A DNA stretch of 64,000 nt, from assembly GCA_041645165.1 (NCBI GenBank), contig JBAZQN010000003.1:28198-92197 (forward strand), read 5' to 3'. The notes under the pieces were generated by a model that was given only the letters and a program-made list of their open reading frames with translations, did not search any database and had not been told where the DNA came from. This document shows positions 1 through 64,000 of the stretch, one piece after another. How positions within the stretch are numbered: position 1 is the first letter of the stretch; each line of letters begins with the position of its first letter. This stretch comes from Patescibacteria group bacterium. Lineage in GTDB: Bacteria > Patescibacteriota > Patescibacteriia > 2-02-FULL-49-11. Made by a program: the position numbers and the translations under genes.

Positions 1-194
1 AAGTTCCGTCTGAATGTCTGCTTCTGACAACACAAGTCCGGGCGGGCAGCCATCAATGACCACGCCCACCCCGCCCCCGTGCGACTCGCCGAAGGTAGTA
101 ATGCGAAATAATTGTCCAAAACTATTACCAGGCATATGCACTGAAGATACAAGTTACAAGAGACAAACACCAAACAATTTCCAAGATACAATAA

Positions 195-1067
195 TCAATT
201 TGGGATTTTGAGTTTTGGGTATTGGTGATTATTTGTTACTTGTTTCTTGGTTATTTCGTTCAATGTCATCTTCATAACTTTAACAGGCGCATCACAACCA
301 GTAAATAATGTAAATGATAATATTGCCGTTTCTAAAAGCATTTCCGTACCAGGAATAACGAAACAACCTGCCTCTCTTGCCAATTTAGTCAAAGGCGTGC
401 TTTTGGCTGAATATACAATATCATACACCACTAATCCTTTCCGCAATAATTCCTTGCGTACGGGCGATCCTTGAACGCCATGCGGTAGGCCTATTGAGGT
501 CGCATTCACCAGAATATCGGTGGCAGCAATGAATGACGATAAATCATCAAGCGATCCCGCCGCATGCGCGCCAAATTCGCGGGCAAGCGCTTGAGCTTTA
601 TCTGCGGTGCGATTGAGAATAGACACGTAAGCATCAGCCTGCAAAAGCGCATAAACGATCGCCCGCGCAGCCCCTCCCGCGCCAAGCACGACTATGTGTT
701 CTCCTTTCACCTCGCCGATCGCGTGACGAAGCGTCGACATAAATCCCGGCGCATCCGTATTGTATCCCTTAAGCCTTCCTTCCTCGTTCACAATCGTATT
801 CACGGCGCCAATTGAGCGCGCATGATCATCAAGCGCGTCAAGAAAGGGAATCACGGTTTGCTTGTGCGGCACGGTTACATTGAGCCCCCGCACCCCGAGG
901 CTCCGCATGCCTTTGACTGCGGCTTCCACATCCTTCACCGGAAACGCGGCATAGATAAAATCCAAACCTAGCGCCTCAAACGCCGCATTATGGATCACGG
1001 GTGAAAGTGAATGATCTACCGGATCTCCTATGATGCCGCAAACTTTAGTTTTCGCGGTTATGTGCAT
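195..1067 (-). CDS. aroE: shikimate dehydrogenase
   Basis: Translation MHITAKTKVCGIIGDPVDHSLSPVIHNAAFEALGLDFIYAAF matches the AroE N-terminal substrate-binding motif; start at internal Met assumed (ORF extends to 1115). Confidence 0.85.
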   Translation of the reverse strand: MHITAKTKVCGIIGDPVDHSLSPVIHNAAFEALGLDFIYAAFPVKDVEAAVKGMRSLGVRGLNVTVPHKQTVIPFLDALDDHARSIGAVNTIVNEEGRLKGYNTDAPGFMSTLRHAIGEVKGEHIVVLGAGGAARAIVYALLQADAYVSILNRTADKAQALAREFGAHAAGSLDDLSSFIAATDILVNATSIGLPHGVQGSPVRKELLRKGLVVYDIVYSAKSTPLTKLAREAGCFVIPGTEMLLETAILSFTLFTGCDAPVKVMKMTLNEITKKQVTNNHQYPKLKIPN

Positions 1068-1584
1068 ACGACTTATGCTTATCAAACAATATATTGATAT
1101 CCCGAATAATGGCATGCGGAGCCTTGCCGCTTACATCGACCACCGCATCAGCCGCAGCGCGATACTGGGCTTCCCGTTCCTTCCATGTGCGCAGCATATC
1201 CTCTTCAAATGTTTCCGCATTGGTTAAATACGGGCGCTCCCCTTTCTCTCCCTGAAGGCGCTCCATAAGGCGCTCAACCGGCGCGTATAATAAAACCAAG
1301 AAGCCATTGATTTTCAGCCGCGTAACGCTTTCGTTGTTCATCACCACCCCACCGCCAGTCGCGATAACCGCCTTCTCGTCTCCTGCGACTTGAACAATCA
1401 CCTCAGCTTCGTGCCGCCGAAACGCATCCCAGCCCTCTTCGTTCACAAAATCCTCCAAGGAAACGCCTATGCGCTTCTCTATCAAGCTATCAGTATCCAA
1501 AAATGCATAGCCTAAAATATCAGCCAAGAGCTTCCCCACAGTTGATTTCCCGCTTCCCCGCATGCCGATTAATACTATGTTCAT
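1045..1584 (-). CDS. aroK: shikimate kinase
   Basis: MNIVLIGMRGSGKSTVGKLLA Walker A P-loop and size (179 aa) typical of AroK. Confidence 0.85.
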   Translation of the reverse strand: MNIVLIGMRGSGKSTVGKLLADILGYAFLDTDSLIEKRIGVSLEDFVNEEGWDAFRRHEAEVIVQVAGDEKAVIATGGGVVMNNESVTRLKINGFLVLLYAPVERLMERLQGEKGERPYLTNAETFEEDMLRTWKEREAQYRAAADAVVDVSGKAPHAIIRDINILFDKHKSYAHNREN

Positions 1585-1592
1585 ATTCGCAT

Positions 1593-1684
1593 GTCATTCC
1601 CGCGAAGGAGGGAATCTAGACAAAATAAACAAAAAACGATTATTTATTTTTAATTTCTGGATCCCCGATTAAATCGGGGATGAC
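1593..1684. repeat. family-1 TIR-bounded palindromic element (MITE/RPE-like), copy a
   Basis: gtcattcccgcgaagg(a/c)gggaat palindrome + AT-rich aaacaaa..tttgttt core + ggatccccgat..atcggggatgac palindrome; termini gtcattccc/gggatgac are inverted repeats. Same architecture at 9731, 11228, 12929, 48090. Confidence 0.6.
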
Positions 1685-1720
1685 AATGATGCGTGTTTCC
1701 CCAACGGGAAACCCGAATGA

Positions 1721-2980
1721 CTAGGCGTGTTTGCCAATGAGCATCCCGAGCGCTTCCCAAAACCCCGGATACGATTTGCTCACCACTTCCGCGTCCTGTA
1801 TCACCGTCTCCCCATCTGCCGCAAGCCCGGCAACCGCAAATGCCATTGCCATCCTATGGTCGCCGTGCGGATCAATCACTGCGCCTTTCAACTTTCCTCC
1901 GTGTATTTTTAACGAATCACCGTTCACCTCCGCGCGTATGCCCATCTTGGCAAGTTCTTCCGCAGGCGCGGCAAGGCGATCGCTCTCCTTCCCGCGCAGA
2001 TGGCCAATGTGGGTGATCACGCTCATACCCGGCGCAACCGCGGCAAGCACCGCAAGGGTAGGCACGAGATCAGGAACGTCGCAGCCGTCCACAGAAAATG
2101 GTTTTACTGATTTTGCGCCGCGCACCACCACTGCATTACGCTCATACTTTACTTCACATCCTACGCTGCGCAGAATGTCCAGTACTTTCCTATCCCCTTG
2201 CACAGATTCAGGCGCAAGTCCCAAAACCTTGACTTCGCCGCGAGTGACTGCGGCTGCGGCAAACCAATACTGTGCCGAAGAATAATCCCCTTCTATGGCA
2301 TACCTCCGTGCACGATACGATTGCCCCGGCTCAACCGTGAATTGATTGCCTTTCTGTTCTACCGCCACGCCAAGCTCTTTCAAAAGCGCGATCGTCAAAT
2401 CAATATACGGCCGTGAGTATATCGGCTCTTCCACTGCAATAGTCATTCCTTGCGGTAAGAAAGGTGCGATCATGAGCAGCGCAGATACAAATTGCGAACT
2501 GACATTTCCCGGCAGCCTCACCTTGCCGCCTTGCAATGCGCCTCCCCGTACCGTGATCCTCTTCGGCTCTTGGGTCACTTCTGCCCCCAACGTTTGAAGC
2601 GCATCATACAGTGGCTGCAAGGGGCGCTCTAACAATCGCACACCGCCGGTAATGATTGTTTCGCCTGGCGCCAGCGCTGCTAACGCGAGCGCAAATCGCA
2701 AGGTGGTGCCGGAAAGGCCGCATTCGAGGGGCCTTGAAGGAATACATAATGTCCCACCTGTGCCTTGCACTACCAGCTTTAATTCTTCCTGCTTTATTGA
2801 CGCGCCGAAACCCCTGCACGCGTCCATAGTTGCTTCCGTGTCATCCGCGTACAATATATTAGTTAACACAGATTCTCCTTTTGCGAGCGTTGCGAGCACT
2901 ATTGCGCGGTGCGTAATGCTCTTGGAGGGAGGCGTGACCACGACTCCTTCTATCTTTCCTGGAATTACAGTGACTTGCAT
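1721..2980 (-). CDS. aroA: 3-phosphoshikimate 1-carboxyvinyltransferase (EPSP synthase)
   Basis: KSITHRAIVLATLAKG...CGLSGTTLRFALALAAL motifs of class II EPSPS; start at MQVTVIPGK assumed (ORF to 3013). Confidence 0.88.
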   Translation of the reverse strand: MQVTVIPGKIEGVVVTPPSKSITHRAIVLATLAKGESVLTNILYADDTEATMDACRGFGASIKQEELKLVVQGTGGTLCIPSRPLECGLSGTTLRFALALAALAPGETIITGGVRLLERPLQPLYDALQTLGAEVTQEPKRITVRGGALQGGKVRLPGNVSSQFVSALLMIAPFLPQGMTIAVEEPIYSRPYIDLTIALLKELGVAVEQKGNQFTVEPGQSYRARRYAIEGDYSSAQYWFAAAAVTRGEVKVLGLAPESVQGDRKVLDILRSVGCEVKYERNAVVVRGAKSVKPFSVDGCDVPDLVPTLAVLAAVAPGMSVITHIGHLRGKESDRLAAPAEELAKMGIRAEVNGDSLKIHGGKLKGAVIDPHGDHRMAMAFAVAGLAADGETVIQDAEVVSKSYPGFWEALGMLIGKHA

Positions 2981-3087
2981 AATAAGCTTTATATTAGCGA
3001 GGATTGCTCTCACACAAACCCTCCGCAGACTCCGCCGGCATGGTGTCCGACGTAACGTCGGACCGGCGGAGGCGAGGCGGAGTGCGG

Positions 3088-3582
3088 TCAGCCGCTGGGC
3101 TGACCGACACGTGTTTGTGCTGAGGCAAGCCTCGCGACCAGATTCTCTAACCCTACCACGTAACTCTGCTCTTTTAACCCCATGACCCTTTCCGCCGCAA
3201 TATCGGCAATCACGGAAATCCTCCGGAACGGCTCCCGGTGCTCAATGTTAGACAAATGCACCTCCACGAGCGGAAGACCGGCGTCAACAAGCGCGTCCCT
3301 CAAGGCATAGCTGTAATGGGTGAGCGCCCCGGGATTGATGAGAATTCCATGCGCACCTCCCGCCTGTGCTTGAATAAAATCAATGAGCGCTCCTTCATGG
3401 TTTGACTGGAAAAACACGAGTTCTATCACCTCATGCCCCTCGCTTAATCTCCCTGCCTTCGCGCGCAACATATCCTCAATCGCACCCAACGTGAGCGAAC
3501 CGTACTGTACGGGGTCGCGTCTCCCCAGCATATTTAAATTTGGCCCGTTGATTACTAAAATACGCATAAGTTCATTGTTCAT
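3088..3582 (-). CDS. aroQ: 3-dehydroquinate dehydratase type II
   Basis: MRILVINGPNLNMLGRRDP...HLSNIEHREPFRR canonical type II DHQase motifs; 164 aa (start may be the Met at ~3567). Confidence 0.9.
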   Translation of the reverse strand: MNNELMRILVINGPNLNMLGRRDPVQYGSLTLGAIEDMLRAKAGRLSEGHEVIELVFFQSNHEGALIDFIQAQAGGAHGILINPGALTHYSYALRDALVDAGLPLVEVHLSNIEHREPFRRISVIADIAAERVMGLKEQSYVVGLENLVARLASAQTRVGQPSG

Positions 3583-3610
3583 TATTTGTAGCGGACTTGA
3601 ACCCAGAGGC

Positions 3611-3687
3611 GAAGGAATACCAATTTGTCGAGGATTTAGGCGCGAGGGTCGCTAGATCGCGTCCGCAGAAAAATTGTGTATTCCTGA
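3611..3687. repeat. family-2 TIR-bounded element, copy A
   Basis: gaaggaataccaattt(g/t)tcgaggatttaggcg...cgcgtccgcagaaaaattgtgtattcctga; imperfect ~17-bp terminal inverted repeats (aggaataccaattttt / aaaattgtgtattcct). Copies also at 5601-5676 and 50407-50504. Confidence 0.6.
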
Positions 3688-3717
3688 CCAAGAAACAACC
3701 TGGGTGAGCAAATACCA

Positions 3718-4821
3718 TTATTCACTGTTGAACATCCCTCGCAATGCTTCATGTACAATCTTACGCGGCACCTTGACCCCCGCCCTCGCCTTCCCAATCT
3801 TCTCCAACAGCACCCACCTTACGCTGCCACCTTGCGCCTTTTTATCATGCTGAAGAATATTTATCAGTCTTGCGATGTTCGTACGCGCGGGCAATCTCGT
3901 GGGTAGATTATAATGCGCCAATAACGATTCTACACGCGCGCAATCCTGCGTATTGAAACCTAATAATTCATTGCTTATCCTTACCGCCGCAACCATGCCG
4001 ATGGCGATTGCTTTGCCGTGCGGGAGTAAAAAATTGCTCATACTCTCCAGTGCGTGTCCCACGGTATGCCCGAAATTTAATAGTACCCTCTCGCCTTTTC
4101 GGTCGTTCGGGTCCCGCGCAACCGCCGCCGCCTTCGCCCGTACGCAAAATCCCACCACTTCGTCCCAGGGCATGCGATTGAAGGCACACTCCTCCAATCG
4201 CGCCGTGAATGTGCGGCTGCCTATCAATCCGTATTTAATTACTTCCGCCATGCCGTTAATAAGCTCATCTTGAGGGAGCGTCCTTAAAAACGTGGTGTCG
4301 CATACCACTGCCTTCGGCTGGTGAAACGTGCCAATCACATTTTTTATGCCCCGAAAGTCAACGCCGGTTTTGCCGCCAATCCCGCTGTCCACTTGTGCTA
4401 AAAGCGTTGTTGGCACCTCAATATAATCTATGCCTCGCAAATAAACGGACGCCACAAAACCCGTGAGGTCGCCTACCACGCCGCCGCCCAGCGCAACGAG
4501 GATGCCGTAACGATCAACTTTTTTCTGCTGCAGTATGCGCAAGCATCGCTCGGCAATGCGCAGTTCTTTCGAACGTTCTCCCGGCCTCAGCACAATGGTA
4601 TGCACGGGCACGCGCCCTTCGCGCAAGGTTCTCAAAACCCTTCCGTGCAGGCGCGCAACCGTGCGATCGGTAATGAGAACCACAGAGGTACGGGCATTGC
4701 CCCGTGCGAACTGAGGCAAAACGGCAAGCGCCCGATTTCCCGCGATGAGCGCACACGTGTTTTTCGCTGTTACGCGATAATGTATACGGATCATACCCCG
4801 TATATCAATATCCAACGCCAA
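3718..4821 (-). CDS. aroB: 3-dehydroquinate synthase
   Basis: GGGVVGDLTGFVASVYLRGIDYIEVPTTLLAQVDSGIGGKTGVDF NAD/metal-binding motifs of DHQS. Confidence 0.9.
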   Translation of the reverse strand: MALDIDIRGMIRIHYRVTAKNTCALIAGNRALAVLPQFARGNARTSVVLITDRTVARLHGRVLRTLREGRVPVHTIVLRPGERSKELRIAERCLRILQQKKVDRYGILVALGGGVVGDLTGFVASVYLRGIDYIEVPTTLLAQVDSGIGGKTGVDFRGIKNVIGTFHQPKAVVCDTTFLRTLPQDELINGMAEVIKYGLIGSRTFTARLEECAFNRMPWDEVVGFCVRAKAAAVARDPNDRKGERVLLNFGHTVGHALESMSNFLLPHGKAIAIGMVAAVRISNELLGFNTQDCARVESLLAHYNLPTRLPARTNIARLINILQHDKKAQGGSVRWVLLEKIGKARAGVKVPRKIVHEALRGMFNSE

Positions 4822-5029
4822 ACGTGGTTGGCATTGAAGTAAGCTTTAACATGAAAGCGACCTTGGTGTATTGAATCATAGTAAAATTTGTAGATAACGT
4901 TTGGCGATCAGTGAGGGAGGCTATGTAAAAATCTGCAATACGGTCAATCCTCATCCAGTAGTACTCCATCTATATTCTGCTTAAAGATTCCCGCCTCCCT
5001 CTTGGATGTTGTATTTCGGGGCATATGGT

Positions 5030-5317
5030 TCAGCGCTTTTGTGTCTGGCGCGATGATGCAATGATAATACCCATAAGCGTACGCACCTTTGACGCCGGGA
5101 GGCCCAGGGACCTGCCAAACTTCACGGCGCATGCGATTACCCGTTGTTCCCTTTCCCTGTCTTTTAAAGAAAGAGACTGGTCTAGTTTTAGTTTGCCGAT
5201 TTCACGCGCAACCTTCAAGCGCCTGGACCACAATCGCAATAAGGCGCGGTCAAGAGCGTCAATCTGTTTCCTTAAATGAGTGAGTGATTTAGAGTTCATA
5301 GGCTGCTCCTCGCTCAT
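5030..5317 (-). CDS. chorismate mutase (AroQ class)
   Basis: LRKQIDALDRALLRLWSRRLKVAREIGKLK matches CM type 2 helical motif; ~90 aa; immediately downstream of pheA. Confidence 0.7.
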   Translation of the reverse strand: MSEEQPMNSKSLTHLRKQIDALDRALLRLWSRRLKVAREIGKLKLDQSLSLKDREREQRVIACAVKFGRSLGLPASKVRTLMGIIIASSRQTQKR

Positions 5318-6310
5318 ACGTCCCCAACACCGTGAGGGTAACCGCTTCGTGCCTCAAGGCAGAGAGCGCCCGCGTGAGCGCTTCAGGCGAGAAGGTGTGT
5401 TCAAAATCCACATAGAACAAATATTCCCACGGCTTGCCGAGCAAAGGGCGCGATTCGACTTTGGTAAGATTCATGCCCCTGCCTGCGCACTGCACGAGGA
5501 AACGTGAGAGGCTCCCCGCGACGTGCGGAAGCGTGAGCAGGAGCGATACTTTATTTCCTTTCACCGCGGATAGTAAGTACTCACCGGCTTCAACGCGATG
5601 CGAAGGAATGCCAATTTTTCGAGGATTTAGGCGTTCAAGCTGCTTGGTCGCGTCCGCAGAAAAATTGTGCATTCTGAAGCGGGATGACTTTGGATGAGCA
5701 GTTATCGCAGATATCGGCTTTTTTGCAGGTTTTATAATAGCGCCGAAGCGGGTATAATTCTCGCGATCGGTCTCAATATGGTCGGCAACTACCGACAAGC
5801 CGTACAATGACGCCGCCACCCTGCTCGCGATTGCCGCCTCATCCTGGCGCCTACGGAGCGCCACCTCCCGCGCCGCGCCCGCGGTATCGCGGAATGATAT
5901 AACTTCTATCCAGGGATGGCGCTTAAGAAATTCCTCGCATTGGTCAAGCGCTTGAGGATGCGAGTAGACGCGCCGGATTTGGCGGATTCTTTTCGCGCCG
6001 CCCGCGTGCGCAGAATTTGCAAGCAGGTTATGGGATATGCGCAAAAATATTTCTCCGTCCAAGACAAGCGAGTGGCGTGCAAGCAAATCATAAATGCGAT
6101 GGATGGTGCCGGCGACCGAATTCTCCAAAGGCACGATACCCTGCAGAGCCTTGCCTTTTGCCACTGCCTTGAAAACCTCGTCAAATGAGGGACAAGGTAT
6201 CATCGCCGCGTGTATCCCAAAATATTTCTGTGCCGCGATTTCGCTGTACGCGCCATGTTCTCCTTGGAAAGCGATTTTATTCCGTTTAGGTAATGAATTT
6301 TTTGTCATAA
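5289..6310 (-). CDS. pheA: prephenate dehydratase with C-terminal ACT domain
   Basis: NKIAFQGEHGAYSEIAAQKYFG PDT N-terminus and VSLLLTLPHVAGSLSRFLVQCAGRGMNLTKVESRP ACT motif; start at MTKNSLPKRNKIAF assumed (ORF open to 6476). Linker contains in-frame family-2 repeat. Confidence 0.85.
5601..5676. repeat. family-2 TIR-bounded element, copy B, inside pheA coding sequence (in frame)
   Basis: gaaggaatgccaatttttcgaggatttaggcg...cgcgtccgcagaaaaattgtgcattctga; translated on minus strand as [34 protein letters not shown] within PheA linker. Confidence 0.65.
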
Positions 6311-6480
6311 TTTCTTTCCTACCTTTCTCTCTTCTTAGAGCGAGTGTTGGCTGTAACGAAAAGCGTCTCGGAGGTTTTGCGGGCATGGGTCCCGCGAAGC
6401 GGGAGAGCAAAACCGAGAGCCGAGCGGTAATTTCCTCGCTGGGGAAATTGACCGCGTCTTTTCGTGGCGGCCACACTCGC

Positions 6481-7401
6481 TTACGTCGCCACCGTTCTTC
6501 CTATCGCGCCCGCAATGGTATTTATTTCTCGCATCAGCTGGTTAAGCGCCTCAATGGATATCGCTTGCTCTGCGTCTGAAATGGATTTATCCGGATCTAT
6601 GTGGCACTCGATAAGCAGCCCGTCTGCCCCCGCGGCAATGGCCGCTCTACTCATCGCGGGCACCAAATCGCGCCTGCCAGTACCGTGTGAAGGGTCCACG
6701 ATGATGGGCAAGTGGGTTTCATTTTGCAAATAAGGCACCGCATTCAGGTCAAGCGTAAACCGCAGCTCAGTGACATGCGTGCGGATGCCGCGTTCGCAGA
6801 GCATCACATTTGCATTGCCTCCGGTGAGAATATATTCTGCGGCGAGCAAAAATTCCTTGTAGGTGGAATGCATGCCGCGCTTTAAGAGCACGGGATGTTT
6901 TGTGCGCCCGACCTCTCGCAAAAGTGTATAATTCTGCATGTTCCGCGCGCCGATTTGGAGTATGTCCGCATATTCCACAATAAGATCCACATCCCTGGGG
7001 TCCATCACTTCCGTGATGGAGCGCAATCCAGTAGAACGCGCCGCTTTCTGGAGAAGCTGGAGCCCTCTCTTCCCCAACCCTTGGAAATCATACGGGCCGG
7101 TGCGGGGCTTAAATGCCCCACCGCGCAGCACCGTGCCGCCCGCCTCTTTTACCGCTTTCGCAATCAGCGTAATCTGCTCTTCGTTTTCCACCGAACACGG
7201 CCCTGCCATTATCACCACCTGCGGCCCTCCCACCAGCAGCCCTTGCACGTCAATCACTGTCTTCTCATCTCCGGAAGTATGCGCAAGCCGGTATGGTTTG
7301 AGAGGAGACGACTCTGCAGGCAATATTCCGTTGTCACTCTTAGGTGATTCTAACACTGTTTTCACTCTCTTAATGACTTTTTCTTTCATGATAGTTGGCA
7401 T
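6481..7401 (-). CDS. 3-deoxy-7-phosphoheptulonate (DAHP) synthase, class I-beta / KDO8PS-like
   Basis: [14 protein letters not shown]...[17 protein letters not shown]...[20 protein letters not shown] typical of Bacillus/Thermotoga-type DAHP synthase; 306 aa. Confidence 0.85.
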
Positions 7402-7647
7402 ATGTGTGGCGTATAAAGGCGTAATAATGGCGTGAATTGGCTTCTATAAAACATTAAACTCCCCCGTGTTTGGGAGAGTCATACTATCGCGAGGCTTGAA
7501 CTATCTTTATTTATTCATATACGACAAATCTCCCAAACGGTTAGTCGGGCTAAAGAAAAACCAAAAATAATTGTTGGAGAATTGTGCGCTTTGCATAATT
7601 AAAAATTTATACTCTACCAAAACAGATAAAAGCTCCACTTTCTCTTT

Positions 7648-8031
7648 TTATTTAGCATTTTTATCCTTTTCTTCGGAGGACGTCTGCATACCAAGCCTAT
7701 CTCTTTCAAAATCAGAAACTGCTTTGAGCGCTTCATCTGCGCGCTGTTTAAGTTTATCGTACTCTTCATTGAGTGCTCCTGCTTCCTCCTGACCAGCCCC
7801 AACCAGCTTATTCAGTCTCTGCCGTAAGAGCGCCATGTACTCATAGTTATGCGACAAACCCTGCCTCTTTGTCCTCTCCCAAAATTCTGTCACTGGTGCA
7901 TCTTTCGATAGTCCTTCTTTTCTCACTTGATCCGTTTCTTCATGCATGGATTTATTTTCCTCTGCGACTTGCCTAGCATCATCATATACTTCTGCGACTT
8001 TCTCTGGATCCCAATTTTCTTTTTTCCACAT
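7648..8031 (-). CDS. hypothetical charged helical protein
   Basis: 127-aa ORF, highly charged (E/K/R rich), no recognisable motif. Confidence 0.45.
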   Translation of the reverse strand: MWKKENWDPEKVAEVYDDARQVAEENKSMHEETDQVRKEGLSKDAPVTEFWERTKRQGLSHNYEYMALLRQRLNKLVGAGQEEAGALNEEYDKLKQRADEALKAVSDFERDRLGMQTSSEEKDKNAK

Positions 8032-8046
8032 AGGTGCAAAATTTAT

Positions 8047-8169
8047 TCACGACCGCTGATCTCCGGACGCGTCTTTCTTCTCCTTATAGAAGAGTGTCGG
8101 CCATGAAATCGCCACAAGCCCTGCCAGGATGATGGCGAGTATGATGATAATGTGTGCGTAGGGATTCAT
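8047..8169 (-). CDS. possible small single-TM peptide
   Basis: ATG..TGA ORF MNPYAHIIIILAIILAGLVAISWPTLFYKEKKDASGDQRS (40 aa), hydrophobic core; not in provided track (below size cut-off). Confidence 0.25.
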   Translation of the reverse strand: MNPYAHIIIILAIILAGLVAISWPTLFYKEKKDASGDQRS

Positions 8170-8224
8170 ACACTTTTATTAAACATCTTCACGAAACAAT
8201 ATTACCACACGCCTTATAACCATG

Positions 8225-8596
8225 TCAAATCGGGCGGACGGAAAGGTCGGGAATCCTTCGAAAATCGCGCACATTCCTCGTCACGAGACTCGTGCCAGTG
8301 AAGAGCGCAGTGGCAGCAATCGTGCTGTCCGCGAGTGAGAGGCGATAGGTGCGCCGGATAAATCCAGTGATGCGTGCAATGCGCGAGTCGAGCGAAATCA
8401 CCGCGAGCGTGCTCAATAACCTTTCGATCCGATTTTCTTCCTCGATACTCAAATCCGGAAATCCGAAAAGTTCCGCCTCGGTGAGCGCCGACACATACAC
8501 GGTGATCGGCTCGTTGAGCAGTCCGCTCAAGATTGCGGCCGCATGAGGGTCGTCCTTGAGGTAATAGATGATCGCGTTGGTGTCGAGCGTGTACAC
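8225..8596 (-). CDS. vapC: PIN-domain toxin (VapC-like)
   Basis: YTLDTNAIIYYLKDDP...SLADSTIAATALFTGTSLVTRNVRDF: PIN acidic residues (D..E..D..N/D) pattern; start likely GTG ~8596 just after upstream antitoxin stop (track ORF extends to 8638). Confidence 0.7.
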   Translation of the reverse strand: MYTLDTNAIIYYLKDDPHAAAILSGLLNEPITVYVSALTEAELFGFPDLSIEEENRIERLLSTLAVISLDSRIARITGFIRRTYRLSLADSTIAATALFTGTSLVTRNVRDFRRIPDLSVRPI

Positions 8597-8610
8597 AAAC
8601 AGAATGTGCG

Positions 8611-8814
8611 CTACGCCTCCGCTGACGTCCGCTCCCACTCACGACGCATCTTCCGCAAGGTGAGGATGGGATCGGGTTTCCGGCGCTTCCACATCCCGCG
8701 TGCCTGTTCCCAGACGCGTGTACGGTCATTGCCGCGCAGGAGTAAGCGAAGATTCGCTTCCGCGTCACCTTTTGTACGTTCTTTTATTGGAGTCGAAATG
8801 ACAGAATATGACAT
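8611..8814 (-). CDS. putative antitoxin partner of VapC
   Basis: 67-aa ORF ending 14 bp before the PIN gene start, basic C-terminus (WKRRKPDPILTLRKMRREWE); classic TA gene arrangement. Confidence 0.5.
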   Translation of the reverse strand: MSYSVISTPIKERTKGDAEANLRLLLRGNDRTRVWEQARGMWKRRKPDPILTLRKMRREWERTSAEA

Positions 8815-8907
8815 AAAACGCCTTTTATAACCCTTACATCAATATAACTATACCCCATTCTCAAGCGTCCATCAAGTGTGTGGGGGTACTGTGTGCGGGG
8901 TACTACG

Positions 8908-9735
8908 TCAATTTATCCCTTCGCCTGCGTCCACCAACGTCCTCAAATATTTCTTTACCGCATCAATCCCTTGCCCCTGCGGCACTTTATTAAACACATC
9001 CAGCACCGCGCTGCCGACGATGGCGACATCAGCCCCCGCCTCTTTGAGTGTCTTGATATGCTCATGTGTTGAAACGCCAAATCCCACCGCGATGGACACA
9101 TCCTTATGCGCCCGAATTCTTTGAAGATGGTGCGCAAGCTCCTTATGGAGCGACGCGCGCGCGCCGGTCGTTCCTTTCTGCCCGATGAAATAGAGAAACT
9201 GGTTTGGCTTATCCAGTACTTTCTCAACTCGCTCGTCCGTGCTCACGGTGGAAAGAAACCGCATCGCTACTAAACCAGAACGCGCTGCGTGCTCCAAAAA
9301 ATGATCATGCGCTTCTTCATCAATCGGAATATCAGGAACGATGAGCCCGCTCACCCCCACCTCTGCCGCATCTCTACAAAATTGCTCGACGCCGTAATGA
9401 AAGACAAGATTAAAATACGTCATAAATAGGAGAGGTATTTTACAGTGTGCCCCAACCAAATTCTGCGCCGCGGCAAACGCATCCTTCACCTTGAATCCTC
9501 TCTTAAGCGAGACTTCATTTGCCTTCATTATCGTCGGCCCGTCAGCCAAGGGATCTGAAAAAGGAATCTGCAGCTCGATAAAATCAACGCCCGCCCCTGC
9601 CATCGCATGCACAAGCCCAATGGAATCCTGCAGCGACGGATAGCCCAAGACAATATGGGCCATGATCCCTAATCTTTTCTCCTCTTTTATTTTATTGAGT
9701 CGTGTAATAATCTTGTTCATATTCACGTGTGTCAT
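8908..9735 (-). CDS. trpA: tryptophan synthase alpha chain
   Basis: GIMAHIVLGYPSLQDSIGLVHAMAGAGVDFIELQIPFSDPLADGPTIMKA canonical TrpA motifs (start may be the Met at 9720). Confidence 0.9.
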   Translation of the reverse strand: MTHVNMNKIITRLNKIKEEKRLGIMAHIVLGYPSLQDSIGLVHAMAGAGVDFIELQIPFSDPLADGPTIMKANEVSLKRGFKVKDAFAAAQNLVGAHCKIPLLFMTYFNLVFHYGVEQFCRDAAEVGVSGLIVPDIPIDEEAHDHFLEHAARSGLVAMRFLSTVSTDERVEKVLDKPNQFLYFIGQKGTTGARASLHKELAHHLQRIRAHKDVSIAVGFGVSTHEHIKTLKEAGADVAIVGSAVLDVFNKVPQGQGIDAVKKYLRTLVDAGEGIN

Positions 9736-9833
9736 TCCCGCGAAGGCGGGAATCTAGAAAAAAAACAAACATAAAAATCGATCGTTTTCTTTTTGTTTTT
9801 TAGTTCTGGATCCCGTATCAAGTACGGGATGAC
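9731..9833. repeat. family-1 TIR-bounded palindromic element, copy b
   Basis: gtcattcccgcgaaggcgggaatctag...aaacaaacataaaaatcgatcgttttctttttgtttttt...ctggatcccgtatcaagtacgggatgac; right arm contains trpB last codons and TGA stop. Confidence 0.65.
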
Positions 9834-11119
9834 GGTAATGTTGACCTTCTCTTTAAGTATTCCTTCCAAATCTGCCCGCCGAATATATCCCCGAGAATAA
9901 ACAAATCTTTATCACCGCGTCCCGACATATTCACGACGATGATTTTTTCTTTGGATAAGGTGGGTGCAAGTTTCACGACATGCGCGAATGCGTGTGCCGA
10001 TTCAAGCGCGGCAAAGAGCCCCTCCATGCGCGCCAGAGCTTGAAATGCACTGAGCGCTTCCTCGTCGGTCGCCGACACATACTGCACTCTTCCCTTCTGG
10101 TAAAGCAGCCCATGCTCCGGCCCGATCCCCGCATAATCAAGGCCCGCAGAAATGCTATGCGTGTTTTGTATTTGCCCGTCTTCGTTCTGCAGAAAATAAG
10201 ACTTATATCCTTCAACAACCCCAAGCTTGGGATCGCGGGCTAGGCGCGCCGCGTGCTTCCCTGTTGATGTCACTCCCTCGCCCCCTGCCTCCACGCCAAT
10301 AAGACGCACGGAAGGCTCTTCCAAAAAGGTGTTGAAAATGCCTATGGCATTACTGCCGCCGCCCACGCACGCGATCACATAATCAGGGAGTTCTCTGCCT
10401 GTTTGTGCCTTTAACTGCTCCCGCACCTCAAGCCCCACAATATTCTGAAAATCGCGCACCAGAGAAGGGTAAGGGTGCGGGCCTAAAGCGCTTCCCAACA
10501 GGTAATAGCTCTCATCCACGTTCGCGATCCAGTCTTGGATGGCAGCCGTGACTGCGTCTTTTAAGCGTTTAGTGCCATGGGCAACCGGCACTACCTCAGC
10601 GCCCAATTGCTCCATCCAGAATACGTTCGGCCGCTGCCGTTCATAATCCACCTCGCCCATGTAGACGGTGCATGCAAATCCAAACTTCGCCGCGACCGTT
10701 GCGGCCGCCAGCCCATGCTGTCCCGCGCCTGTTTCTGCGATTAGGCGTTTTTTGCCCATGCGGCGAGCAAGGAGCGCCTGCCCCAGACAATGGTTCATCT
10801 TGTGCGCGCCGGTATGGTTTAATCCTTCATTTTTAATAAAAATATTCGCGCCGCCTAAGTGCGCGCTCAAATTTCGCGCAGAGGTAAGCGGCGTGGGGCG
10901 GCCGGAATAATTCTGATAGAGATCCATAAGCTCGCTCAAGAAAGTAGGATCATTTTTCGCGGTTGCATAGGCGCGCTCAAGCGCGAGTAACGCCGGCATC
11001 AAATTTTCCGGCACATACCTACCACCCAGCTCGCCAAAATGCCCCTGCGCGTCTGCATCGTACGGTGTGGAGAAAAAAATGTTCTTCACCCCGTTAGAAA
11101 TTTGTTTTGCATCTTGCAT
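9818..11119 (-). CDS. trpB: tryptophan synthase beta chain
   Basis: HFGELGGRYVPENLMPAL...HTGAHKMNHCLGQALLA...GGGSNAIGIF PLP-fold TrpB motifs; 433 aa. Confidence 0.9.
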   Translation of the reverse strand: MQDAKQISNGVKNIFFSTPYDADAQGHFGELGGRYVPENLMPALLALERAYATAKNDPTFLSELMDLYQNYSGRPTPLTSARNLSAHLGGANIFIKNEGLNHTGAHKMNHCLGQALLARRMGKKRLIAETGAGQHGLAAATVAAKFGFACTVYMGEVDYERQRPNVFWMEQLGAEVVPVAHGTKRLKDAVTAAIQDWIANVDESYYLLGSALGPHPYPSLVRDFQNIVGLEVREQLKAQTGRELPDYVIACVGGGSNAIGIFNTFLEEPSVRLIGVEAGGEGVTSTGKHAARLARDPKLGVVEGYKSYFLQNEDGQIQNTHSISAGLDYAGIGPEHGLLYQKGRVQYVSATDEEALSAFQALARMEGLFAALESAHAFAHVVKLAPTLSKEKIIVVNMSGRGDKDLFILGDIFGGQIWKEYLKRRSTLPSSRT

Positions 11120-11227
11120 AATATTTCATCCCTGTTAGAAGTCTTTCTTGTGATTTCTAACGGGGTTAATAAACAATATGACCATTTAGCCATGTATACT
11201 CGATTGCTATTCAAATTTCGATTGCAT

Positions 11228-11392
11228 CGTCGTTCCCGCCCCGTATCACGGTACGGGGTAAACCATGGCCTCGCGCAGGCGGGGCTCTTGCGGGAATCCA
11301 GACGCCGTCCTCGACCGAGATCGGGAAAAACCAAAAGAAAATCGATTTTTGCTTGTTTTTTATGTCTGGATTCCAAATCAGGTCTGGAATGA
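11228..11392. repeat. family-1 element, copy c (with nested extra hairpin module)
   Basis: gtcgttcccgcc[ccgtatcacggtacggggtaaaccatggcctcgcgcaggcgggg]ctcttgcgggaatc ... ctggattccaaatcaggtctggaatgac; same nested module as copy d. Confidence 0.6.
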
Positions 11393-11437
11393 CAATCGAA
11401 ATTGGGTTGGCAATTTATTATAACCATTACGCTATTT

Positions 11438-12073
11438 CTATTTTGCGTTTTTAATAAACAATCGTACCTTTCGCATATCTTTCACCCCCGGTTTAACTTC
11501 AACTCCGCCCGAGGCATCAATAATTCGCGATCGCGTAAACTTGATGCCATCATGGATATTTTCTGGTGTCAACCCGCCGGAGAGCACCACCTCATATCCC
11601 GCTTCAACAAGCTCACGCGCGAAGTTCCAGTCAGCACGCTTTCCGCTCCCGCCTGCCCCGTGCATTGGATTTTTTGCATCAACCAGCAGCACCTCAACGA
11701 CACTCGCGTAGTGCAGGTAATTTTGCCGCGTCACCGCTTTCCATATTATTACCCCTCGTTTTCGCAGCCGATTAACGTAGGCCGTTGTTTCATTCCCATG
11801 CAATTGCCAAATACTGATTCCCGATTCCTCGATTAACCTGCACAACCGTTCAAACGGCAGATTCACCACCACCCCCACCGTACGGGCAGAAAATTTTCTG
11901 CCCCTACACCTATTATTTACCGCCTCCTGTATCTCCCGAGCTTTCTCTCCCGTAACGCTTCTTGGACTCTTAGGAAATTCTATAACACAGCCTACAAAGT
12001 CCGCGCCTTGCCGCGCGATTTCCCGCGCCTGCGCGGGCAGTGTCACACCGCAAATTTTTACCTTTACGTTCAT
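11438..12073 (-). CDS. trpF: phosphoribosylanthranilate isomerase
   Basis: MNVKVKICGVT...position in trp operon between trpC and trpB; TIM-barrel PRAI signature KICGxT. Confidence 0.85.
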   Translation of the reverse strand: MNVKVKICGVTLPAQAREIARQGADFVGCVIEFPKSPRSVTGEKAREIQEAVNNRCRGRKFSARTVGVVVNLPFERLCRLIEESGISIWQLHGNETTAYVNRLRKRGVIIWKAVTRQNYLHYASVVEVLLVDAKNPMHGAGGSGKRADWNFARELVEAGYEVVLSGGLTPENIHDGIKFTRSRIIDASGGVEVKPGVKDMRKVRLFIKNAK

Positions 12074-12098
12074 ATCCGAAATATAAAACTTATTAGGC

Positions 12099-12920
12099 TT
12101 ATTCTGCCAACGATAACGCTCTGACCATATTTACAGGATCGCCCGATTTCATCAGCGCTTCCCCCACCAATACAGCGCGTACACCAGCATGGTGCCACTT
12201 CCGTACTATTTCAGCTGATACAACGCCGGACTCGCCGATCAGTAAGGGCAAAAAATCTTTTGCCCCTACGGCACGTGTCGCCGTTCTTGCCAATCTCACC
12301 ACCCTATCCACATCCACCGTCAAATCAACCAGACTCCGCGCGTTTATCCCGATAATTTCTGCGCCAATCTTCATGGCACGTTCAAAATCCTCCTCTTGTT
12401 CCACTTCCACCAATACCTGAAGCCCAAGCGCACGGCTTAATTGAAAGAGCCTTTTTAGTTCATCGTCTTCAAGCCATCTGGTAATAAGGAGCACGAGATC
12501 TGCGCCTGCCGCCTTGGATTCATACACCTGATACTCGCTGATGATGAAATCTTTGCGCAAAAATGGCATGGAGGGGAAACTCTCTTTCAGTTGCTTCAAT
12601 TCTTCCAATGAACCGTTAAAATAATTCGGCTCGGTAAGCACGGATATGGCGACTGCGCCGCCATCCACGTACGCCTGCACCTGCGCCAGATGGTCGCGGC
12701 CGCTGATCATGCCTGCGTTCGGGCTTGCGTGCTTGATCTCACCGATAACCGCGACAGGGCTCTGCCGCCTTACGATGCGTTCCTTTATGTCAACGAGGAG
12801 CAGTGTCCGCACGGCCGCTAGCCGCTTCAAATCCTCCAAAGGAACAGCCGCCTCTTCTTTCTGAACGCGTTCCTGAATGATTGGATAAATTTTTCCTAAA
12901 AATCCATTCAAATTTTTCAT
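12099..12920 (-). CDS. trpC: indole-3-glycerol phosphate synthase
   Basis: IGEIKHASPNAGMI...AISVLTEPNYFNGSLEELK...FLRKDFIISEYQV IGPS motifs; start at ATG 12918-12920 (track ORF begins TTG 12926). Confidence 0.9.
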   Translation of the reverse strand: MKNLNGFLGKIYPIIQERVQKEEAAVPLEDLKRLAAVRTLLLVDIKERIVRRQSPVAVIGEIKHASPNAGMISGRDHLAQVQAYVDGGAVAISVLTEPNYFNGSLEELKQLKESFPSMPFLRKDFIISEYQVYESKAAGADLVLLITRWLEDDELKRLFQLSRALGLQVLVEVEQEEDFERAMKIGAEIIGINARSLVDLTVDVDRVVRLARTATRAVGAKDFLPLLIGESGVVSAEIVRKWHHAGVRAVLVGEALMKSGDPVNMVRALSLAE

Positions 12921-12928
12921 ACTCAACT

Positions 12929-13074
12929 GTCATTCCCGCCCCGTATGCCGCTACGGGGTAAACCATGGCCTCGCGAGGCGGGGCTCCGGCGGGAATCCAG
13001 ATAAATAACAAACATGAATTACCGATCGTTTTCTTTTTGTTTTATCTAGATCCCGTATCTCGGTACGGGATGAC
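12929..13074. repeat. family-1 element, copy d (with nested hairpin module)
   Basis: gtcattcccgcc[ccgtatgccgctacggggtaaaccatggcctcgcgaggcgggg]ctccggcgggaatccag...aacaaacatgaattaccgatcgttttctttttgtttt...gatcccgtatctcggtacgggatgac. Confidence 0.65.
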
Positions 13075-13099
13075 AACAGGACGTATTCGTGCCCGATAA

Positions 13100-14122
13100 T
13101 CAACTTTTCAACCTATTACTCACCTCAATAAACTTTTCCAACAACTTCGTCGCTTCCCCATTCGTCACTGCCTCTCTCGCTATTGCAATCCCTTCTCCAA
13201 CATCCTTCGCTTGCCCCGCCACATACAACGCCGCACCGCTGTTGAAAAGCACCGTATCAAGCCGCGCTCCTTTCTCTCCCGAGAGCACGGCACGGATAAT
13301 CGATGCATTCTCCTGTACATCACCACCTCTCAGGTCATTGTTCGTCGCGTGCGAAAAACCGTAATCCTGCGGATCTAAGACATACTTCTCGATAATTCCT
13401 CGCTTCACTTCATACGCGTCAGCAGTGGCCGTAGTGGTAAGCTCGTCGTGCCCATCCCCACTGCGCACTACCATTGCGTGTTCGCTGCCTAAAAGCCGTA
13501 GAGTTTGCGCAATTATCTGCATCTTCGCGGGATCGGCAATGCCGATAATTTGCCGCCGCGGCATCGCGGGATTCACGAGCGGCCCTAAGATATTGAACAG
13601 CGTGCGCACTCCAAGCTCTTTCCGCACTGGCCCCACCTTCGCAAACGCAGGGTGATACAGAGGCGCGAAGAGAAACACAATACCCGCTTCTTCTAAACAG
13701 CGGCTTGCCTGCGCGGGCGTGAGATTAATATTCACACCCAGCGCTTCCAGGACGTCCGCGCTCCCGCACGCGCTCGAGACCGCCCGGTTGCCGTGTTTTG
13801 CCACTTTCACTCCGCACGCCACGACGACCAGCGCGGTTGCCGTAGAAATGTTGAAAGTGCCTCTGCCATCGCCGCCAGTCCCGCACGTATCAAAAACTTC
13901 CGTGTGTGCGCCGGGTAAGGCTATTGCGTGGGTGCGGAGCGACCGCACAAAACCCACGATCTCCTCTGCAGTTTCGCCTTTTATGCGAAGTGCTACCAAC
14001 AATGCGGCAATCTGCGCAGGGGTATAGTCCCCTCCTATAATCGTTTCCATCACTAGCTCTGCCTCTGTTAAAGTAAAGCTCTCTCGATTGAGTATTTTGT
14101 TGAGTATTTCAGAGTATATCAT
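13100..14122 (-). CDS. trpD: anthranilate phosphoribosyltransferase
   Basis: AALLVALRIKGETAEEIVGFVRSLRTHA...DTCGTGGDGRGTFNISTATALVVVACGVKVAKHGNRAVSS TrpD signature. Confidence 0.9.
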   Translation of the reverse strand: MIYSEILNKILNRESFTLTEAELVMETIIGGDYTPAQIAALLVALRIKGETAEEIVGFVRSLRTHAIALPGAHTEVFDTCGTGGDGRGTFNISTATALVVVACGVKVAKHGNRAVSSACGSADVLEALGVNINLTPAQASRCLEEAGIVFLFAPLYHPAFAKVGPVRKELGVRTLFNILGPLVNPAMPRRQIIGIADPAKMQIIAQTLRLLGSEHAMVVRSGDGHDELTTTATADAYEVKRGIIEKYVLDPQDYGFSHATNNDLRGGDVQENASIIRAVLSGEKGARLDTVLFNSGAALYVAGQAKDVGEGIAIAREAVTNGEATKLLEKFIEVSNRLKS

Positions 14123-14697
14123 AGGCCTAAAAAATTCTTTATTAAATCCATACCCAATTCCGTCCTAATCGATTCGGGATGGAACTGAATACCCTCAATA
14201 GGAAATTGGCGATGCCGCACGCCCATGATCTGCCCGTCATCCTTTGCGAGGGCCGTAATCTCGAGGCATGCAGGGAGGCTTTCCCTCTCGCCCGCGAGAG
14301 AATGATAGCGCATGCCCTGCAAGGGACTGGCAAGACTCTTGAAAATACCTTTTCCTTCGTGCACGATAAGGCTCACTTTGCCGTGTTTGACGACTGGCGC
14401 GCGCACCACGCGCCCCCCAAACGCCGCAATAATCCCCTGATGCCCGAGACACACGCCCAACACCGGCGTCGTTTTTCCGCATTCAAGAATAACGTCTTTA
14501 CATACACCGAAGTATTGGGGGTCCGTAGGATCGCCCGGGCCCGGGGAAATGACGACATGGGTATACCCTCCTCCCCTCACGTCATCTAATGTGACTGCAT
14601 CATTCCTTTCTACCACAGGATTTCCTCCCAACATCCCCACATATTGGTAGAGGTTGTAGGTGAATGAATCGTAGTTGTCGATAATAAGTATTTTCAT
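14119..14697 (-). CDS. trpG: anthranilate synthase component II (glutamine amidotransferase)
   Basis: MKILIIDNYDSFTYNLYQYV...GVCLGHQGI class I GATase triad context; 4-nt overlap with trpD. Confidence 0.9.
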   Translation of the reverse strand: MKILIIDNYDSFTYNLYQYVGMLGGNPVVERNDAVTLDDVRGGGYTHVVISPGPGDPTDPQYFGVCKDVILECGKTTPVLGVCLGHQGIIAAFGGRVVRAPVVKHGKVSLIVHEGKGIFKSLASPLQGMRYHSLAGERESLPACLEITALAKDDGQIMGVRHRQFPIEGIQFHPESIRTELGMDLIKNFLGL

Positions 14698-14867
14698 AAT
14701 CTTTCTTCTTCCCTTCTCCTCCTAGTGGGCGGGGTTAATCTCAGAGTGAGGATTAGCCGTTGAAAAACCCTCCGCAGTCCCGCAGTGGCGGGACGAGGCG
14801 GAGTGCCCCGCCGCGCTGGAGGCGGGGACGCGTGTTTTTCCAACGGACAAGCCGAACGACTGTACGT

Positions 14868-16169
14868 TCACACTCGCGCACACGCTACCGCCTGTTGTAT
14901 TGCCCTCTGTTTATTCATAATCTCCTCATATTCCTTCTCGCACACCGAATCATACACAATCCCGCTTCCTGACCTGGTATATGCCTTGTTGCCTGAGACA
15001 AAGAGCGAACGGATCGCAATCGCAAACATCGCATCGCCATTCACGCTAAAATATCCGACAGACCCCCCGTACAAACCGCGCGGGCTCCTCTCCAATGCGG
15101 CGATTATTTTCATTGCCTCAATCTTGGGCGCGCCAGTGAGCGTGCCTGCGGGGGCGCACGCCGCCAGAACATCAAAACTGTCCAACCCTTTGCGCAGAGT
15201 CCCGCGTATTTCTGTCGATAAATGCTGCACATGGCTATAGCGCTTCACTGCCATGAGCCCTTCTACGCGCACGCTCCCGAACTCCGCCACCCTGCCGACG
15301 TCATTGCGCGCCAAATCCACGAGCATCATGTGTTCTGCCACTTCCTTTTCGTCGGATTTTAATTGCGCCGCAAGACGCTCATCCTCTTGCCTGTCTGCGC
15401 CGCGCTTTATGGTCCCGGCAAGCGTGCCAAAATGCTCAATTGCGTGCCCCTTGGTCCTGAATAACAATTCCGGCGATGCACCCAGCGCATACCTTTCCCG
15501 GAACTTCATACAATACATGTGCGGCGAAGGATTAATTTCGCGCAGGTTCCCGTACACCGCGACTGGCGATCCTGCACACTCATACTCAAACCCCACAGAA
15601 AATACAATCTGAAATGCATCGCCCCTCCCCACATGCTCTTTGATTGATGCAAACGCCTCTTGGTATTGCGGCAGCGACATATCCGAGGTGTGCGATTCCA
15701 CCTCAAAACGGGGTGTCTCACCATGTTTTTTTAGCATCTCCTTGAACTGCGCTCTCCTGTCCTTTTCAAGCGTGAAGTACCGTATTGATTGCGTGTGCTT
15801 ATCAAAAATAAAACCATCAAGGTAGAGTCCGAACTCAAATTGGGGAAAATACGGCTGCTTTTTCCCCGAGAAAGCCGGTTCAAAAAGCGCCGTGCCGTCA
15901 TATGAGACATATCCCACCAGACCGCCATGATAATGCGGCGGCAGCCCCTCGACATGGGGAAGCAGACCCTTTAACGCGGCATAATCAGTAGTGGCATCAG
16001 AAACCACTGATTGCGGCTCCGCGCCAAGGTACGTGAAACGGGAAAACTCCGATTCCGCGCCAAGCGACTCAAGGATAAAAGCGTTTTCGCAGCGCTGTGC
16101 AAGCCTTTCAAATATCTCAAATGGCTTTAAATCGGTGCTAAATTCGAACTCTTGATATTGAAAACTCAT
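14868..16169 (-). CDS. trpE: anthranilate synthase component I
   Basis: 433-aa chorismate-binding enzyme (…GTLTGAPKIEAMKIIAALERSPRGLYGGSVGYFS…) at head of trp operon. Confidence 0.9.
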   Translation of the reverse strand: MSFQYQEFEFSTDLKPFEIFERLAQRCENAFILESLGAESEFSRFTYLGAEPQSVVSDATTDYAALKGLLPHVEGLPPHYHGGLVGYVSYDGTALFEPAFSGKKQPYFPQFEFGLYLDGFIFDKHTQSIRYFTLEKDRRAQFKEMLKKHGETPRFEVESHTSDMSLPQYQEAFASIKEHVGRGDAFQIVFSVGFEYECAGSPVAVYGNLREINPSPHMYCMKFRERYALGASPELLFRTKGHAIEHFGTLAGTIKRGADRQEDERLAAQLKSDEKEVAEHMMLVDLARNDVGRVAEFGSVRVEGLMAVKRYSHVQHLSTEIRGTLRKGLDSFDVLAACAPAGTLTGAPKIEAMKIIAALERSPRGLYGGSVGYFSVNGDAMFAIAIRSLFVSGNKAYTRSGSGIVYDSVCEKEYEEIMNKQRAIQQAVACARV

Positions 16170-16285
16170 AAGTATTCAATGGATACCACCCCTTATGTCC
16201 CCTCCTTACTAAGAGCCTGACCCGTGTTTATCACGGGGAGGGGGTAGGGAGGTCTCCTTAATTTAAAACCAATGGCGTACATAAC

Positions 16286-16313
16286 AAAAAACTGACCCCC
16301 TCTCGGGGATCAG
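16286..16313 (-). terminator. trp attenuator terminator hairpin + U-run
   Basis: Minus-strand gatccccgagagggggtcagttttttg; GC hairpin followed by T6, located between leader peptide and trpE. Confidence 0.6.
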
Positions 16314-16349
16314 TCAGCGTTAGGTAAGGTAAAAAATCTCTGGAATACC

Positions 16350-16415
16350 TCAAACCACTGATCTCCGAGAGAGACCAGTGCTCCACCAATTCAATTGCAC
16401 GTTCGTATATTTCAT
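16350..16415 (-). CDS. trpL: trp leader peptide with tandem Trp codons
   Basis: ATG AAA TAT ACG AAC GTG CAA TTG AAT TGG TGG AGC ACT GGT CTC TCT CGG AGA TCA GTG GTT TGA = MKYTNVQLNWWSTGLSRRSVV*; WW codons overlap first stem of alternative hairpins. Confidence 0.6.
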   Translation of the reverse strand: MKYTNVQLNWWSTGLSRRSVV

Positions 16416-16597
16416 ATTAAGTATCCACACTATAGCTCAGCATGATTTTTATGTCAAATTTCTTTCCCACTCCCCATAGTCATTGACAACTCTCTCTCTC
16501 TCTGCTTAACTGAACGTTAAAACTAATTCACAAATAGAGAGATTTTGTAATTCCTGCCCTTTGAAAACCTAGACGAAAAAATAGAGGAGAATTTGCC

Positions 16598-17707
16598 GTG
16601 GAAAATTTACACATCCAAACCGAAGGGTTTGCGGGATTCCTCATTCCTGCGATTGAAAAAATCATAAAAGTGGCATTCGATGTCCCGCTTTGCTGCACCA
16701 ACGCCGGAGAGAATTTAGATCAGGTCGTTGCCGAACTTATCGGCTCTAACCAAGTCCGGCAAGAAGGTGTACCCGTAACATCTGAGCTCCAACAAGGGGT
16801 TACCGAGATCGTGAAATATTACGTTGGCCTTCAACGTCCCATCCCCATTCTGACACCATGTGGAGGGAGAAAAACCATTTGTGGTCTCAGTATTGACGTG
16901 GCTGAACTTGTCGCGTTAAAAATGCTCATGTGTCTTCAACGGCGGGTACAGCAACATTATCCTCCAGGGTTGGAAATTCGTATACGAATTGAGGATATGG
17001 GCGCACTCCATCTCTTTAACCGAGATGATATCGCAACAAATCGACGCACGGTGAATGAGTATGCGAACGATTTCAGCTCATTAGTTCACATACTTGGGTT
17101 CGACTTATTACCGATACCGGAAAGCACTTTCATGGACGAGAAGCAGTACTCGGCTCTCGCCGACAGCTTCATCCCGCTATTGGAAGCTTATATCGTTGAG
17201 TCCGATGAGCACGGGCTTGATGCTTATGAGCGACTTCCCTGTTGGAAACAGTTGGCAGAAGTGGGGTGGACCGGTCCTATTCCGATTGAACAACGGGAAT
17301 ACTATCGTTCCCGTTACCGGGTACTCTATCCCGGCATTACGCCAGCCCAAGCAACGGAAATGCTGGCTCGTTATTTTGCCGGGTCGTTGGCAAGATACAA
17401 ACTGAACGGAACCTGCGTAGGTGACCTTGAAGGAAAATACATTCAAGTCACCTTCATGTGCCCGATTCCAGGTGTTCCTCCCGAAATGGTCTGGCGAAAT
17501 ATCTACTACCGCACGCTCCCGACCAAATTGGCGCGCACCCACATTCCCTTCTGGCGAGGAAAGGGGTACTTGCGAGTTCAGGGCGATACTGTTTGCCCAA
17601 AACTCGCGAGTTGGAGCGAACAGCTCAAATACAATCCCGCCTCAATTACTCTCTCCAACCAAAATTTAGCGGTAACCCTCGCCGCCGATTATGTAATCAT
17701 GCATTAA
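16598..17707 (+). CDS. hypothetical protein (369 aa), divergent from trp operon
   Basis: Long GTG-initiated ORF with good coding look, RBS-like aggag 8 bp upstream; no motif I can assign confidently. Confidence 0.6.
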   Translation: MENLHIQTEGFAGFLIPAIEKIIKVAFDVPLCCTNAGENLDQVVAELIGSNQVRQEGVPVTSELQQGVTEIVKYYVGLQRPIPILTPCGGRKTICGLSIDVAELVALKMLMCLQRRVQQHYPPGLEIRIRIEDMGALHLFNRDDIATNRRTVNEYANDFSSLVHILGFDLLPIPESTFMDEKQYSALADSFIPLLEAYIVESDEHGLDAYERLPCWKQLAEVGWTGPIPIEQREYYRSRYRVLYPGITPAQATEMLARYFAGSLARYKLNGTCVGDLEGKYIQVTFMCPIPGVPPEMVWRNIYYRTLPTKLARTHIPFWRGKGYLRVQGDTVCPKLASWSEQLKYNPASITLSNQNLAVTLAADYVIMH

Positions 17708-17857
17708 TCTCTCCTCACTATAAAAACACGAACAGGTGAAAATCCATCTGTTCGTGTTCCCTCCTTTGTTACGAGATACTCGTGATAATGGAGAGAACAT
17801 TCATATCCACATAAAAAGTCCCTATTGAAGTCGGGATTTTTAATAAAAATCTGCTTT

Positions 17858-17892
17858 CGAGCCATTTCGCGCCAAATGGCTCATATTTTTAT
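17858..17892. terminator. hairpin + T-run between convergent genes
   Basis: gagccatttcgcgccaaatggctc followed by atatttttatgg. Confidence 0.4.
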
Positions 17893-18449
17893 GGCTTTAC
17901 CACGAGCAACTCCTGATACTTCTTCCTTATTTTTTCGATTTTCGGCTTAATGACTGCTCTTGAATACCCCTCATTAAGATGGCAGGCGTAATAATTCTTG
18001 TGGTACTCTTCCGCAGGATAAAACGCCTCCAAGGGAGCGATTTCCGTCACGAGGGGTTTGTCGTAAACGCGGGCATCGGCGAGCTCGTTCACAAAACGTT
18101 CTGCGGCGGCACGCTGGTCAGGTACGGTGAAAAGAATAATAGATCGATATTGGGTGCCGATATCGTCACCCTGCCGGTTCAGGCTGGTCGGATCATGACT
18201 TTCGAAAAAAATTTCAAGTAATTTTTCATACGAGATAATTTGAGGATCGTATACTACCAGAATTACTTCCGCATGCCCGGTGGCGCCGGTGGACACTTGT
18301 TCGTAGGTGGGATTCGGCACCGTCCCTCCGGCGTATCCCGAGGTAACATTCACCACCCCTTTTAATCCAAGAAAAACCGCTTCAGTGCACCAAAAGCATC
18401 CACCGCCGAAAGCAACACGCTGATATACTTTTTGCCCAATAGAATTCAT
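17889..18449 (-). CDS. msrA: peptide methionine sulfoxide reductase A
   Basis: VAFGGGCFWCTEAVF GCFWC active-site motif. Confidence 0.9.
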   Translation of the reverse strand: MNSIGQKVYQRVAFGGGCFWCTEAVFLGLKGVVNVTSGYAGGTVPNPTYEQVSTGATGHAEVILVVYDPQIISYEKLLEIFFESHDPTSLNRQGDDIGTQYRSIILFTVPDQRAAAERFVNELADARVYDKPLVTEIAPLEAFYPAEEYHKNYYACHLNEGYSRAVIKPKIEKIRKKYQELLVVKP

Positions 18450-18451
18450 AT

Positions 18452-18866
18452 TTAAACCTTAGCAACGACAAATCGCATAGCCACGGAATTAATGCAGTAC
18501 CGCTTGCCCGTGGGTTTGGGCCCGTCATCAAACACATGCCCAAGGTGAGAATCGCATCGTGCGCAGCGCACTTCCGTGCGCTGCATGCCGTGCGTAGTAT
18601 CCTCGCGCGCTTTAATGTTTTCTGGGTTAACAGGCCTGGTAGTAGCTCGGCCAGCCGGCGCCTGATTCAAATTTGGCGTCCGCGCGGAACAAAGGCAAAT
18701 CGCACGCGGCGCAATGGTACGCGCCGCTTTTATGAGGCATTCCCGTAGGACAGGAAAACGCAGGCTCGGTCCCCTGCGTGCGCATTATCCGGTATTGCTC
18801 CGGTGTGAGCAGAGCCTTCCATTCCTGTTCCGTCTTATACATTTTTTCCATATTGCTGCTACCCAA
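18452..18866 (-). pseudogene. msrB: methionine sulfoxide reductase B, split by a frameshift
   Basis: N-terminal half ([19 protein letters not shown]…[10 protein letters not shown]…SGAGWPS) in ORF 18627-18866 and C-terminal half ([28 protein letters not shown]) in ORF 18452-18670, different frames overlapping ~40 bp. Confidence 0.6.
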
Positions 18867-18873
18867 AAACTAC

Positions 18874-19077
18874 TTAAGAAAAAATAAAAAGATCATCGAT
18901 TCTGGTTTTGAGGATCTTAGCAATCTGATAGGCAAGCCTCAGAGAAGGATTATATTTCCCCTGCTCCAGAAACACGATGGTTTCCCTGCGCACACCCGCG
19001 TGCGCGGCCAGTTGCTCTTGCGTCAGGTTATACTTTGTACGAAATTCTTTAATACGATTTTTCATAAATGTTTTCAC
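18874..19077 (-). CDS. XRE-family HTH transcriptional regulator
   Basis: [41 protein letters not shown] Cro/C1-type HTH. Confidence 0.75.
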
Positions 19078-19143
19078 GCGACTTGATACGACTATTGCCT
19101 CATTTTTTCAATGGATGCCGGAGGTTATCGCTCCTCCTGCGGC

Positions 19144-19704
19144 TCACATCGTATCGTCAACGCAAGGCGCATCAGGCATAGGTGTTCGCGGATTACCATG
19201 CTTGATCCACTGCCCCTCATCGCAGAGCCATGTATCCTCGTCCCCGCTGAATAGGCGCAGGCCGACTATCACAAACGCCAAGAGTAATGCTCCCATCAAT
19301 ATAAAAGCCAGAACTTTACGACTCTGCACACGCGGTTTATTGAGATAATTGAAAATAATGCTATAAACGAGGAGGATAAAACAGGTAGCATACGCTAATA
19401 CATAACCTATTACTTCAAAGAGAGGGTGCCCTTCCCGTAAAGCAATGAGAATAAAAGTGGCAATGCTCGCCATAACCGCAAATATTACCATGGCATAGCG
19501 CGCCGCCTTGCCCGCGATCTGATAATCCCGCTCGTCAGCGATAACCTCTTTCACCTGCCTGCGGAACATCATCATAAGCCCCGCCGCAATCGCAACCGAT
19601 GCCGCTGCCAATGGGTAATTATCGATAATAATAGCTTGGCTTATCACTGCAGCTAATATCATTGCTACGATAATTTTTGCGAATTTATATCTTTGGTAGG
19701 TCAT
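19144..19704 (-). CDS. membrane protein (DUF2178-like partner of XRE regulator)
   Basis: 186 aa, 4 predicted TM helices, immediately downstream of small XRE gene, a recurrent pairing. Confidence 0.5.
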   Translation of the reverse strand: MTYQRYKFAKIIVAMILAAVISQAIIIDNYPLAAASVAIAAGLMMMFRRQVKEVIADERDYQIAGKAARYAMVIFAVMASIATFILIALREGHPLFEVIGYVLAYATCFILLVYSIIFNYLNKPRVQSRKVLAFILMGALLLAFVIVGLRLFSGDEDTWLCDEGQWIKHGNPRTPMPDAPCVDDTM

Positions 19705-19990
19705 AAGATAATAGTTAGAAATACCTCACAATCTTAATGTTGTATTATTCTAACATTGTTGTCAAGGCGTTTGGTGAATATGCTAAATTATGTAATCTGG
19801 CGATATCTGCCGATACCCGATTTTGACCGATCGGCCATAGTCTTTTATAATGGTAAAGTACCAATTAACGAGGGGCTTATTTGGTGCCTCACAGGTAACC
19901 TATAAAGGTTTTTATTTATTATGGCGGCTTTCCGCTTGACGTCCGGCAGTTGCCGACGCTGGCCGTTTACCAGCCAGCCGCCACGGGAGA

Positions 19991-21094
19991 ATGGTTATGT
20001 CCGAAAAAGTTATGGCCGAGTATATATGGCTGGACGGCCGACGACCCACCGCCAAATTGCGTTCCAAAACAAAAATTGTGAACGGGCCTATAGCCAAAAT
20101 TAGCGATTTGGCGGATTGGGGTTTTGACGGTTCTTCCACCGAACAGGCCGAAGGTCACTTTAGCGACTGCATGCTGAAACCGGTACATTTTGTCACCGAT
20201 CCGATACACAAAGCGCCGCACATATTAGTGCTCTGTGAAGTGCTGAATGCCGACGGCACGCCGCACGTTTCCAACACGCGCCATGTGTTAGCCGCAACCG
20301 CCGCCAAATACCGGTCTCATGAACCGTTGTTCGGCATTGAGCAAGAATATACTTTATATCATAAAGATTGGCCACTGGGGTGGCCGACGAGCGGTTTCCC
20401 GCATCCGCAAGGGCGTTATTATTGTGGCGTCGGTTACGATGAAGTACACGGCCGTGAGCTGATAATGGAACATGTGGAGGCCTGCCTGGAAGCCGGACTC
20501 GCCATATCCGGCATTAACGCCGAGGTAATGCCGGCGCAGTGGGAATTCCAGGTCGGCACGCTAAGTCCTTTGGAAGTGAGCGACCAGTTGTGGCTCGCGC
20601 GCTGGCTATTGTATCGCTTGGGAGAAAATTTTTCCGTGTATGCCAAACTGGATCCCAAACCCATGCCAGGAGATTGGAACGGCGCCGGTGGCCACACTAA
20701 TTTTTCAATCAAGAGCATGCGCGAAGACGGCGGTTTAGCAGTCATTAAAAAAACTTGCCAAAAACTGGGCCAATTCCATAAAGAACATTTGCGGGTGTAT
20801 GGCGCGGATAACGATAAGCGTTTAACCGGCAAACACGAAACTTGCAGTATTTACCAATTCCGTTATGGCGTGTCCGACCGGGGAGCCTCTATCCGCATTC
20901 CCATGGCCACGGCCAATGCCGGTAAGGGTTATTTGGAGGACCGCCGGCCAGCGGCGAATCTGGACCCTTACCAAATTTGCACGGCCTTGATCGAAACCGC
21001 GTGCGGAGACGGTTTTAATCCGGATAAATACGGCTGGGGTAATTTTGAAATTAATAATGCGAAACCAGTGGAAATCCAGGCAGAGGACGCTTAA
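19991..21094 (+). CDS. glnII: glutamine synthetase type II (eukaryote-like GSII)
   Basis: ~360 aa, EYIWLDG…GIEQEYTLY…PAQWEFQVG…NGAGGHTNFSIKSMRE motifs of GSII rather than the 470-aa GSI. Confidence 0.85.
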   Translation: MVMSEKVMAEYIWLDGRRPTAKLRSKTKIVNGPIAKISDLADWGFDGSSTEQAEGHFSDCMLKPVHFVTDPIHKAPHILVLCEVLNADGTPHVSNTRHVLAATAAKYRSHEPLFGIEQEYTLYHKDWPLGWPTSGFPHPQGRYYCGVGYDEVHGRELIMEHVEACLEAGLAISGINAEVMPAQWEFQVGTLSPLEVSDQLWLARWLLYRLGENFSVYAKLDPKPMPGDWNGAGGHTNFSIKSMREDGGLAVIKKTCQKLGQFHKEHLRVYGADNDKRLTGKHETCSIYQFRYGVSDRGASIRIPMATANAGKGYLEDRRPAANLDPYQICTALIETACGDGFNPDKYGWGNFEINNAKPVEIQAEDA

Positions 21095-21132
21095 ATAAAC
21101 GCATTTTTATCTGTTGAATTGGTCTTTAAAAA

Positions 21133-21159
21133 GTGGCCGAAATGCTGCAATTCGGCCAC
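21133..21159. terminator. hairpin between convergent glnII and zupT
   Basis: aaaaagtggccgaaatgctgcaattcggccac; A-run on plus side gives T-run for minus-strand transcript. Confidence 0.4.
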
Positions 21160-21188
21160 ATAGGTCTGAAATCAATAATCTGAATCAG

Positions 21189-21989
21189 TTACCCAAACGC
21201 GACGTCAAGCACCATCATGACTGTAAATCCGATCATGGCCCCGATGGTTGCCACGTCCGTGGCATTTTTCTGCGATGCAGGGATTATTTCTTCCACCGAC
21301 ACGTAAATCATGGCGCCTGCGGCAAAGGCAAGCGCATACGGCAATATCCCGCGCATGACGAGCACGCTCGCCGCACCCAATACTGCCGCCACCGGTTCAA
21401 TGAGCGCGGATGCCTGCCCGTAGAAAAAAGCGCGCCAACGGCTCAATCCTTCCCGACGGAACGGAAGCGATACCGCGAGCCCTTCGGGAAAATTCTGTAT
21501 CCCGATCCCCAGCGCGAGCGCGGCCGCGCCTGCCCAGCTTGCCCCGTCTATGCCCTGCGCCGCAGCCCCGAACGCCACGCCGATCGCAAGCCCCTCCGGA
21601 AAATTATGGAACGTGATCGCCAAAAAAAGGAGCATCGTCCTATGCCAGGACGTGCGTATGCCTTCCACGCGCGCAAGCGGCTGACCGAACCATAAATGCG
21701 GAAGCGCTTTATCAATCAGCCAGAGAAACAAGCCGCCGCTTAAAAAACCAACAGCAGGAGGCATCCACGGGAGTATGCCAAGCTTCTCACTCATGGCAAT
21801 GGAAGGCGCAAGCAGCGACCAAAAACTCGCCGCAATCATGACTCCTGCGGTGAAGCCAAGCATGGCGTCTAAAAGCCTCTGCTTAATTGTTTTAAAAAAG
21901 AAAACGCCGGCGGCTCCGACGGCAGTCATGCCCCAGGTAAAGAGCGTGGCATAAAACGCGGCAAGGACTGGATTATCAGGGAAAACCAT
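21189..21989 (-). CDS. zupT: ZIP-family zinc transporter
   Basis: HNFPEGLAIGVAFGAAAQG and second IQNFPEGLAVS motif; multi-TM. Confidence 0.8.
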   Translation of the reverse strand: MVFPDNPVLAAFYATLFTWGMTAVGAAGVFFFKTIKQRLLDAMLGFTAGVMIAASFWSLLAPSIAMSEKLGILPWMPPAVGFLSGGLFLWLIDKALPHLWFGQPLARVEGIRTSWHRTMLLFLAITFHNFPEGLAIGVAFGAAAQGIDGASWAGAAALALGIGIQNFPEGLAVSLPFRREGLSRWRAFFYGQASALIEPVAAVLGAASVLVMRGILPYALAFAAGAMIYVSVEEIIPASQKNATDVATIGAMIGFTVMMVLDVAFG

Positions 21990-22126
21990 GAATGGTCGAA
22001 ATGGTCATGCGATATCTTCCTTATAAGCTTACCAAAATAATGGGAAAAAAGCCATGGAGAAAAAGTCATAATAAATAAGCGCCTTCGCTATATCGAGGCT
22101 ATTCGCCTGCAAAAACTTTCTCTCAA

Positions 22127-23104
22127 CTATAATATCCATGTGTACACATACCCCAGTATGATTATGCTCGCCGTGATTGTGCCATAAAATATGGCGATAA
22201 GCCTGCAGGTCATCGCTTTCTTGAGCATTATGGCAGACGGGAAAGAGAGGCCGACCGCTGCCATCATAAAGGCAAGCACCACTCCGAGCGGAATGCCCTT
22301 GTCTACCAGCGCTTGCGCAATAGGGAGTATCCCTGCCGCATTCGCATACAGGGGCACAGCTACCATGACGGCAACCGGTACGGCGATGAGACTATTCACA
22401 GGGAGATATGTTTCAAAAAATCCTATGGGAACAAAGCCATGAATGACCGCGCCCACGCCCACACCGATGATTACATAAACCCCCACGCTCCGCACGATGT
22501 TCCATGTTCCTCTGGCAGCGCGAGCTAGCTTCTTTGAAAAACCGTTACCTTCCTGAATAAATACTCCCTGCACCTCCTGCATTACGGCTTGCGTAACCCA
22601 AGACGATAAATACTTTTCTAACCTCATTTTCCCAAGCAGGTAGCCGGCAACCACCGCTACCAGTATCCCGCTCATTACGTAAATAAGGGTAACTTTAACG
22701 CCAAATACACCCAGAAGCATAGCTATCACTACCGAATCGACTAGCGGCGAGCTGATAAGGAAGGCTAAAGTCACCCCCAAGGGAATGCCGCCGCGCACGA
22801 ACCCTATGAAGAGCGGCACCGAGGAACAGGAGCAGAAAGGCGTGATAGTGCCAAAAAGCGCTGCCAATAAGTAATCAGCGCCATATAATTTTTTAGTACT
22901 AAGATACGCACGCACCTTTTCCACGGGAAAATACTCATTCACCAAACCCATGACGAGCGCTATGCTAAAGAGAAGAATAAATATCTTTAGGGTGTCGTAA
23001 ATAAAAAACCGCACGCTCTCGCCAATGCGGGTCGCCTCGCCGAGTGAAAAGACGCGGAATGCCGCCCAATCGGCGAATTGTTCAAGCGGGTACCAAATAC
23101 TCAT
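22127..23104 (-). CDS. permease (ArsP/DUF318-like)
   Basis: 325-aa multi-TM protein with TPFCSCSSVPLF cysteine motif typical of ArsP-type permeases; co-operonic with thioredoxin-like and ArsR genes. Confidence 0.65.
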   Translation of the reverse strand: MSIWYPLEQFADWAAFRVFSLGEATRIGESVRFFIYDTLKIFILLFSIALVMGLVNEYFPVEKVRAYLSTKKLYGADYLLAALFGTITPFCSCSSVPLFIGFVRGGIPLGVTLAFLISSPLVDSVVIAMLLGVFGVKVTLIYVMSGILVAVVAGYLLGKMRLEKYLSSWVTQAVMQEVQGVFIQEGNGFSKKLARAARGTWNIVRSVGVYVIIGVGVGAVIHGFVPIGFFETYLPVNSLIAVPVAVMVAVPLYANAAGILPIAQALVDKGIPLGVVLAFMMAAVGLSFPSAIMLKKAMTCRLIAIFYGTITASIIILGYVYTWIL

Positions 23105-23105
23105 A

Positions 23106-23345
23106 CTATCCTGCCTGCTGAATGAGTTCCTTTATTTTCTCTAAAGAGGGCAGACTCCCGGCCAACACAGACTTCTCGTCAATGACGAGAACCGGACTGT
23201 GCATAATCCCCCTAGCCACAATCCTTTCCACATCCGTGATATATTCAATCTCTGCAGATACCCCCAACAATGTTACTGCTTCTTTTGTTCGCTCTAAGAG
23301 CATTTTACACGTAGGGCATCCTGTGCCCATAACTTGTATCTTCAT
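23106..23345 (-). CDS. small thioredoxin-fold redox-active disulfide protein
   Basis: MKIQVMGTGCPTCKML CPxC motif, 79 aa. Confidence 0.7.
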   Translation of the reverse strand: MKIQVMGTGCPTCKMLLERTKEAVTLLGVSAEIEYITDVERIVARGIMHSPVLVIDEKSVLAGSLPSLEKIKELIQQAG

Positions 23346-23674
23346 AGTGGTGCATTTAATAAGCGCAATACGCGAATAAGGCGCTTCCCTTGCGCCGTCA
23401 GAGCATAATCAATGTACTTGCCAGCGCGTTTTTTCTCCACCACGCCTCCTGCCATCAGATCGGCCAGGTGATGCGATATGAGTGTTTGGGACATGCGCGT
23501 ATGCGTCATTAAATCGCACACGCAGTGCGCGCCTCGGGAGAGCAGCAAGAGTAGTCTCACGCGCGCAGGCACCGCAAGCAATTTCAATGTATTCTCCGCC
23601 GCAACGAGTGAAGCATCTCCTTGCTCTAACGCCGGTGATGAGGAATGACAACGACAACGTTTATATATGAACAT
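23342..23674 (-). CDS. arsR: ArsR/SmtB-family metalloregulator
   Basis: CVCDLMTHTRMSQTLISHHLADLMAGGVV wHTH with CVCDL metal-binding motif. Confidence 0.8.
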   Translation of the reverse strand: MFIYKRCRCHSSSPALEQGDASLVAAENTLKLLAVPARVRLLLLLSRGAHCVCDLMTHTRMSQTLISHHLADLMAGGVVEKKRAGKYIDYALTAQGKRLIRVLRLLNAPL

Positions 23675-23740
23675 ACGTTCATATAATAATCCCTTCTATT
23701 CATTCAGTCAATCGGGTTCGAACTCCCTTTCTTACCCAAT

Positions 23741-23778
23741 CAAAAACACCCTGAAAGGGATGTTAAAAATCAAAACTC
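23741..23778. repeat. conserved hairpin module (copy 1) next to tRNA-like remnant
   Basis: caaaaacaccctgaaagggatgttaaaaatcaaaactc; second copy with compensatory stem changes at 48168-48207; preceded by gggttcgaactccc T-arm-like fragment. Confidence 0.5.
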
Positions 23779-23854
23779 TCTAGGATAAGATGGCGTTAAT
23801 AAGGACCAGGCTTATAACCCAGTCTTATACAAATCTGAACAATCTTGGAAACAA

Positions 23855-25360
23855 TCAGCGCCTGGTCATGAGATTCATGATGTTCATTTCATACCACACC
23901 TTCTCCGCCACTCTCTTCTCCTGCCGCTCGATCCAGGGTGTCCAGTCAAATGCTTCTTCAGATTTATTTTTCCCTTCTCTCTCCAGATAATCGGCTTTTT
24001 CTTTCAACGCGCCTTGTTGCTCATATCGTTTCACTAATGAGAGCACGTCCGGTGACAGCATGGTAAGCTCGTACAGCCGAATTCTTGAATTTTCTATGCC
24101 GGACAGGGCGACATTGGCACGTAAGATGAATTGTTCAACGGGTAACACCGTCACCGCGGCATACATCCAAATAAAGAGCACTACCAAAAATTTGAGGATA
24201 TTGGAGCGCTGCGCGATAAACAAGCGCGTGATGAGCCACACAAAGACTATCGCACAATAGAGCACCGTGTAGGCGGCAAAAAATTTTTCGTAGCTGAACC
24301 CGTAATAGGTGACATAGAGCCCCATGCGATAGCCTGCGGAAACTAGCAACAGCAATGACGCGGCAGTAAAAGCCGCCAGAATCTTTTGCACTATGGGGCT
24401 GGTTTTTCTGTATGCGAAGAAATAAATCAATATATTGATCACGGACAAAAACAGCAGCTGCCAAAAACCGCTTTTCACCAAATGCTCGGTTTCCTTGAAA
24501 TCAAAGGGGAGGTCTCCCACCCACAAACGCTTCACCTGCACCCAGAGAAAAAGCGCATACAGGCAGAGGATGCCGCCGAGCACGATCCCTGCGACAATCG
24601 AGTCGATCGGCTTGTCCTGTTTCTCTTTTTTGCCGTAATCAAACGGCCCGCTCCACGCCGCGAGCACTGATGAGAATAGGATTGATAAAGCAATGCCCAC
24701 CAGCAGCTTGTACATGAATGGCACAGAGATAATTTCTTTGAACCAATCATAGATGCCTTTCATGCGTTCGGCGAACACAGCATCGGCAGAGGAGAGAAGC
24801 GGAATGAAGACAGTGAGCGCGATGACCAAAAACAAGACTAGGCCGGCTGTTACTCTTACCGCAATCCGCTTCTTTGCCGATCCGGTCGGTACAATAAGAT
24901 TCAGATAGAGTGTGGCGGACTTGCCAATCTGCAAGAGGAATGAGAAAAATCGGCTAATTATCCTTAGCACATACTCGATATCCCAGTACTTTGACTCTTT
25001 ATCAGGCAAAAACGCCTGATTGTAAAAAATCGCAAACCCCGCCGGCAGAACCATGAGACTGAATATTTTTAGAAAAGGATTATCGTAGAGCGCGAAACTC
25101 AGGACGATAAGTGTGAACGGTATGAGCCACGCGAGATCATTCTTTCCAAAATGCCCTTCTTTGCGCAAGACCCACACGAATAACCCAAGAAATAAAACCA
25201 GAAAAATAAAGGCATTGAATCCCAGCGCATACACTCCTTTGCTCCAGAAATTCCACAGGAAGACAACCCAAAAAATCGCCAAACCAGCGCACAAAATAAG
25301 CCTAAGGGCCAAATCCCTGTTTAAACTCTCCGGGTGTTCCGTGGGAGCATTATTTGCCAT
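23855..25360 (-). CDS. polytopic membrane protein (DUF4153-like)
   Basis: 501 aa, ~12 TM helices, charged C-terminal tail; no catalytic motif recognised. Confidence 0.55.
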   Translation of the reverse strand: MANNAPTEHPESLNRDLALRLILCAGLAIFWVVFLWNFWSKGVYALGFNAFIFLVLFLGLFVWVLRKEGHFGKNDLAWLIPFTLIVLSFALYDNPFLKIFSLMVLPAGFAIFYNQAFLPDKESKYWDIEYVLRIISRFFSFLLQIGKSATLYLNLIVPTGSAKKRIAVRVTAGLVLFLVIALTVFIPLLSSADAVFAERMKGIYDWFKEIISVPFMYKLLVGIALSILFSSVLAAWSGPFDYGKKEKQDKPIDSIVAGIVLGGILCLYALFLWVQVKRLWVGDLPFDFKETEHLVKSGFWQLLFLSVINILIYFFAYRKTSPIVQKILAAFTAASLLLLVSAGYRMGLYVTYYGFSYEKFFAAYTVLYCAIVFVWLITRLFIAQRSNILKFLVVLFIWMYAAVTVLPVEQFILRANVALSGIENSRIRLYELTMLSPDVLSLVKRYEQQGALKEKADYLEREGKNKSEEAFDWTPWIERQEKRVAEKVWYEMNIMNLMTRR

Positions 25361-25419
25361 GTTTCAATAATCCCACGAAATATGACTTAAATCAAGGAAA
25401 ATCGCCCAAACGCTAAACC

Positions 25420-25452
25420 CGCCCCGCAAATGCGGGGCGGGTTTAGGACCTC
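25420..25452. terminator. perfect GC hairpin flanked by A/T runs (bidirectional terminator)
   Basis: aaacccgccccgcaaatgcggggcgggttt. Confidence 0.5.
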
Positions 25453-25995
25453 TAAATACGGCAGTATTCCGAATGGTCAGAACCTCTCAAAATGCATGTA
25501 AATAAAAGAGAAAACGAGCGCTTGTACGCTCGCTGTCCCATATTCCTCTCCGCCTTGACTGACGTTAGAACCTGCTTGCAAGGATTAGTGGATAAATATT
25601 TGCCGTTTGTATTGGTAAAATCGTGGTAGTATCTTAGTGCAAAATTGAACAATTTCCGTATATATATTCAACGAAAAGTGGCTTTCGGATGTCCCCTCCC
25701 TGCGATAGAGACCGTAGGGGATCACGGCTGGCGATCCCACGGTCTTACGAACCTAACCATGTTACTGCTCTTAAACTTTTTCCTTAAGGTAACCCTATAG
25801 CAAGAGCCACAGGGTGTCCTGTGAAGCTATCAACCTTTCGCTCTCCTGAGACCATGCATGTATATGATAAGAAGTCGCGACGTAACAAAAAAGATTACAT
25901 CCGCCTTCTGCGCCGTTTCTGCCCGCACCGTAATCTCTGACCACACCATGTGCCGCCCAGCAAGAAAATGCAATGTGCATTGCCTTTCACACGGC

Positions 25996-27942
25996 CTACA
26001 AGCTGCCCATATCTAGTGTCTTCCAGAGGGTTGCCAAGGAGAGAGAGGCTGCGCCGACGACCTGATCTGCGGCCCCGAAATACATGTAAAGATCACCGCC
26101 CCTAATGACCGCGCCGCAAGGGAAAACGACATTCGATACCTGACCTAATTTTTCAAACGGCATCCGCGGCTCAAACAGCGACTCATCAGTTCGCGCGATA
26201 ATGCGGGTAGGATCCTTCACATCGGCCAACACGGCGCCGACGCGGTATTGACCATCATCGTCGGATATGCCATGGTAGAGCACCAGCCACCCTTTATCGG
26301 TCTTCAACGGCGGCGCAGCAATGCCAACTTTACGTGAATCCCACATGCCTTTCCGCGGCGCGATCCAGCGGTACTCCTCGAGCCACGTCTTCCCGTCAAA
26401 CGCAAGGCTGGCATGAAATGAAAGGTCAATATCATCCCCACTTCGATGGATAATGAGGTAGGTGCTGTTGATCTTCTCCGGGAAGAGACACGCATCTTTA
26501 TCATCGCACCCGGGCGGCGAAATGAGTACGGGTTTTGCCCAATTCCATTTTCTCTCAAGGAAATCCTTCTCATGAATTGAGGTGAGCGCGACCCGCGGTG
26601 GATTTTTTCCATCGTAGGCCGTATAGCACATATAGAATTTAGTACCCATCTTCGTCAGCCGCGGATCTTCGCATCCCGAATTCGCCCCGGGCACCACTTT
26701 TTGTTCAAATACCTCTCGAGGAACGTAGACCGGCTCTGGTAACCGCTCATCAATGTCAAATCCGTTCGTGCTGTTGGCGTATCCCAACACTGACGTATTG
26801 TCGTGAGACATGGCGCGGTACAGGAGATGCACCTTGCCATTCAGGTACACAGCCGCGGGATTGAATACCGCCTTAGACTCCCACGGATGATCAGCGATGG
26901 GCGCAAACATCTGTTGCTCGCGCGCCCACAACGATCGCAGGGGACCAGCAGGCGCTGTGAGTTTCTGCAATAATCCTTTGAGGGAAATAAATGCGAGACA
27001 GCAAACGGTATCAGCGGCGCCGTAGTACAGGTACACCTTCCCTCGGCGGATGAGCGCGCCCGAGGGGAATACCACATTCGGCACGATCCCGATTTTCTCA
27101 TAGTATTCCTCTGCGGTAAGCAGCGGATACAGGGTACGCGCAATGACGTGTCGTGGATCCTTGAGATCAAGCAATACTGCTTCCACGCCAAACACCTGAT
27201 GAGGATGACTGTAGTTCTTGATATACGAGTAAAGCAGTAACCAGCCCGCCTTTGTCTTCAAAGGAGGCGCACCTACTTCAACGTGGTCATAGGGAGTCCG
27301 CTGGAGCGGCAGGGTGGGCTGCGCGGAGAGATTACGGTACCACTCCTGCCAGTAATCCTCTACCCACATGTCTTGCGGCGTGTCAAAACTCGCGAGGCAT
27401 ATATGCGTGGGCGGCCGGTCAGTATTCACCGACAGCACCGCCCAGATCTTGCCGTTCACTCTCTCCGGAAATAGTGCCATGGCCTTCGCATTAAACGACG
27501 TCACGAGGTGTTTCTCCTTGATAGTCTGCAAGTCGGCGCTCACGGCCACGCCCACGCGGATGCCATCGGCTCTAAACGGATACTCGGACAGCGCGGTATA
27601 AAAGATGTAATACATTCCCTCAAGGGCAGTCACCCGAGGATCTTCGCACCCAAACCGGTCCCACGGCATATCAGGAACAATAAATCGTTGCCGTGCAGAA
27701 AAATGCACGCCATCCTTACTTTTCGCGATCCCCACATCAGACACCTTCAGCGTGGTGTTTGCGGCAGAATGGAAATGAGGCAGTGAGACAGCACGGTAGA
27801 GCAGGTAAATGGAACCCTGGTGGAGTACCGGGCATCCATTAAATACCGCATCCGCCTCCCACGATTGATGCCGATGGGGGATGAGTATCGGATTTTTACT
27901 CAATCGCTCGACGATCATAGCTGCGTAAAAAAAATAACCCAT
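25996..27942 (-). CDS. tandem-fused glycoside hydrolase family 130-like protein (two phosphorylase domains)
   Basis: 648 aa = two ~320-aa halves each with GH130-like blocks (…LYRAVSLPH…DPRV…GAPPLKT.KGWLLLYS… and …LLYRAMSHD…GCEDPRLT…APPLKTDKGWLVLYHG…). Confidence 0.7.
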   Translation of the reverse strand: MGYFFYAAMIVERLSKNPILIPHRHQSWEADAVFNGCPVLHQGSIYLLYRAVSLPHFHSAANTTLKVSDVGIAKSKDGVHFSARQRFIVPDMPWDRFGCEDPRVTALEGMYYIFYTALSEYPFRADGIRVGVAVSADLQTIKEKHLVTSFNAKAMALFPERVNGKIWAVLSVNTDRPPTHICLASFDTPQDMWVEDYWQEWYRNLSAQPTLPLQRTPYDHVEVGAPPLKTKAGWLLLYSYIKNYSHPHQVFGVEAVLLDLKDPRHVIARTLYPLLTAEEYYEKIGIVPNVVFPSGALIRRGKVYLYYGAADTVCCLAFISLKGLLQKLTAPAGPLRSLWAREQQMFAPIADHPWESKAVFNPAAVYLNGKVHLLYRAMSHDNTSVLGYANSTNGFDIDERLPEPVYVPREVFEQKVVPGANSGCEDPRLTKMGTKFYMCYTAYDGKNPPRVALTSIHEKDFLERKWNWAKPVLISPPGCDDKDACLFPEKINSTYLIIHRSGDDIDLSFHASLAFDGKTWLEEYRWIAPRKGMWDSRKVGIAAPPLKTDKGWLVLYHGISDDDGQYRVGAVLADVKDPTRIIARTDESLFEPRMPFEKLGQVSNVVFPCGAVIRGGDLYMYFGAADQVVGAASLSLATLWKTLDMGSL

Positions 27943-27983
27943 CCACGAGCATCAATAAAAACGTAGCAAGCATAAGGTGTATC

Positions 27984-29120
27984 TTATGATTTCTCTCGCA
28001 CGACGCTCCGCGTGAGTACAGGCTCCTGGTCTTTCCGGAGCGCGTCGATGAACTGCGCAAAATCGACATGGGCCACGCAGACGTAACTGTCTGCCGCGCC
28101 ATAGTACACGAGCAGCTGTCCGTCTTTCACCACGGCGCCTGAAACGTACACCACACCTGGTTTAAACCCGTGATGCTCATACGGCTCACTAGGCTCTAAG
28201 ACTGGCGTGCGTGCGCGAGAGCGCACTATAGTCGGGTCATCGTGATCAAGCAAGAGCGCGCCGACCCGGTACTTGCTCCAGTCATGATCCATCGCGTGGT
28301 AGAATACCAGCCAACCATAGTCCGTCTTGAGCGGCACCGGCCCGGCGCCCCGTATCCATCGATCCCAGCAATTCTGCCGCGGTTTCCCGCCGTGATTGCT
28401 GGCGATACAAGCCTGATTTTTAAATTCGAGGCTGTCCACATACTCGACGAGCACCTCTGGATTGAGGCTGTGCAGTATCGCATACTTCCCATGTATCTTC
28501 TCCGGGAATATCACCCAGTTCTTATGGACCTCCTCGGGAGGAGAGATGAGGAGGGGCGCTTTCCAATGCCACCGCTTCTGCAGAAAGTCTTCGAGAGATA
28601 TTGAGGTGAGTGCAACCCGTAAGTCGCCGTTGCAGGCCGTATACATCATATACAAAACATCCTCGTCGCCCACGCGCACAATGCGCGGATCCTCACTACC
28701 GCCCCAGCTCCCGCCCGACTGATAACAATACACCTGGGAAGGCCTCCGCCCGACCCGATGTTCGTACACAGGATGGGGCAGCCTTTCGTTAATCACAAAT
28801 CCATCCTTGGACGCCGCATACCCAAAGCGCGAAATGCCGTCTTTTCCAATCGCTCGGTACAAAAAATGGACGACATCGTTCAGCACGATCGCTCCTGGAT
28901 TGAATGTCTGCCACCCCTCCCACTCATTCTCTGTACGGGGGAAAAGTATGGGATTCTCGGGAATTTTGTGTAATTGAAAAGCAGATACTGTCCTTTTTCT
29001 AGCTCTCTGCGCCCCCTTTGTGGCTGTTTTCTTTGCTGCTCCCTGGGATTTCCCCGCCTGGTAGGGTCTAGTACCCCCCGTTGAGAACTTAAATAAATAC
29101 TTCAATAGTGTTTTGAGCAT
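27984..29120 (-). CDS. GH130-like glycoside phosphorylase/hydrolase
   Basis: IPENPILFPR…FNPGAIVLNDVVHFLYRAIG…GGSEDPRIV…GPVPLKTDYGWLVFYHA; start uncertain (ORF open to 29291, basic N-terminal extension). Confidence 0.65.
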   Translation of the reverse strand: MLKTLLKYLFKFSTGGTRPYQAGKSQGAAKKTATKGAQRARKRTVSAFQLHKIPENPILFPRTENEWEGWQTFNPGAIVLNDVVHFLYRAIGKDGISRFGYAASKDGFVINERLPHPVYEHRVGRRPSQVYCYQSGGSWGGSEDPRIVRVGDEDVLYMMYTACNGDLRVALTSISLEDFLQKRWHWKAPLLISPPEEVHKNWVIFPEKIHGKYAILHSLNPEVLVEYVDSLEFKNQACIASNHGGKPRQNCWDRWIRGAGPVPLKTDYGWLVFYHAMDHDWSKYRVGALLLDHDDPTIVRSRARTPVLEPSEPYEHHGFKPGVVYVSGAVVKDGQLLVYYGAADSYVCVAHVDFAQFIDALRKDQEPVLTRSVVREKS

Positions 29121-29656
29121 AGGACTATATAAAACTGACCAAGAATATAGAAATTGACTAGGTAGAATAGCACTATGGCTAATCCCTCCATAACTACTCT
29201 TATATTCTCCCACTTTCTGTCTTGATTGACAATATGTTTGGTTATACACCAAGAGCCGCAGGAAACGACTTTTACGATTCCTCCGCTGCAATTTACTCTC
29301 TTTCAGGATGGATCATTGATATTTTTAACTTAAGGCCATGACGCGGCAGAGGAAGGCATCGCAGATAATCTCGAAAAAGAGACTCCCCACCAGGAAATGC
29401 GAGGAAGGTAAGGCTTACCATGCCGTCATAGCCTGGCTCCGGTGAAAATGAAATGGCGGGAGGCTGATCGGGAGGAAGCGTCTGCGCCGTACTGGGAATA
29501 AAAAACACCCTCCGAAAAGAGTGTTCTTGTTTGATTACCAACCTGCTGTGAGGTTTTTGAGACGGAAACGGGCCTGCCGCGCCGGAGTCCAGAATCTCTG
29601 GACGCAGGTGGGTCTCTTCCTCCAGAGGCGGACAAGCGAACCGCGCAATAATTTGA

Positions 29657-29710
29657 CTCCGAGGGCGAGATTCGAATCCCAAACCAATCCGCCGCAATTT
29701 CTCTGGCTCC
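29657..29710. repeat. left copy of 54-bp direct repeat (putative attL of genomic island)
   Basis: ctccgagggcgagattcgaatcccaaaccaatccgccgcaatttctctggctcc; identical (1 mismatch) to 48205-48258 which overlaps the tRNA-Asn 3' end. Confidence 0.6.
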
Positions 29711-30034
29711 CTAGCTCGGTCTGGTACTGAAAGTATAGCGGTTTCGCAAGGATTTCCGCGCCTCTTTCTTGATGCCCCGGAACGGAGCTGGGTCAGGCTC
29801 TTAAATGGAGGGATGAGACAAATGAGACAGTTCTTAAGGGCGGTCTTTCGTGTCTCATTTGACGCGACTGTCTCATTCGTGGTCTTCTTATTTCTCACTT
29901 ATAACTTGACCTTCTTCATCTTTGCGATGAACCAACGGATATCGTCGTACGTGACAGAGTCGGGGCACTTTTCTTTGATTGAGCCGAGACGGGCAGGATC
30001 TTCGCATTCGCTCATGGCTTTGAGGGTCGCGCGT

Positions 30035-31303
30035 TCATGGTCGCGGGAAAGAAAGGAGTTGATTACCTAAACAATGATCGCACCCTTGGCAATGGTCCTT
30101 CTGAAGAGAAGAGCCGCCACCGAAATAATCAAGGATGATCTTACGGCGACAGGCGCGGGCGGTGGAATATTCCTGAATTTTCTTAAGTTTCTCATATTTA
30201 ATCACGCGCACGACGGTTGCCTCTTGCAAGGGCTTCCCCCGCTCCAATGATTCCTCATAATTCTTCCCAATGAAGAATTCGTGGAGCGCGCTGTCTTTCC
30301 TGCTATGCAGAAGCACACAGTACGCAATCTCGCCGTCCCTTCCTGCGCGTCCCGCTTCCTGGTAGTAATTCTCCAGAGAGGCAGGCATATGCGCGTGGAT
30401 GACAAAACGGACATCGGGCTTGTCCACCCCCATGCCAAAGGCAATGGTCGCAGTGATTACGGGCACTTCGTCCCGCATGAATTTCTCTTGTACGCGTGTC
30501 CTCTCCTCTGAATCCATGCCTGCATGATACGGAAGCGCCTTAATCCCGTGTTCTTGAAGATACCATGCGAGTTCCTCAGTCTTGTCTCGCGTGCCGCAGT
30601 ACACGATGCCGGAACCTTTCATAGAACGCGCGAGCCGCACTACTTCTTCATCCCGCTCAAAATCGGAGAGATACGCACGGGTGAAGAACCGGAGGTTGGG
30701 GCGGTCAAACCCCCGCACGAACGTTTGGGGATCCTTGAGCCCCAACCGCTTGATGATGTCCGCTTTCACCTCGGGCGTGGCGGTCGCGGTAAAGGCGGCG
30801 AGGATGGGACGCTGTGGGAGGCAGGAAATGTGTTTCTGAATTTCGAGATAATCCGGCCGGAAATCGTGCCCCCACGCGGACACGCAATGCGCCTCATCTA
30901 TGGCGACGAGGGAAACGAAAACTTTCTTCAACATCTCAATAAAGCCGGTGGTCAGACGCTCCGGGGCAACGTAGAGGAGCTTAGTCTTTCCCGCTAACAC
31001 CTCTTGTGTGCGCCGTTCAATTTCGTCATCCGGCAGGGATGAGTTAATAAAACTTGCCGCGATCCCCCTGACGTTCAGCGCATCCACCTGATCCTTCATG
31101 AGCGCAATCAAGGGCGAGATCACCACGGTCGTGCCGGGAAGCGCGAGCGCGGGCAGTTGGAAACACAAGGACTTCCCCCCTCCGGTGGGCATGAGCGCGA
31201 GCGTATCGCGTCCCGCAAGAATACTTGCGACAATCTCCTCCTGCCCGGGACGGAAAGAGACAAAGCCGTAATGGAATTTCAAGAGTTCATCAAGGTCAGG
31301 CAT
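30035..31303 (-). CDS. recQ: RecQ-family ATP-dependent DNA helicase (short form, no HRDC)
   Basis: FRPGQEEIVASILAGRDTLALMPTGGGKSLCFQLPA…DEAHCVSAWGHDFRPDY…C-terminal CQGCDHC zinc motif. Confidence 0.85.
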   Translation of the reverse strand: MPDLDELLKFHYGFVSFRPGQEEIVASILAGRDTLALMPTGGGKSLCFQLPALALPGTTVVISPLIALMKDQVDALNVRGIAASFINSSLPDDEIERRTQEVLAGKTKLLYVAPERLTTGFIEMLKKVFVSLVAIDEAHCVSAWGHDFRPDYLEIQKHISCLPQRPILAAFTATATPEVKADIIKRLGLKDPQTFVRGFDRPNLRFFTRAYLSDFERDEEVVRLARSMKGSGIVYCGTRDKTEELAWYLQEHGIKALPYHAGMDSEERTRVQEKFMRDEVPVITATIAFGMGVDKPDVRFVIHAHMPASLENYYQEAGRAGRDGEIAYCVLLHSRKDSALHEFFIGKNYEESLERGKPLQEATVVRVIKYEKLKKIQEYSTARACRRKIILDYFGGGSSLQKDHCQGCDHCLGNQLLSFPRP

Positions 31304-31385
31304 GGACTCTATTAAACCACCCTCCTTTCATGCATATATGAACGAATGGACACATCTTATTCCGCTGTGGCGCATTTGGCGAATT

Positions 31386-31958
31386 TCAACGCTTCAGCTT
31401 AATCTCATACGCGATCCGCTCCAATTTCACGAGATTGCGCTCCAGGTCGTCATACTTTTCCCGGAGCTTGCCGGAGAAGGATACATGAGAGAGCTCGTCC
31501 ATAATTGATTGCGTTATACGGACATACGACTCAATCTCTTTAAGGTGCGTGGTGTCGGCAATGCTCATGGCCTTGCGCACCAGTTCTCCGGTAAAATCAC
31601 AAACCCCGCCCAGAGCTTCGTCGGTATCGAGAGGAATGAACGATGGGATAGTGAGTCTCCCGCCAGTAAGAAAACTCAAATACGCTTTTGCCTCCACGTA
31701 TTCCTCCAGCGCCTCGCGGAAGAAGCCTTCGGTGGCGAGCAGTGGCTGGCGCGTGAGCAGAGCTTGAACCGATCTCAGAGTGCGTTCGGCATCGGCCAGC
31801 AACCGCTTCCCGTCCTGAAACTTATCCTGCCGCATCAGGGTGATTGCCTGCTTGGCTAGAGAGCGCGTCTGATCGGAAGGCGCCTTCAGCCGATGCCGCA
31901 AGTCTTGATATTGCCGGTAGTCTTTGACTAACCGTCGAAGAGTTTTGGTATCAAACAT
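31386..31958 (-). CDS. translin-family-like helical protein
   Basis: EEYVEAKAYLSFLTGGRL…EALGGVCDFTGELVRKAMS…LREKYDDLERNLVKLE recalls translin DLTGEL block; assignment from memory only. Confidence 0.4.
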   Translation of the reverse strand: MFDTKTLRRLVKDYRQYQDLRHRLKAPSDQTRSLAKQAITLMRQDKFQDGKRLLADAERTLRSVQALLTRQPLLATEGFFREALEEYVEAKAYLSFLTGGRLTIPSFIPLDTDEALGGVCDFTGELVRKAMSIADTTHLKEIESYVRITQSIMDELSHVSFSGKLREKYDDLERNLVKLERIAYEIKLKR

Positions 31959-32067
31959 AATGCGAATGTTAAAATTCGTACCCTTGACGCATCTTGGCGG
32001 GATATGCTATCTTAATACTGCGATAGCACTCTGGAGTATTCCGCAAGGAATAGCTCCAGATTCTTTT

Positions 32068-32577
32068 TTATTGGCTGATCTCGGCTTTTAACTTCCTTAG
32101 ATCAACGAATTTCGCGAGGTTAAGGAGTTCTTTACCGACCCTTCCGCGCGTAGACATCACAATGACCCGCTTTCCCCTTTGTTTAAGCCGCTCCAGAGCG
32201 GGCGCAAAATCGCTGTCGCCGGAAACGAGAACGGCGGTATCGTATTTCTCCGCGAGCTCCACCATTTCAAAGGCGAGTTCAATGTCGAGACTGCCCTTAT
32301 GTTTATTGCCTTCGTTAGTTTTAATCTCTTTGAGCGCTTTGGTACGCAGAATATAACCGTTGATATCGAGCATGTCAAGGAATTTGCGTTCGGCGAGATT
32401 GTTTTCATCGACGGCGGCGTAAGCGAAACACTTCATGCCCTCGCCGCATTCGCGCTTAAGGTACCGCATCAACTTGGCATAAGCAACCTTCCAGCCAAGC
32501 GTGCGCTGCGAATAGAAGACATTAGAAACGTCGATGAAAACGTAGACTTTGCCGTGGACGAATGAGGAAATCATAAT
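32068..32577 (-). CDS. NYN-domain (LabA-like PIN) protein
   Basis: KVYVFIDVSNVFY…DIELAFEMVELAEKYDTAVLVSGDSDFAPALERLKQRGKRVIV: NYN acidic residues and layout. Confidence 0.7.
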   Translation of the reverse strand: MMISSFVHGKVYVFIDVSNVFYSQRTLGWKVAYAKLMRYLKRECGEGMKCFAYAAVDENNLAERKFLDMLDINGYILRTKALKEIKTNEGNKHKGSLDIELAFEMVELAEKYDTAVLVSGDSDFAPALERLKQRGKRVIVMSTRGRVGKELLNLAKFVDLRKLKAEISQ

Positions 32578-32774
32578 GGTAGCGTAGCAAAAAAGCGTGT
32601 TTTTCACAATATTACCCGTTCATACGGGTTAACAACGACGGCGACACGTTCCACTGCCGCCCGTCGCCAGTTCTGACCGTGACACTCCGGCGGTTTACCC
32701 CGCAGTGCGGGGTGAAGGAGTAATTGTCATGTGGTATACTACAAGTAGAATCAGTTTGTTTCTTTACTTAATTT

Positions 32775-33743
32775 ATGACCAAACTCATTCGGCTGAAAGT
32801 TTCCCGCATCAAATACACCGGCGATTCCATCGGCGATGACATCCGCATTGAAGTCGAGAGCCTGAACAAGTTCGTGGGGTTGAATATGCGGCTGAAGCGG
32901 GGAAGCGATAGAGCGCTGAATGTCGAAATAGGGCAATTCTTTGGCGACGGTGTGTCGTTCGCCCTGCCAGTAACAATCAGAATCATCGAACGAGATCTAG
33001 TATTCAACGACGTAGGAAGCGTGCAAAAAACGATCAAGGTCAATTTGAGCGACCCTTCGTCTCAACGTAACATCTATACGATAGAAGTGCGGGAACGGCG
33101 CGGTTATCTGACCCGGAAAAAGGCGGTCTTTGAAGTAACTTTGGAAGCAGGCGTGTCGGATACGATTTTGTACGTAGCAGACGAGAGCGGAGACGGCTGG
33201 GTGGTCACCGTGCCAGAACACGGTACCGAGAACATAAGCCTTCCATACCACTTAAAAATCTCGTTAGAAAAATACGATACTAAGCGCCAGTACTTTAAAA
33301 TCATGGAAGGGATCATACAGGGCACGAAGGCTTCAGTACAAATCGAATCAAACGGCACATCACACCTCCGTACTGAAAATCCGCATACCGGATCGGCGCA
33401 TCTCACATATTCGCTTTCTCGAGGAACGTTAAAGATGAACCGTAACGTCTACAAAGTCCTTAACTTCCCCCAAGACCCTGAACCATGGAAAAATGGTCTT
33501 TATGATATCGAAATACCTGACGCGCCGCATGAGCCCGGAGAAGCATATTTAGACCGTGCCAGATTGGCAAAAGTCTGGTTCCGCGTTGGTCACGGCGGAG
33601 AGAGGTACCTCCATACCGGCAGCGTGACACTTGGGTGCATCACGTTGACGGAAGTAGAACGCTGGGATTATATGTGTAAAGTACTCATGAAAGCGCGCAA
33701 AGGCGATGGGGAGAGCATCGGCGTGTTAGAGATAACCGACTGA
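32775..33743 (+). CDS. hypothetical protein with C-terminal YkuD/L,D-transpeptidase-like H…GC motif
   Basis: 322 aa, beta-rich; C-terminus VGHGGERYLHTGSVTLGCITL resembles LDT catalytic His…(S/T)xGC(I/V) signature. Confidence 0.5.
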   Translation: MTKLIRLKVSRIKYTGDSIGDDIRIEVESLNKFVGLNMRLKRGSDRALNVEIGQFFGDGVSFALPVTIRIIERDLVFNDVGSVQKTIKVNLSDPSSQRNIYTIEVRERRGYLTRKKAVFEVTLEAGVSDTILYVADESGDGWVVTVPEHGTENISLPYHLKISLEKYDTKRQYFKIMEGIIQGTKASVQIESNGTSHLRTENPHTGSAHLTYSLSRGTLKMNRNVYKVLNFPQDPEPWKNGLYDIEIPDAPHEPGEAYLDRARLAKVWFRVGHGGERYLHTGSVTLGCITLTEVERWDYMCKVLMKARKGDGESIGVLEITD

Positions 33744-33749
33744 GACTCT

Positions 33750-34727
33750 ATGCACCGAAAATATGCTCTCATCGCGTGTATAAGTCTCATACTCGTGACT
33801 GGCTTGGCCGCGCTGGTTCTCTACCGCTTCCGGGTTTCAGCCCCCTTGCGGAGCGTGCGTGAATTTGGCCCATTAACATTAGGAAGCAGTATGCCGTTAG
33901 CAGGACCGGGAGATTGGACGTTCGCACCGTACAAAAAGATACCTGAGTCAGATTTTTACGTACTCGTCGTCCAATATGATAATTGGTGCATCCAAGCTTC
34001 ATGCAGTCTTGATGGCGCTTTGGTACAAACTATGGGCGGATGGCTGCAAGGAGAAACAACGCGTAATTTCCCAGACTTACCGGAGATCATTGGTTTTGAC
34101 CGGGAAGAAAATAGGAAAGTGAAATCCATCGTCGTCATCGGCGACTCGAAGGGGAGGATTGCCGGCATCTATCCGAACAAGGGCATGGAAGACCTTATCC
34201 CCGTCTTGAAACTCCATCCTGATATTGCCGACTTCAGCCTCTTAAACGGCGTGGACGCATTCGGTCCGCTCAAAGTCGGAGAACCTTCACCGGTACAGCC
34301 CGGCAATCCGACCGGCTACCAGGCGGGAGCGCCAACGTCGTTTCCTTACATCCAAATACCAGCAGGAAAAAAATTTTATGTATTCTCATTTCAACAAGAA
34401 CTAACGGGAACAGGCTATTGCGCGTTCTGGAATTGCATCACGAGCAACTATGGCTACCGTAACTATACCGCGAACTATGTTGAAGATTTGGGCGGGTGGT
34501 GGTCAAGCGACGGATTACCTGAAACGGCACGGAAATTCGGCCTTGACCCTAACCGCGTGGCAAAAGGAGAAGCCTCGCTCGTGGTCGTGACCGACCCCTC
34601 CGGCGCCATCGTCGCCATTCATCCCAACAAAACCATACGGGACATCCTCTCCATCCTGCGGCAACTTCCCGAACTCGCTGACGTGGAACGGTTATTCGGG
34701 GACCGCGCCGACGACGCTCCCATTTGA
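33750..34727 (+). CDS. membrane-anchored protein with two tandem thioredoxin/redoxin-like domains
   Basis: N-terminal TM helix; internal duplication; each half has hydrophobic strand + WC..C-like motif (YVLVVQYDNWCIQASC / YVFSFQQ…YCAFWNC) and peroxiredoxin-like C-terminal strand (KSIVVIGDSKGRIAGIYPN / ASLVVVTDPSGAIVAIHPN). Confidence 0.45.
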   Translation: MHRKYALIACISLILVTGLAALVLYRFRVSAPLRSVREFGPLTLGSSMPLAGPGDWTFAPYKKIPESDFYVLVVQYDNWCIQASCSLDGALVQTMGGWLQGETTRNFPDLPEIIGFDREENRKVKSIVVIGDSKGRIAGIYPNKGMEDLIPVLKLHPDIADFSLLNGVDAFGPLKVGEPSPVQPGNPTGYQAGAPTSFPYIQIPAGKKFYVFSFQQELTGTGYCAFWNCITSNYGYRNYTANYVEDLGGWWSSDGLPETARKFGLDPNRVAKGEASLVVVTDPSGAIVAIHPNKTIRDILSILRQLPELADVERLFGDRADDAPI

Positions 34728-34732
34728 AAATG

Positions 34733-35032
34733 CTATGCCTTGATCCTCGTTAAAAACGACGGCGAGACGTTCCATTGGCGCCCATCGCCAGTCTTGATTG
34801 TTACGCTCCGGCGGTTGAGTTTCATGACGATGCCGACGATCTGCTTCCCCTCATGTGTAAAGTACACTCTGTCCATGAGATTGAATTTCGCAAGACCCTT
34901 CAAGTCACGGGCTTTGTGATAGAGCTTTAATCGTTCAACGACCATTCGGTTAAGCAGCCTCAAATCTTCTTCACTCAAACGATTGAGGAAATGCTCGAAT
35001 TCGGTGACAGGTTGGAGATGTTGATCCGGCAT
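34733..35032 (-). CDS. hypothetical small protein
   Basis: 99-aa ORF 3 bp downstream of pRiA4b-like gene; C-terminal beta-rich segment (VYFTHEGKQIVGIVMKLNRRSVTIKTGDGRQWNV). Confidence 0.4.
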   Translation of the reverse strand: MPDQHLQPVTEFEHFLNRLSEEDLRLLNRMVVERLKLYHKARDLKGLAKFNLMDRVYFTHEGKQIVGIVMKLNRRSVTIKTGDGRQWNVSPSFLTRIKA

Positions 35033-35035
35033 ACA

Positions 35036-35638
35036 TTAATCAAGCGCAGGATATTGTTCGGGCGCGACGCCGCGCTGGTCTATCACGCGCGGAAAATCGC
35101 GTGCTGTTTCTTGTTTATCAACGTGACGCGTTCCTTTCAACTTAACATCAAACCTGTGGCCGTCGCCAAAGTCAAACATGAATTCCAGCCTTGGGTGCCG
35201 GGAGTAATCGAGGTCGCAGATGCGGATTTCGTCTGTCTTGAACGTCGGATGCGGATCGTCTTCCCAACCCGGCGCAAAAAACGCAATGGATGAACCGGTG
35301 AACAATGGATCTGGTCTTTTACGCGTGTCGAGAAATTCAAAACCGTGCATGTGATCGTTATCCCAGCACATCGACTCAATTATCGTCTCGGCAAGATCGC
35401 AAAAAGTCTGCGTACCCAAAATTGCGATATCCCGCCATACAGGCCTTTTCAGGAGATACGTTGCACGGAACGCATACACCGCATCTTTGGGATTCTTGTC
35501 CGTAAAATTTTTCTCAAACTCCAGCTTATACTCCTTGTACTTCTTCAGCACTTCCTGTAAATACTCAACATGCCGCTCTTCTGTTATGGCACGATTGATA
35601 CTCTCGTGAAAATTACCTTCTTGGATTTTTGGGTGCAT
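35036..35638 (-). CDS. plasmid pRiA4b ORF-3-like family protein
   Basis: MCWDNDHMHGFEF and FMFDFGDGHRFDV blocks match the W.D.HLH.F / DFGD motifs of PF07929 as I recall them. Confidence 0.5.
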   Translation of the reverse strand: MHPKIQEGNFHESINRAITEERHVEYLQEVLKKYKEYKLEFEKNFTDKNPKDAVYAFRATYLLKRPVWRDIAILGTQTFCDLAETIIESMCWDNDHMHGFEFLDTRKRPDPLFTGSSIAFFAPGWEDDPHPTFKTDEIRICDLDYSRHPRLEFMFDFGDGHRFDVKLKGTRHVDKQETARDFPRVIDQRGVAPEQYPALD

Positions 35639-35758
35639 ATATAAGGCAGCTAAGCCATAGCGATACGCATACGGTCCATGGCGGCATTCCCACAACGCCC
35701 CCCTCGCTTTCAACGCCGACGGAATTTGTGCCAGCAGAAAGCTCTCGCGCCGCTTTAT

Positions 35759-38443
35759 TTATTTTTTAATCCAAGTCCGAACAACTTCTTGAAAATTGCG
35801 AGGTTTCTGTTGTTGGGTTTCCCATTCTTCCTGTCTGACGTAAAGCATTTTGTAAACGACGTTCTTTTGATTCGCGTTTACATCCACGCACCATTGAGCA
35901 AGCCGTTTAATTTTCTCGACATCATCGAGATCCTCTCGCCCTTTGGTTTCAACGACATAGTATTCTTCAGGGCGTACTTTTACAATATAATCCGGGTAGT
36001 AATCTGAAATGCTTCCGTCCGCGTTTTTATAATCAATTTTGAAATGCACCGCAAAATAGTTTTTGGCGTAAGAAATTATATCCTCGCAATTTTCAAGAAA
36101 GCTCGCGAATTCCAACTCAAAATGGCTATCACCAATAATTTTATTAAAAATGCTTCGCTTTGGCACAATATACTCCTGATCTTTGACCACGAACGGGCGA
36201 CTTTTGCCGATTTTTATATAGTCCCGAATTTCCGTCTCGCCTTTATCCAAAACAGTGAGCGTGTTGATTTCTTTTTTGAATGTTTCAAAGATCGTCCGCG
36301 AAGCCTCAATTTCGGATAGATTGCGAAGCGAATTGAGGTTATCAAGATCAATACGCGTATTAAATAAATGTCCTTGGATAAACTCCTTAACCTTGCCGTA
36401 AAGTATGTCATAGCCGGAAACAAGCCGGAGTTCTTTCATAATAACCTGCGTAAAATATCCGATTACGCTTTGATAGTTAGGCACAAAATTGCTATCAAGC
36501 TCCGTTTTGTGGGTAATATCTCCGCTCGCTATATCACGAAAGACAATCTCTCGTTTTTCCTCCTCCGAAAACTCTTTGATAGGGATTTTTTTATGACCGA
36601 ATTTCGCGACATCAAGTCCGGACAAATTTTTATATTCGCGATAAATGCGGGGAGTAAGAACCGGAATTTGAATATCCATTTTCTCAATGTCCTTTTTCAT
36701 ATTCTCGCGATCAACTTCAACCACGAGCGGACTTTTTGGGCCGGTGCCTTCGCCCATCTTGCGGTGTTCAAATTCAACTCCCTCGTTTTTGATAGATTCC
36801 ACAAAATCCATAAATGCGTCAGTGCCTACAACACTGACAAGCTCCGGCAAGTCCGGATCGCGATACATTCGGCGCAAACCTCGTCCAAGCGTCTGCTCGG
36901 GCAGAATGTTGCTTTGCGCAACATAAGCCCGTAGGCCGACAATAGTCGTTACATTACGAACATCCCAGCCCTCTTTGAGCATAAGCACCGAAACAATCGC
37001 TTTGTACGGACTGTCGAGCTGATCAATCTCATTAGCCGCCTTACGCAGTATTTTTAGTTCTTCCTCTTTTTTGCCAGTTACACTTTCCGAAATTTCTCCG
37101 TTGTTTTTCGTGTGAATCACTAACACCGCGTCTTTTAGCTCCGCATAGGTGTTTTCAAGATATTCCGCCACCTCATCGCAATTTTTTGTATCATCTGTCA
37201 TCAAAAATAAGACTGCTTTTTTGCCGAGCTTAGTGTGCACGTCGTACACTTTTTTCCATTCAAGAAAACCGAGATGGATATAATCTTTATATTTCTCGGT
37301 ATACTTCGCGCTTTTGTGTTCCTGTAATTTTGCGCGGCTGGCTGAATCCGGCAAAACAGGGTGCTTAACGACATTTTGATGGATTGCTTCAACAAGCGGG
37401 TAGTCGCTTATCGTTTGCACAAAAATTGCGCCGCTGTTGTGCTTCGGCGTAGCCGTTACATCAACCTGCAAAGCAAGCTGACCACCTTTCATCTTGAGCC
37501 GATTGTGAATATCCTCAATTGCCTTGAACCACGCCAAGCGCGGATCGTGGATATGGTGGGCTTCATCGTTTAGCACAATAAGTTCGTCCACATTGCGAAC
37601 AATATCCCCAAGATCAAGTTTTGATTCGTTCGTCGCGCCAACCGGCTGCTTTCCAAGAAAATAATCGGTTGTATCGGGATCACCGAAGCTCGCCGACTCT
37701 ATCGCGCCCTCGTAGACACGGTGAATGTTCGTAAGAAAGATATTGCCGGTTTTTCGCACAGTGCCAATTTCATCCTGAATATGAAGCGTCATTTGAAAAT
37801 CATCGCGCCAGTTCCGTCCTTGATAGCCGTTGTCGGGAAGCACGGGATCCCCAAAAAATATTTTGAGTCCGTCAAAATCGGCGCGAATACGATCAAGAAC
37901 GATAATATTGGGCGTAATGACCAGAAAATTGCGGGCCAACCGCGAATCGTCCTCATAAAGTTTGTGATAGTAGCACCATGCCAAAATCAAACTCAATACT
38001 TTTGTTTTTCCACTACCAGTTGCCATCTTTACTACATATCGCGTCCATGTCTCGCTAAACATACTTGTTGAAATCGCCCGCGAGCTATCAAATTGCATAA
38101 GTGCGTATGGATCTCTCGCCTTGGCGATTTCATACAGCCAAATAATCGTTTCCACCGCCTCTCGTTGGGCAAAGTAGTATTGAAAAAGAAATATCTCGCC
38201 GTCTGATGTTTCTGTCGGATGATCAGTTAAAAACCACCACTTGAGCAATGTTTTGCTTGTTTCGCTAGCGCCGTCATAACCGGACAATCGCCAATCCCGA
38301 ACTTTTTTGCGAAGTTCGGCAACGAGTGGAGGGAGTAGTTTTTCATATCCCTTTTCACGCAAATTCTCATCAGCCGGAAACCACCGGATCGCCGGATCAA
38401 GAATTTCATATGGTGATTGTGGAAACTTTTGATGAAGTGCCAT
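35759..38443 (-). CDS. res: Type III restriction endonuclease Res subunit (SF2 helicase + PD-(D/E)xK nuclease)
   Basis: MATGSGKTKV Walker A, LNDEAHHI DEAH box, C-terminal DYYPDYIV…VVETKGRE nuclease motif; 894 aa. Confidence 0.85.
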   Translation of the reverse strand: MALHQKFPQSPYEILDPAIRWFPADENLREKGYEKLLPPLVAELRKKVRDWRLSGYDGASETSKTLLKWWFLTDHPTETSDGEIFLFQYYFAQREAVETIIWLYEIAKARDPYALMQFDSSRAISTSMFSETWTRYVVKMATGSGKTKVLSLILAWCYYHKLYEDDSRLARNFLVITPNIIVLDRIRADFDGLKIFFGDPVLPDNGYQGRNWRDDFQMTLHIQDEIGTVRKTGNIFLTNIHRVYEGAIESASFGDPDTTDYFLGKQPVGATNESKLDLGDIVRNVDELIVLNDEAHHIHDPRLAWFKAIEDIHNRLKMKGGQLALQVDVTATPKHNSGAIFVQTISDYPLVEAIHQNVVKHPVLPDSASRAKLQEHKSAKYTEKYKDYIHLGFLEWKKVYDVHTKLGKKAVLFLMTDDTKNCDEVAEYLENTYAELKDAVLVIHTKNNGEISESVTGKKEEELKILRKAANEIDQLDSPYKAIVSVLMLKEGWDVRNVTTIVGLRAYVAQSNILPEQTLGRGLRRMYRDPDLPELVSVVGTDAFMDFVESIKNEGVEFEHRKMGEGTGPKSPLVVEVDRENMKKDIEKMDIQIPVLTPRIYREYKNLSGLDVAKFGHKKIPIKEFSEEEKREIVFRDIASGDITHKTELDSNFVPNYQSVIGYFTQVIMKELRLVSGYDILYGKVKEFIQGHLFNTRIDLDNLNSLRNLSEIEASRTIFETFKKEINTLTVLDKGETEIRDYIKIGKSRPFVVKDQEYIVPKRSIFNKIIGDSHFELEFASFLENCEDIISYAKNYFAVHFKIDYKNADGSISDYYPDYIVKVRPEEYYVVETKGREDLDDVEKIKRLAQWCVDVNANQKNVVYKMLYVRQEEWETQQQKPRNFQEVVRTWIKK

Positions 38444-38627
38444 AAAACTATTTAAAGTTTCAACTAATTCCAGCCCTTATTTTAAGCCAAATTTTAATCA
38501 TTTTTTAACTAATTCGTCTCTCTTTTAACTAACTTCCAAACCGCAATTCCGATCTTTTCTTCTAATCCCTTAGCTAGGATAATGACCCGCCCAGAAACGG
38601 CCTTAAAATAGAGCCTAAATCGGCCTA

Positions 38628-40082
38628 TCATGTTTTATTATCAACCCCCCTTGAAAATAAACCCTTGGGCATCTCTTGCCCAGGCTTTCTATAGTAACGA
38701 TCCTTTTTTGCCTTACCAATTTTTTCTAGCAGTCCTTTTTCAACCCAGGCCTTCAAAATCCTAGACATTCTTAAGACATCGTGTACGCCGGTTGTTTCAC
38801 GGGCCTGTTTATTCGTAATGCGATAGTTTGCATCTAAATATTTACTGACGGTATCCCAATATTCAACTTTTTGCAGATTAAGAAGTATAAGCAACACCGA
38901 GTTCGGTTTTATTGTCGGCGGAAAGTATAACGGTTCGTATAGATTTTTCTCTTTCATCACTTTATACATACGATCAACGCCTTCTCCAATATCCAGGTTT
39001 GGAGCAACTTGAAAACGATTCAATGTTCTTAATATTAAAGGGTTTCTGGCGAATCTTTCTGACCGTATATTTTCAGTAGTGATGTGTCCCGGATAAGTCC
39101 CCGGACTTTCCACCTCAACACGATCGTCAAAGAATCTAACCTGTATATCGTTCTGGACAAAATAATTTCTATGAATAACTGCGTTCGTAATAGCTTCTTG
39201 AAATGCCCACTCGGGAATCATAAAAGTTGGTCTAAATGAGGCGCCGCTTAGTTTTGGTCGAGAACTTTTCGCCACACTCTTAAAATAGTCAACAGCTTTT
39301 TCTATCTGATGCAAGAGAGATCCTTCAAGAGTAAATGGCCGGTCTACAAAATTTGGCTCACCTGTATAATTTGGTTTGGTCCCATAATAGTGAGAAATTT
39401 TAATTCCGCATTTATTTTTCAACATAACCGATGGATTTTTACCGAACAATAAGACTCCGGCTGTGGTGAGCTCGTGCTTTCCAGCTTGATCAATCGAAAG
39501 TCCGTTATCTTTCAAAAACTGCCAGTCATTCAAGCTTTCACTTGCGGTATCCTTTTTATATTGCTTCAGTAAATTTTCATCCACGTCGTCGAGCGTAAAA
39601 ATGTCTGATTTCTCACTTTCAAATTTTATAGCGCCCTTCTCATACTTAAGACGCATTATTTCCGTAGAGCCGATTTTTACATTCTGCCTGCCTTTCCTTA
39701 CGAAAGTATCGCCGCGCTTGAGGGAATGCACATCATTGCTCTTTTTTACACTCACTACAAACAACTTGTCCGGCTGCCTATTCACATTGGTTATATCGAG
39801 TTCAAATTTTCCCCAAAGATTAAGCGGTGGTTCAATTTCTTTTTCAATGAGCTTCAAAAACTCTGAAATATTATCCAGGTTTTCACTGATTCCAAGTAGT
39901 CGTTTGTGGCCTTCTGCTTTTGACGGATCTTCAAGCCCAACGACAATGTAACCACCTTCCGTATTTGCAAAGGAAACAACCGTCTCTAAAAGTTTCGCCG
40001 GCTCAATAGCGGCTCGCTTACACTCAAAAGTCTGCCACTCCTGGGTATCTAGAAAAATCTTTATTATTTCTTGGTCATTCAT
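38628..40082 (-). CDS. AlbA_2 (Schlafen-like) DNA-binding + HATPase_c_4-type ATPase protein with C-terminal wHTH
   Basis: N-terminal divergent-AAA/AlbA_2 fold (…VSFANTEGGYIVVGLED…), central region often mis-annotated as RecG C-terminal domain, C-terminal HTH; start overlaps mod stop (ATGA). Confidence 0.65.
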   Translation of the reverse strand: MNDQEIIKIFLDTQEWQTFECKRAAIEPAKLLETVVSFANTEGGYIVVGLEDPSKAEGHKRLLGISENLDNISEFLKLIEKEIEPPLNLWGKFELDITNVNRQPDKLFVVSVKKSNDVHSLKRGDTFVRKGRQNVKIGSTEIMRLKYEKGAIKFESEKSDIFTLDDVDENLLKQYKKDTASESLNDWQFLKDNGLSIDQAGKHELTTAGVLLFGKNPSVMLKNKCGIKISHYYGTKPNYTGEPNFVDRPFTLEGSLLHQIEKAVDYFKSVAKSSRPKLSGASFRPTFMIPEWAFQEAITNAVIHRNYFVQNDIQVRFFDDRVEVESPGTYPGHITTENIRSERFARNPLILRTLNRFQVAPNLDIGEGVDRMYKVMKEKNLYEPLYFPPTIKPNSVLLILLNLQKVEYWDTVSKYLDANYRITNKQARETTGVHDVLRMSRILKAWVEKGLLEKIGKAKKDRYYRKPGQEMPKGLFSRGVDNKT

Positions 40083-42235
40083 ATATTCACCTCAATTATC
40101 TTCATCGTATCATTGCCGAAAATATCCACGACCTTGATTGCAAGCTTGTGCTTGCCCTTTCCAAGCTCGCGGGAAATAGATGTAAGTTCAAGCTCGCGCT
40201 TCTTCTTCGTACGGAAATCCTGCCACTCGTTTTCAAACACATAATCGCCAGTCCATACTTCTTCATATTCCAAGAGGTTCACCTGCGTTGGATTCGTTGA
40301 GCCGTCCAGTTTTATCTGCGTGGCTTCTTTTTTGGGTACGCGAACAACTTCTTTTTTGCTCTCAAAATTAAAATCAACCGCCCAATAATCAATCCAGTCC
40401 GTCCATTTTTTCGTGAGCGTCTCTCGCTCCACAATACCATCTTTGTCTTTGGATATTTTGATGATTTGGCCGTTTTCCACCACCAGCTTTTTACCCCCGG
40501 CTTTAAGATTTTCCTCAACTTCTTTGATTGAATCCTGATTATAAAATACTGAAAAATCAGTCAGCTCAACCGCTACCATTCCTTTTTTAACAATAGGTTT
40601 TACTTCAATATAGCTCACATCATGGAATACTACTTGATTCTTCTCAATCGCGCGCTTGTCAAACACATCGCGGGGAATGTATTTGAGCGCGAGATCAACG
40701 CCTTTGCCTTTGGCTTCTTCCTGAATGTTGGGAAATAATCCCATTTCAAACTCAAACGCCAAAACATCAACTTTGGTGATTTGCTTTTCAACTGCTTCTG
40801 TTATCACCGCGTCAACGAACAGCCGCGAGACCGGCATATTGATTGGCCCAATGGCAACGAGGCGAGAATTTTTCTTACCATGAAATGTTTTAAAGCCGTC
40901 AAAACTTTCGGCTTTGTATGCCGAAATAATAAGTGCAATAAAATCTTTTTCTTTTTGAGCGATTTGCTTTTGTTTCTCATCTTCGCGCAGGTTCGGATTG
41001 ATACCAACAAACATCTGGCGTTCGTATTTTCCGAGATTTAAAATTTCAAAGGCGCGAAAATCTTTTCCCGCTTTTGCCAGTTCACGCTGAACACCAATCA
41101 TTCGCTTGCGAGTTGTATGAATTGAGAATTTGCCTAAATCAGAACCAATCCACTTACGCCCGAGCTTTTCCGCAACAGCGAGCGTAGTACCCGAACCAGC
41201 AAAAAAATCCGCAACGAGATCGCCTTCGTTAGACGATGCTTTAACAATTCTCTCTAATAAATCTTCATGTTTTTGAGTAGGATAACCAACTTTTTTGTCC
41301 CCTCTTAACGCTGGCAATTCGATAAAATTATCGGCCTTGTTTTCCGTAACTTCAAAATAAACAATTTTGCCATTTTCGTCTCTTAGTCTTTGGGCTTTCC
41401 CCGTAACTGGATCCCAGACATGCTTGCTTGCGGTTCTAAATCCTTCTTCATTTTTAATTTTTTCGTAAACAATATTCCAGATATGCTCACCCTTGTTTTT
41501 TGCGTAATAAAATACCGTCTCGGTATTTTGATGAAATTTTTTCGACAAAGCTTTTAAACCTACTGCTGTGTAATGTATGACAATTTCATTTTGAAAATTA
41601 TTTTCATTGAATATCTCATCCAGTAATATTTTAATATACGGGCTTACTCTCCAATCGCAATGCACATAAATACTTCCATCTTCAGCAAGTAAACCGTGCA
41701 TAAGCGACAATCTCTCATATATCATCGCGATAAAACTATCCGCGCCCTTGCCCCATGTGTCACGATACGCTAATTCTTCCAGCACGCCGGGCTTTTTAGT
41801 AAATTCTTCTTCCCCGACTTCAATGTTCATTGAAAAATCCGCACCAACATCAAACGGCGGATCAATGTAAATCAATTTAATTCCACCTTGTTCTTGGATT
41901 TCTTGCCGAAGCGGACCATTTTTCAAACTGGAAAGGATTAATTTGTTGTCGCCCCAAATGAGCTTATTCGTCCATCCTTTGAGCTGGCGGCCGCGAGTGT
42001 CCACGTCAAACAGGGCCTGCTGGAGCTTGACCTCTTTTTCGCTTCTCGGCTCATCAACCTGCTCAATAACTTGAAATGGCAAAACGACATTCGTAACCTC
42101 ACTCGTTTTTCCATTCCAGACAAGCTCCACCTCCTGCTTATCCGCAAAAAGCAAAAAACGATATTTATCCGGCAACGGCTTATCGGCTTCCAAGTATTTG
42201 ATAATATCCCGTTTTTCGTTATCTGCTATTTTCAT
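40079..42235 (-). CDS. mod: Type III R-M DNA methyltransferase Mod subunit
   Basis: IYIDPPFDVGADF (DPPF motif IV) and DFFAGSGTTLAVAEKLGRKWIGSD (motif I FxGxG) in N6/N4-MTase beta-class order; 718 aa. Confidence 0.85.
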   Translation of the reverse strand: MKIADNEKRDIIKYLEADKPLPDKYRFLLFADKQEVELVWNGKTSEVTNVVLPFQVIEQVDEPRSEKEVKLQQALFDVDTRGRQLKGWTNKLIWGDNKLILSSLKNGPLRQEIQEQGGIKLIYIDPPFDVGADFSMNIEVGEEEFTKKPGVLEELAYRDTWGKGADSFIAMIYERLSLMHGLLAEDGSIYVHCDWRVSPYIKILLDEIFNENNFQNEIVIHYTAVGLKALSKKFHQNTETVFYYAKNKGEHIWNIVYEKIKNEEGFRTASKHVWDPVTGKAQRLRDENGKIVYFEVTENKADNFIELPALRGDKKVGYPTQKHEDLLERIVKASSNEGDLVADFFAGSGTTLAVAEKLGRKWIGSDLGKFSIHTTRKRMIGVQRELAKAGKDFRAFEILNLGKYERQMFVGINPNLREDEKQKQIAQKEKDFIALIISAYKAESFDGFKTFHGKKNSRLVAIGPINMPVSRLFVDAVITEAVEKQITKVDVLAFEFEMGLFPNIQEEAKGKGVDLALKYIPRDVFDKRAIEKNQVVFHDVSYIEVKPIVKKGMVAVELTDFSVFYNQDSIKEVEENLKAGGKKLVVENGQIIKISKDKDGIVERETLTKKWTDWIDYWAVDFNFESKKEVVRVPKKEATQIKLDGSTNPTQVNLLEYEEVWTGDYVFENEWQDFRTKKKRELELTSISRELGKGKHKLAIKVVDIFGNDTMKIIEVNI

Positions 42236-42255
42236 AACTACTCGATGAAAAAATC

Positions 42256-42588
42256 CTACAGGTTTTTTGGAGAAGGTGGCGAATTGTTTTCATTATAGCA
42301 ACTCTCGCACTCCCAATACTCAAAACACCCATACGGTTTTGGGTCCTGGTTGAGAACTCGGAGAGTAAAATTACCGATGCGTTCCGTTTTGTGCCCCGCT
42401 TTCTTGGCTCTCTGAAATTCTGCTTTTGAAATTTTCGGTACCTTGCCGAAGTAATGCCCGCCGAGGTAGGAGCGGTTAGCACTAAGCCTGATAGAAACAG
42501 CACATCCGCAAATGCTGCACTGACGTGCGAGCACCCGAGCCGTCACCCGATCTTTGAGATTTTTAGTGAGAGTTAATGGCCTTGCCAT
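42256..42588 (-). CDS. small zinc-ribbon protein
   Basis: CSICGC … CESC cysteine pairs; ~110 aa from MARPLTL; 20 bp upstream of mod. Confidence 0.4.
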   Translation of the reverse strand: MARPLTLTKNLKDRVTARVLARQCSICGCAVSIRLSANRSYLGGHYFGKVPKISKAEFQRAKKAGHKTERIGNFTLRVLNQDPKPYGCFEYWECESCYNENNSPPSPKNL

Positions 42589-42663
42589 ACCTCCATGATC
42601 CCACAAAAAACGGCTTGGGGCAAGGAAAAACGTGGCAAACATACTGCAAATTTGCCACATCGC

Positions 42664-43200
42664 CTAGACGCCGCCTGACAATTTATACTTGGCATGGCGT
42701 TGATCGCCCAGCCGCGCCACAAGACCGCGGTTGATGAGTTCTTTGAGCCGGTTAGTCGCGGTAGTGTCGGTGACGTGGAACGCATCCCGAATATCCTGAT
42801 TGGTGACCAGCGTGCCCTTCTGTTTGATGAAATCCACGATCTCCTGAAGACGCGCTTCATACTGCGCGCGCTTCCTGGTGTGTGCAAGCGTGAGATTGGC
42901 GTCCAGCTTGTCCTGAAATATACGGTCTTTGTCCGCATCCGTGAGCGGCTTCTCTACCTCTTTTATAACTTCTTTCACCACAGGCTCTGCGACAGGCGAC
43001 GTATCGTGTGTCTCCTGAATAGGTGGCTCGCTTTCTAGCGAAGGCGCGTCCGGTGCAGGCGGTTCAAATATAGACGATGGTTCTACCTCCGGCGCGGGCT
43101 CTATAACAGTCACCGGTTCAGCGACTGGAGCAGGTTCGGCAACTGGCGCAGGCGAAACCGGCGCGCTTTCCGGCATGGTCTCTTCTGAAGGCGCATCCAC
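42664..43200 (-). CDS. Pro/Ala/Glu-rich protein with C-terminal winged-helix DNA-binding domain
   Basis: N-terminal PAPVAEPAPVAEP low complexity; C-terminal TLVTNQDIRDAFHVTDTTATNRLKELINRGLVARLG HTH. Confidence 0.5.
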   Translation of the reverse strand: MDAPSEETMPESAPVSPAPVAEPAPVAEPVTVIEPAPEVEPSSIFEPPAPDAPSLESEPPIQETHDTSPVAEPVVKEVIKEVEKPLTDADKDRIFQDKLDANLTLAHTRKRAQYEARLQEIVDFIKQKGTLVTNQDIRDAFHVTDTTATNRLKELINRGLVARLGDQRHAKYKLSGGV

Positions 43201-43323
43201 CTGCGCACTATCACTTGGGATTATAGTACTCTCATCGCTTATACATTAAATTCTCTCAAACCCGTCGTAGGCCCTTTCGTGCGAAAGGTATCACGACAAC
43301 AAATAAATTTTATGCGATGAGGA

Positions 43324-43767
43324 CTATCCGCCGACAACGGCTGGTGGAGTCTTCGCTTGCCGCTTGAGGCGGCGATGCGTGCGGATGATGAGAATGATGC
43401 TTACAATAAAATATATCAGACCCAAAAGTGATCCATAAAATTCTCCGCTCCCAATCCCCAACGAATTACCGTCTCCGTTAGAACTATCCAGCACGATAAA
43501 AAGAATAGAAAGGGGAATATATATGCGGGCGAATTTGAACCAGTTAATAAAAACCTCCTTCTTTAAAAAAGCAAGTATAAACAGAAATGCCGATATTCCT
43601 ATTGACCACGCGAATACGACGCCAGCAACGGTGTCAAAAAAATTAAGGCAATCCCACCTAGCATTCATACAAATCCCACCATAATCTACCCGCGCAAGTA
43701 ATACTGATGCTACAGTTAAAACCAAGAGAAAAACGATACTAATGATCAATTTTTTGGTGTGTGTCAT
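43324..43767 (-). CDS. 4-TM membrane protein (paralog of 44559-44978)
   Basis: 147 aa hydrophobic; C-terminal IRTHRRLKRQAKTPP resembles VRENVKLRRSKQTTP of paralog. Confidence 0.5.
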   Translation of the reverse strand: MTHTKKLIISIVFLLVLTVASVLLARVDYGGICMNARWDCLNFFDTVAGVVFAWSIGISAFLFILAFLKKEVFINWFKFARIYIPLSILFIVLDSSNGDGNSLGIGSGEFYGSLLGLIYFIVSIILIIRTHRRLKRQAKTPPAVVGG

Positions 43768-43779
43768 AGGCAGTAGTTA

Positions 43780-44493
43780 TTATACCAACGAAGCCCGTAT
43801 CGTTTCAATGATTTGGATAAGCGGCTGGGCATCCGATGGTTTGATGAGGAACTTGGGGAAACCCTGCAATTGTTTGACCAATCCCTTGAGAATACCATCG
43901 GCGGCCTTCACAAGTCCTTTGTCTAGTAGTTTCTCCGCCACTTCTAATTGCTTGATAACCGCATTCTTCACTCCTTTCTTAATGGCAAGCGTATTCACCA
44001 CTTGCTTAAGCGCTTTGAGCGATTCCTTCGGATCGGGTTCTGCCGAAGGGGAAACGGTAACATCCGGCGTGCCGTCTCCCTGCAGATCAATTGAAAGACT
44101 GCTTGTAGTCTCAACTGTTTGCGTGATGAGGAACGCTTTGGTGTCTGGCGTGACGGGTATATTCGTATAGGCGGTAGAGTCAACCACTTCGTCATTAAAC
44201 ACCTCATCGATTTCGAGCGTGAACGATCCGAGAGCAAGACCCTGAATCTCGATGCGGTACTGATCTTGCGTATCCAAGCCCAGGTAAGTCTTTTCTCCTA
44301 TTTTGTAGTAATAACTATTGGGGACTTGCGCTTCGAAAAGTTGATCATTTGAATTTGGGACGGGGCCGGTGTGGTTGCCGAAGGAATTGGTCATATAACG
44401 GTCCTTTTGCGACACCCTCTCGAGGCGATACACGTAACAAATCAAACGCAAAAATCCCCCTAAAAAGGGAGAATCCACAAAGCTTAAAAGCAA
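43780..44493 (-). CDS. truncated paralog of the lipase-like protein (C-terminal domain only)
   Basis: Aligns along ~190 aa with the C-terminus of 44994-47999 (…TLEIDE…IPV…GDGT.DVTVSP…LK.VV.TL.I.KG.K.A.I.QLE.AEK…FP.FLI.P.DA..LI.II..IR..LV); no signal peptide; possibly a gene remnant. Confidence 0.45.
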   Translation of the reverse strand: MLLSFVDSPFLGGFLRLICYVYRLERVSQKDRYMTNSFGNHTGPVPNSNDQLFEAQVPNSYYYKIGEKTYLGLDTQDQYRIEIQGLALGSFTLEIDEVFNDEVVDSTAYTNIPVTPDTKAFLITQTVETTSSLSIDLQGDGTPDVTVSPSAEPDPKESLKALKQVVNTLAIKKGVKNAVIKQLEVAEKLLDKGLVKAADGILKGLVKQLQGFPKFLIKPSDAQPLIQIIETIRASLV

Positions 44494-44558
44494 TTGTGGA
44501 TTAGTTAGTAGGGAAGCGGATTTATGGACTGTCGCCCAATTGAGGTTTTGCAGCTGGG

Positions 44559-44978
44559 TTATTTGTTTGGAGTGACTGGAGACGACGGTGTTGTCTGTTT
44601 TGATCGGCGGAGTTTGACGTTTTCACGTACAATAAGGATGATGGAAGTTAGTAAGAAAATAACAACCATTGTCCATGTGATTGATTCGTGATCAATGCCT
44701 ACACTAAAACCCATTCCTGTCTCACCGGTTGCTGGTGCGAGAATTATGAGTACAAAAGCGATGAGGAGATAAACACGGGCGAAATTTAGCCATGATTGAA
44801 AAACCTTGATCTCCATGAATGTCATGGTAAGTGAGAGTAGAAATACTATTACAGAGAAGTAGGCGATTGCTGCGCCGGACTCTCCAACAGAATCTGACTC
44901 TGAGTAATTTAAAAAAGCACCTAGCAAAAAGCTGATCACCGATAGGAATAAGATTTTTTTAGGGTTAATTTTCTGCAT
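44559..44978 (-). CDS. 4-TM membrane protein
   Basis: 139 aa, hydrophobic, paralog of 43324-43767; immediately downstream of lipase-like gene. Confidence 0.5.
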   Translation of the reverse strand: MQKINPKKILFLSVISFLLGAFLNYSESDSVGESGAAIAYFSVIVFLLSLTMTFMEIKVFQSWLNFARVYLLIAFVLIILAPATGETGMGFSVGIDHESITWTMVVIFLLTSIILIVRENVKLRRSKQTTPSSPVTPNK

Positions 44979-44993
44979 ACGCGTATCGCGTCT

Positions 44994-47900
44994 TTATTGT
45001 ACCAACCGCCCCCTTATCTCGTCAATGATCTTAATAAGCCGCGTCGCATCCTCGGGGCTAATAAGAAACGTGGGAAAGTGTGTAAGTTGAGTCGTCATTG
45101 TTTTGAGAATTTGGCTCGCCACCTTGGGAAACCCTTTCTTGACGACCTTTTCCGCAGCTTCTATCTGTGCGATCAGCGCTTTTTTGAGACCCTTTTGGAT
45201 ATCAAGAGTCTGAACTATCTTTTTCAATATTACCAACGACACCCCCGCGTTGTCGGCTGTATCAGGAGTCACCGTTATATCATTCGTTCCGTTCCCATCA
45301 ATGTCCATATTCAAATTAATGGGCGTTAGTCCAGTATCTGTTGTTTGTACCGTGAGTGTCGCTATGGTGTGTTCGGCAACCGGGATATTTCTGATGGCCG
45401 TAGAGGCGACAAGTGTATCACCGCGCGCTTCGTCAATTTCGAGCGTAAAGGTGCCAAGATCCGTGCCTTTCAGGACGACGCGAATCGGTTCGCTTCCGTC
45501 CGCCCCAGCGTATTTCACTTCACCGGACTCCATGTAGTAGCTGTTCGGTATCGTCTTTTCATAGAGCCGGATATCTGAATCGGGATCAGAATTTTCTATC
45601 AAGCCCGTATGGCTGCCCAACGCATCGTAGAGATGAATGTCAACTGGCGAATGCAGGGTGAAATCTATGGTTGTGTCTGAGGATCCCTGTGTCGGCTCTG
45701 TTACGGTGATGTGTTTAGTGTTCTCTCCTTCTTCAGGGTGTTCTTTCCCCTGGATGATATTGACAATGAACTCCTGCAGATCATCTATTTCGAAGATGCT
45801 GCCGTGATCTCGATTTTTTCTAAGTCGAAGATTCTCTTTATTATGTTTTCTTATATTCACATAATACCGATCCACTCCCTCCATCATGAGCGCGCTGGGC
45901 AGCACGACCGTTCCATCGCCTTGTATAGTCATCGGTTTGACTGTTTTATCGAGCGAACTGAGAGAAGCGCAGAAGAGACCGCATGAATACGTGATATGCG
46001 AAATCGTCTTAACACCCCATCCGGCAACTTGCACTACCTGCATGTGCGGGGGCGGCGACCATATATCGAGCGTGTCGTTATGCGTGGCTATAGCCCGCGA
46101 GAGAAGGTGCGGTTTGAGCACGTTGGGGTATTCGGCATCTTCCTTGTCAGGTTCTTGTCGCGTTCCTTCATCGCCTAAGAGGAATTTGTAAAGTTCTTCA
46201 GAAGAGGAAATATGTGCACCCGCGCGATTCACAAGCGCACCAAGTTTGCTGACACTTTCATCGAAGTTGATGACTGGCGTATGCACGATGTCGAAATACT
46301 TTTCTGACGGCAGAAGATCATACGCGCTTATCATGTTTTCCGCGGCCTCGCGCGCACGTTCTTCGTCCATGAGGAAACCGATATCATCAAAAGGCAGCTG
46401 CGCAGACTCGGCGTGCAGAAGCGCCTCAATCGCTTTCGGCGTGCCTAGCTGTGGCGGAGCAACCATGACGAGACGGTCAATATGATTGTAAAGATCGTGG
46501 TAAGGGTGATTTTCGTTTGCAATCTGAGTCAGAAGCGTTTTAGCGATCAAGCCGCCCATGCTATGCGTAATAATGGTGACATTGCCGCTTTTCGAAGATA
46601 CAATAAGTTTTTTTATCTCTTCGAGGAGATAGGGCGTTTCAGTGACTCCACTGTTGTAATTGACATTTTCTCCGTCCACGATACCGCTTCGTATGAGGTG
46701 TTCGAAATCAAGGCGCCAATCGTAGGGAAGGGCTTTCCACTCGTTGATGATTCCGTCATCGTCATCTGCTAATTCATCCATGAACTTTTTAAATTTTTCA
46801 TAGAAATTTGCCTGCAATACTCCGGTCGGGTCTGGAATAATATTGGCTTCGTCAATGATGTCGCGGGTATAAATACTTTTATCCAGACTTTCTCCTGTGG
46901 TAGAAGATGTATATAATTTTTCCACGTCAAAATTTCGATTTGGTTCCCACAGTTGATTTTCGAAAATTTCTTTTTTGTAGAGTCTGCTACCTTGAATACC
47001 AGGAAGAAACGCCACATTCGAGTAGCCTGTTTCGAATGTGAGTTCTCCGGTTGCGGGTAATCGCGATGACTCCTCGCCGTCGCTGGTTTCAAAATGGTAT
47101 TGGTAATGCCCTTTGGGGAAGGTATCGGTGCGGACGTATTGTTCTCCGTTGGTGTAATTGCCATCGCGCAGCGAGATAGGTATGGTTTCGGCAGTGTCAG
47201 GCTGCAGGAAGCTAAGGATGGCTCCGGTGCCGTCGTCTCTGGAGATTGCCACATACGGCGGCGGATCATTGTCGGCGTCGGTGTAAATTATCTTAAATAC
47301 GAGCGGGGTAACATCCGCCGTGCCCTTGTCCGGATTGATACCGTCGGTTCCATAACCGCTCTCGGCAGAGAATGAAAGGATGGGCGCGTGATTCGAGGGG
47401 AGCGCGGGGGTGAGGGTAAAGGTGAAGGGGCCATCCACCCATGGTTGGCCAAGATACCGCCAGTGTTCACCGTCCGTGGCTTGGAAATAGTATTCGTAGT
47501 TAGCGGCGTACGGAAATCCCGCTGGTACGGTTACGGTAAATTGCTCGCCGTCCGTATAATCTCCATTGTGGAGGAGAGGGAAAACGGGATCGGGAGCGGT
47601 GTCGCGGTGCAGGCGCAGTTCAGTAAAGAAAAATGGGTAACTTTCGGTGGTGCTGACGAATAGTTTGATCGCTTCTTCCGTTTCATCGTCGTCATGCGCG
47701 AGCGCGGCAGGGATGAAATCGTGGCGCGTCAGTACGGGCGCTGCGATGACCGGAGGATGGTTGTCCGGATGGGTGTAAACCATGGAAAAGGTGAGCGGGG
47801 TATTGGCAGGCGCGGTGTCAAGATTAATTGCGTCCGTACCGTCAAACCCTTCGGCGGGAGAGAAGGCGAGCGTGGGAGGGTGCGCAGGAAAAAACGCCCT

Positions 47901-47999
47901 TGCCGGATCGACCGGATTGGGAAGAATGGAAGCAATCGCCCAGGCCGTAACAGTGCCTATGAGAAGTAAGGAAATGCGTTTGAGAATTGAGAAGTGCAT
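44994..47999 (-). CDS. secreted multidomain protein with LCAT/PGAP1-like alpha/beta-hydrolase (lipase) domain
   Basis: N-terminal signal peptide; two repeated beta-domains (…NGDYTDGEQF… / …DGNYTNGEQY…); ALPYDWRLDFEHL and VTIITHSMGGLIAKTLL (GxSxG nucleophile) typical of LCAT-like lipases; 1001 aa. Confidence 0.6.
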   Translation of the reverse strand: MHFSILKRISLLLIGTVTAWAIASILPNPVDPARAFFPAHPPTLAFSPAEGFDGTDAINLDTAPANTPLTFSMVYTHPDNHPPVIAAPVLTRHDFIPAALAHDDDETEEAIKLFVSTTESYPFFFTELRLHRDTAPDPVFPLLHNGDYTDGEQFTVTVPAGFPYAANYEYYFQATDGEHWRYLGQPWVDGPFTFTLTPALPSNHAPILSFSAESGYGTDGINPDKGTADVTPLVFKIIYTDADNDPPPYVAISRDDGTGAILSFLQPDTAETIPISLRDGNYTNGEQYVRTDTFPKGHYQYHFETSDGEESSRLPATGELTFETGYSNVAFLPGIQGSRLYKKEIFENQLWEPNRNFDVEKLYTSSTTGESLDKSIYTRDIIDEANIIPDPTGVLQANFYEKFKKFMDELADDDDGIINEWKALPYDWRLDFEHLIRSGIVDGENVNYNSGVTETPYLLEEIKKLIVSSKSGNVTIITHSMGGLIAKTLLTQIANENHPYHDLYNHIDRLVMVAPPQLGTPKAIEALLHAESAQLPFDDIGFLMDEERAREAAENMISAYDLLPSEKYFDIVHTPVINFDESVSKLGALVNRAGAHISSSEELYKFLLGDEGTRQEPDKEDAEYPNVLKPHLLSRAIATHNDTLDIWSPPPHMQVVQVAGWGVKTISHITYSCGLFCASLSSLDKTVKPMTIQGDGTVVLPSALMMEGVDRYYVNIRKHNKENLRLRKNRDHGSIFEIDDLQEFIVNIIQGKEHPEEGENTKHITVTEPTQGSSDTTIDFTLHSPVDIHLYDALGSHTGLIENSDPDSDIRLYEKTIPNSYYMESGEVKYAGADGSEPIRVVLKGTDLGTFTLEIDEARGDTLVASTAIRNIPVAEHTIATLTVQTTDTGLTPINLNMDIDGNGTNDITVTPDTADNAGVSLVILKKIVQTLDIQKGLKKALIAQIEAAEKVVKKGFPKVASQILKTMTTQLTHFPTFLISPEDATRLIKIIDEIRGRLVQ

Positions 48000-48089
48000 G
48001 AGGGTAAGGATAATCCCTCCAAGTATGCCATTACCGTATCACGCGGACGGAATTGCGCAAGTGGATATATTTTCTGTTTGTTTTCTTGT

Positions 48090-48164
48090 CCCCCGATCAG
48101 GTGAGGACAGCGTCTGGATCCCCGATCAAGTCGGGGATGACAGGTGGAGAGCGCGGGAATGACA
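48090..48164. repeat. family-1 element, partial/rearranged copy e
   Basis: ctggatccccgatcaagtcggggatgac…gcgcgggaatgaca. Confidence 0.5.
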
Positions 48165-48167
48165 AAA

Positions 48168-48207
48168 CAAAAACACCCCGTAAAAGGGGTGTTAAAAATC
48201 AAAACTC
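48168..48207. repeat. conserved hairpin module (copy 2)
   Basis: caaaaacaccccgtaaaaggggtgttaaaaatcaaaactc; compare 23741-23778. Confidence 0.5.
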
Positions 48208-48258
48208 CAAGGGCGAGATTCGAATCCCAAACCAATCCGCCGCAATTTCTCTGGCTCC
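48205..48258. repeat. right copy of 54-bp direct repeat (putative attR), overlapping last 7 nt of tRNA-Asn
   Basis: ctccaagggcgagattcgaatcccaaaccaatccgccgcaatttctctggctcc. Confidence 0.6.
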
Positions 48259-48326
48259 GAGACCGGGATTCGAACCCGGAACCAACTGCTTAACAGGCAG
48301 CTGCTCTACCATTGAGCTATCTCGGA
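48252..48326 (-). tRNA. tRNA-Asn (anticodon GTT), CCA encoded
   Basis: Minus-strand TCCGAGA-TA-GCTC-AATGGTA-GAGC-A-GCTGC-CTGTTAA-GCAGT-TGGTT-CCGGG-TTCGAAT-CCCGG-TCTCGGA-G-CCA folds as cloverleaf with 7-bp acceptor, GTT anticodon. Confidence 0.85.
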
Positions 48327-48422
48327 CGGTTAGCCAGAGAATTTGGGCGGACTGCTCTACCTCCGCCAGCTGGCGGAGAGCTACCTCGGATTATTGTTCA
48401 TTGTGAAAGAACCATTTTGTCT

Positions 48423-48782
48423 TTATTCTTCTTGCATCTTTTTGTGCCGCGCCATCTGTGCGGCATAGGAGAACGCGTAGAAATATTTCTGCCAAAGCTC
48501 GTCAGTTGAGCCGTACTGGTTTTCTCCCACAAAATAATCAGCGAGCGCTTCCCGCACGCGCGCCACTTCTTTCAAGCGCGGATACATTCTATTGCGGGGA
48601 TCTTGCAGTGTCAAATCAAGAAGTTCGAGCGCCCTGTCAAAGGCGAGGGCGCTATACTCCCCATTTCCTTTTTTTCTCCAGCTGATGGTCCGTTCCACTT
48701 CGCTGCCCACGTTCGCAAGCTGTTCCATGAATGGCAGCTCAAACCACCTGCCATTGGCCAATTGTTGATGCTGGAATGTCAT
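48423..48782 (-). CDS. hypothetical protein
   Basis: 119-aa ORF, 4-nt overlap (ATGA) with upstream ORF. Confidence 0.45.
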   Translation of the reverse strand: MTFQHQQLANGRWFELPFMEQLANVGSEVERTISWRKKGNGEYSALAFDRALELLDLTLQDPRNRMYPRLKEVARVREALADYFVGENQYGSTDELWQKYFYAFSYAAQMARHKKMQEE

Positions 48783-49120
48783 AATTTCACTAAATCCCGC
48801 ACCACCTCACATATTTTTTTTTGCAGTTCAGCGTTATCAACCCCGCGGCTCCGGTTATCCTGCCAGGGGCGTATATTAATCATCGAGTCAAATTCTATCC
48901 ATTCCTCTCCCTCCGCCTCAGGTTGCAAATTGATGCCCCACAGATCTTTTTGCGCTGAACCGTTTTGTAACATGAACGCTTCCTCATCCGCATGCAAATC
49001 TCCCCCCACCGCCATAATTCTCTTCTCAATATCCACCACTGCCTTCACCAAATTTCCATAGAAACCCTTCGCCATATCCCGGAGCTCTGCGATAGTAATA
49101 TGATCGTTCACAATTTGCAT
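48779..49120 (-). CDS. hypothetical protein
   Basis: 113-aa ORF directly downstream of rpoD, co-oriented, coupled to next ORF. Confidence 0.45.
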   Translation of the reverse strand: MQIVNDHITIAELRDMAKGFYGNLVKAVVDIEKRIMAVGGDLHADEEAFMLQNGSAQKDLWGINLQPEAEGEEWIEFDSMINIRPWQDNRSRGVDNAELQKKICEVVRDLVKL

Positions 49121-49131
49121 AATTCGTTTGA

Positions 49132-50358
49132 TTAGTAATCCTTCAATTTTGCCATACCGGCGTGCGCCTCGATTTTTTCCAAAGCCTTCGCTTCGATCTG
49201 CCGAATGCGCTCCCTTGTCACGCCGAACTCCTGCCCCACTTCTTCCAGAGTGTGCGCGATGCCGTCCACCAGGCCGAAGCGCATTTCCAGGATCTTCTGT
49301 TCGCGCGGCGAGAGCCCTGAAATAATTTGCCGCACGTGGTCGCGCAGGAGCTGCAGGGCGGCCGCCTGGGAAGGGGTGACGGTTTTGACATCCTCTATGA
49401 AATCGCCGAGCTTTGATTCATCCTCCCCTTCATCCCCCACCGAGGTCTCGAGCGACACGGTATCCTGCGATATCTGGATGATGTGGCGGATTTTGGCGAC
49501 CTCTTCGCCCATTTCCGCGGCGATCTCTTCAGGGAGCGGCTCTCTTCCAAGATCCTGGATGAGCTGCCGCTCCACTTGCTGGAACTTATTTATAGTCTCC
49601 ACCATGTGCACGGGAATACGGATCGTGCGCGACTGGTCTGCCAAGGCCCTGGTGATAGCCTGCCGGATCCACCACGTGGCATAGGTGGAGAATTTATAGC
49701 CCTTGCGGTAATCAAATTTTTCAACCGCCCTAAAAAGCCCGATATTCCCCTCCTGAATAAGATCAAGAAGTGTTAAGCCCCCGCGCCCCACGAATTTTTT
49801 CGCAATGGATACCACGAGCCGAAGATTCGCTTCGACGAGCCGCTTGGTCGCTTCCCGTTCGCCCCGCTCTTTCCTCTTGGCAAGGTTCAGTTCCTCTTCC
49901 TGGACAAGGAGCGGCACTTTCCCTATCTCCCGAAGGTACATCTGGATCGAATCAGAAGAAATGTCGGAAAGGTCAAGCCGCTTCTGGTCGGCAGAGAGCC
50001 CTACTTCGCGCAGGATCTTTTGGCGCTCCTCAGGCTTCGCGAGTATCCCTAAATCCCTTTCAATCACCTGGATGCCTGCATGTTCAAGCTGGTCAATCGT
50101 CTCCTCAAATAGGTCAAGGTATTCCTCAAGCCGGGGAAAGGCGTACAGGAGCTCCATTTCAGTCACGAAACCGCGGGACCGCGCTTTCATGACCACCTGC
50201 GCTATGTCCGGTTTAAGATCTACGCGCGGCGCCTCTGCCGCAGCGCGCGGCTTGCGGACCGGCACATTCCTTTGCATCCGTGCACGGAACGCGCGGTGCT
50301 TGGGCCTGCGGATGAGCCTCTTTTGGTGTTTCATCTTTGTGCGTGAAGGATGTTTCAT
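49132..50358 (-). CDS. rpoD: RNA polymerase sigma-70 factor
   Basis: Regions 1.2-4 recognisable: [40 protein letters not shown] (region 2), …[45 protein letters not shown] (region 4). Confidence 0.9.
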
Positions 50359-50406
50359 GCGTTGAAGAGAAAAAAATTCTGTAACTACTGACTTAGTCCT
50401 TATAGC

Positions 50407-50504
50407 GAAGGAATACCAATTTTTCGAGGACTTATGCCTGTTTCAGACAGGCATAAGCGTTCAAGCTGCTAAATCGCGTCCGCAGAAAAATTGTGTATTC
50501 CTGA
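50407..50504. repeat. family-2 TIR-bounded element, copy C (with extra 27-bp palindrome)
   Basis: gaaggaataccaatttttcgaggac[ttatgcctgtttcagacaggcataag]cgttcaagctgct…cgcgtccgcagaaaaattgtgtattcctga in the rpoD-dnaG intergenic region. Confidence 0.6.
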
Positions 50505-50708
50505 GCGGGAAAAACCTGTGAGCAGATACAATCTTTAATGCAAAACGCTTCAATGCCGCGGGCTGACGCCCGCCGCAGTGAGTACAAAGGGGTAAACCCC
50601 GTTACCATGGGCTTGAGGTCCATGACATTGGTCGTCATTCCCCTTTTGGGTTGATGTACATTCATCTACGGTCTCAACGACTCTGTAACGCTCTAGTAAC
50701 GGGGTAAA

Positions 50709-52526
50709 TCAAAATTCAAGCTCGGCAAGCGCTTGCGTGAGCACGGTGAATTCCCTGCTCAGCGCGTCAAGCTCGGCAGTGTCCTTAGCTGCCGTTGTAG
50801 GCAAATTTTTTTGTTCGCGCTCCCGGATAATCCGCGAGAGCGCTTCCACACGCTCTTTCAGCACGAGCCGCTTCAGCGACCGTGCCAGATGAGTGATTTC
50901 TTGGAGAAGCTCCGAATCGCTTCTTCCTTGATACTCGAGGTCCCCGCGGGTGGCGAGGATTTGGACGTTTCTGTGAAGCTCTGGTAGAGACGCTTCAATC
51001 GTCGCAATGAGATGTTCGCTGGTGTGGATTCTTGACTCACTGTACCAAGAAGTGAGCATCTTGTAAAGCGCCTGATGCGGCTCCGGCACATACTCATGGG
51101 CAATGATCTGGACCGCATGCGGTATCATGGGAGGCGTAGTGAGCAAAAGCGAAAGCATGCGCTCCGTCAAACTCTGCGCAGGAAGAAAGGGCACTGCTTC
51201 CTTCACGGGCGCCGCGGCGGCGCGCGTGCCCTGCGATGAGGAGACAGCTTTGGCAAGCGCTTCGCGCAATGCCTGTTCTGACACACGCAGTTCTTCAGAC
51301 ATGCGCTTTACATAATGGTCGCGCTCAATCGGGTCCGCGAGCTTGAGAAGGTAAGGAAGCAGTGCGCCGGCAACCGCCTTTTTATCCTGTACGGTATCTC
51401 CAGGATGCTCTAGGCGGGCTTGCGTAAATAAATATTCAAGGATCGGCTGGCTTGCATTAACCGCCCCGATAAACGCTTCCTTGTCTTTCCGCACCACTTC
51501 ATCAGGGTCTTTGCCTTTATTCTTAGGCAATCGGGCTAATTTTACCGTGAAGCCGGCTGCCCAGGCGAGTTCGAGCCCGCGCAGCGCCGCGCCTTTTCCG
51601 CCCGCATCGACATCGAAACACAACACGAGCGTGTCCGTGACGCGCTTGAGAAGGATGAGTTGCAGCTCCTCGAGATTAAATGAAGTTCCTGACGAGGCTA
51701 TGGTATTGCGGATACCCGCCTGCCATAAGGAAGTAACATCCATTTGCCCCTCCACCACCAGCGCAAACCCTTGTGCGCGTATGTCCTGTTTGGCTTTATC
51801 GAGACCGAAAAGTACCGCACGTTTGTGATACAGCAGGGTTTCGGGCGTGTTCACGTACTTGCCCCCTTCCTCCTTATTTTCTTTGAGCTGCCTGCCGGTA
51901 AACCCAACGATGGCGCCATGGTGGTCCCGCAGAGGAAACATAATCCTGTCGCGGAAACGGTCGTAGACACCGCGCTCTCTCCCCGGCAAGGCCATACCCG
52001 CGTTTACCATCTCCTGGTCGCGATATCCTTTCGCGCGCAAAAAGCGCGTGAGCTCTTCCCAACCCTGCGGCGCGTAGCCTAAGAGCCATTCCTCGAGCGT
52101 GTCAGGGATAAGACCGCGTGTTTCTTTTAAATAACGCAGGGCTTCTGCGCCTCGCGCGGTCTGCAGCTGAACCGCAAACCACTGCGCGGACGCGGAAAGG
52201 AGCTCCCTCATCCTCTGCCGCTCACTCTTAAGCTGCGGATCCTCCCGTTTCAATTCAACATTCGCTTTTTTCGCGAGGATCTCCAACGCTTCCGGAAATT
52301 CAATATTCTCGATCTTCTGGATAAACGTAAACATGTCTCCCCCAAGATTACACCCGAAACAATGCCACATCTGCCTTCCCCGGTGCACCATGAATGAAGG
52401 GGTTTTTTCATGATGAAACGGGCACAAACCTTTGAGGTTTGCACCTGCCATCTTCAGCGGCACGTATTCTTGGATAATATCCACGATATCCAGCCGCGAT
52501 TTGATGTCATCGACAGGAGAGAACAT
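50709..52526 (-). CDS. dnaG: DNA primase
   Basis: CPFHHEKTPSFMVHRGRQMWHCFGCNLGGD zinc-binding domain; TOPRIM (…VVEGQMDVTSLWQAG…); upstream of rpoD as in MMS operon. Confidence 0.9.
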   Translation of the reverse strand: MFSPVDDIKSRLDIVDIIQEYVPLKMAGANLKGLCPFHHEKTPSFMVHRGRQMWHCFGCNLGGDMFTFIQKIENIEFPEALEILAKKANVELKREDPQLKSERQRMRELLSASAQWFAVQLQTARGAEALRYLKETRGLIPDTLEEWLLGYAPQGWEELTRFLRAKGYRDQEMVNAGMALPGRERGVYDRFRDRIMFPLRDHHGAIVGFTGRQLKENKEEGGKYVNTPETLLYHKRAVLFGLDKAKQDIRAQGFALVVEGQMDVTSLWQAGIRNTIASSGTSFNLEELQLILLKRVTDTLVLCFDVDAGGKGAALRGLELAWAAGFTVKLARLPKNKGKDPDEVVRKDKEAFIGAVNASQPILEYLFTQARLEHPGDTVQDKKAVAGALLPYLLKLADPIERDHYVKRMSEELRVSEQALREALAKAVSSSQGTRAAAAPVKEAVPFLPAQSLTERMLSLLLTTPPMIPHAVQIIAHEYVPEPHQALYKMLTSWYSESRIHTSEHLIATIEASLPELHRNVQILATRGDLEYQGRSDSELLQEITHLARSLKRLVLKERVEALSRIIREREQKNLPTTAAKDTAELDALSREFTVLTQALAELEF

Positions 52527-52534
52527 AATAAGTG

Positions 52535-52622
52535 AAAAATCCCAATGTCAAAATCCCAATGTCAAATGAAATCCCAATAACCAATATCAAATTTGACATT
52601 TGAAATTTGAATTTTGACATTA
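52535..52622. repeat. AT-rich tandem TTGACA-containing repeats (promoter-like)
   Basis: aaaatcccaatgtcaaaatcccaatgtcaaatgaaatcccaat…aaatttgacatttgaaatttgaattttgacatt upstream of dnaG; related array at 56770-56867. Confidence 0.45.
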
Positions 52623-52638
52623 CCGCGCCCTGCGCGGT

Positions 52639-54177
52639 TTATTCCCACTCGATCGTGCCCGGCGGTTTGCTGGTGAGATCATAAAGGACGCGGTTGACGC
52701 CCTCCACCTCATTGGTAATCCGCGTGGCGAGGCGTGCGAGCACGTCCTCGGGAATACGCGCCCAATCCGCGGTCATCGCATCCTCTGAGGTTACGGCGCG
52801 CACGACGATGGGATGCGCGTACGTACGCTCATCGCCCTGCACGCCCACAGAACGCACCTCCGGCAGAAACGCAGCATAATATTGCCACAATTTTAATTTT
52901 TTTGCGAGCGGGTCTAGCGTTTCGCGCACGATCGCGTCCGCCTGCGCGAGGGTCTTCAGGCGCCCTTCATCCACCGCGCCCACAATCCGCACGGCAAGGC
53001 CGGGACCGGGAAACGGCTGGCGCTCCACCACTGCGCGCGGGAGCCCCAAAATCCTTCCCACCTCCCTGACCTCATCTTTGAAGAGCATGCGCAGCGGTTC
53101 AATAAGTTTCAAATGCATGCGCGCAGGCAGCCCTCCCACGTTGTGGTGCGTTTTGATGGTGCTTGCCGTCCTGCCGCTTCCCGCCATTGCCGATTCGATC
53201 ACGTCAGGATAAAGCGTGCCTTGGACCAAAAAGGCGGGTTTTGATTTCAGCCGTTTTGCCTCTCTCTGGAACACTTCAATAAAAGTCCGTCCTATGATCT
53301 TCCTCTTCTCCTCTGGATCGCTTACCCCTTTTAATTTATGCAAAAATAATTGCGGCACGCGCACCACCTTCAAATCCGCCTTCAGCATGCGCCGCATCGC
53401 CTGCGCCACTTCTTGTTCCTCGCCCAAGCGAAGCAGGCCGTGGTTCACGAACACCGCAATAAGCCGGTGGCCGAGGGCATGGTGCACGAGCGTGGTGGCC
53501 ACCGCCGAGTCCACGCCGCCGGAAAGCGCGGCGATCGCGTATCCCTTGCCCGCCTTTGCTTTAATTTCCTCTATGGCTGACGTCACGAACGACGGCATAG
53601 ACCAATCCGGCGTGAGGCCTGCAATACGGACCAGAAAATTCTCAAGCATTTTTTTTCCAAACTGCGTATGCACGACTTCCGGATGGAATTGCACGCCCCA
53701 TATATTCTTTTCCTTATCCCCCACGAGGGCAAATGGGGAATGTGCAGTCACGCCATATGCGTGAGTGCCTTTGGGGAGCCGCACGACGGCATCGCCATGG
53801 GACATCCATACTCTCAATTGCTGAGGGAGACCGGCAGTGAATGGCGATCCGCGGACAATCTTTACGCTCGCGGGGCCGTATTCTCTCTGCTTCATCCTTA
53901 CCACTTTCCCTCCGGTGAGATAACACGTCAGCTGCTGGCCATAACATATCCCTAAAATGGGAATGCCCAGCGCAAACAATTCTTTCGGCACGCGCGGCGC
54001 TCCCTCTGTATATACTGATGAAGGCCCTCCGGAAAGAATAATCGCGTGTGCCTGCTTGAGCCTCTCAAGCGGCGAGCGATAAGACACCAGCTCCGCGGAA
54101 AATCCCAACTCGCGCACCCTACGGGCGATCAACTGGCTGTACTGCGCGCCAAAATCAATGACAAAAACTTGGGACAT
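52639..54177 (-). CDS. guaA: GMP synthase (glutamine-hydrolysing)
   Basis: N-terminal GATase (…GICYGQQL…) + ATP-PPase SGGVDSAV P-loop + C-terminal dimerisation domain ending …PGTIEWE. Confidence 0.9.
   Translation of the reverse strand: MSQVFVIDFGAQYSQLIARRVRELGFSAELVSYRSPLERLKQAHAIILSGGPSSVYTEGAPRVPKELFALGIPILGICYGQQLTCYLTGGKVVRMKQREYGPASVKIVRGSPFTAGLPQQLRVWMSHGDAVVRLPKGTHAYGVTAHSPFALVGDKEKNIWGVQFHPEVVHTQFGKKMLENFLVRIAGLTPDWSMPSFVTSAIEEIKAKAGKGYAIAALSGGVDSAVATTLVHHALGHRLIAVFVNHGLLRLGEEQEVAQAMRRMLKADLKVVRVPQLFLHKLKGVSDPEEKRKIIGRTFIEVFQREAKRLKSKPAFLVQGTLYPDVIESAMAGSGRTASTIKTHHNVGGLPARMHLKLIEPLRMLFKDEVREVGRILGLPRAVVERQPFPGPGLAVRIVGAVDEGRLKTLAQADAIVRETLDPLAKKLKLWQYYAAFLPEVRSVGVQGDERTYAHPIVVRAVTSEDAMTADWARIPEDVLARLATRITNEVEGVNRVLYDLTSKPPGTIEWE
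54133..54177. repeat. 45-bp direct repeat copy 1 (= authentic 5' end of guaA)
   Basis: ctggctgtactgcgcgccaaaatcaatgacaaaaacttgggacat identical to 55449-55493. Confidence 0.7.
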
Positions 54178-54208
54178 AATGCTTAAAATGAGAATAGTGA
54201 ATTATTAA

Positions 54209-55411
54209 TCAGGGGTGCATCACGCCTTTATTAAGAAATGAGAGTATTTCATCAGCCGCCTTTCGGTAACCGCCGCTCGTTAAAAAAGATTGCCTTATTT
54301 TCTCAGCTGAACTCACATATGCTCCCTCATGTAACACCTTTTTTGCGGCCATCGCTAATATCTGTGGAGTTACCGCAGAACGATCAATCATGATACCCGC
54401 CCCAAGTCGCTCTACGCGGCGCGCATTTAATTCCTGCTCCAGAGTCGAAGGAATCATGACAAGAGGCGTCTGGTAATACATGCCTTCGCTCACACTATTC
54501 AATCCGCCATGGGTTATAAAGAGTTTCGCTCTTTTAAGAATCGCTTTTTGGTCAACAAACGTTTCGACTTGAAAATGAGAGGGCAGATGAGTGAAATGTG
54601 TCTGCGTAAGGCGCCCGCCCAGAGACAGTATGACATGATAATCCATGCCTTTGAATGCCTCAAAACATATTTCAAAAAAATTATCTAACCGATCAAATAA
54701 GGTGCCGAGAGAAATATAAATAATATTTTCCTTTGCCTCTCTGTTGCCTTCCTCCTGTTCCTCATCGATAGATGCCCCGATAAATTTGTATTCCTCGCCA
54801 AAGAATCGCTCAAAGGGTTGGAAATAACGCGAAGTATACACGATATTCAGCTTTTCCCTATTGTATATAATATCCTTAAATATGCTTTTGCGTACCCCAA
54901 AAGTCTTGCATAAACGGCGCGCAACATTTATATATTTCCCGAATTGGGACGCGCCTTTGAGGGTAAACTTCCAAAGATAAGGCGTTCTTAAGGTCATCCG
55001 TCCGTTCATCAAACCAATGGGGACGGAGCAAATGGCGGGGGTATTTGTCTTGAGGGCAGCTATTTTCCCTCCTAACACCATTGCATCATGAATGAGAAAA
55101 TCCGGCTTCGTCTTTTCAATATCCTCAATACCTGAAGTGATGAATTTCTCCGTATATTCTAATATCGCAAGCCAAAAATCGGTGAGTCCGCGACTCCTCA
55201 AACACTGAACCAGCTTGTCTTCGAGCGCCGAATAAAAATCATTTCCGTAGGGATAGCGTTTAAACGCTATACCATGTCCTTCTATAACCTTCCTAAATTT
55301 ATCTGTGGAGTAATATATCATTTCTACCCCTCTCCTCGTCAGCTCACGGCAGACAGGCAGGGTTGGCAAAGTATGTCCCCAAACTGGTAAACTAAAAAAT
55401 AATCCTCTCAT
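54209..55411 (-). CDS. GT1-family UDP-glycosyltransferase (MGT/macrolide-glycosyltransferase-like)
   Basis: MRGLFFSLPVWGHTLP N-terminus and C-terminal …ITHGGLNSVSEGMYYQTPLVMIPSTLEQELNARRVE donor-binding motif; start at internal Met (track ORF extends to 55522 through duplicated guaA fragment). Confidence 0.8.
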   Translation of the reverse strand: MRGLFFSLPVWGHTLPTLPVCRELTRRGVEMIYYSTDKFRKVIEGHGIAFKRYPYGNDFYSALEDKLVQCLRSRGLTDFWLAILEYTEKFITSGIEDIEKTKPDFLIHDAMVLGGKIAALKTNTPAICSVPIGLMNGRMTLRTPYLWKFTLKGASQFGKYINVARRLCKTFGVRKSIFKDIIYNREKLNIVYTSRYFQPFERFFGEEYKFIGASIDEEQEEGNREAKENIIYISLGTLFDRLDNFFEICFEAFKGMDYHVILSLGGRLTQTHFTHLPSHFQVETFVDQKAILKRAKLFITHGGLNSVSEGMYYQTPLVMIPSTLEQELNARRVERLGAGIMIDRSAVTPQILAMAAKKVLHEGAYVSSAEKIRQSFLTSGGYRKAADEILSFLNKGVMHP

Positions 55412-55448
55412 GTATTTTATGCGACTGATCGAAAAAATATAATCCAAG

Positions 55449-55493
55449 CTGGCTGTACTGCGCGCCAAAATCAATGACAAAAACTTGGGACAT
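55449..55493. repeat. 45-bp direct repeat copy 2 (duplicate of guaA start incl. ATG)
   Basis: Same 45 bp; creates a 33-codon uORF MSQVFVIDFGAQYSQLGLYFFDQSHKIHERIIF overlapping the GT start. Confidence 0.7.
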
Positions 55494-55534
55494 GGGAAAA
55501 TAATGAAAAACTCAAAATGCATAATGGTTCGACA

Positions 55535-55645
55535 GGCTCACCATGACATTTCTGTCACCCTGAGCTTATCGAAGGGTCACGCCGAAGGCTCACCATAACA
55601 ACCACTTTCTTGTCATCCTGAGCCCGACGAAGGATGATTTTTGAA
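55535..55645. repeat. two tandem degenerate palindromic units (family related to family 1)
   Basis: ggctcaccatgacatttctgtcaccctgagcttatcgaagggtcac / ggctcaccataacaaccactttcttgtcatcctgagcccgacgaaggatgat. Confidence 0.5.
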
Positions 55646-56659
55646 TCACGATCTTATAAAGCTCGCCTCGAACCCGTTCTCACTGCACTTGGTCAGTTCG
55701 CTTGCGGTGAAAATTTTATTTTTCTTAAGCAATTCATACTCCTGCTTTAGGTTGGTCCCGTGCATTTCAGGGCCGTCCGTGTTGATCGTGAGACGCACGT
55801 GGTGCTCTAAAAGAGTCCGGAAAATGCGGCGCATCTCTTCCACGCTCTTGATGACGCCCACATTCAGGTTGGAGGTGGGGCAGAGCTCAAGGGTAATATT
55901 TTTTTCTGCAACCATATGCATCAATCCCGTGTCCTGCCATGCGAGAAATCCATGCCCGATCCGGTGGGGGGCGATATGTTCCACAATATATTTCATCTCT
56001 TTCACAGATCCTTCCTCGCCCGTATGGATAGTGGCTCCGAAACCAAGATCTTTTGCTTCCTGAAACAAGCTCTCGTATTCCTCAATATGGAACGCAGGGC
56101 TCTGCGGCCCTGCAAGGTCAATGCCCACGATCCCCCGATGCTGGTATTTCTTTGCTTTTTCAAAAATGATGGTATTCAGCTTCTTGGGGTATTCCCGGTC
56201 AAGCATCAGGATTAATCCCGCGCGCACCGAAGGGTATTCAAAGAGCGCATTTTCCATTCCGCGGATTGCTGCAAGAATAATGTAATCAAGATCGCGCTCT
56301 CCGCCGCGATTGCGCTTCATGGGATTGAACCGGAGCTCGTGCACGACGACGTTATTCGCGCGGTACGCGCCTCCTATGGTGCCGTGCACTGCCGGCTCGA
56401 TCGCCAAAGGGGATGATTGGATGAGCTCGGTCCAGTGATATAATTGCCGATCAACCTCCAAAAAGCGATGAAACTTTCCTTTCTCCTTAATAGTGACCAT
56501 CCGTTCGAACTCCCAATAATCCTTCGTCGGCAATTTGATCCCCTGTTCGTGCGCCAAGGTCCACAAGATTGCGGCGTCCACGGCGCCGCCGAGATGAGAG
56601 TGAAGCTCGGTTAGAGGAGGACCGGCGGGATGATTAGTAATTGAAGACTCACTTTTCAT
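55646..56659 (-). CDS. add: adenosine/adenine deaminase-family metallohydrolase
   Basis: LHSHLGG…HTGEEGS…TINTDGPEMHG metal-ligand motifs of adenosine deaminase superfamily. Confidence 0.8.
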   Translation of the reverse strand: MKSESSITNHPAGPPLTELHSHLGGAVDAAILWTLAHEQGIKLPTKDYWEFERMVTIKEKGKFHRFLEVDRQLYHWTELIQSSPLAIEPAVHGTIGGAYRANNVVVHELRFNPMKRNRGGERDLDYIILAAIRGMENALFEYPSVRAGLILMLDREYPKKLNTIIFEKAKKYQHRGIVGIDLAGPQSPAFHIEEYESLFQEAKDLGFGATIHTGEEGSVKEMKYIVEHIAPHRIGHGFLAWQDTGLMHMVAEKNITLELCPTSNLNVGVIKSVEEMRRIFRTLLEHHVRLTINTDGPEMHGTNLKQEYELLKKNKIFTASELTKCSENGFEASFIRS

Positions 56660-56769
56660 AGCCTTACACTTATGATGAGTAAAAATATTTTACACGCTGA
56701 AGTTCAAAATCTCACCGCTTCAGCGGGATCCCGCATACTTTAGATAAATTAGTTCAATGTGCGGGACAA

Positions 56770-56867
56770 AACTCAAATGCCAAATTAAATTCAAAATCAC
56801 AACGCCAAAACTTTGACATTTAGGCTTTGACATTTATTTGAACTTTGAAATTTGTCATTTGAACTTA
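56770..56867. repeat. AT-rich TTGACA-containing tandem repeats
   Basis: aaaactttgacatttaggctttgacatttatttgaactttgaaatttgtcatttgaac between guaB stop and add start. Confidence 0.45.
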
Positions 56868-57941
56868 TCAATAATTTGGCGCATGCTTCGTAATAAATAC
56901 TGAATGCGGGTGGCTCTCTCTCATGCCTGCATCGGTGATGCGGATAAAGTGAGCTTTCCTCTGGAGCTCGGGAATGTTGCGCGCGCCCACATATCCCATC
57001 CCGCTTCTTAATCCTCCCACAAGCTGGGTAATTATGTCCGAAAGCGGCCCCTTGAGAGGCACCGCGCCTTCCACCCCTTCGGGTACGTATTTTTTTGACC
57101 CTTTTTGGAAATATCGATCAGCGCTTTGCCCCACGTTCATGGCTCCCAAACTTCCCATACCGCGATAGGTTTTGTACGCCACGCCTTCGATGATCACTTT
57201 TTTCCCCGGCGCTTCATCCGTACCGGCAAACAGGCTCCCCAGCATGACAGCGGACGCGCCCGCGGCAAGCGCTTTCACAATATCGCCGGAGTGCCGGATG
57301 CCCCCGTCCGCGATCACGGGAATCCCTTTTTGTTTCGCGACCCGCGCCACTTCCATGATCGCGGTCAATTGCGGCACGCCTACACCAGCGACGATCCGCG
57401 TCGTGCAAATGGAACCAGGCCCTACACCCACCTTGAAGCCGTCGGCCACGCCTAAAAATGCGCGCGCCGCTTCTGCGGTTGCCATATTGCCCACAATGAG
57501 CTTTGCCTTTATTTTTTTCTTTAATGCTTTGGCAGCGGCAACGGAAGATGGCTTGTGGATATGCGCGGAATCAAATACTATCACGTCCACGCCCGCCTTA
57601 TCAAGCGCAAGGGCCCTCTCTCTATCGCCTGGCCCTACGGCAGCGGCAACCTTATTTTTGATTTTTGATTTTTGATTTTTGATTTCGTGAATCATCTTTA
57701 CCTGCTCTTCCACGGTGCAATTGCGATGCAATACCCCCATCCCCCCCGCTTCACCTAAGGCTGCGGCGAAACGGGCGTCGGTCACGGTGTCCATTGCCGC
57801 AGAGAGCAAAGGAAGGATAAGCGGCAATCCTTTGGCCGCATATGACGAAATATCAGCCTCGCGCGGGCTGATGGCAGATTCTTGCGGAATCAGGAGAACA
57901 TCGTCAAAAGTAAGACCAAACGGAGTCTTTGAGGTTTCCAT
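56868..57941 (-). CDS. guaB: IMP dehydrogenase lacking the CBS subdomain
   Basis: [11 protein letters not shown]…SAAMDTVT…GPGSICTTR…[20 protein letters not shown]…YVPEGVEG; CBS pair replaced by short [10 protein letters not shown] linker; 357 aa. Confidence 0.8.
57655..57682. repeat. (TTTTTGA)x4 heptanucleotide tandem repeat inside guaB
   Basis: tttttgatttttgatttttgatttttga encoding [10 protein letters not shown] on minus strand. Confidence 0.8.
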
Positions 57942-58048
57942 AGAGGAATCTTAGCAAACCTTTGGGAAATTTCAAAATTCACAGGTCTCCAATGGACTGC
58001 CGTACAGTTTCAAGAATCCGTACGACCGAATCATGCGGCGAAAACCAT

Positions 58049-60484
58049 TTACTCCTTCGGTTTAAGTTTCGCAAGATGCTTTTGGAGTATCGCCTGCATG
58101 GCTTCAGGGAATTCGTTCACGCTCTTCGGAATAATGCTGTCTTTACCGAAATGGTACTGCACCATCCCCGCCACCTCTGGTTCAGGCGTGATCGCCGTCC
58201 CTTCGAGAGGAGTAAACTTACGCGCTTCATCGGCCGCTTGCTTAGTCGACGCTTCCTGCGTGGTGCTATCGGTAATAAATATCATCAAAGATCCAATCCG
58301 ATCGACTTCTGCGCGTTTTCTCTGCAATATCTTCTTTAATCGCGGCACCGCCACTTCTATAGCCTCAGCATCCCGATTATCCCCGCCGAATCCTGACTTT
58401 TGACTATCCAACATCATGACGATGCGTGACTTGACCCTCCCATCGTATGGCTCATTGGCTGCCTTGATAATATACCTTTCATCGTGAGTTAAATTCTTAT
58501 CGTCGCTCGCCAGGATCTCAATATAGACATTATAGTCTTTTGCCGCTTCGCATGTTGCAATGCATGACTTAACCGCGTTCACGATGCGTTGTTGATCATT
58601 ACTATACATCGATCCGCTCACGTCAACAAGAATTTGCAACACCATTGCCGTTTCCTCAGGCGTTTCCCGGCGCCCCATGGGTTTCTCGGTGCCGGTGCCG
58701 ATGCGCTGAACGTACCGTCTCACGTCAAAACGGATTCCTCTTCTGCTCCATTCGTATTCCAGTTCATCCACCTTTGGGACAAATCTTTTAAAGATTCGCT
58801 TGAGTCTCTGGGTCGCGGAATTTACTTCGAGCCGGAGTTCATTGTATTTTTCGCGCAGGACGGGATCGTTAAAGTTATCTCTGCTTTTTTGTAACTCATG
58901 TTTTTCTTGCTCCCGCTCCGCTTGTGTTTCTTTATTTTGCTCTGCACGCTCTTTTGCTTCTCTAGCCCTCTGCTCCAGCCGCTGGTTATGCTGTTCAATC
59001 ATCTTCTTCAGAATCTTTTGGAAATGTATAGGCCAGGAAGATGGATCGTGAGGGTCGAGATTGGGATCTTCTTCGGGCTTGGTGCCGCCTTCGGAAGGTT
59101 GGCCTCTCTTGCCTTGTTGCTGTTGCTTACCGCCTTTCGCTTGACCTTGCTCTGATGGTTTACCTTCCTGCTCTCCACTCTCATCTTGATCTCTCCGATC
59201 TTGTTCACCTTCTCCGCCAGTCTTACTTGTATCATCTTTGCTACCTTGAGCACTAGCACCATCTTTCTCATCGGGAAATCCATTCCCATCTTTCGATTCA
59301 TCAGCACTTTGTGATCCTTCTTTCGATTCATCGCCTCCATCTTGTGCAGTATCTTTTTCATCACCACTATCTTTGCCGCTTCCTTGATCGTCTTTACCAT
59401 CATCTTTTTTACCATCGCTTCGATCTGCTTCCTCATCTTCTCCATTAGCTTCTTTACCACTTTGCTTACTCCGTTGATCCACGCCTTCCGTACTCTGAGA
59501 TTGATCCTCTCCCGGCTCGCCGTCCTCTCCTTCACCATCGCCTCCTCCTGACCCTTGTTGTTTCTGCTCTCTACTCTTATCAGGAAATTCATCAATGAGC
59601 CTTTTGAGCGCAGGCCAAATATGCTCAACAATGAGCTTCTCTATCTCGGGGTTTACCTTCATCGCTGGTTTTACTGCGTCACCAGTAATTTGAGCGACAA
59701 TTTGTTCAATTTTTAGATACTCCTCCCTTACCCGCGGATGGAGGTCGTCTAGACCCCACGGCTTCTCGACTCCTTTTACTTCTTTTTCATGCAACGCCCA
59801 AAGTCGCTCTAGCTTGATCATGAATTTGAACTGATCGGTGGGAGACATCTTCGCCACTCCACCCGCTTCTCCGTCAATGTTTTCCATCTCTTTACCGTGT
59901 ATCCCTTCAACGATATCGGGGATGATCATCTTGCTATTTTTTTCAAATAACTGCAAACGAGCATTCTCATGAAGAGGTCCCCCAACGAGGCGCTCCATGC
60001 GAGGATCTTCAAGACAATTGTTTAGTTCGAGAATCTCCTGCGGATCGTACCCTTCCTGCCGCGCGAGCGACTCGAATCGTTTCAAGCGGCCGTAGTCAGT
60101 CCATTCCGTATGACCTTTTTCATGGCGAATCTCTCCCAATAAAAAGTTAAGGGGAGCATCGCCGGCGATGAATCCAAACGGCGCGCCAATGATGTATTGC
60201 TTGCGTACCGGATCGTCGACGATCTCGCCTTCCAAGGTCACTCTCTTGGCAGGTACTTGAGCGCAGAAAAAGGTGTCGAGTTCGGGATCGGTGTAAATCT
60301 CGATTGCACGGTCTGGCGACTGGGAAGCGTGCTCAAGCGTGGCGAGGACATACGCCATGCGTTCAGGATTCGGCCGCGCGGCATTCTCTTGAAGCCGCTG
60401 CATGAAAGCTTGGTAACCCTCAATCATCGGGTGCTTCCCTGTCTCTGCGGGTTTATAAAAATCAAAATCTTCGTGCTTAATCAT
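58049..60484 (-). CDS. HExxH metallopeptidase-like / acidic low-complexity / C-terminal VWA-domain protein (CobT/DUF2201-like architecture)
   Basis: IRHEKGHTEWTDY HExxH; ~150-aa D/E/G/K/S-rich spacer; C-terminal VLQILVDVSGSMYS MIDAS-like DxSGS motif. Confidence 0.55.
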   Translation of the reverse strand: MIKHEDFDFYKPAETGKHPMIEGYQAFMQRLQENAARPNPERMAYVLATLEHASQSPDRAIEIYTDPELDTFFCAQVPAKRVTLEGEIVDDPVRKQYIIGAPFGFIAGDAPLNFLLGEIRHEKGHTEWTDYGRLKRFESLARQEGYDPQEILELNNCLEDPRMERLVGGPLHENARLQLFEKNSKMIIPDIVEGIHGKEMENIDGEAGGVAKMSPTDQFKFMIKLERLWALHEKEVKGVEKPWGLDDLHPRVREEYLKIEQIVAQITGDAVKPAMKVNPEIEKLIVEHIWPALKRLIDEFPDKSREQKQQGSGGGDGEGEDGEPGEDQSQSTEGVDQRSKQSGKEANGEDEEADRSDGKKDDGKDDQGSGKDSGDEKDTAQDGGDESKEGSQSADESKDGNGFPDEKDGASAQGSKDDTSKTGGEGEQDRRDQDESGEQEGKPSEQGQAKGGKQQQQGKRGQPSEGGTKPEEDPNLDPHDPSSWPIHFQKILKKMIEQHNQRLEQRAREAKERAEQNKETQAEREQEKHELQKSRDNFNDPVLREKYNELRLEVNSATQRLKRIFKRFVPKVDELEYEWSRRGIRFDVRRYVQRIGTGTEKPMGRRETPEETAMVLQILVDVSGSMYSNDQQRIVNAVKSCIATCEAAKDYNVYIEILASDDKNLTHDERYIIKAANEPYDGRVKSRIVMMLDSQKSGFGGDNRDAEAIEVAVPRLKKILQRKRAEVDRIGSLMIFITDSTTQEASTKQAADEARKFTPLEGTAITPEPEVAGMVQYHFGKDSIIPKSVNEFPEAMQAILQKHLAKLKPKE

Positions 60485-60486
60485 AC

Positions 60487-61467
60487 TTAATCATTACGAT
60501 GTTTTTGCCTCCACTGCGGTTTATATTGATCAATGATCAGATCGACAGATTGTGGAACATCTAACCTAAAAGTAAATTGTGCCAAGATTTTCGCTGTCTC
60601 CATGTCAACCGCTTGAAGGCCGTTAAGCATTATCTTGTTTTCATGTTTGACCAACTCTTTCGCTATATCAGAATCAAGAGCGGTCAAACCATTCAATTCA
60701 AGTGGGCCTCGAACCCTCGCAAGCGCCTTTGCAGTAGCAACTGAAAGCGTAGTAAGATTATTCAATTTGAGCCAATCAGTAGTATAGGCAGGTGACGGAT
60801 AGCTTGGAGGGACGAAAAGGCAATCCGCTACTTCCGACGATATTTCTTTTATGCCTAAAGTCTTAGATGGAATCTTCGCTAAACATGTTGCAACCTTAGG
60901 AGTAAGCGACTTCATTCCATTCAAGGAAATGGAGACGCTACTCTTACCTAATATTTCTGCTATTTCGACTGGAAGATTGTTTAATCCATCCAATTCTATA
61001 CGGAGACGGCGAACAGATGATAATTCCTGAGCCGTTTTATACGATATCGACTTAAGGCTGTTTAACCACACCGTAATGCCTTCAATGGGGCTGTTTGCTT
61101 GTTTGATTAAAATGATTCGTCTCAGGATATTAGGAGGACAAAATGTTAATCTGTAGGTATTATCAACGTTGCCGTCTTCAATCTCGTGCCAAATCTTAAC
61201 ATCTTCCTCGATCAAAGACGAGAGATTATCTATTAAACACTCCTCGCCTTCAACATCAATGGTGAGTCCATTGATTGATTCCTCAAGATTATGAACTTGC
61301 CCCACGGTAACCGGCCTGTCATTCTCAACAGTGGCCACGAGTTCTTTTGCGTGATTCACTACATCGTCCAATTCCGGTGTTCTCGCAATTTCCAGATTCA
61401 AGTATACCGATTGCTCACTTTCACGATCCAGCTTTACTTCAAACATGTTTTCACTTTTCTCAGACAT
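60487..61467 (-). CDS. RI-type leucine-rich-repeat protein (paralog 1)
   Basis: Repeats IELDGLNNLPVEIAEILGK / LELNGLTALDSDIAKELVKH / IMLNGLQAVDMETAKILAQF resemble ribonuclease-inhibitor-type LRR (LxLxxNxLxxxgAxxLaxaL). Confidence 0.55.
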   Translation of the reverse strand: MSEKSENMFEVKLDRESEQSVYLNLEIARTPELDDVVNHAKELVATVENDRPVTVGQVHNLEESINGLTIDVEGEECLIDNLSSLIEEDVKIWHEIEDGNVDNTYRLTFCPPNILRRIILIKQANSPIEGITVWLNSLKSISYKTAQELSSVRRLRIELDGLNNLPVEIAEILGKSSVSISLNGMKSLTPKVATCLAKIPSKTLGIKEISSEVADCLFVPPSYPSPAYTTDWLKLNNLTTLSVATAKALARVRGPLELNGLTALDSDIAKELVKHENKIMLNGLQAVDMETAKILAQFTFRLDVPQSVDLIIDQYKPQWRQKHRND

Positions 61468-61486
61468 AATGGAGTTGAATGCATGT

Positions 61487-62569
61487 TTACGATTTTCCGA
61501 CTGCTGCCTTCTCGGATTTTTCTTTATACGCACAAATCCTTCTATCTACATCCACTGAGAATCCATATTTTTGTACCTTCTCCCACGGAGCGCTTGCCAA
61601 AATCGGTATCGCTTCGGGAGATACTTTCACGCAAATCAAGTCAAAAACACCAGGATTATCGAATGATATCAATTCCTTTGCCGCTGCGGGAGAAAGCTCA
61701 AAATCAAGATTGCTAAAATTTATAGATCGATCTGCCAACTTCCATTTTCCTTTGAATGCCCGTATAACCTCTGGGGTAGGTTCGAGTTGCTCAAAATAAT
61801 ATTTCCCATGATTTTTCGCCAACTCCTCAAGCGCCCCCGATTCAAAAGACTGCAGACCATGTAATGAAAATTTGTCATGCGAAGAAGCCCCTCTTCGCCC
61901 AAAAGCTTCTGCAGCCTCGACCGTAATTGATGTAATGCCATGTAAATCTATTTCACTGCCATACCTGGTCGTTAACAACGCACGCGCTATCTCTGGTGAT
62001 AATTCAGAAAGCCCATTCAATTCGACCTGGCGGCCAGTTTGACTGAGCGCCTGCGCAGTCTCTGGAGAAACATGATGGATATTGTTAAAATTAAGCCTTA
62101 CTCCATGAGCGTCAGCTAATGCTTTTGCTGTCCCTGATGAGAGCCATCGTAAGCTCTTGAAATTCCATGTTTTAATATCGTCAAAATGGTGTTCCTTAGT
62201 ATACTCAGCCAATATCCGCGCATACCTCTCGGGCAACATGGTGAGCGCTTGTATTGATTCGCGGTTAAGCACACGACCGTAATTCTTCGAAAAATCCTCC
62301 ATGGCTTCCCAAATCGGATGATTTCTCTCAATTTCGTCCTTTAGATCAGCAATCGGCACTCCTTCGATAGTTAGCTGTCCGATGGAATCATTGAGAGTCT
62401 GGAATTCGCCAGCAGCTATTGGCTGATCCTTCAACATTACTTCCTTCAAGGTCGTCAAATTTTTTAGTACTGAACCCAATGCAACATCGGGGGCAATTTC
62501 CAAGGAAGTGACTGATTTGGTCTCATGCATCTCCACTGCATCGTACACTTGTTCATTTAGCTCCGACAT
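61487..62569 (-). CDS. RI-type leucine-rich-repeat protein (paralog 2)
   Basis: VELNGLSELSPEIARALLTT / IDLHGITSITVEAAEAFG / FSLHGLQSFESGALEELAKN repeats. Confidence 0.55.
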   Translation of the reverse strand: MSELNEQVYDAVEMHETKSVTSLEIAPDVALGSVLKNLTTLKEVMLKDQPIAAGEFQTLNDSIGQLTIEGVPIADLKDEIERNHPIWEAMEDFSKNYGRVLNRESIQALTMLPERYARILAEYTKEHHFDDIKTWNFKSLRWLSSGTAKALADAHGVRLNFNNIHHVSPETAQALSQTGRQVELNGLSELSPEIARALLTTRYGSEIDLHGITSITVEAAEAFGRRGASSHDKFSLHGLQSFESGALEELAKNHGKYYFEQLEPTPEVIRAFKGKWKLADRSINFSNLDFELSPAAAKELISFDNPGVFDLICVKVSPEAIPILASAPWEKVQKYGFSVDVDRRICAYKEKSEKAAVGKS

Positions 62570-62738
62570 AGTACAAGAACTTAATTTATTGTGCCTCCCC
62601 CGACACCGCCTCAACTTTCGCTTCGTTGAATGAGCTTGACCGAAGAAGAGAATCCTCACGCTCGTGAGGATGCACTTCCTGATGTGATATTTCGTTCACT
62701 TCTAGCATAATTTATTCGCTCGAAACTTTGTCTCATCC

Positions 62739-63554
62739 CTAGCCAAAGTGACAAAAGCGCTGGTGTTCCGGAACGCTTGTTAAAATTTGTTTCACCTCAT
62801 CGTTGAGCTGCGAGAATAATGTTTCTGGAAAATAGACCCCTCCATGCCGATCATGAGGTTGTGATACGAACTCCATCGCCGCTTCCGCAGAGATATCAGT
62901 CACCCCGAAGAGTCTCACGCCAGTCGTGCTTTTCGTGAGTGCTCTTGCCAACTCAGGTGAAATACTTGTCAAACCATTCAGAAAAATTACTCCCCTGTTG
63001 CGCTTGACCAGGATTTCTACGACTTCAGGCTTTATTGAAGTGATGCTGTCGAGTTTAATGGCGCCTTCATGAAAGTGAAAAGCAGACGCTGCTCCCTCAT
63101 CCAAAGAAGTAAGGCCGGACAGATCAATGTCCTCGCTATACATACCATGATTATCGTTGAGGTAGAAAACTGTACTACGGTCAATAAAAGTCAACTTTTT
63201 CGAGAGTTTATCAACTTCAAATCCACCCGATCTTAACGCTCCGTCCTGTTTAATCTTTTGTTTGAACATTTGCAACGTCTGGACAGTATCCTTGAACCCC
63301 TTAATCTTTAGCAATTCACTAAAGGTCGCTCCCTGCCCGTCTCCTCTATCCAAGAGTAGTAAAGATACCAGATGCTCTAGCCTTGCCATTTGTCCTTCCG
63401 TCACGGCCTGATTAGTATCTACTCGCGCGGCTAAACCTTGAATATGAGAAAGTGCCTCCTGGAAATGGGGCGTCTGCATTATTTCCACCCGCGCCAGCTC
63501 TTCGGTCTCACGTTCATGAGGACTCGATTCTTCTATTGTGTTCAAGTGCTCCAT
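62739..63554 (-). CDS. RI-type leucine-rich-repeat protein (paralog 3)
   Basis: IDLSGLTSLDEGAASAFHF / IFLNGLTSISPELARALTKS / VRLFGVTDISAEAAMEFV repeats. Confidence 0.55.
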   Translation of the reverse strand: MEHLNTIEESSPHERETEELARVEIMQTPHFQEALSHIQGLAARVDTNQAVTEGQMARLEHLVSLLLLDRGDGQGATFSELLKIKGFKDTVQTLQMFKQKIKQDGALRSGGFEVDKLSKKLTFIDRSTVFYLNDNHGMYSEDIDLSGLTSLDEGAASAFHFHEGAIKLDSITSIKPEVVEILVKRNRGVIFLNGLTSISPELARALTKSTTGVRLFGVTDISAEAAMEFVSQPHDRHGGVYFPETLFSQLNDEVKQILTSVPEHQRFCHFG

Positions 63555-63576
63555 AAAATTTAGAGAAGGGGAACAC

Positions 63577-64000
63577 TTACTTAGACGGTGCTACAAGCGT
63601 ATCGTCAATGAGTTGTTCAAGAGATATGAGTACCGTATCGAGTCCTTCGATCGGATTTTTTCGGTAATCATCCATCACTCGCAGCCATGCGATGCGCACA
63701 TCCCGGGTTTTCCTATACTCACGTACCACCGCAATCGTGTCGCGCCGGCTGACGCCGATGAGATCGAATCGCTGGCGTTTCTCATAACCCTTCCGCCAGC
63801 TGTCCGCAATGCGCAGAATATCCCGCAGATCGATCAATATTTTTTTGATATGTTCAGCGGAGGGAGGCGTTTCAATGAGCTTCTTTAATTTAGGATTCGT
63901 TTCGATCTCGGTGATTCTCGACCCTTGAGTATCTTCATTCACGAAATAGTCCCACAGGAGGGCAAATTCCTGATCGTTAATGCCGGTGAATTCATTCAGT
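63577..64000 (-). CDS. hypothetical protein, N-terminus beyond window
   Basis: Reading frame stays open to the window edge (…LNEFTGINDQEFALLWDYFVNEDTQGS…). Confidence 0.4.
   Translation of the reverse strand, partial: LNEFTGINDQEFALLWDYFVNEDTQGSRITEIETNPKLKKLIETPPSAEHIKKILIDLRDILRIADSWRKGYEKRQRFDLIGVSRRDTIAVVREYRKTRDVRIAWLRVMDDYRKNPIEGLDTVLISLEQLIDDTLVAPSK

Follow-up and report, generated by a model that had tools for sequence, protein, structure and literature searches.

The window, a 64,000-nucleotide stretch of Patescibacteria DNA, contains four co-oriented minus-strand genes that form two pairs, LIP with TM-A and an orphan tail gene with TM-B. Patescibacteria are ultrasmall, obligate symbionts. 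All four open reading frames of the original prediction are present, on the minus strand and in this pairing:

48252–48326, minus strand: tRNA-Asn(GTT), immediately upstream of LIP (ARAGORN)
44994–47999, minus strand: LIP, a full-length but mosaic gene for a 1001-aa LCAT/LPLA2-fold serine hydrolase, predicted to be exported (ORF, Pfam, AF2, Foldseek)
44559–44978, minus strand: TM-A, a 139-aa 4-TM partner protein, N-in/C-in (ORF, family HMM, charge profile)
43780–44394, minus strand: orphan C-terminal domain gene, 204 aa (alignments, start codon by comparison with contig L003, AF2)
43324–43767, minus strand: TM-B, the 147-aa 4-TM partner of a displaced cassette (ORF, family HMM)

LIP is an LPLA2/LCAT-fold Ser-Asp-His hydrolase with a signal-peptide-like N-terminus, N-terminal β-domains and a C-terminal sandwich and helix bundle:

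47931–47999, minus strand: signal-peptide-like N-terminus, MHFSILKR followed by ISLLLIGTVTAWAIA and then S, read from the sequence
47025–47888, minus strand: two repeated N-terminal β-domains (residues 38–200 and 201–325), an internal repeat and the resident, orthologous part of the gene
45750–47024, minus strand: α/β-hydrolase catalytic core (residues 326–750), GC 0.46, from invariant columns
46713–46724, minus strand: YDWR (residues 426–429), codons verified
46560–46562, 45915–45917 and 45804–45806, minus strand: codons of Ser480, Asp695 and His732, verified
45000–45674, minus strand: C-terminal domain, a β-sandwich (residues 776–910) and a four-helix bundle (912–1000), from AF2 secondary structure

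The earlier description of LIP as an LCAT-like lipase agrees with both its Pfam assignment (LCAT, PF02450; 42.1 bits against a cut-off of 21) and its predicted fold. The AF2 model (pLDDT 80.5, confident at residues 200–1001) has as its best Foldseek matches LPLA2 (4x92; E 1.7e-10, TM-score to target 0.69–0.70) and LCAT (5bv7; 0.61–0.63), and the superposition covers nearly all of both enzymes; a PDB sequence search with LIP gave no match. An incomplete catalytic triad had been named as a possible weakness of the assignment, but Ser480, Asp695 and His732 are all present and invariant in an alignment of 63 homologs, as are the columns of YDWR and of HSMGG (479–483), the two motifs noted at the outset. 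In contrast to LPLA2 (PLA2G15) and LCAT, with which it shares only 12–16% sequence identity, LIP is about 1000 aa long, carries additional N-terminal binding-type domains and the C-terminal sandwich and helix bundle, and is paired with a 4-TM gene.

The proposed signal peptide corresponds to a leader-like segment of which residues 4–25 are helical in the AF2 prediction, and a hydrophobic N-terminal segment occurs in 130 of 210 long homologs. The proposed β-domain duplication was recovered with a local alignment score of 161 versus 32.9 ± 5.7 for shuffles (z = 22). Across homologs the family N-terminus is variable, comprising β-helix, LamG, propeller or Ig-like repeats. The helical C-terminal tail appears in the model as the predicted four-helix bundle, and the C-terminal domain as a whole is homologous to the orphan protein. 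It can be compared, at 11% identity, with the C-terminal CBM32 plus FHB (FIMAH, PF22888) accessory module carried by secreted multi-domain hydrolases such as the Neobacillus novalis GH92 enzyme (PDB 7nsn), although the window proteins reach only 12.8 bits against PF22888, below its cut-off of 24.8. Even for the enzyme with a solved structure, that module has no assigned function (PMC10167667).

TM-A and TM-B match one family HMM (E 9e-33 and 1e-34, respectively) and are homologs, as anticipated (30–32% identity; pairwise alignment, 32% over 82 aa, E 1e-13). Each contains the expected four hydrophobic segments, and the family charge profile, by the positive-inside rule, indicates an N-in/C-in topology with short external loops of about 12 and 16 residues. 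For a protein that inhibits a large enzyme, loops this short would be unusual.

A search of species-representative genomes found at least 382 relatives, nearly all titled as Patescibacteria/CPR lineages, in which the family is near-universal and multi-copy. At 64 of 76 evaluable loci a TM-family gene lies downstream of the enzyme gene, on the same strand and within 300 nt. The gap has a median of 6 nt, and at 49 loci the genes overlap or are separated by no more than 20 nt. Most loci without a TM-family gene have a different small multi-TM gene at the same position. The enzyme and 4-TM pair is therefore a phylum-wide, uncharacterised two-gene operon of Patescibacteria, of which the window holds one copy, and the small membrane protein is a cognate partner as had been supposed. 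Loci L076, L023, L009, L037 and L007 also contain 5′-truncated second copies or fragments of the tail alone, in each case with an additional TM gene directly downstream, and up to four TM genes follow one enzyme gene as a tandem array at L009.

The short protein aligns with the LIP C-terminus as predicted (45% identity over 217 aa, LIP residues 784–1000, E 7e-53), but it is 204 rather than 237 aa long. Its start is ATG 44394 and not TTG 44493, since the in-frame upstream extension contains TAA in the close relative L003 and both genes begin MTNSFGNHTG. The view that it is the remnant of a once full-length gene holds; that it arose by tandem duplication does not. A full pair followed by a truncated pair on the same strand is the layout expected if the enzyme–TM pair was duplicated in situ and its second copy then lost the 5′ four-fifths, and the extra tail and TM unit of L009, 83% identical to its own tail and TM1, fits a true local duplication there. 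In the window, however, the two tails are only 45–47% identical and the TM proteins as distant as noted above, while the orphan shares 70–84% identity with the tails that full-length orthologs carry elsewhere, in other genomes (P0002, P0003, P0004 and P0009; 70–78% for P0002, 76% for P0009).

LIP itself is composite. Its β-domains are 72–90% identical to P0002 and 73–83% to P0001, and by segment the identity to P0002 runs from 72% (N1) and 90% (N2) to 49% (core) and 48–52% (tail), with about 43% from residue ~335 onward. A tRNA-Asn gene lies upstream both in the window and at L001, the P0002 locus, as a shared positional marker. Judged by these identities, the N-terminal 326 residues of LIP are orthologous to the tRNA-Asn-linked gene P0002; the core and tail are not. 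The GC content falls at the left junction from 0.55 in the β-domain segment, as in the neighbouring housekeeping genes, to the 0.46 of the core. Comparison with L003 delimits the foreign part:

44365–47063, minus strand: recently exchanged block of ~2.7 kb, comprising LIP codons ~312–1001, TM-A, a 164-nt spacer and the first ~12 orphan codons

This block is 99–100% identical to L003 at the nucleotide level whereas the flanks are 40–87% identical, and the identity profiles switch at LIP residue ~326–340 and ~36 nt into the orphan gene. Since a block with the same junctions is present in a second lineage whose flanks are diverged, at about 70–80% identity, it moved between lineages recently. L003 comes from a short contig of metagenomic origin, but a chimeric assembly seems improbable, since diverged flanks would not be expected to share a 141-nt identical stretch.

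The alignments strongly suggest that the second pair was displaced by cassette replacement and is not an in-situ tandem duplicate, an origin we regard as very improbable. The two pairs are, on this comparison, alleles of different lineages joined by recombination, because the orphan matches the tails of other genomes and the adjacent core, tail and TM-A were recently imported. The resident gene would once have read N1-N2-core*-tail* followed by TM*, beside tRNA-Asn, like the present L001/P0002. A foreign block of core, tail, TM-A and terminator-bearing spacer would then have been swapped in between the highly conserved GYSNVAFLPG at the core start and FGNHTG at the tail start, so that the resident core was lost and the resident tail and TM-B were left downstream as an orphan cassette.

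Promoter and terminator calls in this region, made as consensus matches, include the following:

44996–45025, minus strand: promoter-like site TTGACG-18-TACAAT with TG (10/12), in the last codons of LIP, upstream of TM-A
44447–44472, minus strand: terminator-like hairpin separating TM-A from the orphan gene, TCTCCCTTTTTAGGGGGA with a T-run
43779–43808, minus strand: promoter-like site TTGAAA-18-TATAAT with TG (11/12, the best of the region), in the last codons of the orphan gene, upstream of TM-B

The TGGTATAAT of the last site overlaps the orphan stop codon. The total of promoter-like sites in the region does not exceed that of shuffles (8 vs 6.9). TGnTAnAAT precedes the TM gene in 18 of 67 pairs; the background expectation is 0.36, and 5.8% of other ORFs have the motif. 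The TM partner often appears to have an extended −10 promoter of its own within the last codons of the enzyme gene, and TM-B, whose near-consensus promoter is kept, may still be made. The hairpin lies inside the 164-nt spacer, itself 99% identical to L003, and the consensus scan found no promoter-like site between it and the orphan gene; for this reason the orphan gene is probably silent.

It may, however, not be silent, because it is intact and conserved, shows no rate acceleration relative to full-length tails, and has AAGGA 7 nt upstream of its ATG. The ORF is open, with the same first residues, in two lineages (window and L003) that differ at 21–23% of residues (dN 0.13–0.14, dS saturated); the two orphans retain 24/26 and 23/26 conserved tail positions, and the AF2 model is confident (pLDDT 94.6). 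These features would suit a functional standalone domain under selection, for example a cytoplasmic TM-B adaptor or an enzyme regulator. The neighbouring block, at about 100% identity, must be recent; the two orphans may therefore have diverged before they were orphaned, and the selection signal is not specific to the orphan state. The model retains the four-helix bundle, but its β-sandwich lacks the first two strands. Read from the sequence, the protein has no N-terminal hydrophobic segment and hence, as had been noted, no recognizable signal peptide, even though all full-length homologs examined have this domain behind an exported enzyme. The 80 species-representative loci yielded no further complete CTD-only gene, only a frameshifted pseudogene (L026) and tail-only fragments, and the short database matches examined sit at contig ends. 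Together with the terminator-like hairpin, these points disfavour the standalone adaptor domain that had been offered as an alternative, and we consider it unlikely.

Homology and context make it probable that LIP is exported as a phospholipase/acyltransferase that targets host membranes, and that its partner is either immunity-like or a dock. At the membrane interface the enzyme would have phospholipase A activity, acyltransferase activity or both, with host or neighbour membranes as the likely substrates, and lysolipids and acyl chains could thereby be gained by an organism unable to make its own lipids. The 4-TM partner would most likely be an immunity-like self-protection factor for the producer's own host-derived membrane. 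Lipid synthesis is lacking in CPR bacteria, which are enriched in lysolipids (PMC7242380), and the mechanisms of lipid uptake and breakdown in Patescibacteria have been stated to be unidentified (PMC11665869). The overall reading, an exported lipase and TM operon that underwent cassette replacement and has this predicted function, is held with moderate confidence.

Alternatively, the 4-TM protein may be a dock that holds the enzyme on the symbiont surface through the C-terminal sandwich and helix bundle, tail and TM protein fitting as lock and key. The tight, often overlapping gene junctions suggest co-translation, the recurring orphan unit is always a tail fragment with a TM gene, and the tail resembles C-terminal accessory modules of secreted enzymes from single-membrane bacteria. 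The L055 homolog has its own C-terminal TM helix and no partner gene, but such anchors are absent from 210 other homologs. Distances between TM proteins correlate with those between catalytic cores (r = 0.56), which may reflect shared phylogeny only; with the core controlled, no tail-specific co-variation with the TM protein was detected (partial r 0.04–0.06, p 0.14), nor was there charge complementarity between tails and TM external loops (rho 0.04). The tandem TM genes of L009 are hard to fit to a 1:1 complex, and tail fragments could persist solely as carriers of the TM gene's promoter. A docking role is therefore possible but doubtful, and self-protection is preferred.

A further reading is a polymorphic toxin–immunity locus that serves in bacterial competition, with an antibacterial phospholipase, TM immunity proteins, and orphan cassettes as a reservoir for specificity switching. 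One type VI secretion island has been described as containing a lipase gene with PF02450 (PMC3942780). In the present family the small genes come with separate promoter-like sites, placed within the gene before them, and tandem arrays of the small gene occur. CdiA-CT/CdiI and Rhs-CT/RhsI loci contain orphan C-terminal toxin/immunity cassettes, and the window resembles them in several respects: behind a full gene and its small cognate gene stands a 5′-truncated C-terminal fragment that has a small gene to itself, a conserved motif marks the junction, the resident cassette was displaced but is still present downstream, and the cassette, here enzyme and TM gene together, was exchanged between lineages. 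In contrast to those systems, the hypervariable part of the LIP family is the N-terminus and not the C-terminus, the C-terminal piece has an accessory fold without catalytic function, and the catalytic domain is conserved, central and part of the exchanged block. The product of the small gene is an integral membrane protein. Judged by its leader, LIP would be exported by the Sec route and not by a contact-dependent or type VI/VII system, and no secretion system dedicated to it was seen. A near-universal, multi-copy family in an obligate-symbiont phylum fits a core lifestyle function equally well, and the toxin–immunity interpretation is considered quite unlikely. Tli proteins differ from the 4-TM partner in being periplasmic or lipoproteins, and Patescibacteria have a single membrane, unlike the setting of type VI Tle/Tli; no type VI genes were seen. 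The likeness to Tle/Tli lies in GxSxG serine lipases that attack membranes and have a cognate protective gene beside them, in some cases as tandem copies.

Four open reading frames, all on the minus strand, make up the locus and were found in two enzyme–membrane protein pairs, as originally predicted:

44994-47999, minus strand: LIP, ORF for a 1001-aa LCAT/LPLA2-like enzyme
44559-44978, minus strand: TM-A, ORF for a 139-aa four-TM membrane protein
43780-44493, minus strand: short ORF as originally listed; with the corrected start at ATG 44394 it encodes a 204-aa homolog of the LIP C-terminal domain (the orphan)
43324-43767, minus strand: TM-B, ORF for a 147-aa four-TM membrane protein

The similarities claimed between the pairs held on pairwise comparison. 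In BLASTP the short protein matched LIP residues 784-1000 (217 aa aligned, 45% identical, E 7e-53), and TM-B proved homologous to TM-A (32% over 82 aa, E 1e-13). The two N-terminal β-domains of LIP, N1 and N2, are genuine repeats (z = 22 vs shuffles). The length of the short protein, put at 237 aa, had to be revised to 204 aa. This correction relies on L003, a 4.8-kb contig from a close relative that carries the same four genes and was reached via a 91%-identical protein, P0001. In L003 the in-frame stretch ahead of the short gene is interrupted by a TAA, which rules out a start at TTG 44493, and both short genes begin with MTNSFGNHTG, placing the start at ATG 44394. No NCBIfam family was found for any of the four proteins. 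LIP and TM-A share a reading frame and are separated by a TAA and five codons (RRDTR; 44979-44996, minus strand), such that stop-codon read-through at LIP would join the enzyme to its membrane partner.

The Pfam LCAT family (PF02450) matches LIP at residues 400-674 with 42.1 bits against a gathering cut-off of 21, and precomputed PF02450 matches exist for essentially all homologs among the 120 matches listed. In an alignment of 63 sequences (LIP and 62 homologs), H479-S480-x-G482-G483, D695 (within GDGTV) and H732 are invariant, their codons having been verified, as is Y426-D427-W428-R429. The YDWR and HSMGG motifs noticed originally are therefore both present in invariant columns, and the catalytic triad Ser480/Asp695/His732, whose completeness had been left for checking, is complete. 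An AlphaFold2 model built from the 62-homolog alignment has a mean pLDDT of 80.5 and a pTM of 0.78, and is confident at residues 200-1001. Foldseek identified lysosomal phospholipase A2 (4x92/4x90) as the best match of known structure (E 1.7e-10; TM-score to target 0.69-0.70; the alignment runs to about 460 columns on a target of 377 residues), with human LCAT (5bv7/5txf/6mvd) at TM-scores of 0.61-0.63; a sequence search of the PDB with LIP gave no detectable match to any chain. The model thus predicts an α/β-hydrolase fold with the additional subdomains of the LCAT type. LIP qualifies as a member of the LCAT/LPLA2 family, and the lipase assignment is sound. Its N-terminus (MHFSILKR, followed by ISLLLIGTVTAWAIA and then S) resembles a Sec signal peptide.

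Homologs of LIP number in the hundreds and come almost entirely from metagenome-assembled genomes of Patescibacteria/CPR, with a few records under other taxon names. A scan of species-representative genomes detected at least 382 relatives, with two or more copies in several genomes; the scan required an alignment, as LIP alone as the query returned no relatives. An exhaustive search with the 204-aa orphan protein recovered 1498 homologous proteins, in which the match mostly forms the C-terminus of a 600-1500-aa protein. The core and the C-terminal domain (the tail, a β-sandwich followed by a four-helix bundle) are conserved among the homologs, and most strongly so in the core (mean distance 0.58 vs 0.84 for the tail). 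The N-terminal domains are highly variable and include parallel β-helix/NosD, LamG, PQQ propeller and Ig-like repeats, among others.

HMMs built from the window proteins were run on all ORFs of 83 fetched loci and the window. A TM-family gene starts on the same strand within 300 nt of the enzyme gene in 64 of the 76 evaluable cases, with a median gap of 6 nt; in 49 loci the gap is at most 20 nt or the genes overlap. Eight of the enzyme genes lacking such a neighbour have a different small multi-TM gene in its position. One further family member (L055, 7944-10160) ends in its own TM helix and a basic tail (GIIALGSVIAIMILLVLKALSQKK) and has no four-TM partner gene; no such C-terminal anchor occurs in 210 other homologs.

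The second pair had been taken for a remnant of a tandem duplication. The comparisons favor instead a cassette replacement that stranded a resident tail, as the orphan is closer to tails from other genomes than to that of LIP: P0009, a full-length homolog encoded in a different genome, has a tail 76% identical to it (E 2e-107), against only 45% for the LIP tail. The gene for P0002, in locus L001, is the positional ortholog of LIP, since both directly follow tRNA-Asn(GTT), and its resemblance to the window is divided between LIP and the orphan.

Identity of LIP and the orphan to full-length orthologs in other genomes
LIP vs P0002, N1: 72%
LIP vs P0002, N2: 90%
LIP vs P0002, core: 49%
LIP vs P0002, tail: 48-52%
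Orphan vs P0002 tail: 70-78%
Orphan vs P0003 tail: 72-84%
Orphan vs P0004 tail: 78%

Sliding identity locates the boundary. Up to residue ~326, LIP and its counterparts in L003 and L001 are roughly equidistant; from the GYSNVAFLPG motif on, LIP and L003 are about 100% identical and L001 falls to ~43%. At the nucleotide level, window and L003 are 99-100% identical from ~47063 to ~44365, a 2.7-kb block that comprises LIP codons ~312-1001, TM-A, a 164-nt spacer and the first ~12 orphan codons, ending at FGNHTG. Outside the block, identity in the flanks is 40-87% and synonymous sites are saturated. GC content is 0.55 over the N-terminal part of LIP, drops to 0.46 across the core and is 0.40 in TM-A. 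An identity switch of this kind could in principle be a chimera of de Bruijn assembly, but this is improbable: an assembler would need a long identical stretch at which to switch, and the diverged flanks have none. On sequence comparison, the block is best explained as a very recent horizontal exchange with crossovers at the two short conserved motifs. Exact-DNA scanning of metagenome contigs for the block's spacer gave 0 matches, and a scan for close relatives of the orphan gave 0 confirmed.

In the simplest history, the resident gene would have had the organization N1-N2-core*-tail*, followed by TM* (asterisks denote the resident gene's parts). A foreign core, tail, TM-A and spacer would then have replaced the middle of this gene, stranding the resident tail* and its TM gene (TM-B) as an orphan cassette, and the block would later have moved between lineages via recombination at the GYSNVAFLPG and FGNHTG motifs. 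The plus-strand GC skew is positive at 44001-48000 (+0.05 to +0.14 in 2-kb windows), reaching +0.24 in the N-terminal part of LIP and +0.17 in TM-A, whereas elsewhere in the region, which is coded mostly on the minus strand, it is negative in nearly all windows. The oddity could stem from amino-acid usage or a foreign origin.

The arrangement recurs. A full gene with its small gene, followed by 5'-truncated C-terminal pieces with their own small gene, was found in the window, L003, L076, L023, L009, L037 and L007. The truncated copy in L076 is a 325-aa piece that begins at the catalytic Asp and lies directly upstream of an extra TM gene; truncated copies or tail-only fragments also lie upstream of and adjoin extra TM genes in L023, L009, L037 and L007. 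In L009 (1836-4146) four TM genes stand in tandem after one enzyme gene, and its orphan tail plus TM4 is 83% identical to its own tail plus TM1, the tail part being 90% identical to a paralogous locus, L024, of the same genome. The two TM genes of L023 (10036-11284) are 90% identical over 105 nt at their 3' ends and have diverged in their 5' halves, which suggests partial gene conversion between TM paralogs. A degenerate copy in L026 (7956-10201) has a ~75-codon deletion that takes out the catalytic His region and causes a frameshift, leaving a 204-aa tail ORF whose start, just past the GNHTG motif, nearly matches that of the window orphan. This coincidence hints that the GNHTG motif may be a recombination or deletion hotspot.

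Whether the stranded tail still functions was weighed separately. The orphan ORF is intact in two lineages at 79% amino-acid identity (dN 0.13, dS saturated), it keeps 24/26 and 23/26 of the conserved positions at a rate not accelerated relative to full-length tails, and its fold is predicted with confidence, all of which speaks for function. The divergence may, however, have arisen within full-length genes, before orphaning, so the signal of selection cannot be tied specifically to the time as an orphan, and dN/dS between the two orphans was dropped as proof of function. Indeed, in one of the two lineages or both, the tail may have become an orphan very recently, as the ~100% identity of the block implies. 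An AAGGA 7 nt ahead of the ATG also counts in favor of function, though Shine-Dalgarno analysis was uninformative as a guide to translation, most window genes having no such motif. Against function, the orphan is separated from TM-A by a terminator-like hairpin (44472-44455 and a T-run) with no promoter-like site after it, the first two sandwich strands are absent, and no signal peptide is recognizable, as the original prediction had stated. The orphan is probably silent. The candidates for ~200-aa standalone tails elsewhere that were inspected sit at contig ends and are therefore uninformative (P0150, 10 nt from the end; P0139, with its upstream stop 12 nt from the end).

Members of the TM family have four hydrophobic segments and two short external loops, with W63, F66, G88 and S112 conserved. 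The inner segments are net positive in 98% and the outer loops net negative in 77% of members, which points to an N-in/C-in topology. TM-B is preceded by the best promoter-like site of the region (43779-43808, minus strand; TTGAAA-18-TATAAT with TG, 11/12 matches), and TM-A by a similar one (44996-45025, minus strand); both sit in the last codons of the preceding gene. Across the family, the 40 nt preceding the TM start contain an extended -10 element (TGnTAnAAT) in 18 of 67 pairs, where background density predicts 0.36; the element usually overlaps the enzyme stop codon, leaving only 6 nt before the TM ATG. Such an arrangement suggests independent, nearly leaderless transcription of the TM gene. 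Elsewhere in these genomes the same element lies upstream of 5.8% of long ORFs vs ~0.5% by chance, so that promoters of the extended -10 type may be widespread in Patescibacteria. A promoter-like motif in the end of the tail could also explain, in simple terms, why tail fragments accompany TM genes.

The promoter-like sites, the tandem arrays, the co-transfer with the core and the retention of TM-B after enzyme loss liken the TM gene to an immunity gene. Self-protection is accordingly ranked first among its possible roles, as a tentative reading; the short external loops and the anchored L055 protein argue for caution. A mirror-tree test gave r = 0.56 between TM and core distances. The second-ranked possibility, that the TM protein serves as a dock for the enzyme, is held to be less likely. 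Two tests gave no sign of a tail–TM relationship, at low power because the tails are very divergent: with the core controlled, TM and tail distances gave a partial Mantel r of 0.04-0.06 (p 0.14), and tail charge showed no complementarity to TM loop charge (rho 0.04).

A full gene accompanied by an orphan C-terminal cassette is the architecture of polymorphic toxins. The likeness to CdiA/Rhs systems lies in the gene order, a full gene plus small gene followed by truncated C-terminal fragments with small genes. CdiA/Rhs proteins combine a conserved N-terminus with a hypervariable C-terminal toxin, whereas the LIP family is most variable at the N-terminus, its most conserved part, the catalytic core, is central, and its C-terminal domain is a non-catalytic accessory fold. 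Contact-dependent secretion (type V/VI/VII) also marks CdiA/Rhs systems; LIP has a putative Sec-type leader. The locus works like the orphan-cassette systems of polymorphic toxins and is not a member of them, because its hypervariable part is N-terminal and its C-terminal piece non-catalytic. The locus shows that such an architecture can develop, via exchange at conserved motifs, around an enzyme with putative Sec export in an ultrasmall symbiont. The C-terminal layout of the exported enzyme, a β-sandwich and then an up-down four-helix bundle, is that of FIMAH (PF22888), for which precomputed matches exist in some homologs; the orphan scores below threshold (E 0.18, 12.8 bits vs a cut-off of 24.8) and the LIP tail has no match.

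Patescibacteria account for a large part of bacterial diversity and live attached to host cells. CPR bacteria lack lipid synthesis, were enriched in lysolipids in field lipidomics, and possibly use phospholipase A on the lipids of other cells (PMC7242380). A 2024 perspective described their mechanisms of lipid uptake and breakdown as unidentified and noted proposals that surface phospholipases harm the host envelope (PMC11665869). Our literature search found no paper connecting the LCAT/PF02450 family with Patescibacteria. The harvest of host lipids by a LIP-type enzyme with an immunity-like partner is a plausible functional hypothesis. A more ambitious joint reading, which we hold to be rather improbable as a whole, makes the pair the missing lipid-acquisition device. 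A surface-exposed LPLA2/LCAT-type transacylase, its variable N-terminal domains binding the host envelope, would strip acyl chains or make lysolipids from host phospholipids; the host-derived products would enter the symbiont membrane; the four-TM partner would protect the symbiont's own membrane or take up the product; and exchange of the core-tail-TM cassette at two conserved motifs would retune the device, leaving orphan cassettes. If true, this would account for the lysolipid enrichment of CPR bacteria and also for membrane building without fatty-acid or phospholipid synthesis. A widespread, often multi-copy and apparently exported LPLA2/LCAT-fold enzyme with a membrane partner is a concrete candidate for the lipid-acquisition step. 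The truncated copy itself is a modest finding; its value lies in the conserved, undescribed operon and the recombination behavior that it reveals. Should the functional interpretation fail, what is left is a mosaic hydrolase gene of an ordinary kind and a residual fragment.

The genes on either side of the locus are as follows:

35759-42235, minus strand: type III restriction-modification island (GC 0.40-0.43), directly downstream of the locus
35759-38443, minus strand: Res helicase/endonuclease
38628-40082, minus strand: Schlafen/AlbA_2 and HATPase_c_4 protein
40079-42235, minus strand: N6/N4 DNA methylase
42664-43200, minus strand: 178-aa protein whose N-terminal half is repetitive and Pro/Ala/Glu-rich (PAPVAEPAPVAEPVTVIEPAPEVEP...), immediately downstream of TM-B
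48423-48782, minus strand: 119-aa protein, no family
48779-49120, minus strand: DUF5674 protein (E 1.9e-33)

At the same relative position, L001 carries another defence set, a PLD-SNF2 helicase and an Eco57I/MmeI-like methylase. Because the two sets differ, the region that follows tRNA-Asn, the enzyme and the TM gene looks like a variable defence island. The 178-aa protein has a C-terminal MarR/winged-helix-like domain with sub-threshold Pfam matches, and a TATAAT lies about 25 nt upstream of the GTG of its gene. The DUF5674 and 119-aa genes, located between tRNA-Asn and rpoD, overlap by 4 nt and may form a small two-gene module.

Follow-up and report, generated by a model that had tools for sequence, protein, structure and literature searches.

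A glycosyltransferase gene between 45-bp direct repeats of the guaA 5′ end in an Uhrbacteria-like Patescibacteria genome

Elements that depend on a tyrosine recombinase recombine within direct repeats of 8–60 bp, and what they target in housekeeping genes is the 3′ end or, less often, the 5′ end (PMC5704250). One of the two repeats includes the end of the gene, so that the target remains undisrupted (PMC5704250). In Streptococcus, CIMEs are found that have kept attL and attR and lost the integrase (PMC5704250). ICEBs1 has 60-bp repeats, and SXT has its site at the 5′ end of prfC (PMC5812530). Islands that target guaA include ATE-1 of Trueperella, GIsul2 of Pseudomonas and a Brucella IncP island (Table 1, PMC5704250). 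Patescibacteria/CPR have small genomes, and little has been described of their mobile genetic elements.

Here we describe a locus in a Patescibacteria group bacterium that is arranged like a pared-down integrative element and involves no new principle. As in CIMEs, the 45-bp repeats hold the end of a gene (guaA codons 1–15), guaA itself is intact, an empty site exists, and neither an integrase nor transfer genes lie within. The cargo is a glycosyltransferase gene, referred to below as GT. We favor, with a probability of roughly 55%, the reading that the locus is real and is an islet of 1,271 bp with a single gene, acquired horizontally and recombined into the 5′ end of guaA, with the repeats as equivalents of attL and attR.

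The stretch analyzed, called the window below, comprises 64,000 nt of a Patescibacteria group bacterium (GCA_041645165.1, contig JBAZQN010000003.1, positions 28,198–92,197). The source sequence is a metagenome-assembled genome, and the host is an uncultivated, Uhrbacteria-like member of the Patescibacteria. The guaA protein of the window shares a 90% cluster with a Candidatus Uhrbacteria GMP synthase. The features of the locus, in window coordinates, are the following.

52639..54177, minus strand: guaA, encoding the glutamine-hydrolysing GMP synthase of 512 aa; intact, with both domains (GATase, GMP_synt_C) complete
54133..54177, minus strand: repeat copy A (attR-like), the opening 45 nt of functional guaA, from the repeat match and the ORF list
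54178..54208, minus strand: spacer of 31 nt, cassette-derived and now the guaA 5′ leader, from the GT stop to the functional guaA ATG
54209..55411, minus strand: GT gene, 400 aa, MGT (macrolide glycosyltransferase) family, GT1, from TIGR01426 and Pfam
55392..55493, minus strand: 33-codon uORF (MSQVFVIDFGAQYSQLGLYFFDQSHKIHERIIF), its first 15 codons being the guaA stub, from the ORF list and the sequence
55412..55448, minus strand: cassette leader of 37 nt, A/T-rich, from copy B to the GT ATG, without a Shine-Dalgarno sequence
55449..55493, minus strand: repeat copy B (attL-like), the original guaA ATG and 14 codons, with the native guaA upstream region still joined
55494..55645, minus strand: native add–guaA intergenic region, from alignment with the related contig L083
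55646..56659, minus strand: adenosine deaminase gene (add), the 5′ neighbor of guaA in all relatives
56868..57941, minus strand: guaB (IMP dehydrogenase), which opens the conserved guaB-add-guaA-dnaG array

The 45-mer CTGGCTGTACTGCGCGCCAAAATCAATGACAAAAACTTGGGACAT (plus strand) occurs at 54133–54177 and at 55449–55493, 100% identical and with a start-to-start distance of 1316. Further matches with up to three mismatches were found neither in the window nor in 100 dinucleotide shuffles (chance expectation 0). The perfect 45-bp repeat of the guaA start, roughly 1.3 kb upstream, that a sequence-only reading had described therefore stands, and it is unique in the window. Read on the minus strand, the 45-mer is an ATG followed by 14 codons (MSQVFVIDFGAQYSQ), which are codons 1–15 of guaA; past copy A, guaA runs on into TTGATCGCC. 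A degenerate pattern for MSQVFVIDFGAQYSQ, scanned against metagenome contigs, gave 0 matches. Since an Rfam scan of the window returned one tRNA and nothing else, the repeat is not explained by a riboswitch or leader.

The repeat identity begins precisely at the A of the guaA ATG, as is the case for copies that an element carries to restore the end of its target gene. Copy B with 2 nt on each side (CC ATG...CAGCCAG CT) equals the native guaA start of the related contigs L084 and L085 over 49 nt. From this match, the duplicated stretch may at first have measured 47 nt, copy A having since undergone a synonymous CTG→TTG change. Relative to the ancestral gene, the break falls 45–47 nt into the guaA coding sequence. 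The insertion is thus flanked by the repeats as had been proposed, but it was made within the coding sequence and not at the start codon.

Relatives of the host show the locus without GT. Fifteen related contigs of Uhrbacteria type (L081 and L083–L096), which are all the related ones with readable context when the GT-bearing scaffold L082 is counted apart, have guaA genes 73–93% identical in nucleotides to that of the window. In each of them add is followed directly by guaA across a spacer of 100–130 nt, with no GT and the repeat segment in single copy, so that the empty site (attB) can be read. Because the guaB-add-guaA-dnaG array lacks GT in 15 of 15, the window GT is an insertion. Furthermore, upstream of copy B the sequence can be aligned to the DNA that natively precedes guaA in L083, the start of the intergenic region being identical, and so deletion of one repeat together with the insert would re-create the ancestral locus. 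The sequence-only reading had supposed that such a deletion would rejoin guaA to a native-looking upstream region, and had named comparison with relatives lacking GT as a check; both the alignment and the relatives agree with it.

A 26-nt stretch, ATTGATTTTGGCGCGCAGTACAGCCA, is identical in the window, in L082 and in 12 contigs of the L081 type, with 1 nt different in L084 and L085 and several in L083. In the L081 type, the head of guaA is ATGTCTTCGCAAGTATTGGTT, followed by this 26-nt core. Among the matches listed when genome contigs were scanned with guaA, all were homologues of 51–55% identity from other phyla, with no close relative among them. In L083, the same neighborhood contains, a few kb downstream, a large serine recombinase and a DDE transposase.

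The native intergenic region of the window folds with two hairpins and contains two palindromic (REP/MITE-like) elements of ~40 nt, which are absent from the intergenic regions of relatives and whose motif occurs nowhere else in the window. A search for other gene-start duplications elsewhere in the window and in the relatives returned solely intergenic REP-like repeats. The window holds a second low-GC, repeat-flanked island, which adjoins tRNA-Asn.

The 1,271 bp between the copies consist of the 37-nt leader, the GT ORF and the 31-nt spacer. GT (ATG at 55411, stop codon at 54209–54211) takes up 1,203 of these and is the only gene, with no integrase and no transfer genes beside it. Its product matches TIGR01426 (MGT) with 308.8 bits (cut-off, 260), residues 6–394 aligning to positions 1–392 of 393 in the model, and has Pfam matches to EryCIII-like_C, Glyco_tran_28_C and UDPGT, which upholds the earlier call of a GT1 glycosyltransferase. 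The macrolide-inactivating equivalogs (Mgt/OleI-type) scored far under their 700-bit cut-offs (NF033129, 127.5 bits; NF000362, 105.8 bits). By these profile matches, GT is assigned to the MGT family at the family level only. From the family, it probably glycosylates a small molecule, for example an antibiotic or xenobiotic, and the locus points to a CPR bacterium with an enzyme that might modify small molecules or antibiotics.

GT is compositionally foreign. It has a GC content of 43.3% and a GC3 of 44.4%, compared to 57% and 65% for guaA, and the GC3 of neighboring core genes is 58–68%. In the protein collection, its sole close match was the window's own protein, the next best being 40% identical, and no relatives above 40% identity were found in that collection or in JGI metagenome contigs, viral contigs, plasmids and phages. 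The closest homologue (P0002, 39% identity; L097) has an unrelated neighborhood and no repeats. Exact-protein look-ups with guaA, the 400-aa GT, the deposited 437-aa GT (P0001) and the uORF matched no contig. The deposited call starts at 55522, and its N-terminal extension, which crosses copy B in another frame, is spurious; the locus exposes this annotation as over-extended through the repeat.

At the downstream junction, the gene-proximal copy and the 31-nt cassette spacer regenerate an intact guaA. Of the original start, a 15-codon stub remains, and its frame continues into the cassette to give the 33-codon uORF. The stop codon of the uORF (55392–55394) lies 17 nt beyond the GT ATG, which gives a 20-nt out-of-frame overlap and bears out the uORF across the GT start noted from the letters of the window. 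A GT–guaA fusion was rejected, as the uORF and GT are in different frames. With this arrangement, GT lies within the guaB-add-guaA-dnaG array, on the same strand, and its expression probably relies on the native guaA signals. A promoter and terminator scan found no promoter-like site on the minus strand between add and GT. Inside GT there are promoter consensus matches and one terminator-like site, the latter probably due to chance.

The uORF may drive GT translation by translational coupling. Nearly all genes in the window are without a Shine-Dalgarno sequence, and so the A/T-rich GT leader may also suffice alone for translation. The exact uORF peptide occurs once in the protein collection, with source ‘gem’ and possibly from the same assembly; guessed hybrid uORF peptides were absent from that collection. 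The 31-nt spacer is unrelated to native guaA upstream regions and homologous to the spacer of L082 (~78% identity, one indel).

L082 is an independent scaffold of low quality, from sample SAMN03202995, in which the 3′ end of a GT, 86.7% identical to that of the window, is joined to guaA. Over 26 codons, the two GT genes have 8 synonymous differences, and the non-synonymous ones amount to 3 nt in 2 codons. This synonymous excess, together with the full-length TIGR01426 match, indicates that GT is under purifying selection and intact. In L082 guaA, 7 of 7 informative sites in nt 6–21 are of the window/cassette type (the first 18 nt are window-type), and from nt 48 on almost all sites are as in the GT-less L081 strain, with 99–100% identity. 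This hybrid is the pattern expected if a cassette with its own guaA 5′ segment recombined at the 26-nt core, and integration through the repeat would be predicted to keep the crossover within those 45 nt. Such integration would also predict an upstream hybrid copy in L082 that reads ATGTCTTCGCAAGTATTGGTT, the 26-nt core and then GT. L082 has defects, namely an N gap, one patch of differences private to it and a segment of guaA that was replaced, and the hybrid could therefore also be an inter-strain assembly chimera. Only two occurrences of GT are known, and mobility has to be judged from those two; the left junction, from copy B to GT, is found in one assembly, that of the window.

In the islet reading that we favor, the cassette would have existed in a circular form carrying its own copy of guaA codons 1–15. 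The circle would recombine with the chromosomal guaA 5′ end, most likely inside the 26-nt core. Either a site-specific recombinase, supplied in trans or lost afterwards (a CIME-like state), or the homologous recombination of the host (a Campbell-type single crossover) could have catalyzed this step. Recombination between the two repeats would excise the cassette precisely and bring back the ancestral locus. No integrase, recombinase or transposase was found among ORFs of at least 150 aa across the 64-kb window, and no parent element or larger homologous element in the protein collection, metagenome and viral contigs, plasmids and phages. The locus is a base-resolved case of an accessory gene slotted into an essential purine operon without damage, and potentially reversibly via the repeats.

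The duplication could instead have arisen in a one-off illegitimate insertion, in which linear foreign DNA was captured in the guaA 5′ end at a staggered double-strand break, or at a template switch during replication, and fill-in of 45-nt overhangs duplicated the target. The cassette would then never have had a guaA segment and would not be mobile, and it would have reached the L082 lineage by ordinary homologous recombination via the flanking genes. We entertain this combined account tentatively. It fits the finding of no recombinase, inverted repeats or att-like secondary structure, the single gene in the cassette, the two known occurrences and the identity of the window copies, as after a fresh duplication. 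However, for a random stagger to begin exactly at the A of the ATG would be a coincidence, as a start further upstream would be equally viable, and a random homologous-recombination endpoint would fall inside the 45-nt segment, where the L082 crossover lies, with a chance of ~3% (45/1539 nt, our estimate). Furthermore, GT and spacer are 13–22% diverged between the lineages, which makes the event old; by our estimate ~3–5 substitutions would be expected in a neutral copy B, whereas copies A and B are still identical. A transposon with a target-site duplication was rejected, because the ends of the insert have no terminal inverted repeats, no transposase is present among the ORFs of at least 150 aa and the repeat is 45 bp long; the sequence-only reading had likewise judged the repeat atypical for such a duplication. 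An integron cassette was rejected as well, as neither the 31-nt spacer nor the ends of the cassette contain an attC palindrome and no IntI/integrase was found among the ORFs of at least 150 aa.

Recombination-mediated insertion and an assembly artefact had been left side by side by the sequence-only reading, and the present evidence favors recombination. As an artefact, the locus would combine GT-bearing and GT-less strains in one chimeric contig, joined at the shared guaA 5′ sequence, with the upstream copy present in no single genome. The metagenome-assembled source would allow for this, as would the occurrence of GT-less relatives in other samples, the restriction of the left junction to the window assembly and the signs of strain mixing in L082, the only other GT scaffold. 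Yet a de Bruijn path from the 45-mer into CTTGGATT needs junction-spanning k-mers in the reads, which suggests that at least k−1 nt of guaA-derived DNA precede GT in a real molecule, and in L082 the GT–guaA junction was assembled independently, next to a diverged GT. Reading frame, uORF and upstream homology to native DNA also form a coherent picture, and the exact uORF peptide was called in a second catalogue, though maybe from the same assembly. An artefact, weakened by L082 and by the k-mer argument, is unlikely, and we give it very little weight.

The locus may also be what decay has left of a once larger island of ICE, IME or prophage-like type, integrated at the guaA 5′ end, with GT and the att repeats as all that survived internal deletions. 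The literature definition of a CIME would fit such a history (PMC5704250), and the recombinase and transposase near guaA in L083 and the island beside tRNA-Asn are in line with it. Against it, there are no leftover ORFs or pseudogenes between the repeats, where GT fills almost all of the space, and a larger homologous element was found nowhere in the collections searched. We consider this history doubtful, and it is a sub-case of the islet reading and not a true alternative.

A more far-reaching proposal is that the islet is a minimal, recombinase-free mobile unit whose homing arm is the ultra-conserved 45-nt start of guaA. It would circularize between the copies and re-insert in other Uhrbacteria via the 26-nt core by host recombination alone, each time regenerating guaA and taking the native initiation region as a leader uORF. 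The identity of the copies despite 13–22% divergence of the cassette would then reflect repeated recombination or conversion. We put this forward as an improbable extension of the islet reading. If the cassette does move by its own guaA arm, it would be among the smallest site-targeted gene vehicles known, and gene-start duplications would be a signature for similar islets in other metagenome-assembled genomes.

Several known systems resemble the islet in part. Like a transposon insertion, it has the target duplicated directly on both sides, typical target-site duplications being 2–15 bp. Like an integron cassette, it is a single promoterless gene placed on upstream signals of the host or platform, but it has no attC palindrome, attI or IntI and its flanks are copies of the 5′ end of the target gene. 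With the Campbell-type single crossover of laboratory suicide vectors it shares a homology segment duplicated on either side and loss by recombination between the copies, although the islet is natural, its arm is only 26–47 bp and it has no vector backbone.

CIMEs are likewise direct-repeat-flanked cargo in which a repeat holds the end of a housekeeping gene, the gene stays intact and no recombination or transfer genes lie inside. The islet is much smaller than described CIMEs (1.3 kb, one gene), sits at a gene 5′ end, has a Patescibacteria host and is not known to have a cognate integrase or a parent ICE/IME. SXT/R391 ICEs also insert at the extreme 5′ end of a gene that is essential or housekeeping, to which the element supplies a new 5′ end and upstream signals; unlike the islet, SXT is ~100 kb, encodes Int/Xis and conjugation machinery and has a short identity segment, of 17 bp. 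SaPIbov1 sits at the GMP synthase gene, and it differs from the islet, as do ATE-1, GIsul2 and the Brucella IncP island, in using the guaA 3′ end, in its tyrosine integrase and in a size above 10 kb. What these islands share with the islet is guaA as a recurrent attachment gene and flanking direct repeats that contain the gene end.

The 45-mer CTGGCTGTACTGCGCGCCAAAATCAATGACAAAAACTTGGGACAT occurs at 54133-54177 and at 55449-55493, as an earlier sequence-only reading of this DNA had claimed. The two copies are 100% identical and spaced 1316 bp apart, no third copy is present in the window at up to 3 mismatches, and the 45-mer did not recur in any of 100 dinucleotide-preserving shuffles. The repeat encodes an ATG and 14 codons (MSQVFVIDFGAQYSQ), which are codons 1-15 of guaA. 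All relevant features lie on the minus strand, in the order guaB, add, distal repeat copy (copy B), glycosyltransferase (GT), guaA beginning with copy A, and dnaG.

Features of the guaA locus
56868-57941, minus strand: guaB
55646-56659, minus strand: add, adenosine deaminase
55494-55645, minus strand: add-guaA intergenic region, 152 nt
55449-55493, minus strand: repeat copy B
Minus strand, between copy B and the GT ATG: leader, 37 nt
ATG at 55411, stop at 54209-54211, minus strand: GT open reading frame
Minus strand, between the GT stop and copy A: spacer, 31 nt
54133-54177, minus strand: repeat copy A, the first 45 nt of guaA
52639-54177, minus strand: guaA, intact downstream of the cassette
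50709-52526, minus strand: dnaG

Read from its ATG at 55411, GT encodes 400 aa and matches TIGR01426, the MGT macrolide-family glycosyltransferase model, at 308.8 bits (cut-off 260), across model positions 1-392 of 393 and beginning at GT residue 6. Its Pfam matches are EryCIII-like_C, Glyco_tran_28_C and UDPGT, and it scores far under the cut-offs of specific macrolide-inactivating equivalog models. The deposited protein (MFA4872668.1, 437 aa, 'macrolide family glycosyltransferase [Patescibacteria group bacterium]') starts at 55522, and this public annotation (54209-55522) begins 111 nt too far upstream; the N-terminal extension falls outside the TIGR01426 family model and consists of translated native guaA 5' UTR plus copy B in a non-guaA frame. 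GT is compositionally foreign, with 43.3% GC and 44.4% GC3 (guaA 56.9% and 65.1%, add 51% and 61%, guaB 54% and 58%). Among the matches listed, 1.2-kb windows with GC this low (~44% or less) are otherwise confined to a restriction-modification/defence region at 35-41 kb. GT's best relatives in 5.8 billion proteins show at most 40% identity, and searches of JGI metagenome contigs, viral contigs, plasmids (at most 35%) and phages yielded none closer. The insert holds a single foreign gene, and guaA codons 1-15 flank it on both sides in identical copies.

The comparison with GT-less genomes that the sequence-only reading had suggested found an empty site in 15 of the 16 related contigs retrieved, where guaA directly follows add across a 100-130-nt spacer. 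The 90% cluster of the guaA product includes the GMP synthase of 'Candidatus Uhrbacteria bacterium'; nucleotide identity to the window guaA is 92.8% in L081 and L086-L096, 89% in L084/L085 and 73% in L083, and sufficiently long contigs show the array guaB-add-guaA-dnaG-rpoD. The first 16 nt past the add stop are the same in the window and L083, and the last ~35 nt before the copy B ATG (TGCATTTTGAGTTTTTCATTATTTTCCC) align with the native guaA upstream sequence of L083 (TGCATTTTGGATTTTGCATTGATTCCCT); judged by this alignment, copy B still has the native guaA upstream region on its 5' side. Copy B with 2 nt on each side is also the native guaA start of L084/L085, a 49-nt match. Removing one repeat and the 1,271-bp cassette would therefore recreate an ancestral-type locus, as had been proposed. 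Across the end of the repeat, guaA reads ...CAGCCA(G/T) CTG ATC in relatives and in the scaffold L082; copy B is followed by CT and copy A by TTG, so the copies may at first have shared 47 nt, copy A later undergoing a synonymous C->T change. The insertion had been placed exactly at the guaA start codon; in ancestral coordinates, the break instead falls 45-47 nt inside the coding sequence.

These arrays carry further features. Two ~40-nt palindromic elements (GCTCAGG[A/G]TGACA...TGTCATGGTGAGC) fill the window's add-guaA intergenic region (55494-55645), both containing a motif, GTSAYCCTGAGC-N4-CGAAGGRT, found nowhere else in the window. They are missing from the corresponding regions of relatives, where short repeats specific to each lineage are found instead (CCCGAATA-type in L081, CGAATATAC-type in L084). 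A/T-rich TTTGACA/TGTCAAA-type repeats lie between guaB-add-guaA-dnaG array genes in the window (52536-52622, 56787-56867, 57654-57687) and relatives alike (L082 1540-1640; L083 5898-5985 and 7555-7865), and could be promoter or regulator-binding motifs common to these genes. The dnaG of L084 (9704-12706) encodes 1000 aa, versus 605 aa in the window, and has a faint LAGLIDADG_3 match, which together suggest an intein; the same dnaG is called as two pieces in L085 (2084-5086). In L083 (guaA 79% aa identity), a large serine recombinase (Resolvase/Recombinase/Zn_ribbon_recom) and a DDE transposase lie at 11209-13539, just downstream of rpoD and in the same neighbourhood as the guaA array.

The cassette occurs a second time, in diverged form, next to guaA in L082, a 1.7-kb scaffold from a project and sample other than the window's. 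The first 83 nt of L082 are the 3' end of a GT gene, 86.7% identical to that of the window; over 26 codons, 8 synonymous changes versus 3 nt in 2 non-synonymous codons indicate, on this codon comparison, purifying selection on GT. Next come a homologous spacer, ~78% identical with one indel, and guaA, so the GT-guaA junction, as assembled, appears to be real in a second, clearly different lineage; L082 covers this side alone, its upstream junction lying outside the contig. The first 18 nt of its guaA (ATGTCCCAAGTTTTTGTC) are of the window/cassette type at 7/7 informative sites, and from nt 48 on the gene is of the GT-less L081/L086 strain type (99-100% identity), whose own guaA start is ATGTCTTCGCAAGTATTGGTT. 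The switch point lies inside a 26-nt stretch, ATTGATTTTGGCGCGCAGTACAGCCA, that the window, L082 and the 12 L081-type contigs (L081, L086-L096) share without mismatch; L084/L085 differ from it by 1 nt and L083 by several.

With the native upstream region attached to copy B, guaA intact and the site empty in relatives, we infer that the cassette integrated as a circle, by recombination between the guaA 5' segment it bore and the chromosomal one. The catalyst could be a site-specific recombinase acting in trans or host RecA, as either fits, and the repeats would permit precise excision. The L082 hybrid is the gene-proximal product expected if such a circle recombined within the core; for homologous recombination with a random endpoint, we put the chance of a switch in the first 45 of 1539 nt at ~3%. 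The same pattern could come from an inter-strain assembly chimera, L082 being a scaffold of low quality that has an N gap, a patch of differences private to it and, inside guaA, a replaced segment. A de novo 45-bp target duplication made at an illegitimate insertion is possible, but it leaves unexplained both why repeat identity begins exactly at the ATG and the hybrid itself. Neither the rest of the window nor the relatives showed another gene-start duplication of this kind. Descent from a larger island that decayed to a cis-mobilizable element (CIME) is compatible with recombination of a circular cassette, although GT takes up 1,203 of the 1,271 bp.

An assembly artefact in the window is unlikely: a contig can continue past the 45-mer into GT leader sequence only where reads contain that junction, so some real molecule has a guaA-derived segment before GT, and the GT-guaA junction was independently assembled in L082. 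The repeat is most likely real, and the sequence-only reading of the locus was essentially right, including its view that 45 bp is not a typical transposon duplication. The insert ends have no inverted repeats and the 31-nt spacer no palindrome, and no integrase, resolvase or transposase was found among ORFs of at least 150 aa across the window, which speaks against both a transposon with a target-site duplication and an integron cassette. An Rfam search of the window returned one tRNA and no other family. The cassette has diverged by 13-22% between the window and L082, and by our estimate ~3-5 neutral changes would be expected in the 45 nt of copy B; observing 0 points to conversion or re-integration, to constraint, or to copy B having arisen more recently.

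No sigma-70-like or terminator-like sites were found on the minus strand in the add-GT and GT-guaA intervals, consensus matches occurring within GT only, and we infer that GT is co-expressed from purine-operon and native guaA signals. Copy B opens the previously described 33-codon uORF, which overlaps the GT start, ends 17 nt past the GT ATG in a different frame and may feed ribosomes to it. A Shine-Dalgarno sequence is present at almost none of the 26 gene starts checked, and initiation in this genome probably relies on A/T-rich, unstructured leaders; given this near-absence, GT's own leader may be sufficient and uORF coupling optional.

Elsewhere in the window, a 55-nt direct repeat (98% identical; 29656-29710 and 48204-48258, copies 18.5 kb apart) holds a tRNA T-arm-like motif (GGGATTCGAATCTCGCCC). 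One copy begins at the 3' end of tRNA-Asn (48252-48326, minus strand) and the other sits in an ORF without a Pfam match. Between the copies, GC is low in places, and the genes include a type III restriction-modification pair (N6_N4 methylase and Res III) as well as Schlafen/AlbA_2, NYN, Translin-like and RecQ-like genes. The region, in which no integrase turned up, may represent a defence island linked to the tRNA. A contiguous shikimate/aromatic amino-acid cluster occupies 195-16169 (shikimate dehydrogenase, EPSP synthase, dehydroquinase II, DHQ synthase, prephenate dehydratase, DAHP synthase, and trpA, B, F, C, D, G and E). Aromatic amino-acid biosynthetic capacity is unusual in Patescibacteria/CPR genomes. 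Intergenic hairpin repeat families (e.g. TGTCATTCCCGCGAAGGCGGGAATC, TCTGGATCCCCGATYAARTCGGGGATGACA) and one 78-nt repeat, scattered through the window, look REP/MITE-like (1592-1685, 9730-9834, 11229-11394, 12929-12975, 48113-48142; 3606-3683, 5597-5674, 50423-50500).

The geometry of the cassette is that of site-specific integrative elements. Tyrosine recombinases work within direct repeats of 8-60 bp and target housekeeping genes at their 3' or, less commonly, their 5' ends, and one flanking repeat includes the target gene's end, leaving the gene undisrupted (PMC5704250). The repeats of ICEBs1 are 60 bp, and SXT/R391 is integrated at the 5' extremity of prfC (PMC5812530). CIMEs are decayed elements that keep attL/attR (PMC5704250); the islet appears CIME-like in geometry and is a possible member of the class, with no recombinase found among ORFs of at least 150 aa across the window and no known parent element. 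ATE-1, GIsul2 and a Brucella island target the guaA 3' end (PMC5704250), whereas this att-like single-gene islet, at 1.3 kb, lies at the guaA 5' end in a Patescibacteria genome.

Follow-up and report, generated by a model that had tools for sequence, protein, structure and literature searches.

Phase variation through simple repeats is known mainly from the surface and restriction(-modification) genes of host-adapted pathogens. In NeuO of E. coli K1, carried by the prophage CUS-3, the heptanucleotide AAGACTC lies in the coding sequence and slipped-strand mispairing in it results in phase variation (PMC13001214). Between 3 and 53 copies of this unit are found (20 being the commonest number), its switching has been measured, and about two thirds of genomes are in the OFF state (PMC13001214). 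In this study, we have explored a guaB gene, predicted to encode an IMP dehydrogenase (IMPDH), in a window of 64 kb (the whole stretch of DNA that was analysed). As in NeuO, a 7-nt unit lies inside the open reading frame (ORF) and is translated, and a full-length protein is expected only at a copy number that fits the frame. The key distinction is that NeuO has a 5' tract of many copies in an accessory gene for surface modification, whereas guaB has four copies, a quarter of the way into a gene of core nucleotide metabolism. By analogy, we regard NeuO as the nearest mechanistic counterpart of the guaB tract. The contingency loci of Haemophilus, Neisseria and Campylobacter also have a non-triplet repeat in an ORF whose copy number differs between otherwise identical strains, which in guaB is the case for the related lineages L087 and L167 (see below); their tracts are usually longer than that of guaB, and the gene class and the phylum are different. 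A search of the literature found no paper with both "Patescibacteria" and "phase-variable".

The protein also has described counterparts. The Bateman module (the CBS pair) is dispensable for IMPDH catalysis and is missing from a few IMPDHs only, for example in Borrelia and Cryptosporidium (PMC10912719). Like the enzymes of Borrelia burgdorferi (1eep) and Cryptosporidium parvum (3ffs, 3khj), which it matches end to end or nearly so, the guaB product is a barrel without this module. Those are active enzymes of 400-404 aa; the guaB product has 357 aa, and its best solved match is archaeal (2cu0) and not of the Borrelia type. To our knowledge, a frameshift-prone repeat in the linker has been reported for none of the known CBS-less IMPDHs. 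Based on these comparisons, the locus would join a frameshift switch of the simple-repeat type to a known CBS-less form of the enzyme, of which it would be a shorter example than those of Borrelia and Cryptosporidium.

The guaB product and the loss of the Bateman module

The preliminary description of this DNA proposed that guaB encodes an IMPDH that has no CBS domains and has kept its catalytic motifs, and our results agree. PF00478 (IMPDH) matches residues 9-346 along profile positions 1-345 of 345 (E 3.5e-136), and the Pfam search gave no match to PF00571 (CBS) in the product. The solved structures that match it best are IMPDHs (2cu0, 7xlo, 1vrd), with CBS-less IMPDHs, both engineered and natural, among the best matches. 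When aligned with 2cu0, the IMPDH of P. horikoshii, residues 5 to about 92 correspond to chain residues 10 to about 99, and residues 97-357 to chain residues 220-481. About 120 residues of 2cu0 fall in the gap, and therefore its CBS pair has no counterpart in the guaB product; the gap is also present against 1vrd. An AlphaFold (AF2) model built on a 32-sequence alignment (mean pLDDT 77, pTM 0.81) predicts an ordinary barrel, with a helix at residues 77-89, a loop at 90-97 and a strand at 98-102. Low confidence is found mainly at the termini (1-6, 343-357), in parts of the Cys loop (175-188) and in the mobile flap (263-289). The coordinates of these features, together with those of the neighbouring genes, are given in Table 1.

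Table 1. Positions in the window of guaB, of the parts of its product discussed in the text, and of the neighbouring genes
Feature	Position	Strand	Basis
guaB, predicted IMP dehydrogenase without the Bateman module (CBS pair), 357 aa, ATG start	56868..57941	-	ORF and Pfam
Perfect tract (ATCAAAA)x4 plus a partial unit (coding strand)	57654..57685	-	TRF, repeat scan
Linker codons 87-97, end of helix alpha2 and loop	57651..57683	-	2cu0/1vrd alignment gap, AF2 model
N-terminal barrel segment, residues 1-86	57684..57941	-	Copy-number simulation
Catalytic Cys loop, residues 172-182, Cys179	57396..57428	-	Alignment A1
Arg276-Tyr277 dyad, flap, SADRYFQ	57111..57116	-	Alignment A1
Adenosine deaminase (add), directly downstream of guaB	55646..56659	-	PF00962, E 4.7e-54
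Glycosyltransferase, 437 aa, between add and guaA	54209-55522	-	EryCIII-like/GT28/UDPGT matches
guaA, GMP synthase, 512 aa, last gene of the purine cluster	52639..54177	-	ORF and DNA identity

In alignment A1 (32 sequences), C179, T180, T181 and R182 are invariant, as are D275, R276, Y277 and Q279 and the PEGVEG motif. An Arg-Tyr dyad activates water for the hydrolysis step in IMPDH (PMC10912719). Arg276-Tyr277 is taken as this IMPDH-specific water-activating dyad. GMP reductase is not known to have it. The IMPDH equivalog model TIGR01302 (NCBIfam) scores 408.9 bits in two stretches, below its cut-off of 481.5, because the CBS columns of the model (about 95-212) are unmatched; the shortfall thus comes from the architecture and not from the catalytic domain. 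The Borrelia-type IMPDH model NF005311 scores 337.8 bits against a cut-off of 779. The GMP reductase models give 153-182 bits, all below their cut-offs (NF003470, 181.8 against 397; TIGR01305, 170.3 against 492; NF003966, 173.8 against 344). The guaB product resembles GMP reductase (GuaC) in having a PF00478 barrel of about 340 aa and no CBS, and departs from it in the Arg-Tyr dyad, in its model scores (409 bits for IMPDH vs 153-182 for GMP reductase) and in the presence of guaA in its gene context. Judged by its sequence and its predicted fold, it looks like an intact IMPDH of the working type. No second guaB-like copy was found within the 64-kb window.

The absence of the CBS pair is shared by the relatives. 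From a homologue search that gave at least 8,000 protein matches, we examined the best 120 clusters, and 116 of them (329-409 aa, 57-87% identity, mostly Patescibacteria) are without PF00571. The named sources among the 116 are Uhrbacteria, Doudnabacteria, Pacebacteria and Parcubacteria, and the four clusters that carry CBS are more distant, with 73-76% query coverage. The guaB protein itself is 100% identical to MFA4872670.1, from a Patescibacteria MAG, and among the species representatives that have a genome, Candidatus Uhrbacteria bacterium RIFCSPLOWO2_02_FULL_49_11 is the closest. Since 116 of the best 120 clusters are CBS-less, the loss must be old, and these homologues suggest that the Bateman module was lost long ago in this clade of Patescibacteria, whose nearest named relatives are Candidatus Uhrbacteria. 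The CBS-less IMPDH thus appears to be the rule and not the exception among the closest homologues (the best 120 clusters, mostly Patescibacteria), and such an enzyme as the normal form bears on how the GTP/ATP balance is regulated without a Bateman module. Among the top-ranked literature matches, there was no paper linking IMPDH or the loss of its Bateman domain to the candidate phyla radiation. The linker junction aligns column for column across 32 homologues, and no other part of the protein varies as much as the linker, which is hypervariable among relatives in both length and sequence: the distance from HRNC to AVGP is 22-54 residues in the family (mode 29) and 33 in the protein of the window.

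The heptanucleotide tract and its counterparts in relatives

The linker is indeed encoded by four perfect 7-bp repeats, as the preliminary description had it (TTTTTGA x4 on the + strand, 57655-57682). TRF extends the tract slightly (4.6 copies, 100% match) and gives it a score of 64, the top score of the window. On the coding strand, the linker reads ATC AAA AAT CAA AAA TCA AAA ATC AAA AAT AAG (residues 87-97), and these codons form the end of helix alpha2 and the loop found at the site where other IMPDHs carry the CBS module. The four units span nt 259-286 of the 1074 nt of the gene. When the 64-kb window was scanned for perfect repeats (units of 2-12 nt in three or more copies, 18 nt or longer), the guaB tract was the sole match, and therefore we do not consider it a product of chance.

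Simulated alleles bear out that any slippage other than by three units shifts the frame: among 0 to 8 copies, only 1, 4 and 7 keep it (proteins of 350, 357 and 364 aa), and alleles with 0, 2, 3, 5, 6 or 8 copies meet a stop after 91-106 aa. The product of an out-of-frame allele consists of residues 1-86 and a short out-of-frame tail. With a non-triplet perfect repeat inside its ORF, guaB has one of the features by which simple-sequence-repeat (SSR) phase-variable genes are recognised. The length of the tract, 4.6 copies, is below the long-unit cut-off of PhasomeIt, which asks for at least 5 units for tetranucleotides, pentanucleotides and longer units (PMC6321876). As four copies are below the usual cut-off, slippage may be rare.

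To place the tract among its relatives, the linker DNA was compared for every lineage above 70% identity, and also for L008, L088 and L089 at 65%. The identical linker from non-repetitive DNA is not what these lineages have; the units differ from one lineage to the next, and every array starts from one shared codon, for Ile or Val, where helix alpha2 ends. L168, the closest lineage in DNA (92.2% nt identity, 71 mismatches in 982), has (GTTCAAA)x4 where the window has (ATCAAAA)x4. L004 has (GTCCAAA)x4, and L087 has four copies of an 8-nt unit, (CAAGAAAG)x4. In L005/L007, 92% identical in amino acids outside the linker, a GC-rich imperfect palindrome of 36 nt interrupts the four GTTCAAR units after the second. 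A decayed 7-nt periodicity is visible in L003 (GTGAAAG GTCAAAA GTTAAAG GTTAAAA), one unit is left in L001 and none in L006, both of which have 20-nt GC-rich palindromes in addition, and L008, L088 and L089 have short non-repetitive linkers. Perfect four-copy non-triplet arrays with differing units are thus present in four lineages (the window, L168, L004 and L087) and in both sub-clades of the group, these being a coarse split only, taken from the identity matrix and a plain NJ tree (the groupings of a Biopython bootstrap consensus tree were incoherent and poorly supported, and it was not relied on). In the 1-7 kb loci of the relatives, the same scan found the guaB-linker array as the only perfect simple repeat of each. 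Within the 64-kb window and these loci, the repeat is specific to this site and not a genome-wide habit. Our findings suggest that, in one Uhrbacteria-like sub-clade, a non-triplet microsatellite encodes the loop at the old CBS insertion site between helix alpha2 and strand beta3.

The comparison with L168 also tells how such arrays change. Of the 28 array positions, 12 are different between the two, always the same three of a unit, and the rest of the gene differs at 7.4%. When substitutions were simulated as independent events with the divergence observed, an array that is changed and yet perfect arose with P of about 1e-6 to 2e-6. The units must therefore have spread by slippage (concerted evolution), or the arrays have been re-grown from one unit. 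Steps of three units keep the frame, but units that lie in different codon phases are not homogenised by them, and therefore single-unit out-of-frame states would have been passed through and survived. It is most likely, from these alignments, that such states left descendants in at least four lineages. Homogenisation without a change in length, by double slips or by repair of slipped heteroduplexes, is a possible alternative route.

A natural frameshift allele and the readings of the tract

A frameshift allele was found in the L087 lineage, whose 90% cluster contains proteins of 107 aa (P0133) and 256 aa, both from one 8,625-nt ENA contig (L167, ERZ27254846 k141_2308900). In this contig, guaB consists of two ORFs that overlap, and the add and guaA genes behind it are intact. 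L167 and L087 align over 3,664 nt without a mismatch; the only gap measures 8 nt, exactly one CAAGAAAG unit (3 vs 4 copies), and the loss of this one unit splits guaB into the 107-aa and 256-aa ORFs. P0133 is the natural equivalent of the stub predicted for out-of-frame guaB. The gap has the appearance of slipped-strand mispairing in an otherwise identical strain, and the difference in copy number is seen in the sister lineage L087/L167, the lineage of the window being a single-member cluster. The in-frame allele of the L087 lineage is present on at least 24 contigs and the OFF allele on one; the latter may be a dead-end mutant, and an error of assembly is a less probable origin.

Based on these results, we propose with a probability of roughly 0.55 that the guaB tract is a stochastic frameshift ON/OFF switch. 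Slipped-strand mispairing at replication would add or remove 7-nt units. With four copies (also with 1 or 7) the frame would be kept, and at four copies the complete enzyme of 357 aa would result, with a surface loop rich in Lys. With 2, 3, 5 or 6 copies, translation would stop after about 91-106 residues, so that no barrel would be made and IMP would not be converted to XMP. A second slip would restore the frame, and the switch is thus probably reversible, as well as probably of low frequency. The tract would sit in a loop that tolerates almost any sequence, and the OFF state would be tolerated because OFF cells live on salvaged guanine compounds. For the tract of the window itself, we infer the variation, the switching rate, the reversibility, the viability of OFF cells and any selective benefit. 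The potential phase-variation switch of the preliminary description has thus gained the arrays of four lineages and the frameshift allele of L167, and the four copies of the tract are below conventional cut-offs. The comparative data go beyond a lone repeat: they show a non-triplet array that is dynamic and specific to one site, and a frameshift allele that occurs in nature.

If the switch exists, simple-repeat phase variation extends to the ultra-small uncultured Patescibacteria and to a central purine enzyme, and guaB is conditionally dispensable there, a direct clue to what their partners supply. For annotation, split or "pseudogene" guaB calls are to be expected in these genomes, one repeat unit away from an intact gene. 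A further step, which we find doubtful, is that in the Uhrbacteria sub-clade the old Bateman site has become a selected contingency locus, where continual slippage keeps the four-copy array perfect and guanine-nucleotide synthesis is toggled in a fraction of the cells. Such a locus would suit cells that rely on a host or a community for their nucleotides. It would be the first gene with SSR phase variation to be described from the candidate phyla radiation and, as a phase-variable gene of core nucleotide metabolism, a rarity.

A different reading, which is possible but not the one we favour, is that the tract is a tolerated microsatellite without regulatory role, a free loop accumulating A-rich slippage products and insertions while deleterious OFF alleles are purged. 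It agrees with the linker being the most variable part of the protein, with the unrelated GC-rich palindromic inserts that the linkers of L001, L006 and L007 have also received, with a copy number of 4 only, and with the single OFF contig against at least 24 ON contigs. It is also in line with the decay or disappearance of the array in several lineages, and the arrays that are lost, decayed or interrupted in L001, L006, L003 and L007 fit a neutral or mildly harmful repeat equally. However, the perfect, lineage-specific arrays of four lineages require out-of-frame intermediates that survived; were OFF lethal, those paths would be closed, and degenerate or interrupted tracts would be expected everywhere. 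Furthermore, the OFF allele of L167 was so abundant in its sample that it became the assembled consensus.

The remaining readings concern the gene or the data. Errors of assembly or sequencing as the source of the repeat or of its variants are improbable, and so is a GMP reductase in place of an IMPDH. Arrays are present at this site in independent assemblies from NCBI, JGI, ENA and Logan, and an artefact as the source of the L167 allele is unlikely because the tract (32 nt) is much shorter than the reads and, going by the contig name, shorter than the assembly k-mer (we take k141_2308900 to stand for k=141). A misassignment might be suspected from the name "guanosine monophosphate reductase" that the source gives to OGL77126.1 (P0128, the L087 orthologue), from the absence of CBS in GMP reductases as well, and from the score of 408.9 bits below the TIGR01302 cut-off. 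Nevertheless, the best GMP reductase model reaches 182 bits (cut-off 397) vs 409 for IMPDH, the Arg-Tyr dyad is present and invariant, and guaA is in the same neighbourhood; on these three grounds, the name of OGL77126.1 appears to be wrong. The preliminary description had also offered a recent deletion scar, in which the CBS module was deleted recently in this genome and the repeat is the junction. The 120 residues missing in comparison with full-length IMPDHs are the only point in its favour, but the junction is shared column for column by the 32 aligned homologues, the CBS-less state extends to many Patescibacteria lineages (116 of the best 120 clusters), and the matches that do bear CBS are the more distant ones. 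We therefore abandon this reading as extremely improbable, and a slim chance is left to explanations other than those considered here. The frameshift switch is the reading we favour.

Two ways in which OFF alleles might still yield enzyme were considered. The second ORF of L167 has a possible GTG start inside AVGP, and the first in-frame start codons to follow the tract in guaB of the window are codons 118 and 120. A split enzyme reassembling from two ORFs was dropped, the GTG start of L167 not being conserved in the window gene. Rescue by programmed ribosomal frameshifting or transcriptional slippage was also set aside, as the A runs are 5 nt only and there is no canonical X XXY YYZ in register. 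Truncated OFF products were also sought with the N-terminal 97 residues, an uninformative query that returned only distant fragments of at most 60% identity.

Neighbouring genes and minor observations

The gene order guaB-add-guaA is conserved in L001, L006 and L167. In DNA, the 5' end of guaA in the window shares 88.6-91.8% identity with the beginning of the 512-aa GATase/GMP_synt_C genes in L001 and L007. Just upstream of the glycosyltransferase gene that lies between add and guaA, a 49-nt stretch (55447-55495) is 96% identical to the first bases of L001 guaA, and from this identity it resembles the trace left by an insertion in which the 5' end of guaA was duplicated. Directly upstream of guaB, an 811-aa ORF (58049-60484, - strand) has a long acidic low-complexity middle rich in Gly, Asp, Glu, Lys and Gln, and it gave no Pfam match at E up to 0.001.

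The linkers of some relatives have 20-nt palindromes of the form GGGC-N12-GCCC, and perfect or near-perfect palindromes of this form, coding and in frame, are found at L001 3278-3297, at L006 3255-3274 and again next downstream, at 11884-11903 in the window, and at L003 1967-1986. Two of them lie in the guaB linkers of relatives and encode GANGRS there. We considered these palindromes as one mobile element and rejected the idea, their sequences being different and no identical copies being present elsewhere in the window or the loci, where they form a loose class only.

The spacers downstream of guaB (56800-56867) and of guaA (52536-52621) both contain repeated motifs of the TTTGACATTT / ATTTGAA type, within which the hexamer TTGACA is found on the + strand. 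At 52536-52566 there is a perfect AAAATCCCAATGTC x2.2 repeat, and the palindrome AATGTCAAATTTGACATT is found in a comparable spacer of L007 (6975-6992). Rfam models had no match between 52000 and 60600 at E up to 0.1. By their sequence, the spacer motifs may represent a shared regulatory or terminator-region motif. Finally, the JGI contig of L168 (Ga0394674_39274) starts at positions 1-12 with CTCTTCCGATCT, which we take to be the end of an Illumina adapter, and its first bases are probably adapter contamination.

Follow-up and report, generated by a model that had tools for sequence, protein, structure and literature searches.

In the CbbQ–CbbO and NorQ–NorD pairs, a MoxR AAA+ ATPase acts together with a vWA/MIDAS adaptor on a defined client, Rubisco or NOR, respectively. 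MoxR–vWA 'ternary' conflict systems with variable sensors have been proposed (Kaur et al. 2020, PMC7159879), and putative sensors of MoxR–vWA systems can be DGR-diversified (Dore et al. 2024, PMC10907252). In the case of Rea1 and its partners Rsa4 and Ytm1, a MIDAS domain binds an acidic residue in the N-terminal domain of repeat proteins (PMC6624252). Among leucine-rich repeats (LRRs), the CC-LRR subfamily includes GALA and GALA-like 24-residue LRRs, as found in Skp2/FBXL proteins, Ralstonia GALA/RipG and Legionella LegL1 (Kajava et al. 2008, PMC2244805).

Here, we analyzed a 64,000-nucleotide stretch of DNA (the window) from a Peribacteria-type MAG of the Patescibacteria (CPR). The genomes of CPR bacteria are tiny, and these bacteria are believed to live on other cells. 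An earlier note on this DNA had pointed to three consecutive minus-strand ORFs of 348, 390, and 271 aa, and these are indeed present (60487–61533, 61487–62659, and 62739–63554). The lengths are correct for the ORFs and, at 271 aa, also for the protein we call P3 (62739..63554; NCBI MFA4872675.1); the other two, however, rely on far-upstream GTG codons, and the likely ATG starts at 61467 and 62569 yield 326 aa for P1 (60487..61467) and 360 aa for P2 (61487..62569), all three as annotated by NCBI for this MAG (MFA4872672/3/5), where each is labeled a hypothetical protein. The array is embedded in the order AAA_5 ATPase–P3–P2–P1–HExxH-vWA protein, with gaps of 2–22 nt at its ends, the start codon of the HExxH-vWA gene lying 2 nt past the P1 stop. 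A 40-aa ORF between P3 and P2 resembles the N-terminus of these proteins by eye, but is not matched by the corresponding HMM (see below). A scan for promoters and terminators returned counts no higher than chance.

Only the 3′ end of the ATPase gene (last ~140 codons; 63577..64000, minus strand) falls inside the window, and we took the remainder, past the window end, from an identical contig (L001:1081–3003). The complete protein of 640 aa is a MoxR-class enzyme (Pfam AAA_5, 5.9e-13), with the window's fragment scoring 197 bits against our own AAA5 HMM, and its closest solved relatives in profile searches are the CbbQ/NorQ structures (1.9e-11 and 6.3e-11). Unlike these, it is extended by ~300 residues at the N-terminus and by ~150 at the C-terminus. 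An Asn replaces the Walker B Asp in the window's copy; judging from this substitution, the activity of the enzyme might be lowered.

The gene at the other end of the array (58049..60484, minus strand) encodes a protein of 811 aa, composed of an N-terminal domain with an HExxH motif (HEKGH; 60110–60124) and an EDPRMER motif, a D/E/G/K/Q-rich insert of ~170 aa (~59060–59572) as well as a coiled region, and a C-terminal vWA domain (~58115–58642) with a DxSxS MIDAS motif (DVSGS; 58610–58624). The HExxH and MIDAS motifs (H121, E122, and H125; D621, S623, and S625) as well as EDPRMER are invariant in its homologs, which Pfam recognizes as VWA_2 in five of six cases (best 6.8e-5) and as VWA in four of six. 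No Pfam model matches the HExxH domain, whose peptidase activity is therefore putative. The C-terminal vWA domain with its intact MIDAS motif is shared with CbbO and NorD, whereas the HExxH domain is not, and in place of Rubisco or NOR the associated genes encode repeat proteins that vary. Rea1/Midasin likewise brings together AAA_5-type ATPase modules and a MIDAS domain, with a linker rich in D/E, although here these parts are distributed over separate polypeptides and the ATPase possesses a single AAA module. A direct link to Midasin was not borne out: its MIDAS domain is the sole PDB profile match of the vWA protein, at a non-significant E-value of 0.056. An IMG/VR search for a phage origin found no relative of this protein.

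P1 to P3 are paralogs, as the earlier note had supposed; P1 and P2, for instance, align from residue 1 onward at 74 bits across 299 aa. Their N-terminal ~100 aa had been thought to differ, yet it is precisely the N-terminus that constitutes the most conserved and most family-specific part of these proteins. It folds into a newly defined domain of ~95 aa, hereafter HEAD, that P1–P3 share with their relatives (HEAD HMM, 70–103 bits). In P3, HEAD covers residues ~1–100 (63255–63554; 90 bits) and in P2 residues ~1–95 (62285–62569), while in P1 a disordered acidic tail (residues 1–20) precedes HEAD at ~21–100 (61168–61467 including the tail). In each protein, a short conserved N-terminal motif sits in a disordered acidic tail, ahead of the domain. 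Structure models predict an alpha/beta fold of ~80 aa in the order strand–helix–helix–hairpin–helix and no beta-grasp, and acidic residues are conserved at positions D11, E25, and D49 (84–87%). The arrangement of a ~90-aa N-terminal domain followed by repeats recalls Rsa4 and Ytm1, whose repeats are WD40 and not LRR; since the fold predicted for HEAD, unlike theirs, is not ubiquitin-like, the Rea1 analogy is architectural only.

Downstream of HEAD, the three proteins carry short repeats: residues ~105–300 in P1 (60568–61155), ~103–330 in P2 (61580–62263), and ~118–250 in P3 (62805–63203; 4 units, 30.9 bits). To an HMM built solely from relatives outside the window, P1, P2, and P3 scored 56, 28, and 31 bits, with 6, 4, and 4 units of 23–24 aa, respectively, which upholds the count of four to six copies of a ~24-aa unit read from the sequence before. 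Among 1000 shuffles per protein, the maxima reached 6.7, 6.2, and 9.1 bits, and the true scores exceed the shuffle mean by about 6.5 to 12 SD. Ungapped autocorrelation peaked at a lag of 23–24 in all three proteins. AlphaFold produced confident solenoid models (pLDDT 83 for P1) with ~8 strand/helix units in both P1 and P2; the solenoids are curved and their concave face is lined by a parallel beta-sheet, as in the LRR superfamily. These repeats are thus LRRs. The notion that they merely reflect sequence composition, or that P1–P3 are encoded by decaying pseudogenes without function, could appeal to the 'hypothetical protein' label and to scans of P1–P3 with Pfam, NCBIfam, and PADLOC, which retrieved nothing relevant. 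It is contradicted by scores far above any shuffle, by intact reading frames with identical protein sequences on an independently assembled contig, by the 1947 representative proteins that an exhaustive profile search returned at E ≤ 1e-10, and by the solenoid models and conserved synteny, and we regard it as refuted for practical purposes.

As to the type of LRR, the earlier note was right about the superfamily, but the RI-like class appears doubtful. With units of 23–24 residues, now and then 25–27, the repeats fall short of the 28–29 residues of the RI-like class. The top structural matches of the family are CC/GALA proteins, and the nearest solved structures include Legionella LegL1, LegL7, the LRR/coiled-coil protein 4q62, and Ralstonia RipG4. 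In profile comparisons with PDB sequences, LRRC15 (1.1e-10) ranked ahead of FBXL2 (1.4e-8; second-best) and LRRTM (3.3e-8), with VLRs and LGR4 also matched. Like CC-LRRs, P1–P3 consist of short strand–turn–helix units; read from the sequence, the unit consensus is L-x-L-N-G-L-T-x-L-S-x-E-x-A-x-x-L, in which the apolar spacing (L-x-L, then +3/+6/+7/+11/+14) appears to follow that of the CC-LRR 26-mer, with L-T/S at the place of the I-T-D motif. Unlike in CC-LRRs, the Asn/Cys/Thr 'ladder' at position 9 of LxxLxLxxN/CxL is occupied by Leu, three positions past the second strand Leu, and the conserved Asn of the unit lies one position past the strand. Moreover, as we read the sequence, the two residues by which P1–P3 are shorter than the 26-mer are both lost from the helix-to-strand loop, whereas GALA loses one per loop, and P1–P3 lack an F-box. 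We describe the C-terminal module of P1–P3 as a CC/GALA-like LRR arc of four to eight 24-residue units. The LRR profile search proposed earlier as a check gave no support: at E ≤ 0.1, none of the 25 family members scanned was matched by a Pfam LRR model. Given the 3541 representative proteins at E ≤ 1e-3 in our profile search, this 24-residue variant is widespread and escapes Pfam.

Tight linkage of the array to the ATPase and vWA genes recurs in related genomes. According to our own HMM census, the two partner genes share a cluster wherever contigs reach far enough, either directly adjacent or a few genes apart, the intervening genes being mostly HEAD genes. In 22 of ~29 distinct related loci—most of them fetched via the ATPase or vWA gene, with the reverse association checked on one independent case—the pair is flanked by one to eight HEAD genes, whose copy number and position vary. 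In that independent case, a HEAD protein recovered without reference to the pair, and with enough sequence context, adjoins a vWA gene. At locus L007, WD40 genes occupy the equivalent position; that their N-termini represent HEAD could not be demonstrated (HMM E > 3; hhalign probability 24%).

What follows HEAD is variable. LRR units of 24 residues occur in 40 of 60 HEAD proteins; the others have HEAT-like repeats of 29 aa, an LRR variant of 23 aa, or globular domains, and lectin-like ends are among them as well. A HEAD HMM derived from LRR-type members only still matches non-LRR proteins at 60 bits. At locus L005, an RVT_1 reverse transcriptase gene adjoins two HEAD proteins with C-terminal variable repeats (VRs), and all mismatches between VR and template repeat (TR) fall at TR adenines; the same VR/TR pattern is seen at L024. 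HEAD paralogs are hence DGR targets at some loci. Divergence is fast throughout: HEAD–LRR paralogs retain 25–33% identity to any other copy, as compared to ~55% for the ATPase and vWA proteins between the same genomes. A word-indexed homolog search with P2 recovered merely P2 itself and one pure-repeat protein, and one with the HEAD alignment two fragments. P1–P3 are three members of a fast-evolving, Peribacteria-restricted family. Up to eight tandem, fast-diverging genes on a single ATPase/vWA pair, some of them hypermutated by a retroelement, argue for a strongly selected function that has gone unannotated.

The locus shares with the MoxR–vWA ternary systems a MoxR-class AAA+ ATPase, an adjoining vWA protein, and a variable third component, which here differs in copy number and domain content. 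The resemblance extends to the DGR-diversified sensors, in that at some loci a DGR beside the MoxR gene diversifies lectin-like variable proteins that bear an uncharacterized N-terminal extension. The differences are equally clear. Neither VMAP/VMAP-C nor iSTAND, FtsH, or vWA-fused effector domains were found by Pfam and PADLOC scans, and no PADLOC model matched any component; the vWA protein bears an HExxH domain at its N-terminus; HEAD proteins, mostly with LRRs, form an array that takes the place of the third component; the fixed VMAP–MoxR–vWA order gives way to a variable one; and the lineage is CPR, while ternary systems belong to multicellular bacteria. Owing to the absence of a VMAP-like third component, we place the locus outside the described ternary systems.

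Eukaryote-like LRRs had suggested effectors of the kind found in amoeba-associated and other intracellular bacteria, that is, secreted proteins that manipulate host proteins and diversified after tandem duplication. The presence of Legionella and Ralstonia effector LRRs among the nearest structures fits this idea, as do the fast evolution and varying copy number of the family, the inferred symbiotic lifestyle of Peribacteria (PMC4736985), and a gene for a patatin-like phospholipase directly upstream of the ATPase on L001. However, the search for secretion signals proposed at the time turned up neither a signal peptide nor a TM segment in P1–P3, whose maximum Kyte–Doolittle hydropathy over 19 residues is 1.0–1.4 (a test that addresses classical export only), and their N-termini are acidic, with a net charge of −3 to −6 in the first 30 aa. 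The organism is a CPR bacterium and no amoeba symbiont, gene calls and Pfam annotations of the neighboring genes at the inspected loci revealed no secretion system, and in many genomes the genes are tightly set between those of a cytoplasmic-type AAA+ ATPase and a vWA protein. The patatin is missing from the gene tables of L002–L007, and we rejected it as a system component. Altogether, a secreted effector seems improbable to us, and eukaryote-like LRRs in a bacterial genome are in themselves no sign of one. The CPR lineage, the conserved HEAD, and the conserved MoxR/vWA operon instead make P1–P3 look like adaptors or sensors.

Specifically, we see about an even chance that P1–P3 are fast-evolving ligand binders docked via HEAD onto a conflict-type MoxR–vWA machine, for which they would serve as interchangeable adaptors or sensors. 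P1–P3 would be co-transcribed with the CbbQ/NorQ-like ATPase and the vWA protein with its HExxH domain, acidic linker, and MIDAS. HEAD, or its N-terminal tail, may dock each paralog on the vWA/MIDAS partner or on the ATPase, while the concave face of each LRR arc would present itself to a different protein ligand. The MoxR ring could then remodel the bound complex at the expense of ATP, possibly along with the metallopeptidase-like HExxH domain. The array would thereby amount to a repertoire of exchangeable adaptors or sensors serving one ATPase/vWA hub, most likely in conflict—either sensing invaders or recognizing the host or prey of an episymbiont. Such an arrangement offers a testable architecture for directing MoxR–vWA machines to many targets.

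Gene linkage alone would look the same if the HEAD proteins were clients instead, with the MoxR–vWA pair as their dedicated chaperone or maturase, analogous to CbbQO for Rubisco and NorQD for NOR. The pair would then fold the LRR proteins, load them with metal, process them by means of the HExxH domain, or build them into a larger structure, for example one for surface display or attachment. The similarity of the ATPase core to CbbQ/NorQ maturases and the intact MIDAS motif speak for this, and the conserved motif in the disordered N-tail is the kind of element that a processing peptidase, or the pore of an AAA+ ring, would recognize. Yet LRR solenoids do not normally need maturases, a dedicated chaperone would be unusual for one to eight clients whose C-terminal folds (LRR, HEAT-like, lectin-like, globular) are unrelated, and the hypermutation of C-terminal ends by a DGR suggests that the variable part is selected for ligand recognition. 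We consider the client role a minority prospect, albeit a better one than secretion.

More tentatively still than the adaptor/sensor role itself, Peribacteria may possess a system for host recognition, or one akin to immunity, that has so far gone undescribed and in which separately encoded receptors are all plugged via HEAD into one MoxR/vWA-metallopeptidase hub. Most of these receptors would be LRR arcs encoded in the germline, and some would be lectin domains hypermutated by a DGR. If so, the receptors would form a modular repertoire whose function resembles that of LRR-based innate sensors. The neighborhood of the locus, besides the patatin gene, consists of purine-salvage genes and a restriction-modification (R-M) system.

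Three consecutive minus-strand open reading frames, P1 (60487–61467), P2 (61487–62569) and P3 (62739–63554), are present where the earlier note had described a tandem array of leucine-rich-repeat (LRR) proteins. The lengths it gave (348, 390, and 271 aa) hold for the open reading frames, but the first two depend on far-upstream GTG starts; from the first ATG, the proteins comprise 326, 360, and 271 aa, matching the NCBI annotation of the same MAG (MFA4872672.1, MFA4872673.1, and MFA4872675.1, each a “hypothetical protein”). Pairwise alignment bore out the proposed paralogy along the full length of the proteins, with P1 and P2 aligning over 299 residues from residue 1 (74 bits, 25% identity) and P1 and P3 over 228 residues.

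To judge by periodicity, profile, and predicted fold, P1–P3 are members of the LRR superfamily, although they are atypical in having Leu as the ladder residue. A unit HMM (LRR24), seeded and iterated from relatives outside the window only (73 units; consensus LNGLTSLSDEAAEYLSKHQG), scored 56.2 bits in P1, 28.3 in P2, and 30.9 in P3, against maxima of 6.7, 6.2, and 9.1 over 1000 shuffles, and ungapped BLOSUM autocorrelation peaked at a lag of 23–24 in each protein. The HMM delineated six, four, and four units, so the noted “4 to 6 copies” of ~24 aa are correct, and a compositional artefact is ruled out by scores far above the shuffle maxima together with the lag peak; the reading of P1–P3 as artefacts or pseudogenes is likewise refuted. 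The suggested LRR profile search (LRR_RI) fails as put: P1–P3 matched no Pfam, NCBIfam, or PADLOC model at E ≤ 10, and 25 family members matched no Pfam LRR model at E ≤ 0.1. Searched against all PDB sequences, a profile of these 25 members retrieved LRRC15 (1.1e-10), FBXL2 (1.4e-8), and LRRTM (3.3e-8), as well as variable lymphocyte receptors, LGR4, and repebodies. The predicted structures of P1 (pLDDT 83, pTM 0.73) and P2 (pLDDT 68) each contain ~8 units of a 3–5-residue strand followed by a 7–9-residue helix, and structural scores were ~11–12 for NLR LRRs, 11.2 and 10.8 for ribonuclease inhibitor, and 10.9 and 10.0 for RanGAP.

The label “RI-type”, by contrast, does not stand: RI-class LRR units have 28–29 residues, and the class proper is excluded because the unit in P1–P3 has 23–24. 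Read directly from the sequence (x-L-x-L-N-G-L-T-x-L-S-x-E-x-A-x-x-L-x-x-x-x-G-x), this unit has the same apolar spacing after the strand (+3, +6, +11, +14) as the classical 26-residue CC-LRR. It departs from the latter in two features: Leu replaces the Cys, Asn, or Thr of CC, GALA, and typical LRRs, and both absent residues fall in the helix-to-strand loop. GALA and GALA-like 24-mers have lost one residue per loop (Kajava et al., PMC2244805). The repeats are therefore best classed as a CC/GALA-like 24-residue variant, CC/GALA being the closest class and the consensus deviating from it, and they add a new member to an established class of repeats. The variant is widespread: an exhaustive profile search returned 3541 representative proteins at E ≤ 1e-3 (1947 at E ≤ 1e-10), and in nearly all of them the match was confined to the repeat part of a large multidomain protein, for example a Ser/Thr kinase or FGE-sulfatase fusion.

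Contrary to the claim that the N-terminal ~100-aa regions differ, alignment of P1–P3 with ATPase-adjacent genes of other genomes revealed a conserved N-terminal domain of ~95 aa, here named HEAD (consensus pE.p.eN.iaD...glEis..pEl......L..L..aI.hD.pit.e.l..Lreal.gl.v.igGe..tl.e...ipdlk.N.kIw.eI..Gn.), whose most conserved polar positions are N7, D11, E25, and D49 (70–87%). In the P1 model, residues 1–20 are disordered and residues 21–100 form a confident strand-helix-helix-hairpin-helix domain (pLDDT 75–93). Because a HEAD HMM trained on LRR-type members only also matched two proteins whose C-termini are unrelated (60 bits), HEAD is a module in its own right. The literature searched contains no description of the domain or of this Peribacteria operon. 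The 169-nt gap between P3 and P2, where the NCBI locus tags miss one number (WC659_01930), contains a 40-aa ORF (MLEVNEISHQEVHPHEREDSLL...KVEAVSGEAQ; 62586–62708, minus strand) that resembles a HEAD N-terminus by eye, without a HEAD HMM match, and within it a hairpin followed by a T-run (62671–62652, minus strand). These could represent a terminator or attenuator, or the relic of a lost paralog.

The full operon is visible on L001, an identical, independently assembled contig: a 640-aa AAA_5 ATPase is followed by P3, P2, P1, and, with its start codon 2 nt past the P1 stop, an 811-aa protein. The ATPase gene (L001:1081–3003) runs past the window end, and the core of its product is closest to the MoxR-class maturases CbbQ and NorQ (1.9e-11 and 6.3e-11). 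The 811-aa protein and its homologs share an N-terminal domain, without a Pfam match, that bears an invariant HExxH (HEKGH, 60110–60124) and an EDPRMER motif, then an acidic low-complexity linker, and a C-terminal vWA domain in which the DxSxS MIDAS motif is invariant (DVSGS, 58610–58624). The linker is a D/E/G/K/Q-rich insert of ~170 aa in the window protein (59060–59572, minus strand), much shorter in all five aligned homologs, and is overlapped by spurious ORFs in another frame and on the opposite strand (e.g., 59008–59631). At ATPase residue ~379, Walker B reads VYVNE versus hhIDE in the family; the Mg-binding Asp is replaced by Asn in this genome and in one of 19 other aligned homologs (2/20 in all), with the catalytic Glu, Walker A (GEAGVGKT), and arginine retained. 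A patatin-like phospholipase gene (L001:77–901; Pfam 9.3e-21; PADLOC phospholipase effector models 2e-10) lies outside the window, 180 nt upstream of the ATPase, and is probably not part of the system, since the gene tables of six related loci (L002–L007) do not list it.

For a census, loci were fetched via the ATPase or the vWA protein and scanned with our own HMMs. Wherever the contig allows, both genes occur in one cluster, directly adjacent or parted only by a few genes, mostly HEAD genes. The flanking genes vary from locus to locus. Between or beside them, 22 loci carry 1–8 HEAD genes encoding 60 distinct proteins, 40 of which have at least two LRR24 units; the others bear 29-aa HEAT-like repeats (GLAGLDSExAWxMRxKLL), a 23-aa LRR-like repeat, or globular domains. 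As these loci were mostly retrieved through the pair, the converse—that HEAD always lies near it—rests on one independent case, the sole HEAD protein found independently with enough context, which adjoins a vWA gene. Across the whole 64-kb window, the HEAD and LRR24 models match P1–P3 only. Any two HEAD-LRR copies, from one genome or from different ones, share only 25–33% identity; across the same genomes, identity is ~55% for the ATPase and the vWA protein. The largest array found comprises eight tandem genes with divergent HEAD (L022:2134–8567 and 10863–12789), in which C-termini made of the 29-aa helical repeats (87-nt DNA period) alternate with a globular domain whose last residues are GVRPARSFF. 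In a more distant operon relative, four tandem, highly similar WD40 genes (260, 388, 388, and 388 aa; L007:4840–9365) occupy the HEAD position directly downstream of the ATPase; their products share a ~90-aa N-terminal region whose kinship to HEAD is not demonstrable (hhalign probability 24%).

Beside the same operon, locus L005 harbors a textbook diversity-generating retroelement (DGR; 11070–11846, 14702–15490, 15824–15945, and 16422–17402). Two HEAD genes whose products have lectin-like C-termini end at the 3′ side in 122-nt variable repeats, and a third 122-nt copy upstream of an RVT_1 reverse transcriptase is the template repeat; all mismatches fall at template adenines, in AAC codons. The same three-copy pattern recurs at a HEAD gene 3′ end in L024 (111–237, 575–701, and 4897–5023). 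In at least some HEAD proteins, the C-terminal module is therefore selected for variable ligand binding.

The ATPase is identical to an NCBI protein assigned to a “Patescibacteria group bacterium” MAG, and its relatives at 52–58% identity come from Candidatus Peribacteria/Peribacteraceae MAGs. When one genome was scanned for each GTDB species, close relatives were confined to seven such CPR MAGs, and IMG/VR viral contigs contained no relative. The proposed secretion-signal check revealed no hydrophobic segment in P1–P3 (maximum Kyte-Doolittle hydropathy over 19 residues, 1.0–1.4) and acidic N-termini (net charge −3 to −6 across the first 30 residues). Together with the CPR lineage, this leaves the earlier picture of effectors of an amoeba-associated intracellular bacterium unsupported, and we regard secretion of P1–P3 as effectors as quite improbable.

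The conserved operon thus described unites a MoxR-class ATPase, a HExxH-vWA/MIDAS protein, and a variable array whose proteins combine a constant N-terminal domain with a fast-evolving, mostly LRR, C-terminal putative binding module. Sequence, predicted structure, and gene neighborhood together make it very likely that the P1–P3 LRR proteins function with the ATPase/vWA pair. The same evidence leads us to an adaptor or sensor model, to which we give an even chance: HEAD, or its conserved N-terminal motif, would dock the individual paralogs on either the MIDAS site or the ATPase, a paralog-specific protein ligand would bind to the concave face of the LRR, and the ATPase would then remodel the complex, perhaps in concert with the metallopeptidase-like domain. 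The main rival, in which a dedicated chaperone or maturase has the HEAD proteins as its clients, appears rather unlikely. For the adaptor or sensor model, CbbQ-CbbO and NorQ-NorD, in which a MoxR ATPase works through a vWA/MIDAS adaptor, offer a precedent. Another is Rea1/Midasin: its MIDAS domain binds a conserved Glu that the WD40 proteins Rsa4 and Ytm1 carry in their N-terminal domain (PMC6624252), although HEAD proteins are not strictly Rea1-type ligands because HEAD is not predicted to be ubiquitin-like. A third precedent is provided by the MoxR-vWA “ternary” conflict systems (PMC7159879); DGR-diversified lectin proteins with uncharacterised N-terminal extensions were proposed as their antigen sensors (PMC10907252). 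The P1–P3 operon is not a VMAP/iSTAND/FtsH ternary system, since neither Pfam nor PADLOC models revealed such a third component, the order of its genes varies, and PADLOC has no matching model; we rate it as belonging among MoxR-vWA-centred systems with variable sensor or adaptor proteins.

Downstream of the operon (52639–57941, minus strand) lie purine-salvage genes encoding a short IMPDH/GMP-reductase-family protein (357 aa), adenosine deaminase, and GMP synthase, along with a glycosyltransferase and DnaG primase. The sole tRNA in the window is tRNA-Asn (48252–48326). A low-GC island (35759–42235, minus strand; 0.40–0.44 versus ~0.50) encodes a ResIII helicase-like protein (894 aa), a Schlafen AlbA_2 + HATPase_c_4 protein (484 aa), and an N6_N4 DNA methylase (718 aa), and is likely a restriction-modification/defence cluster.
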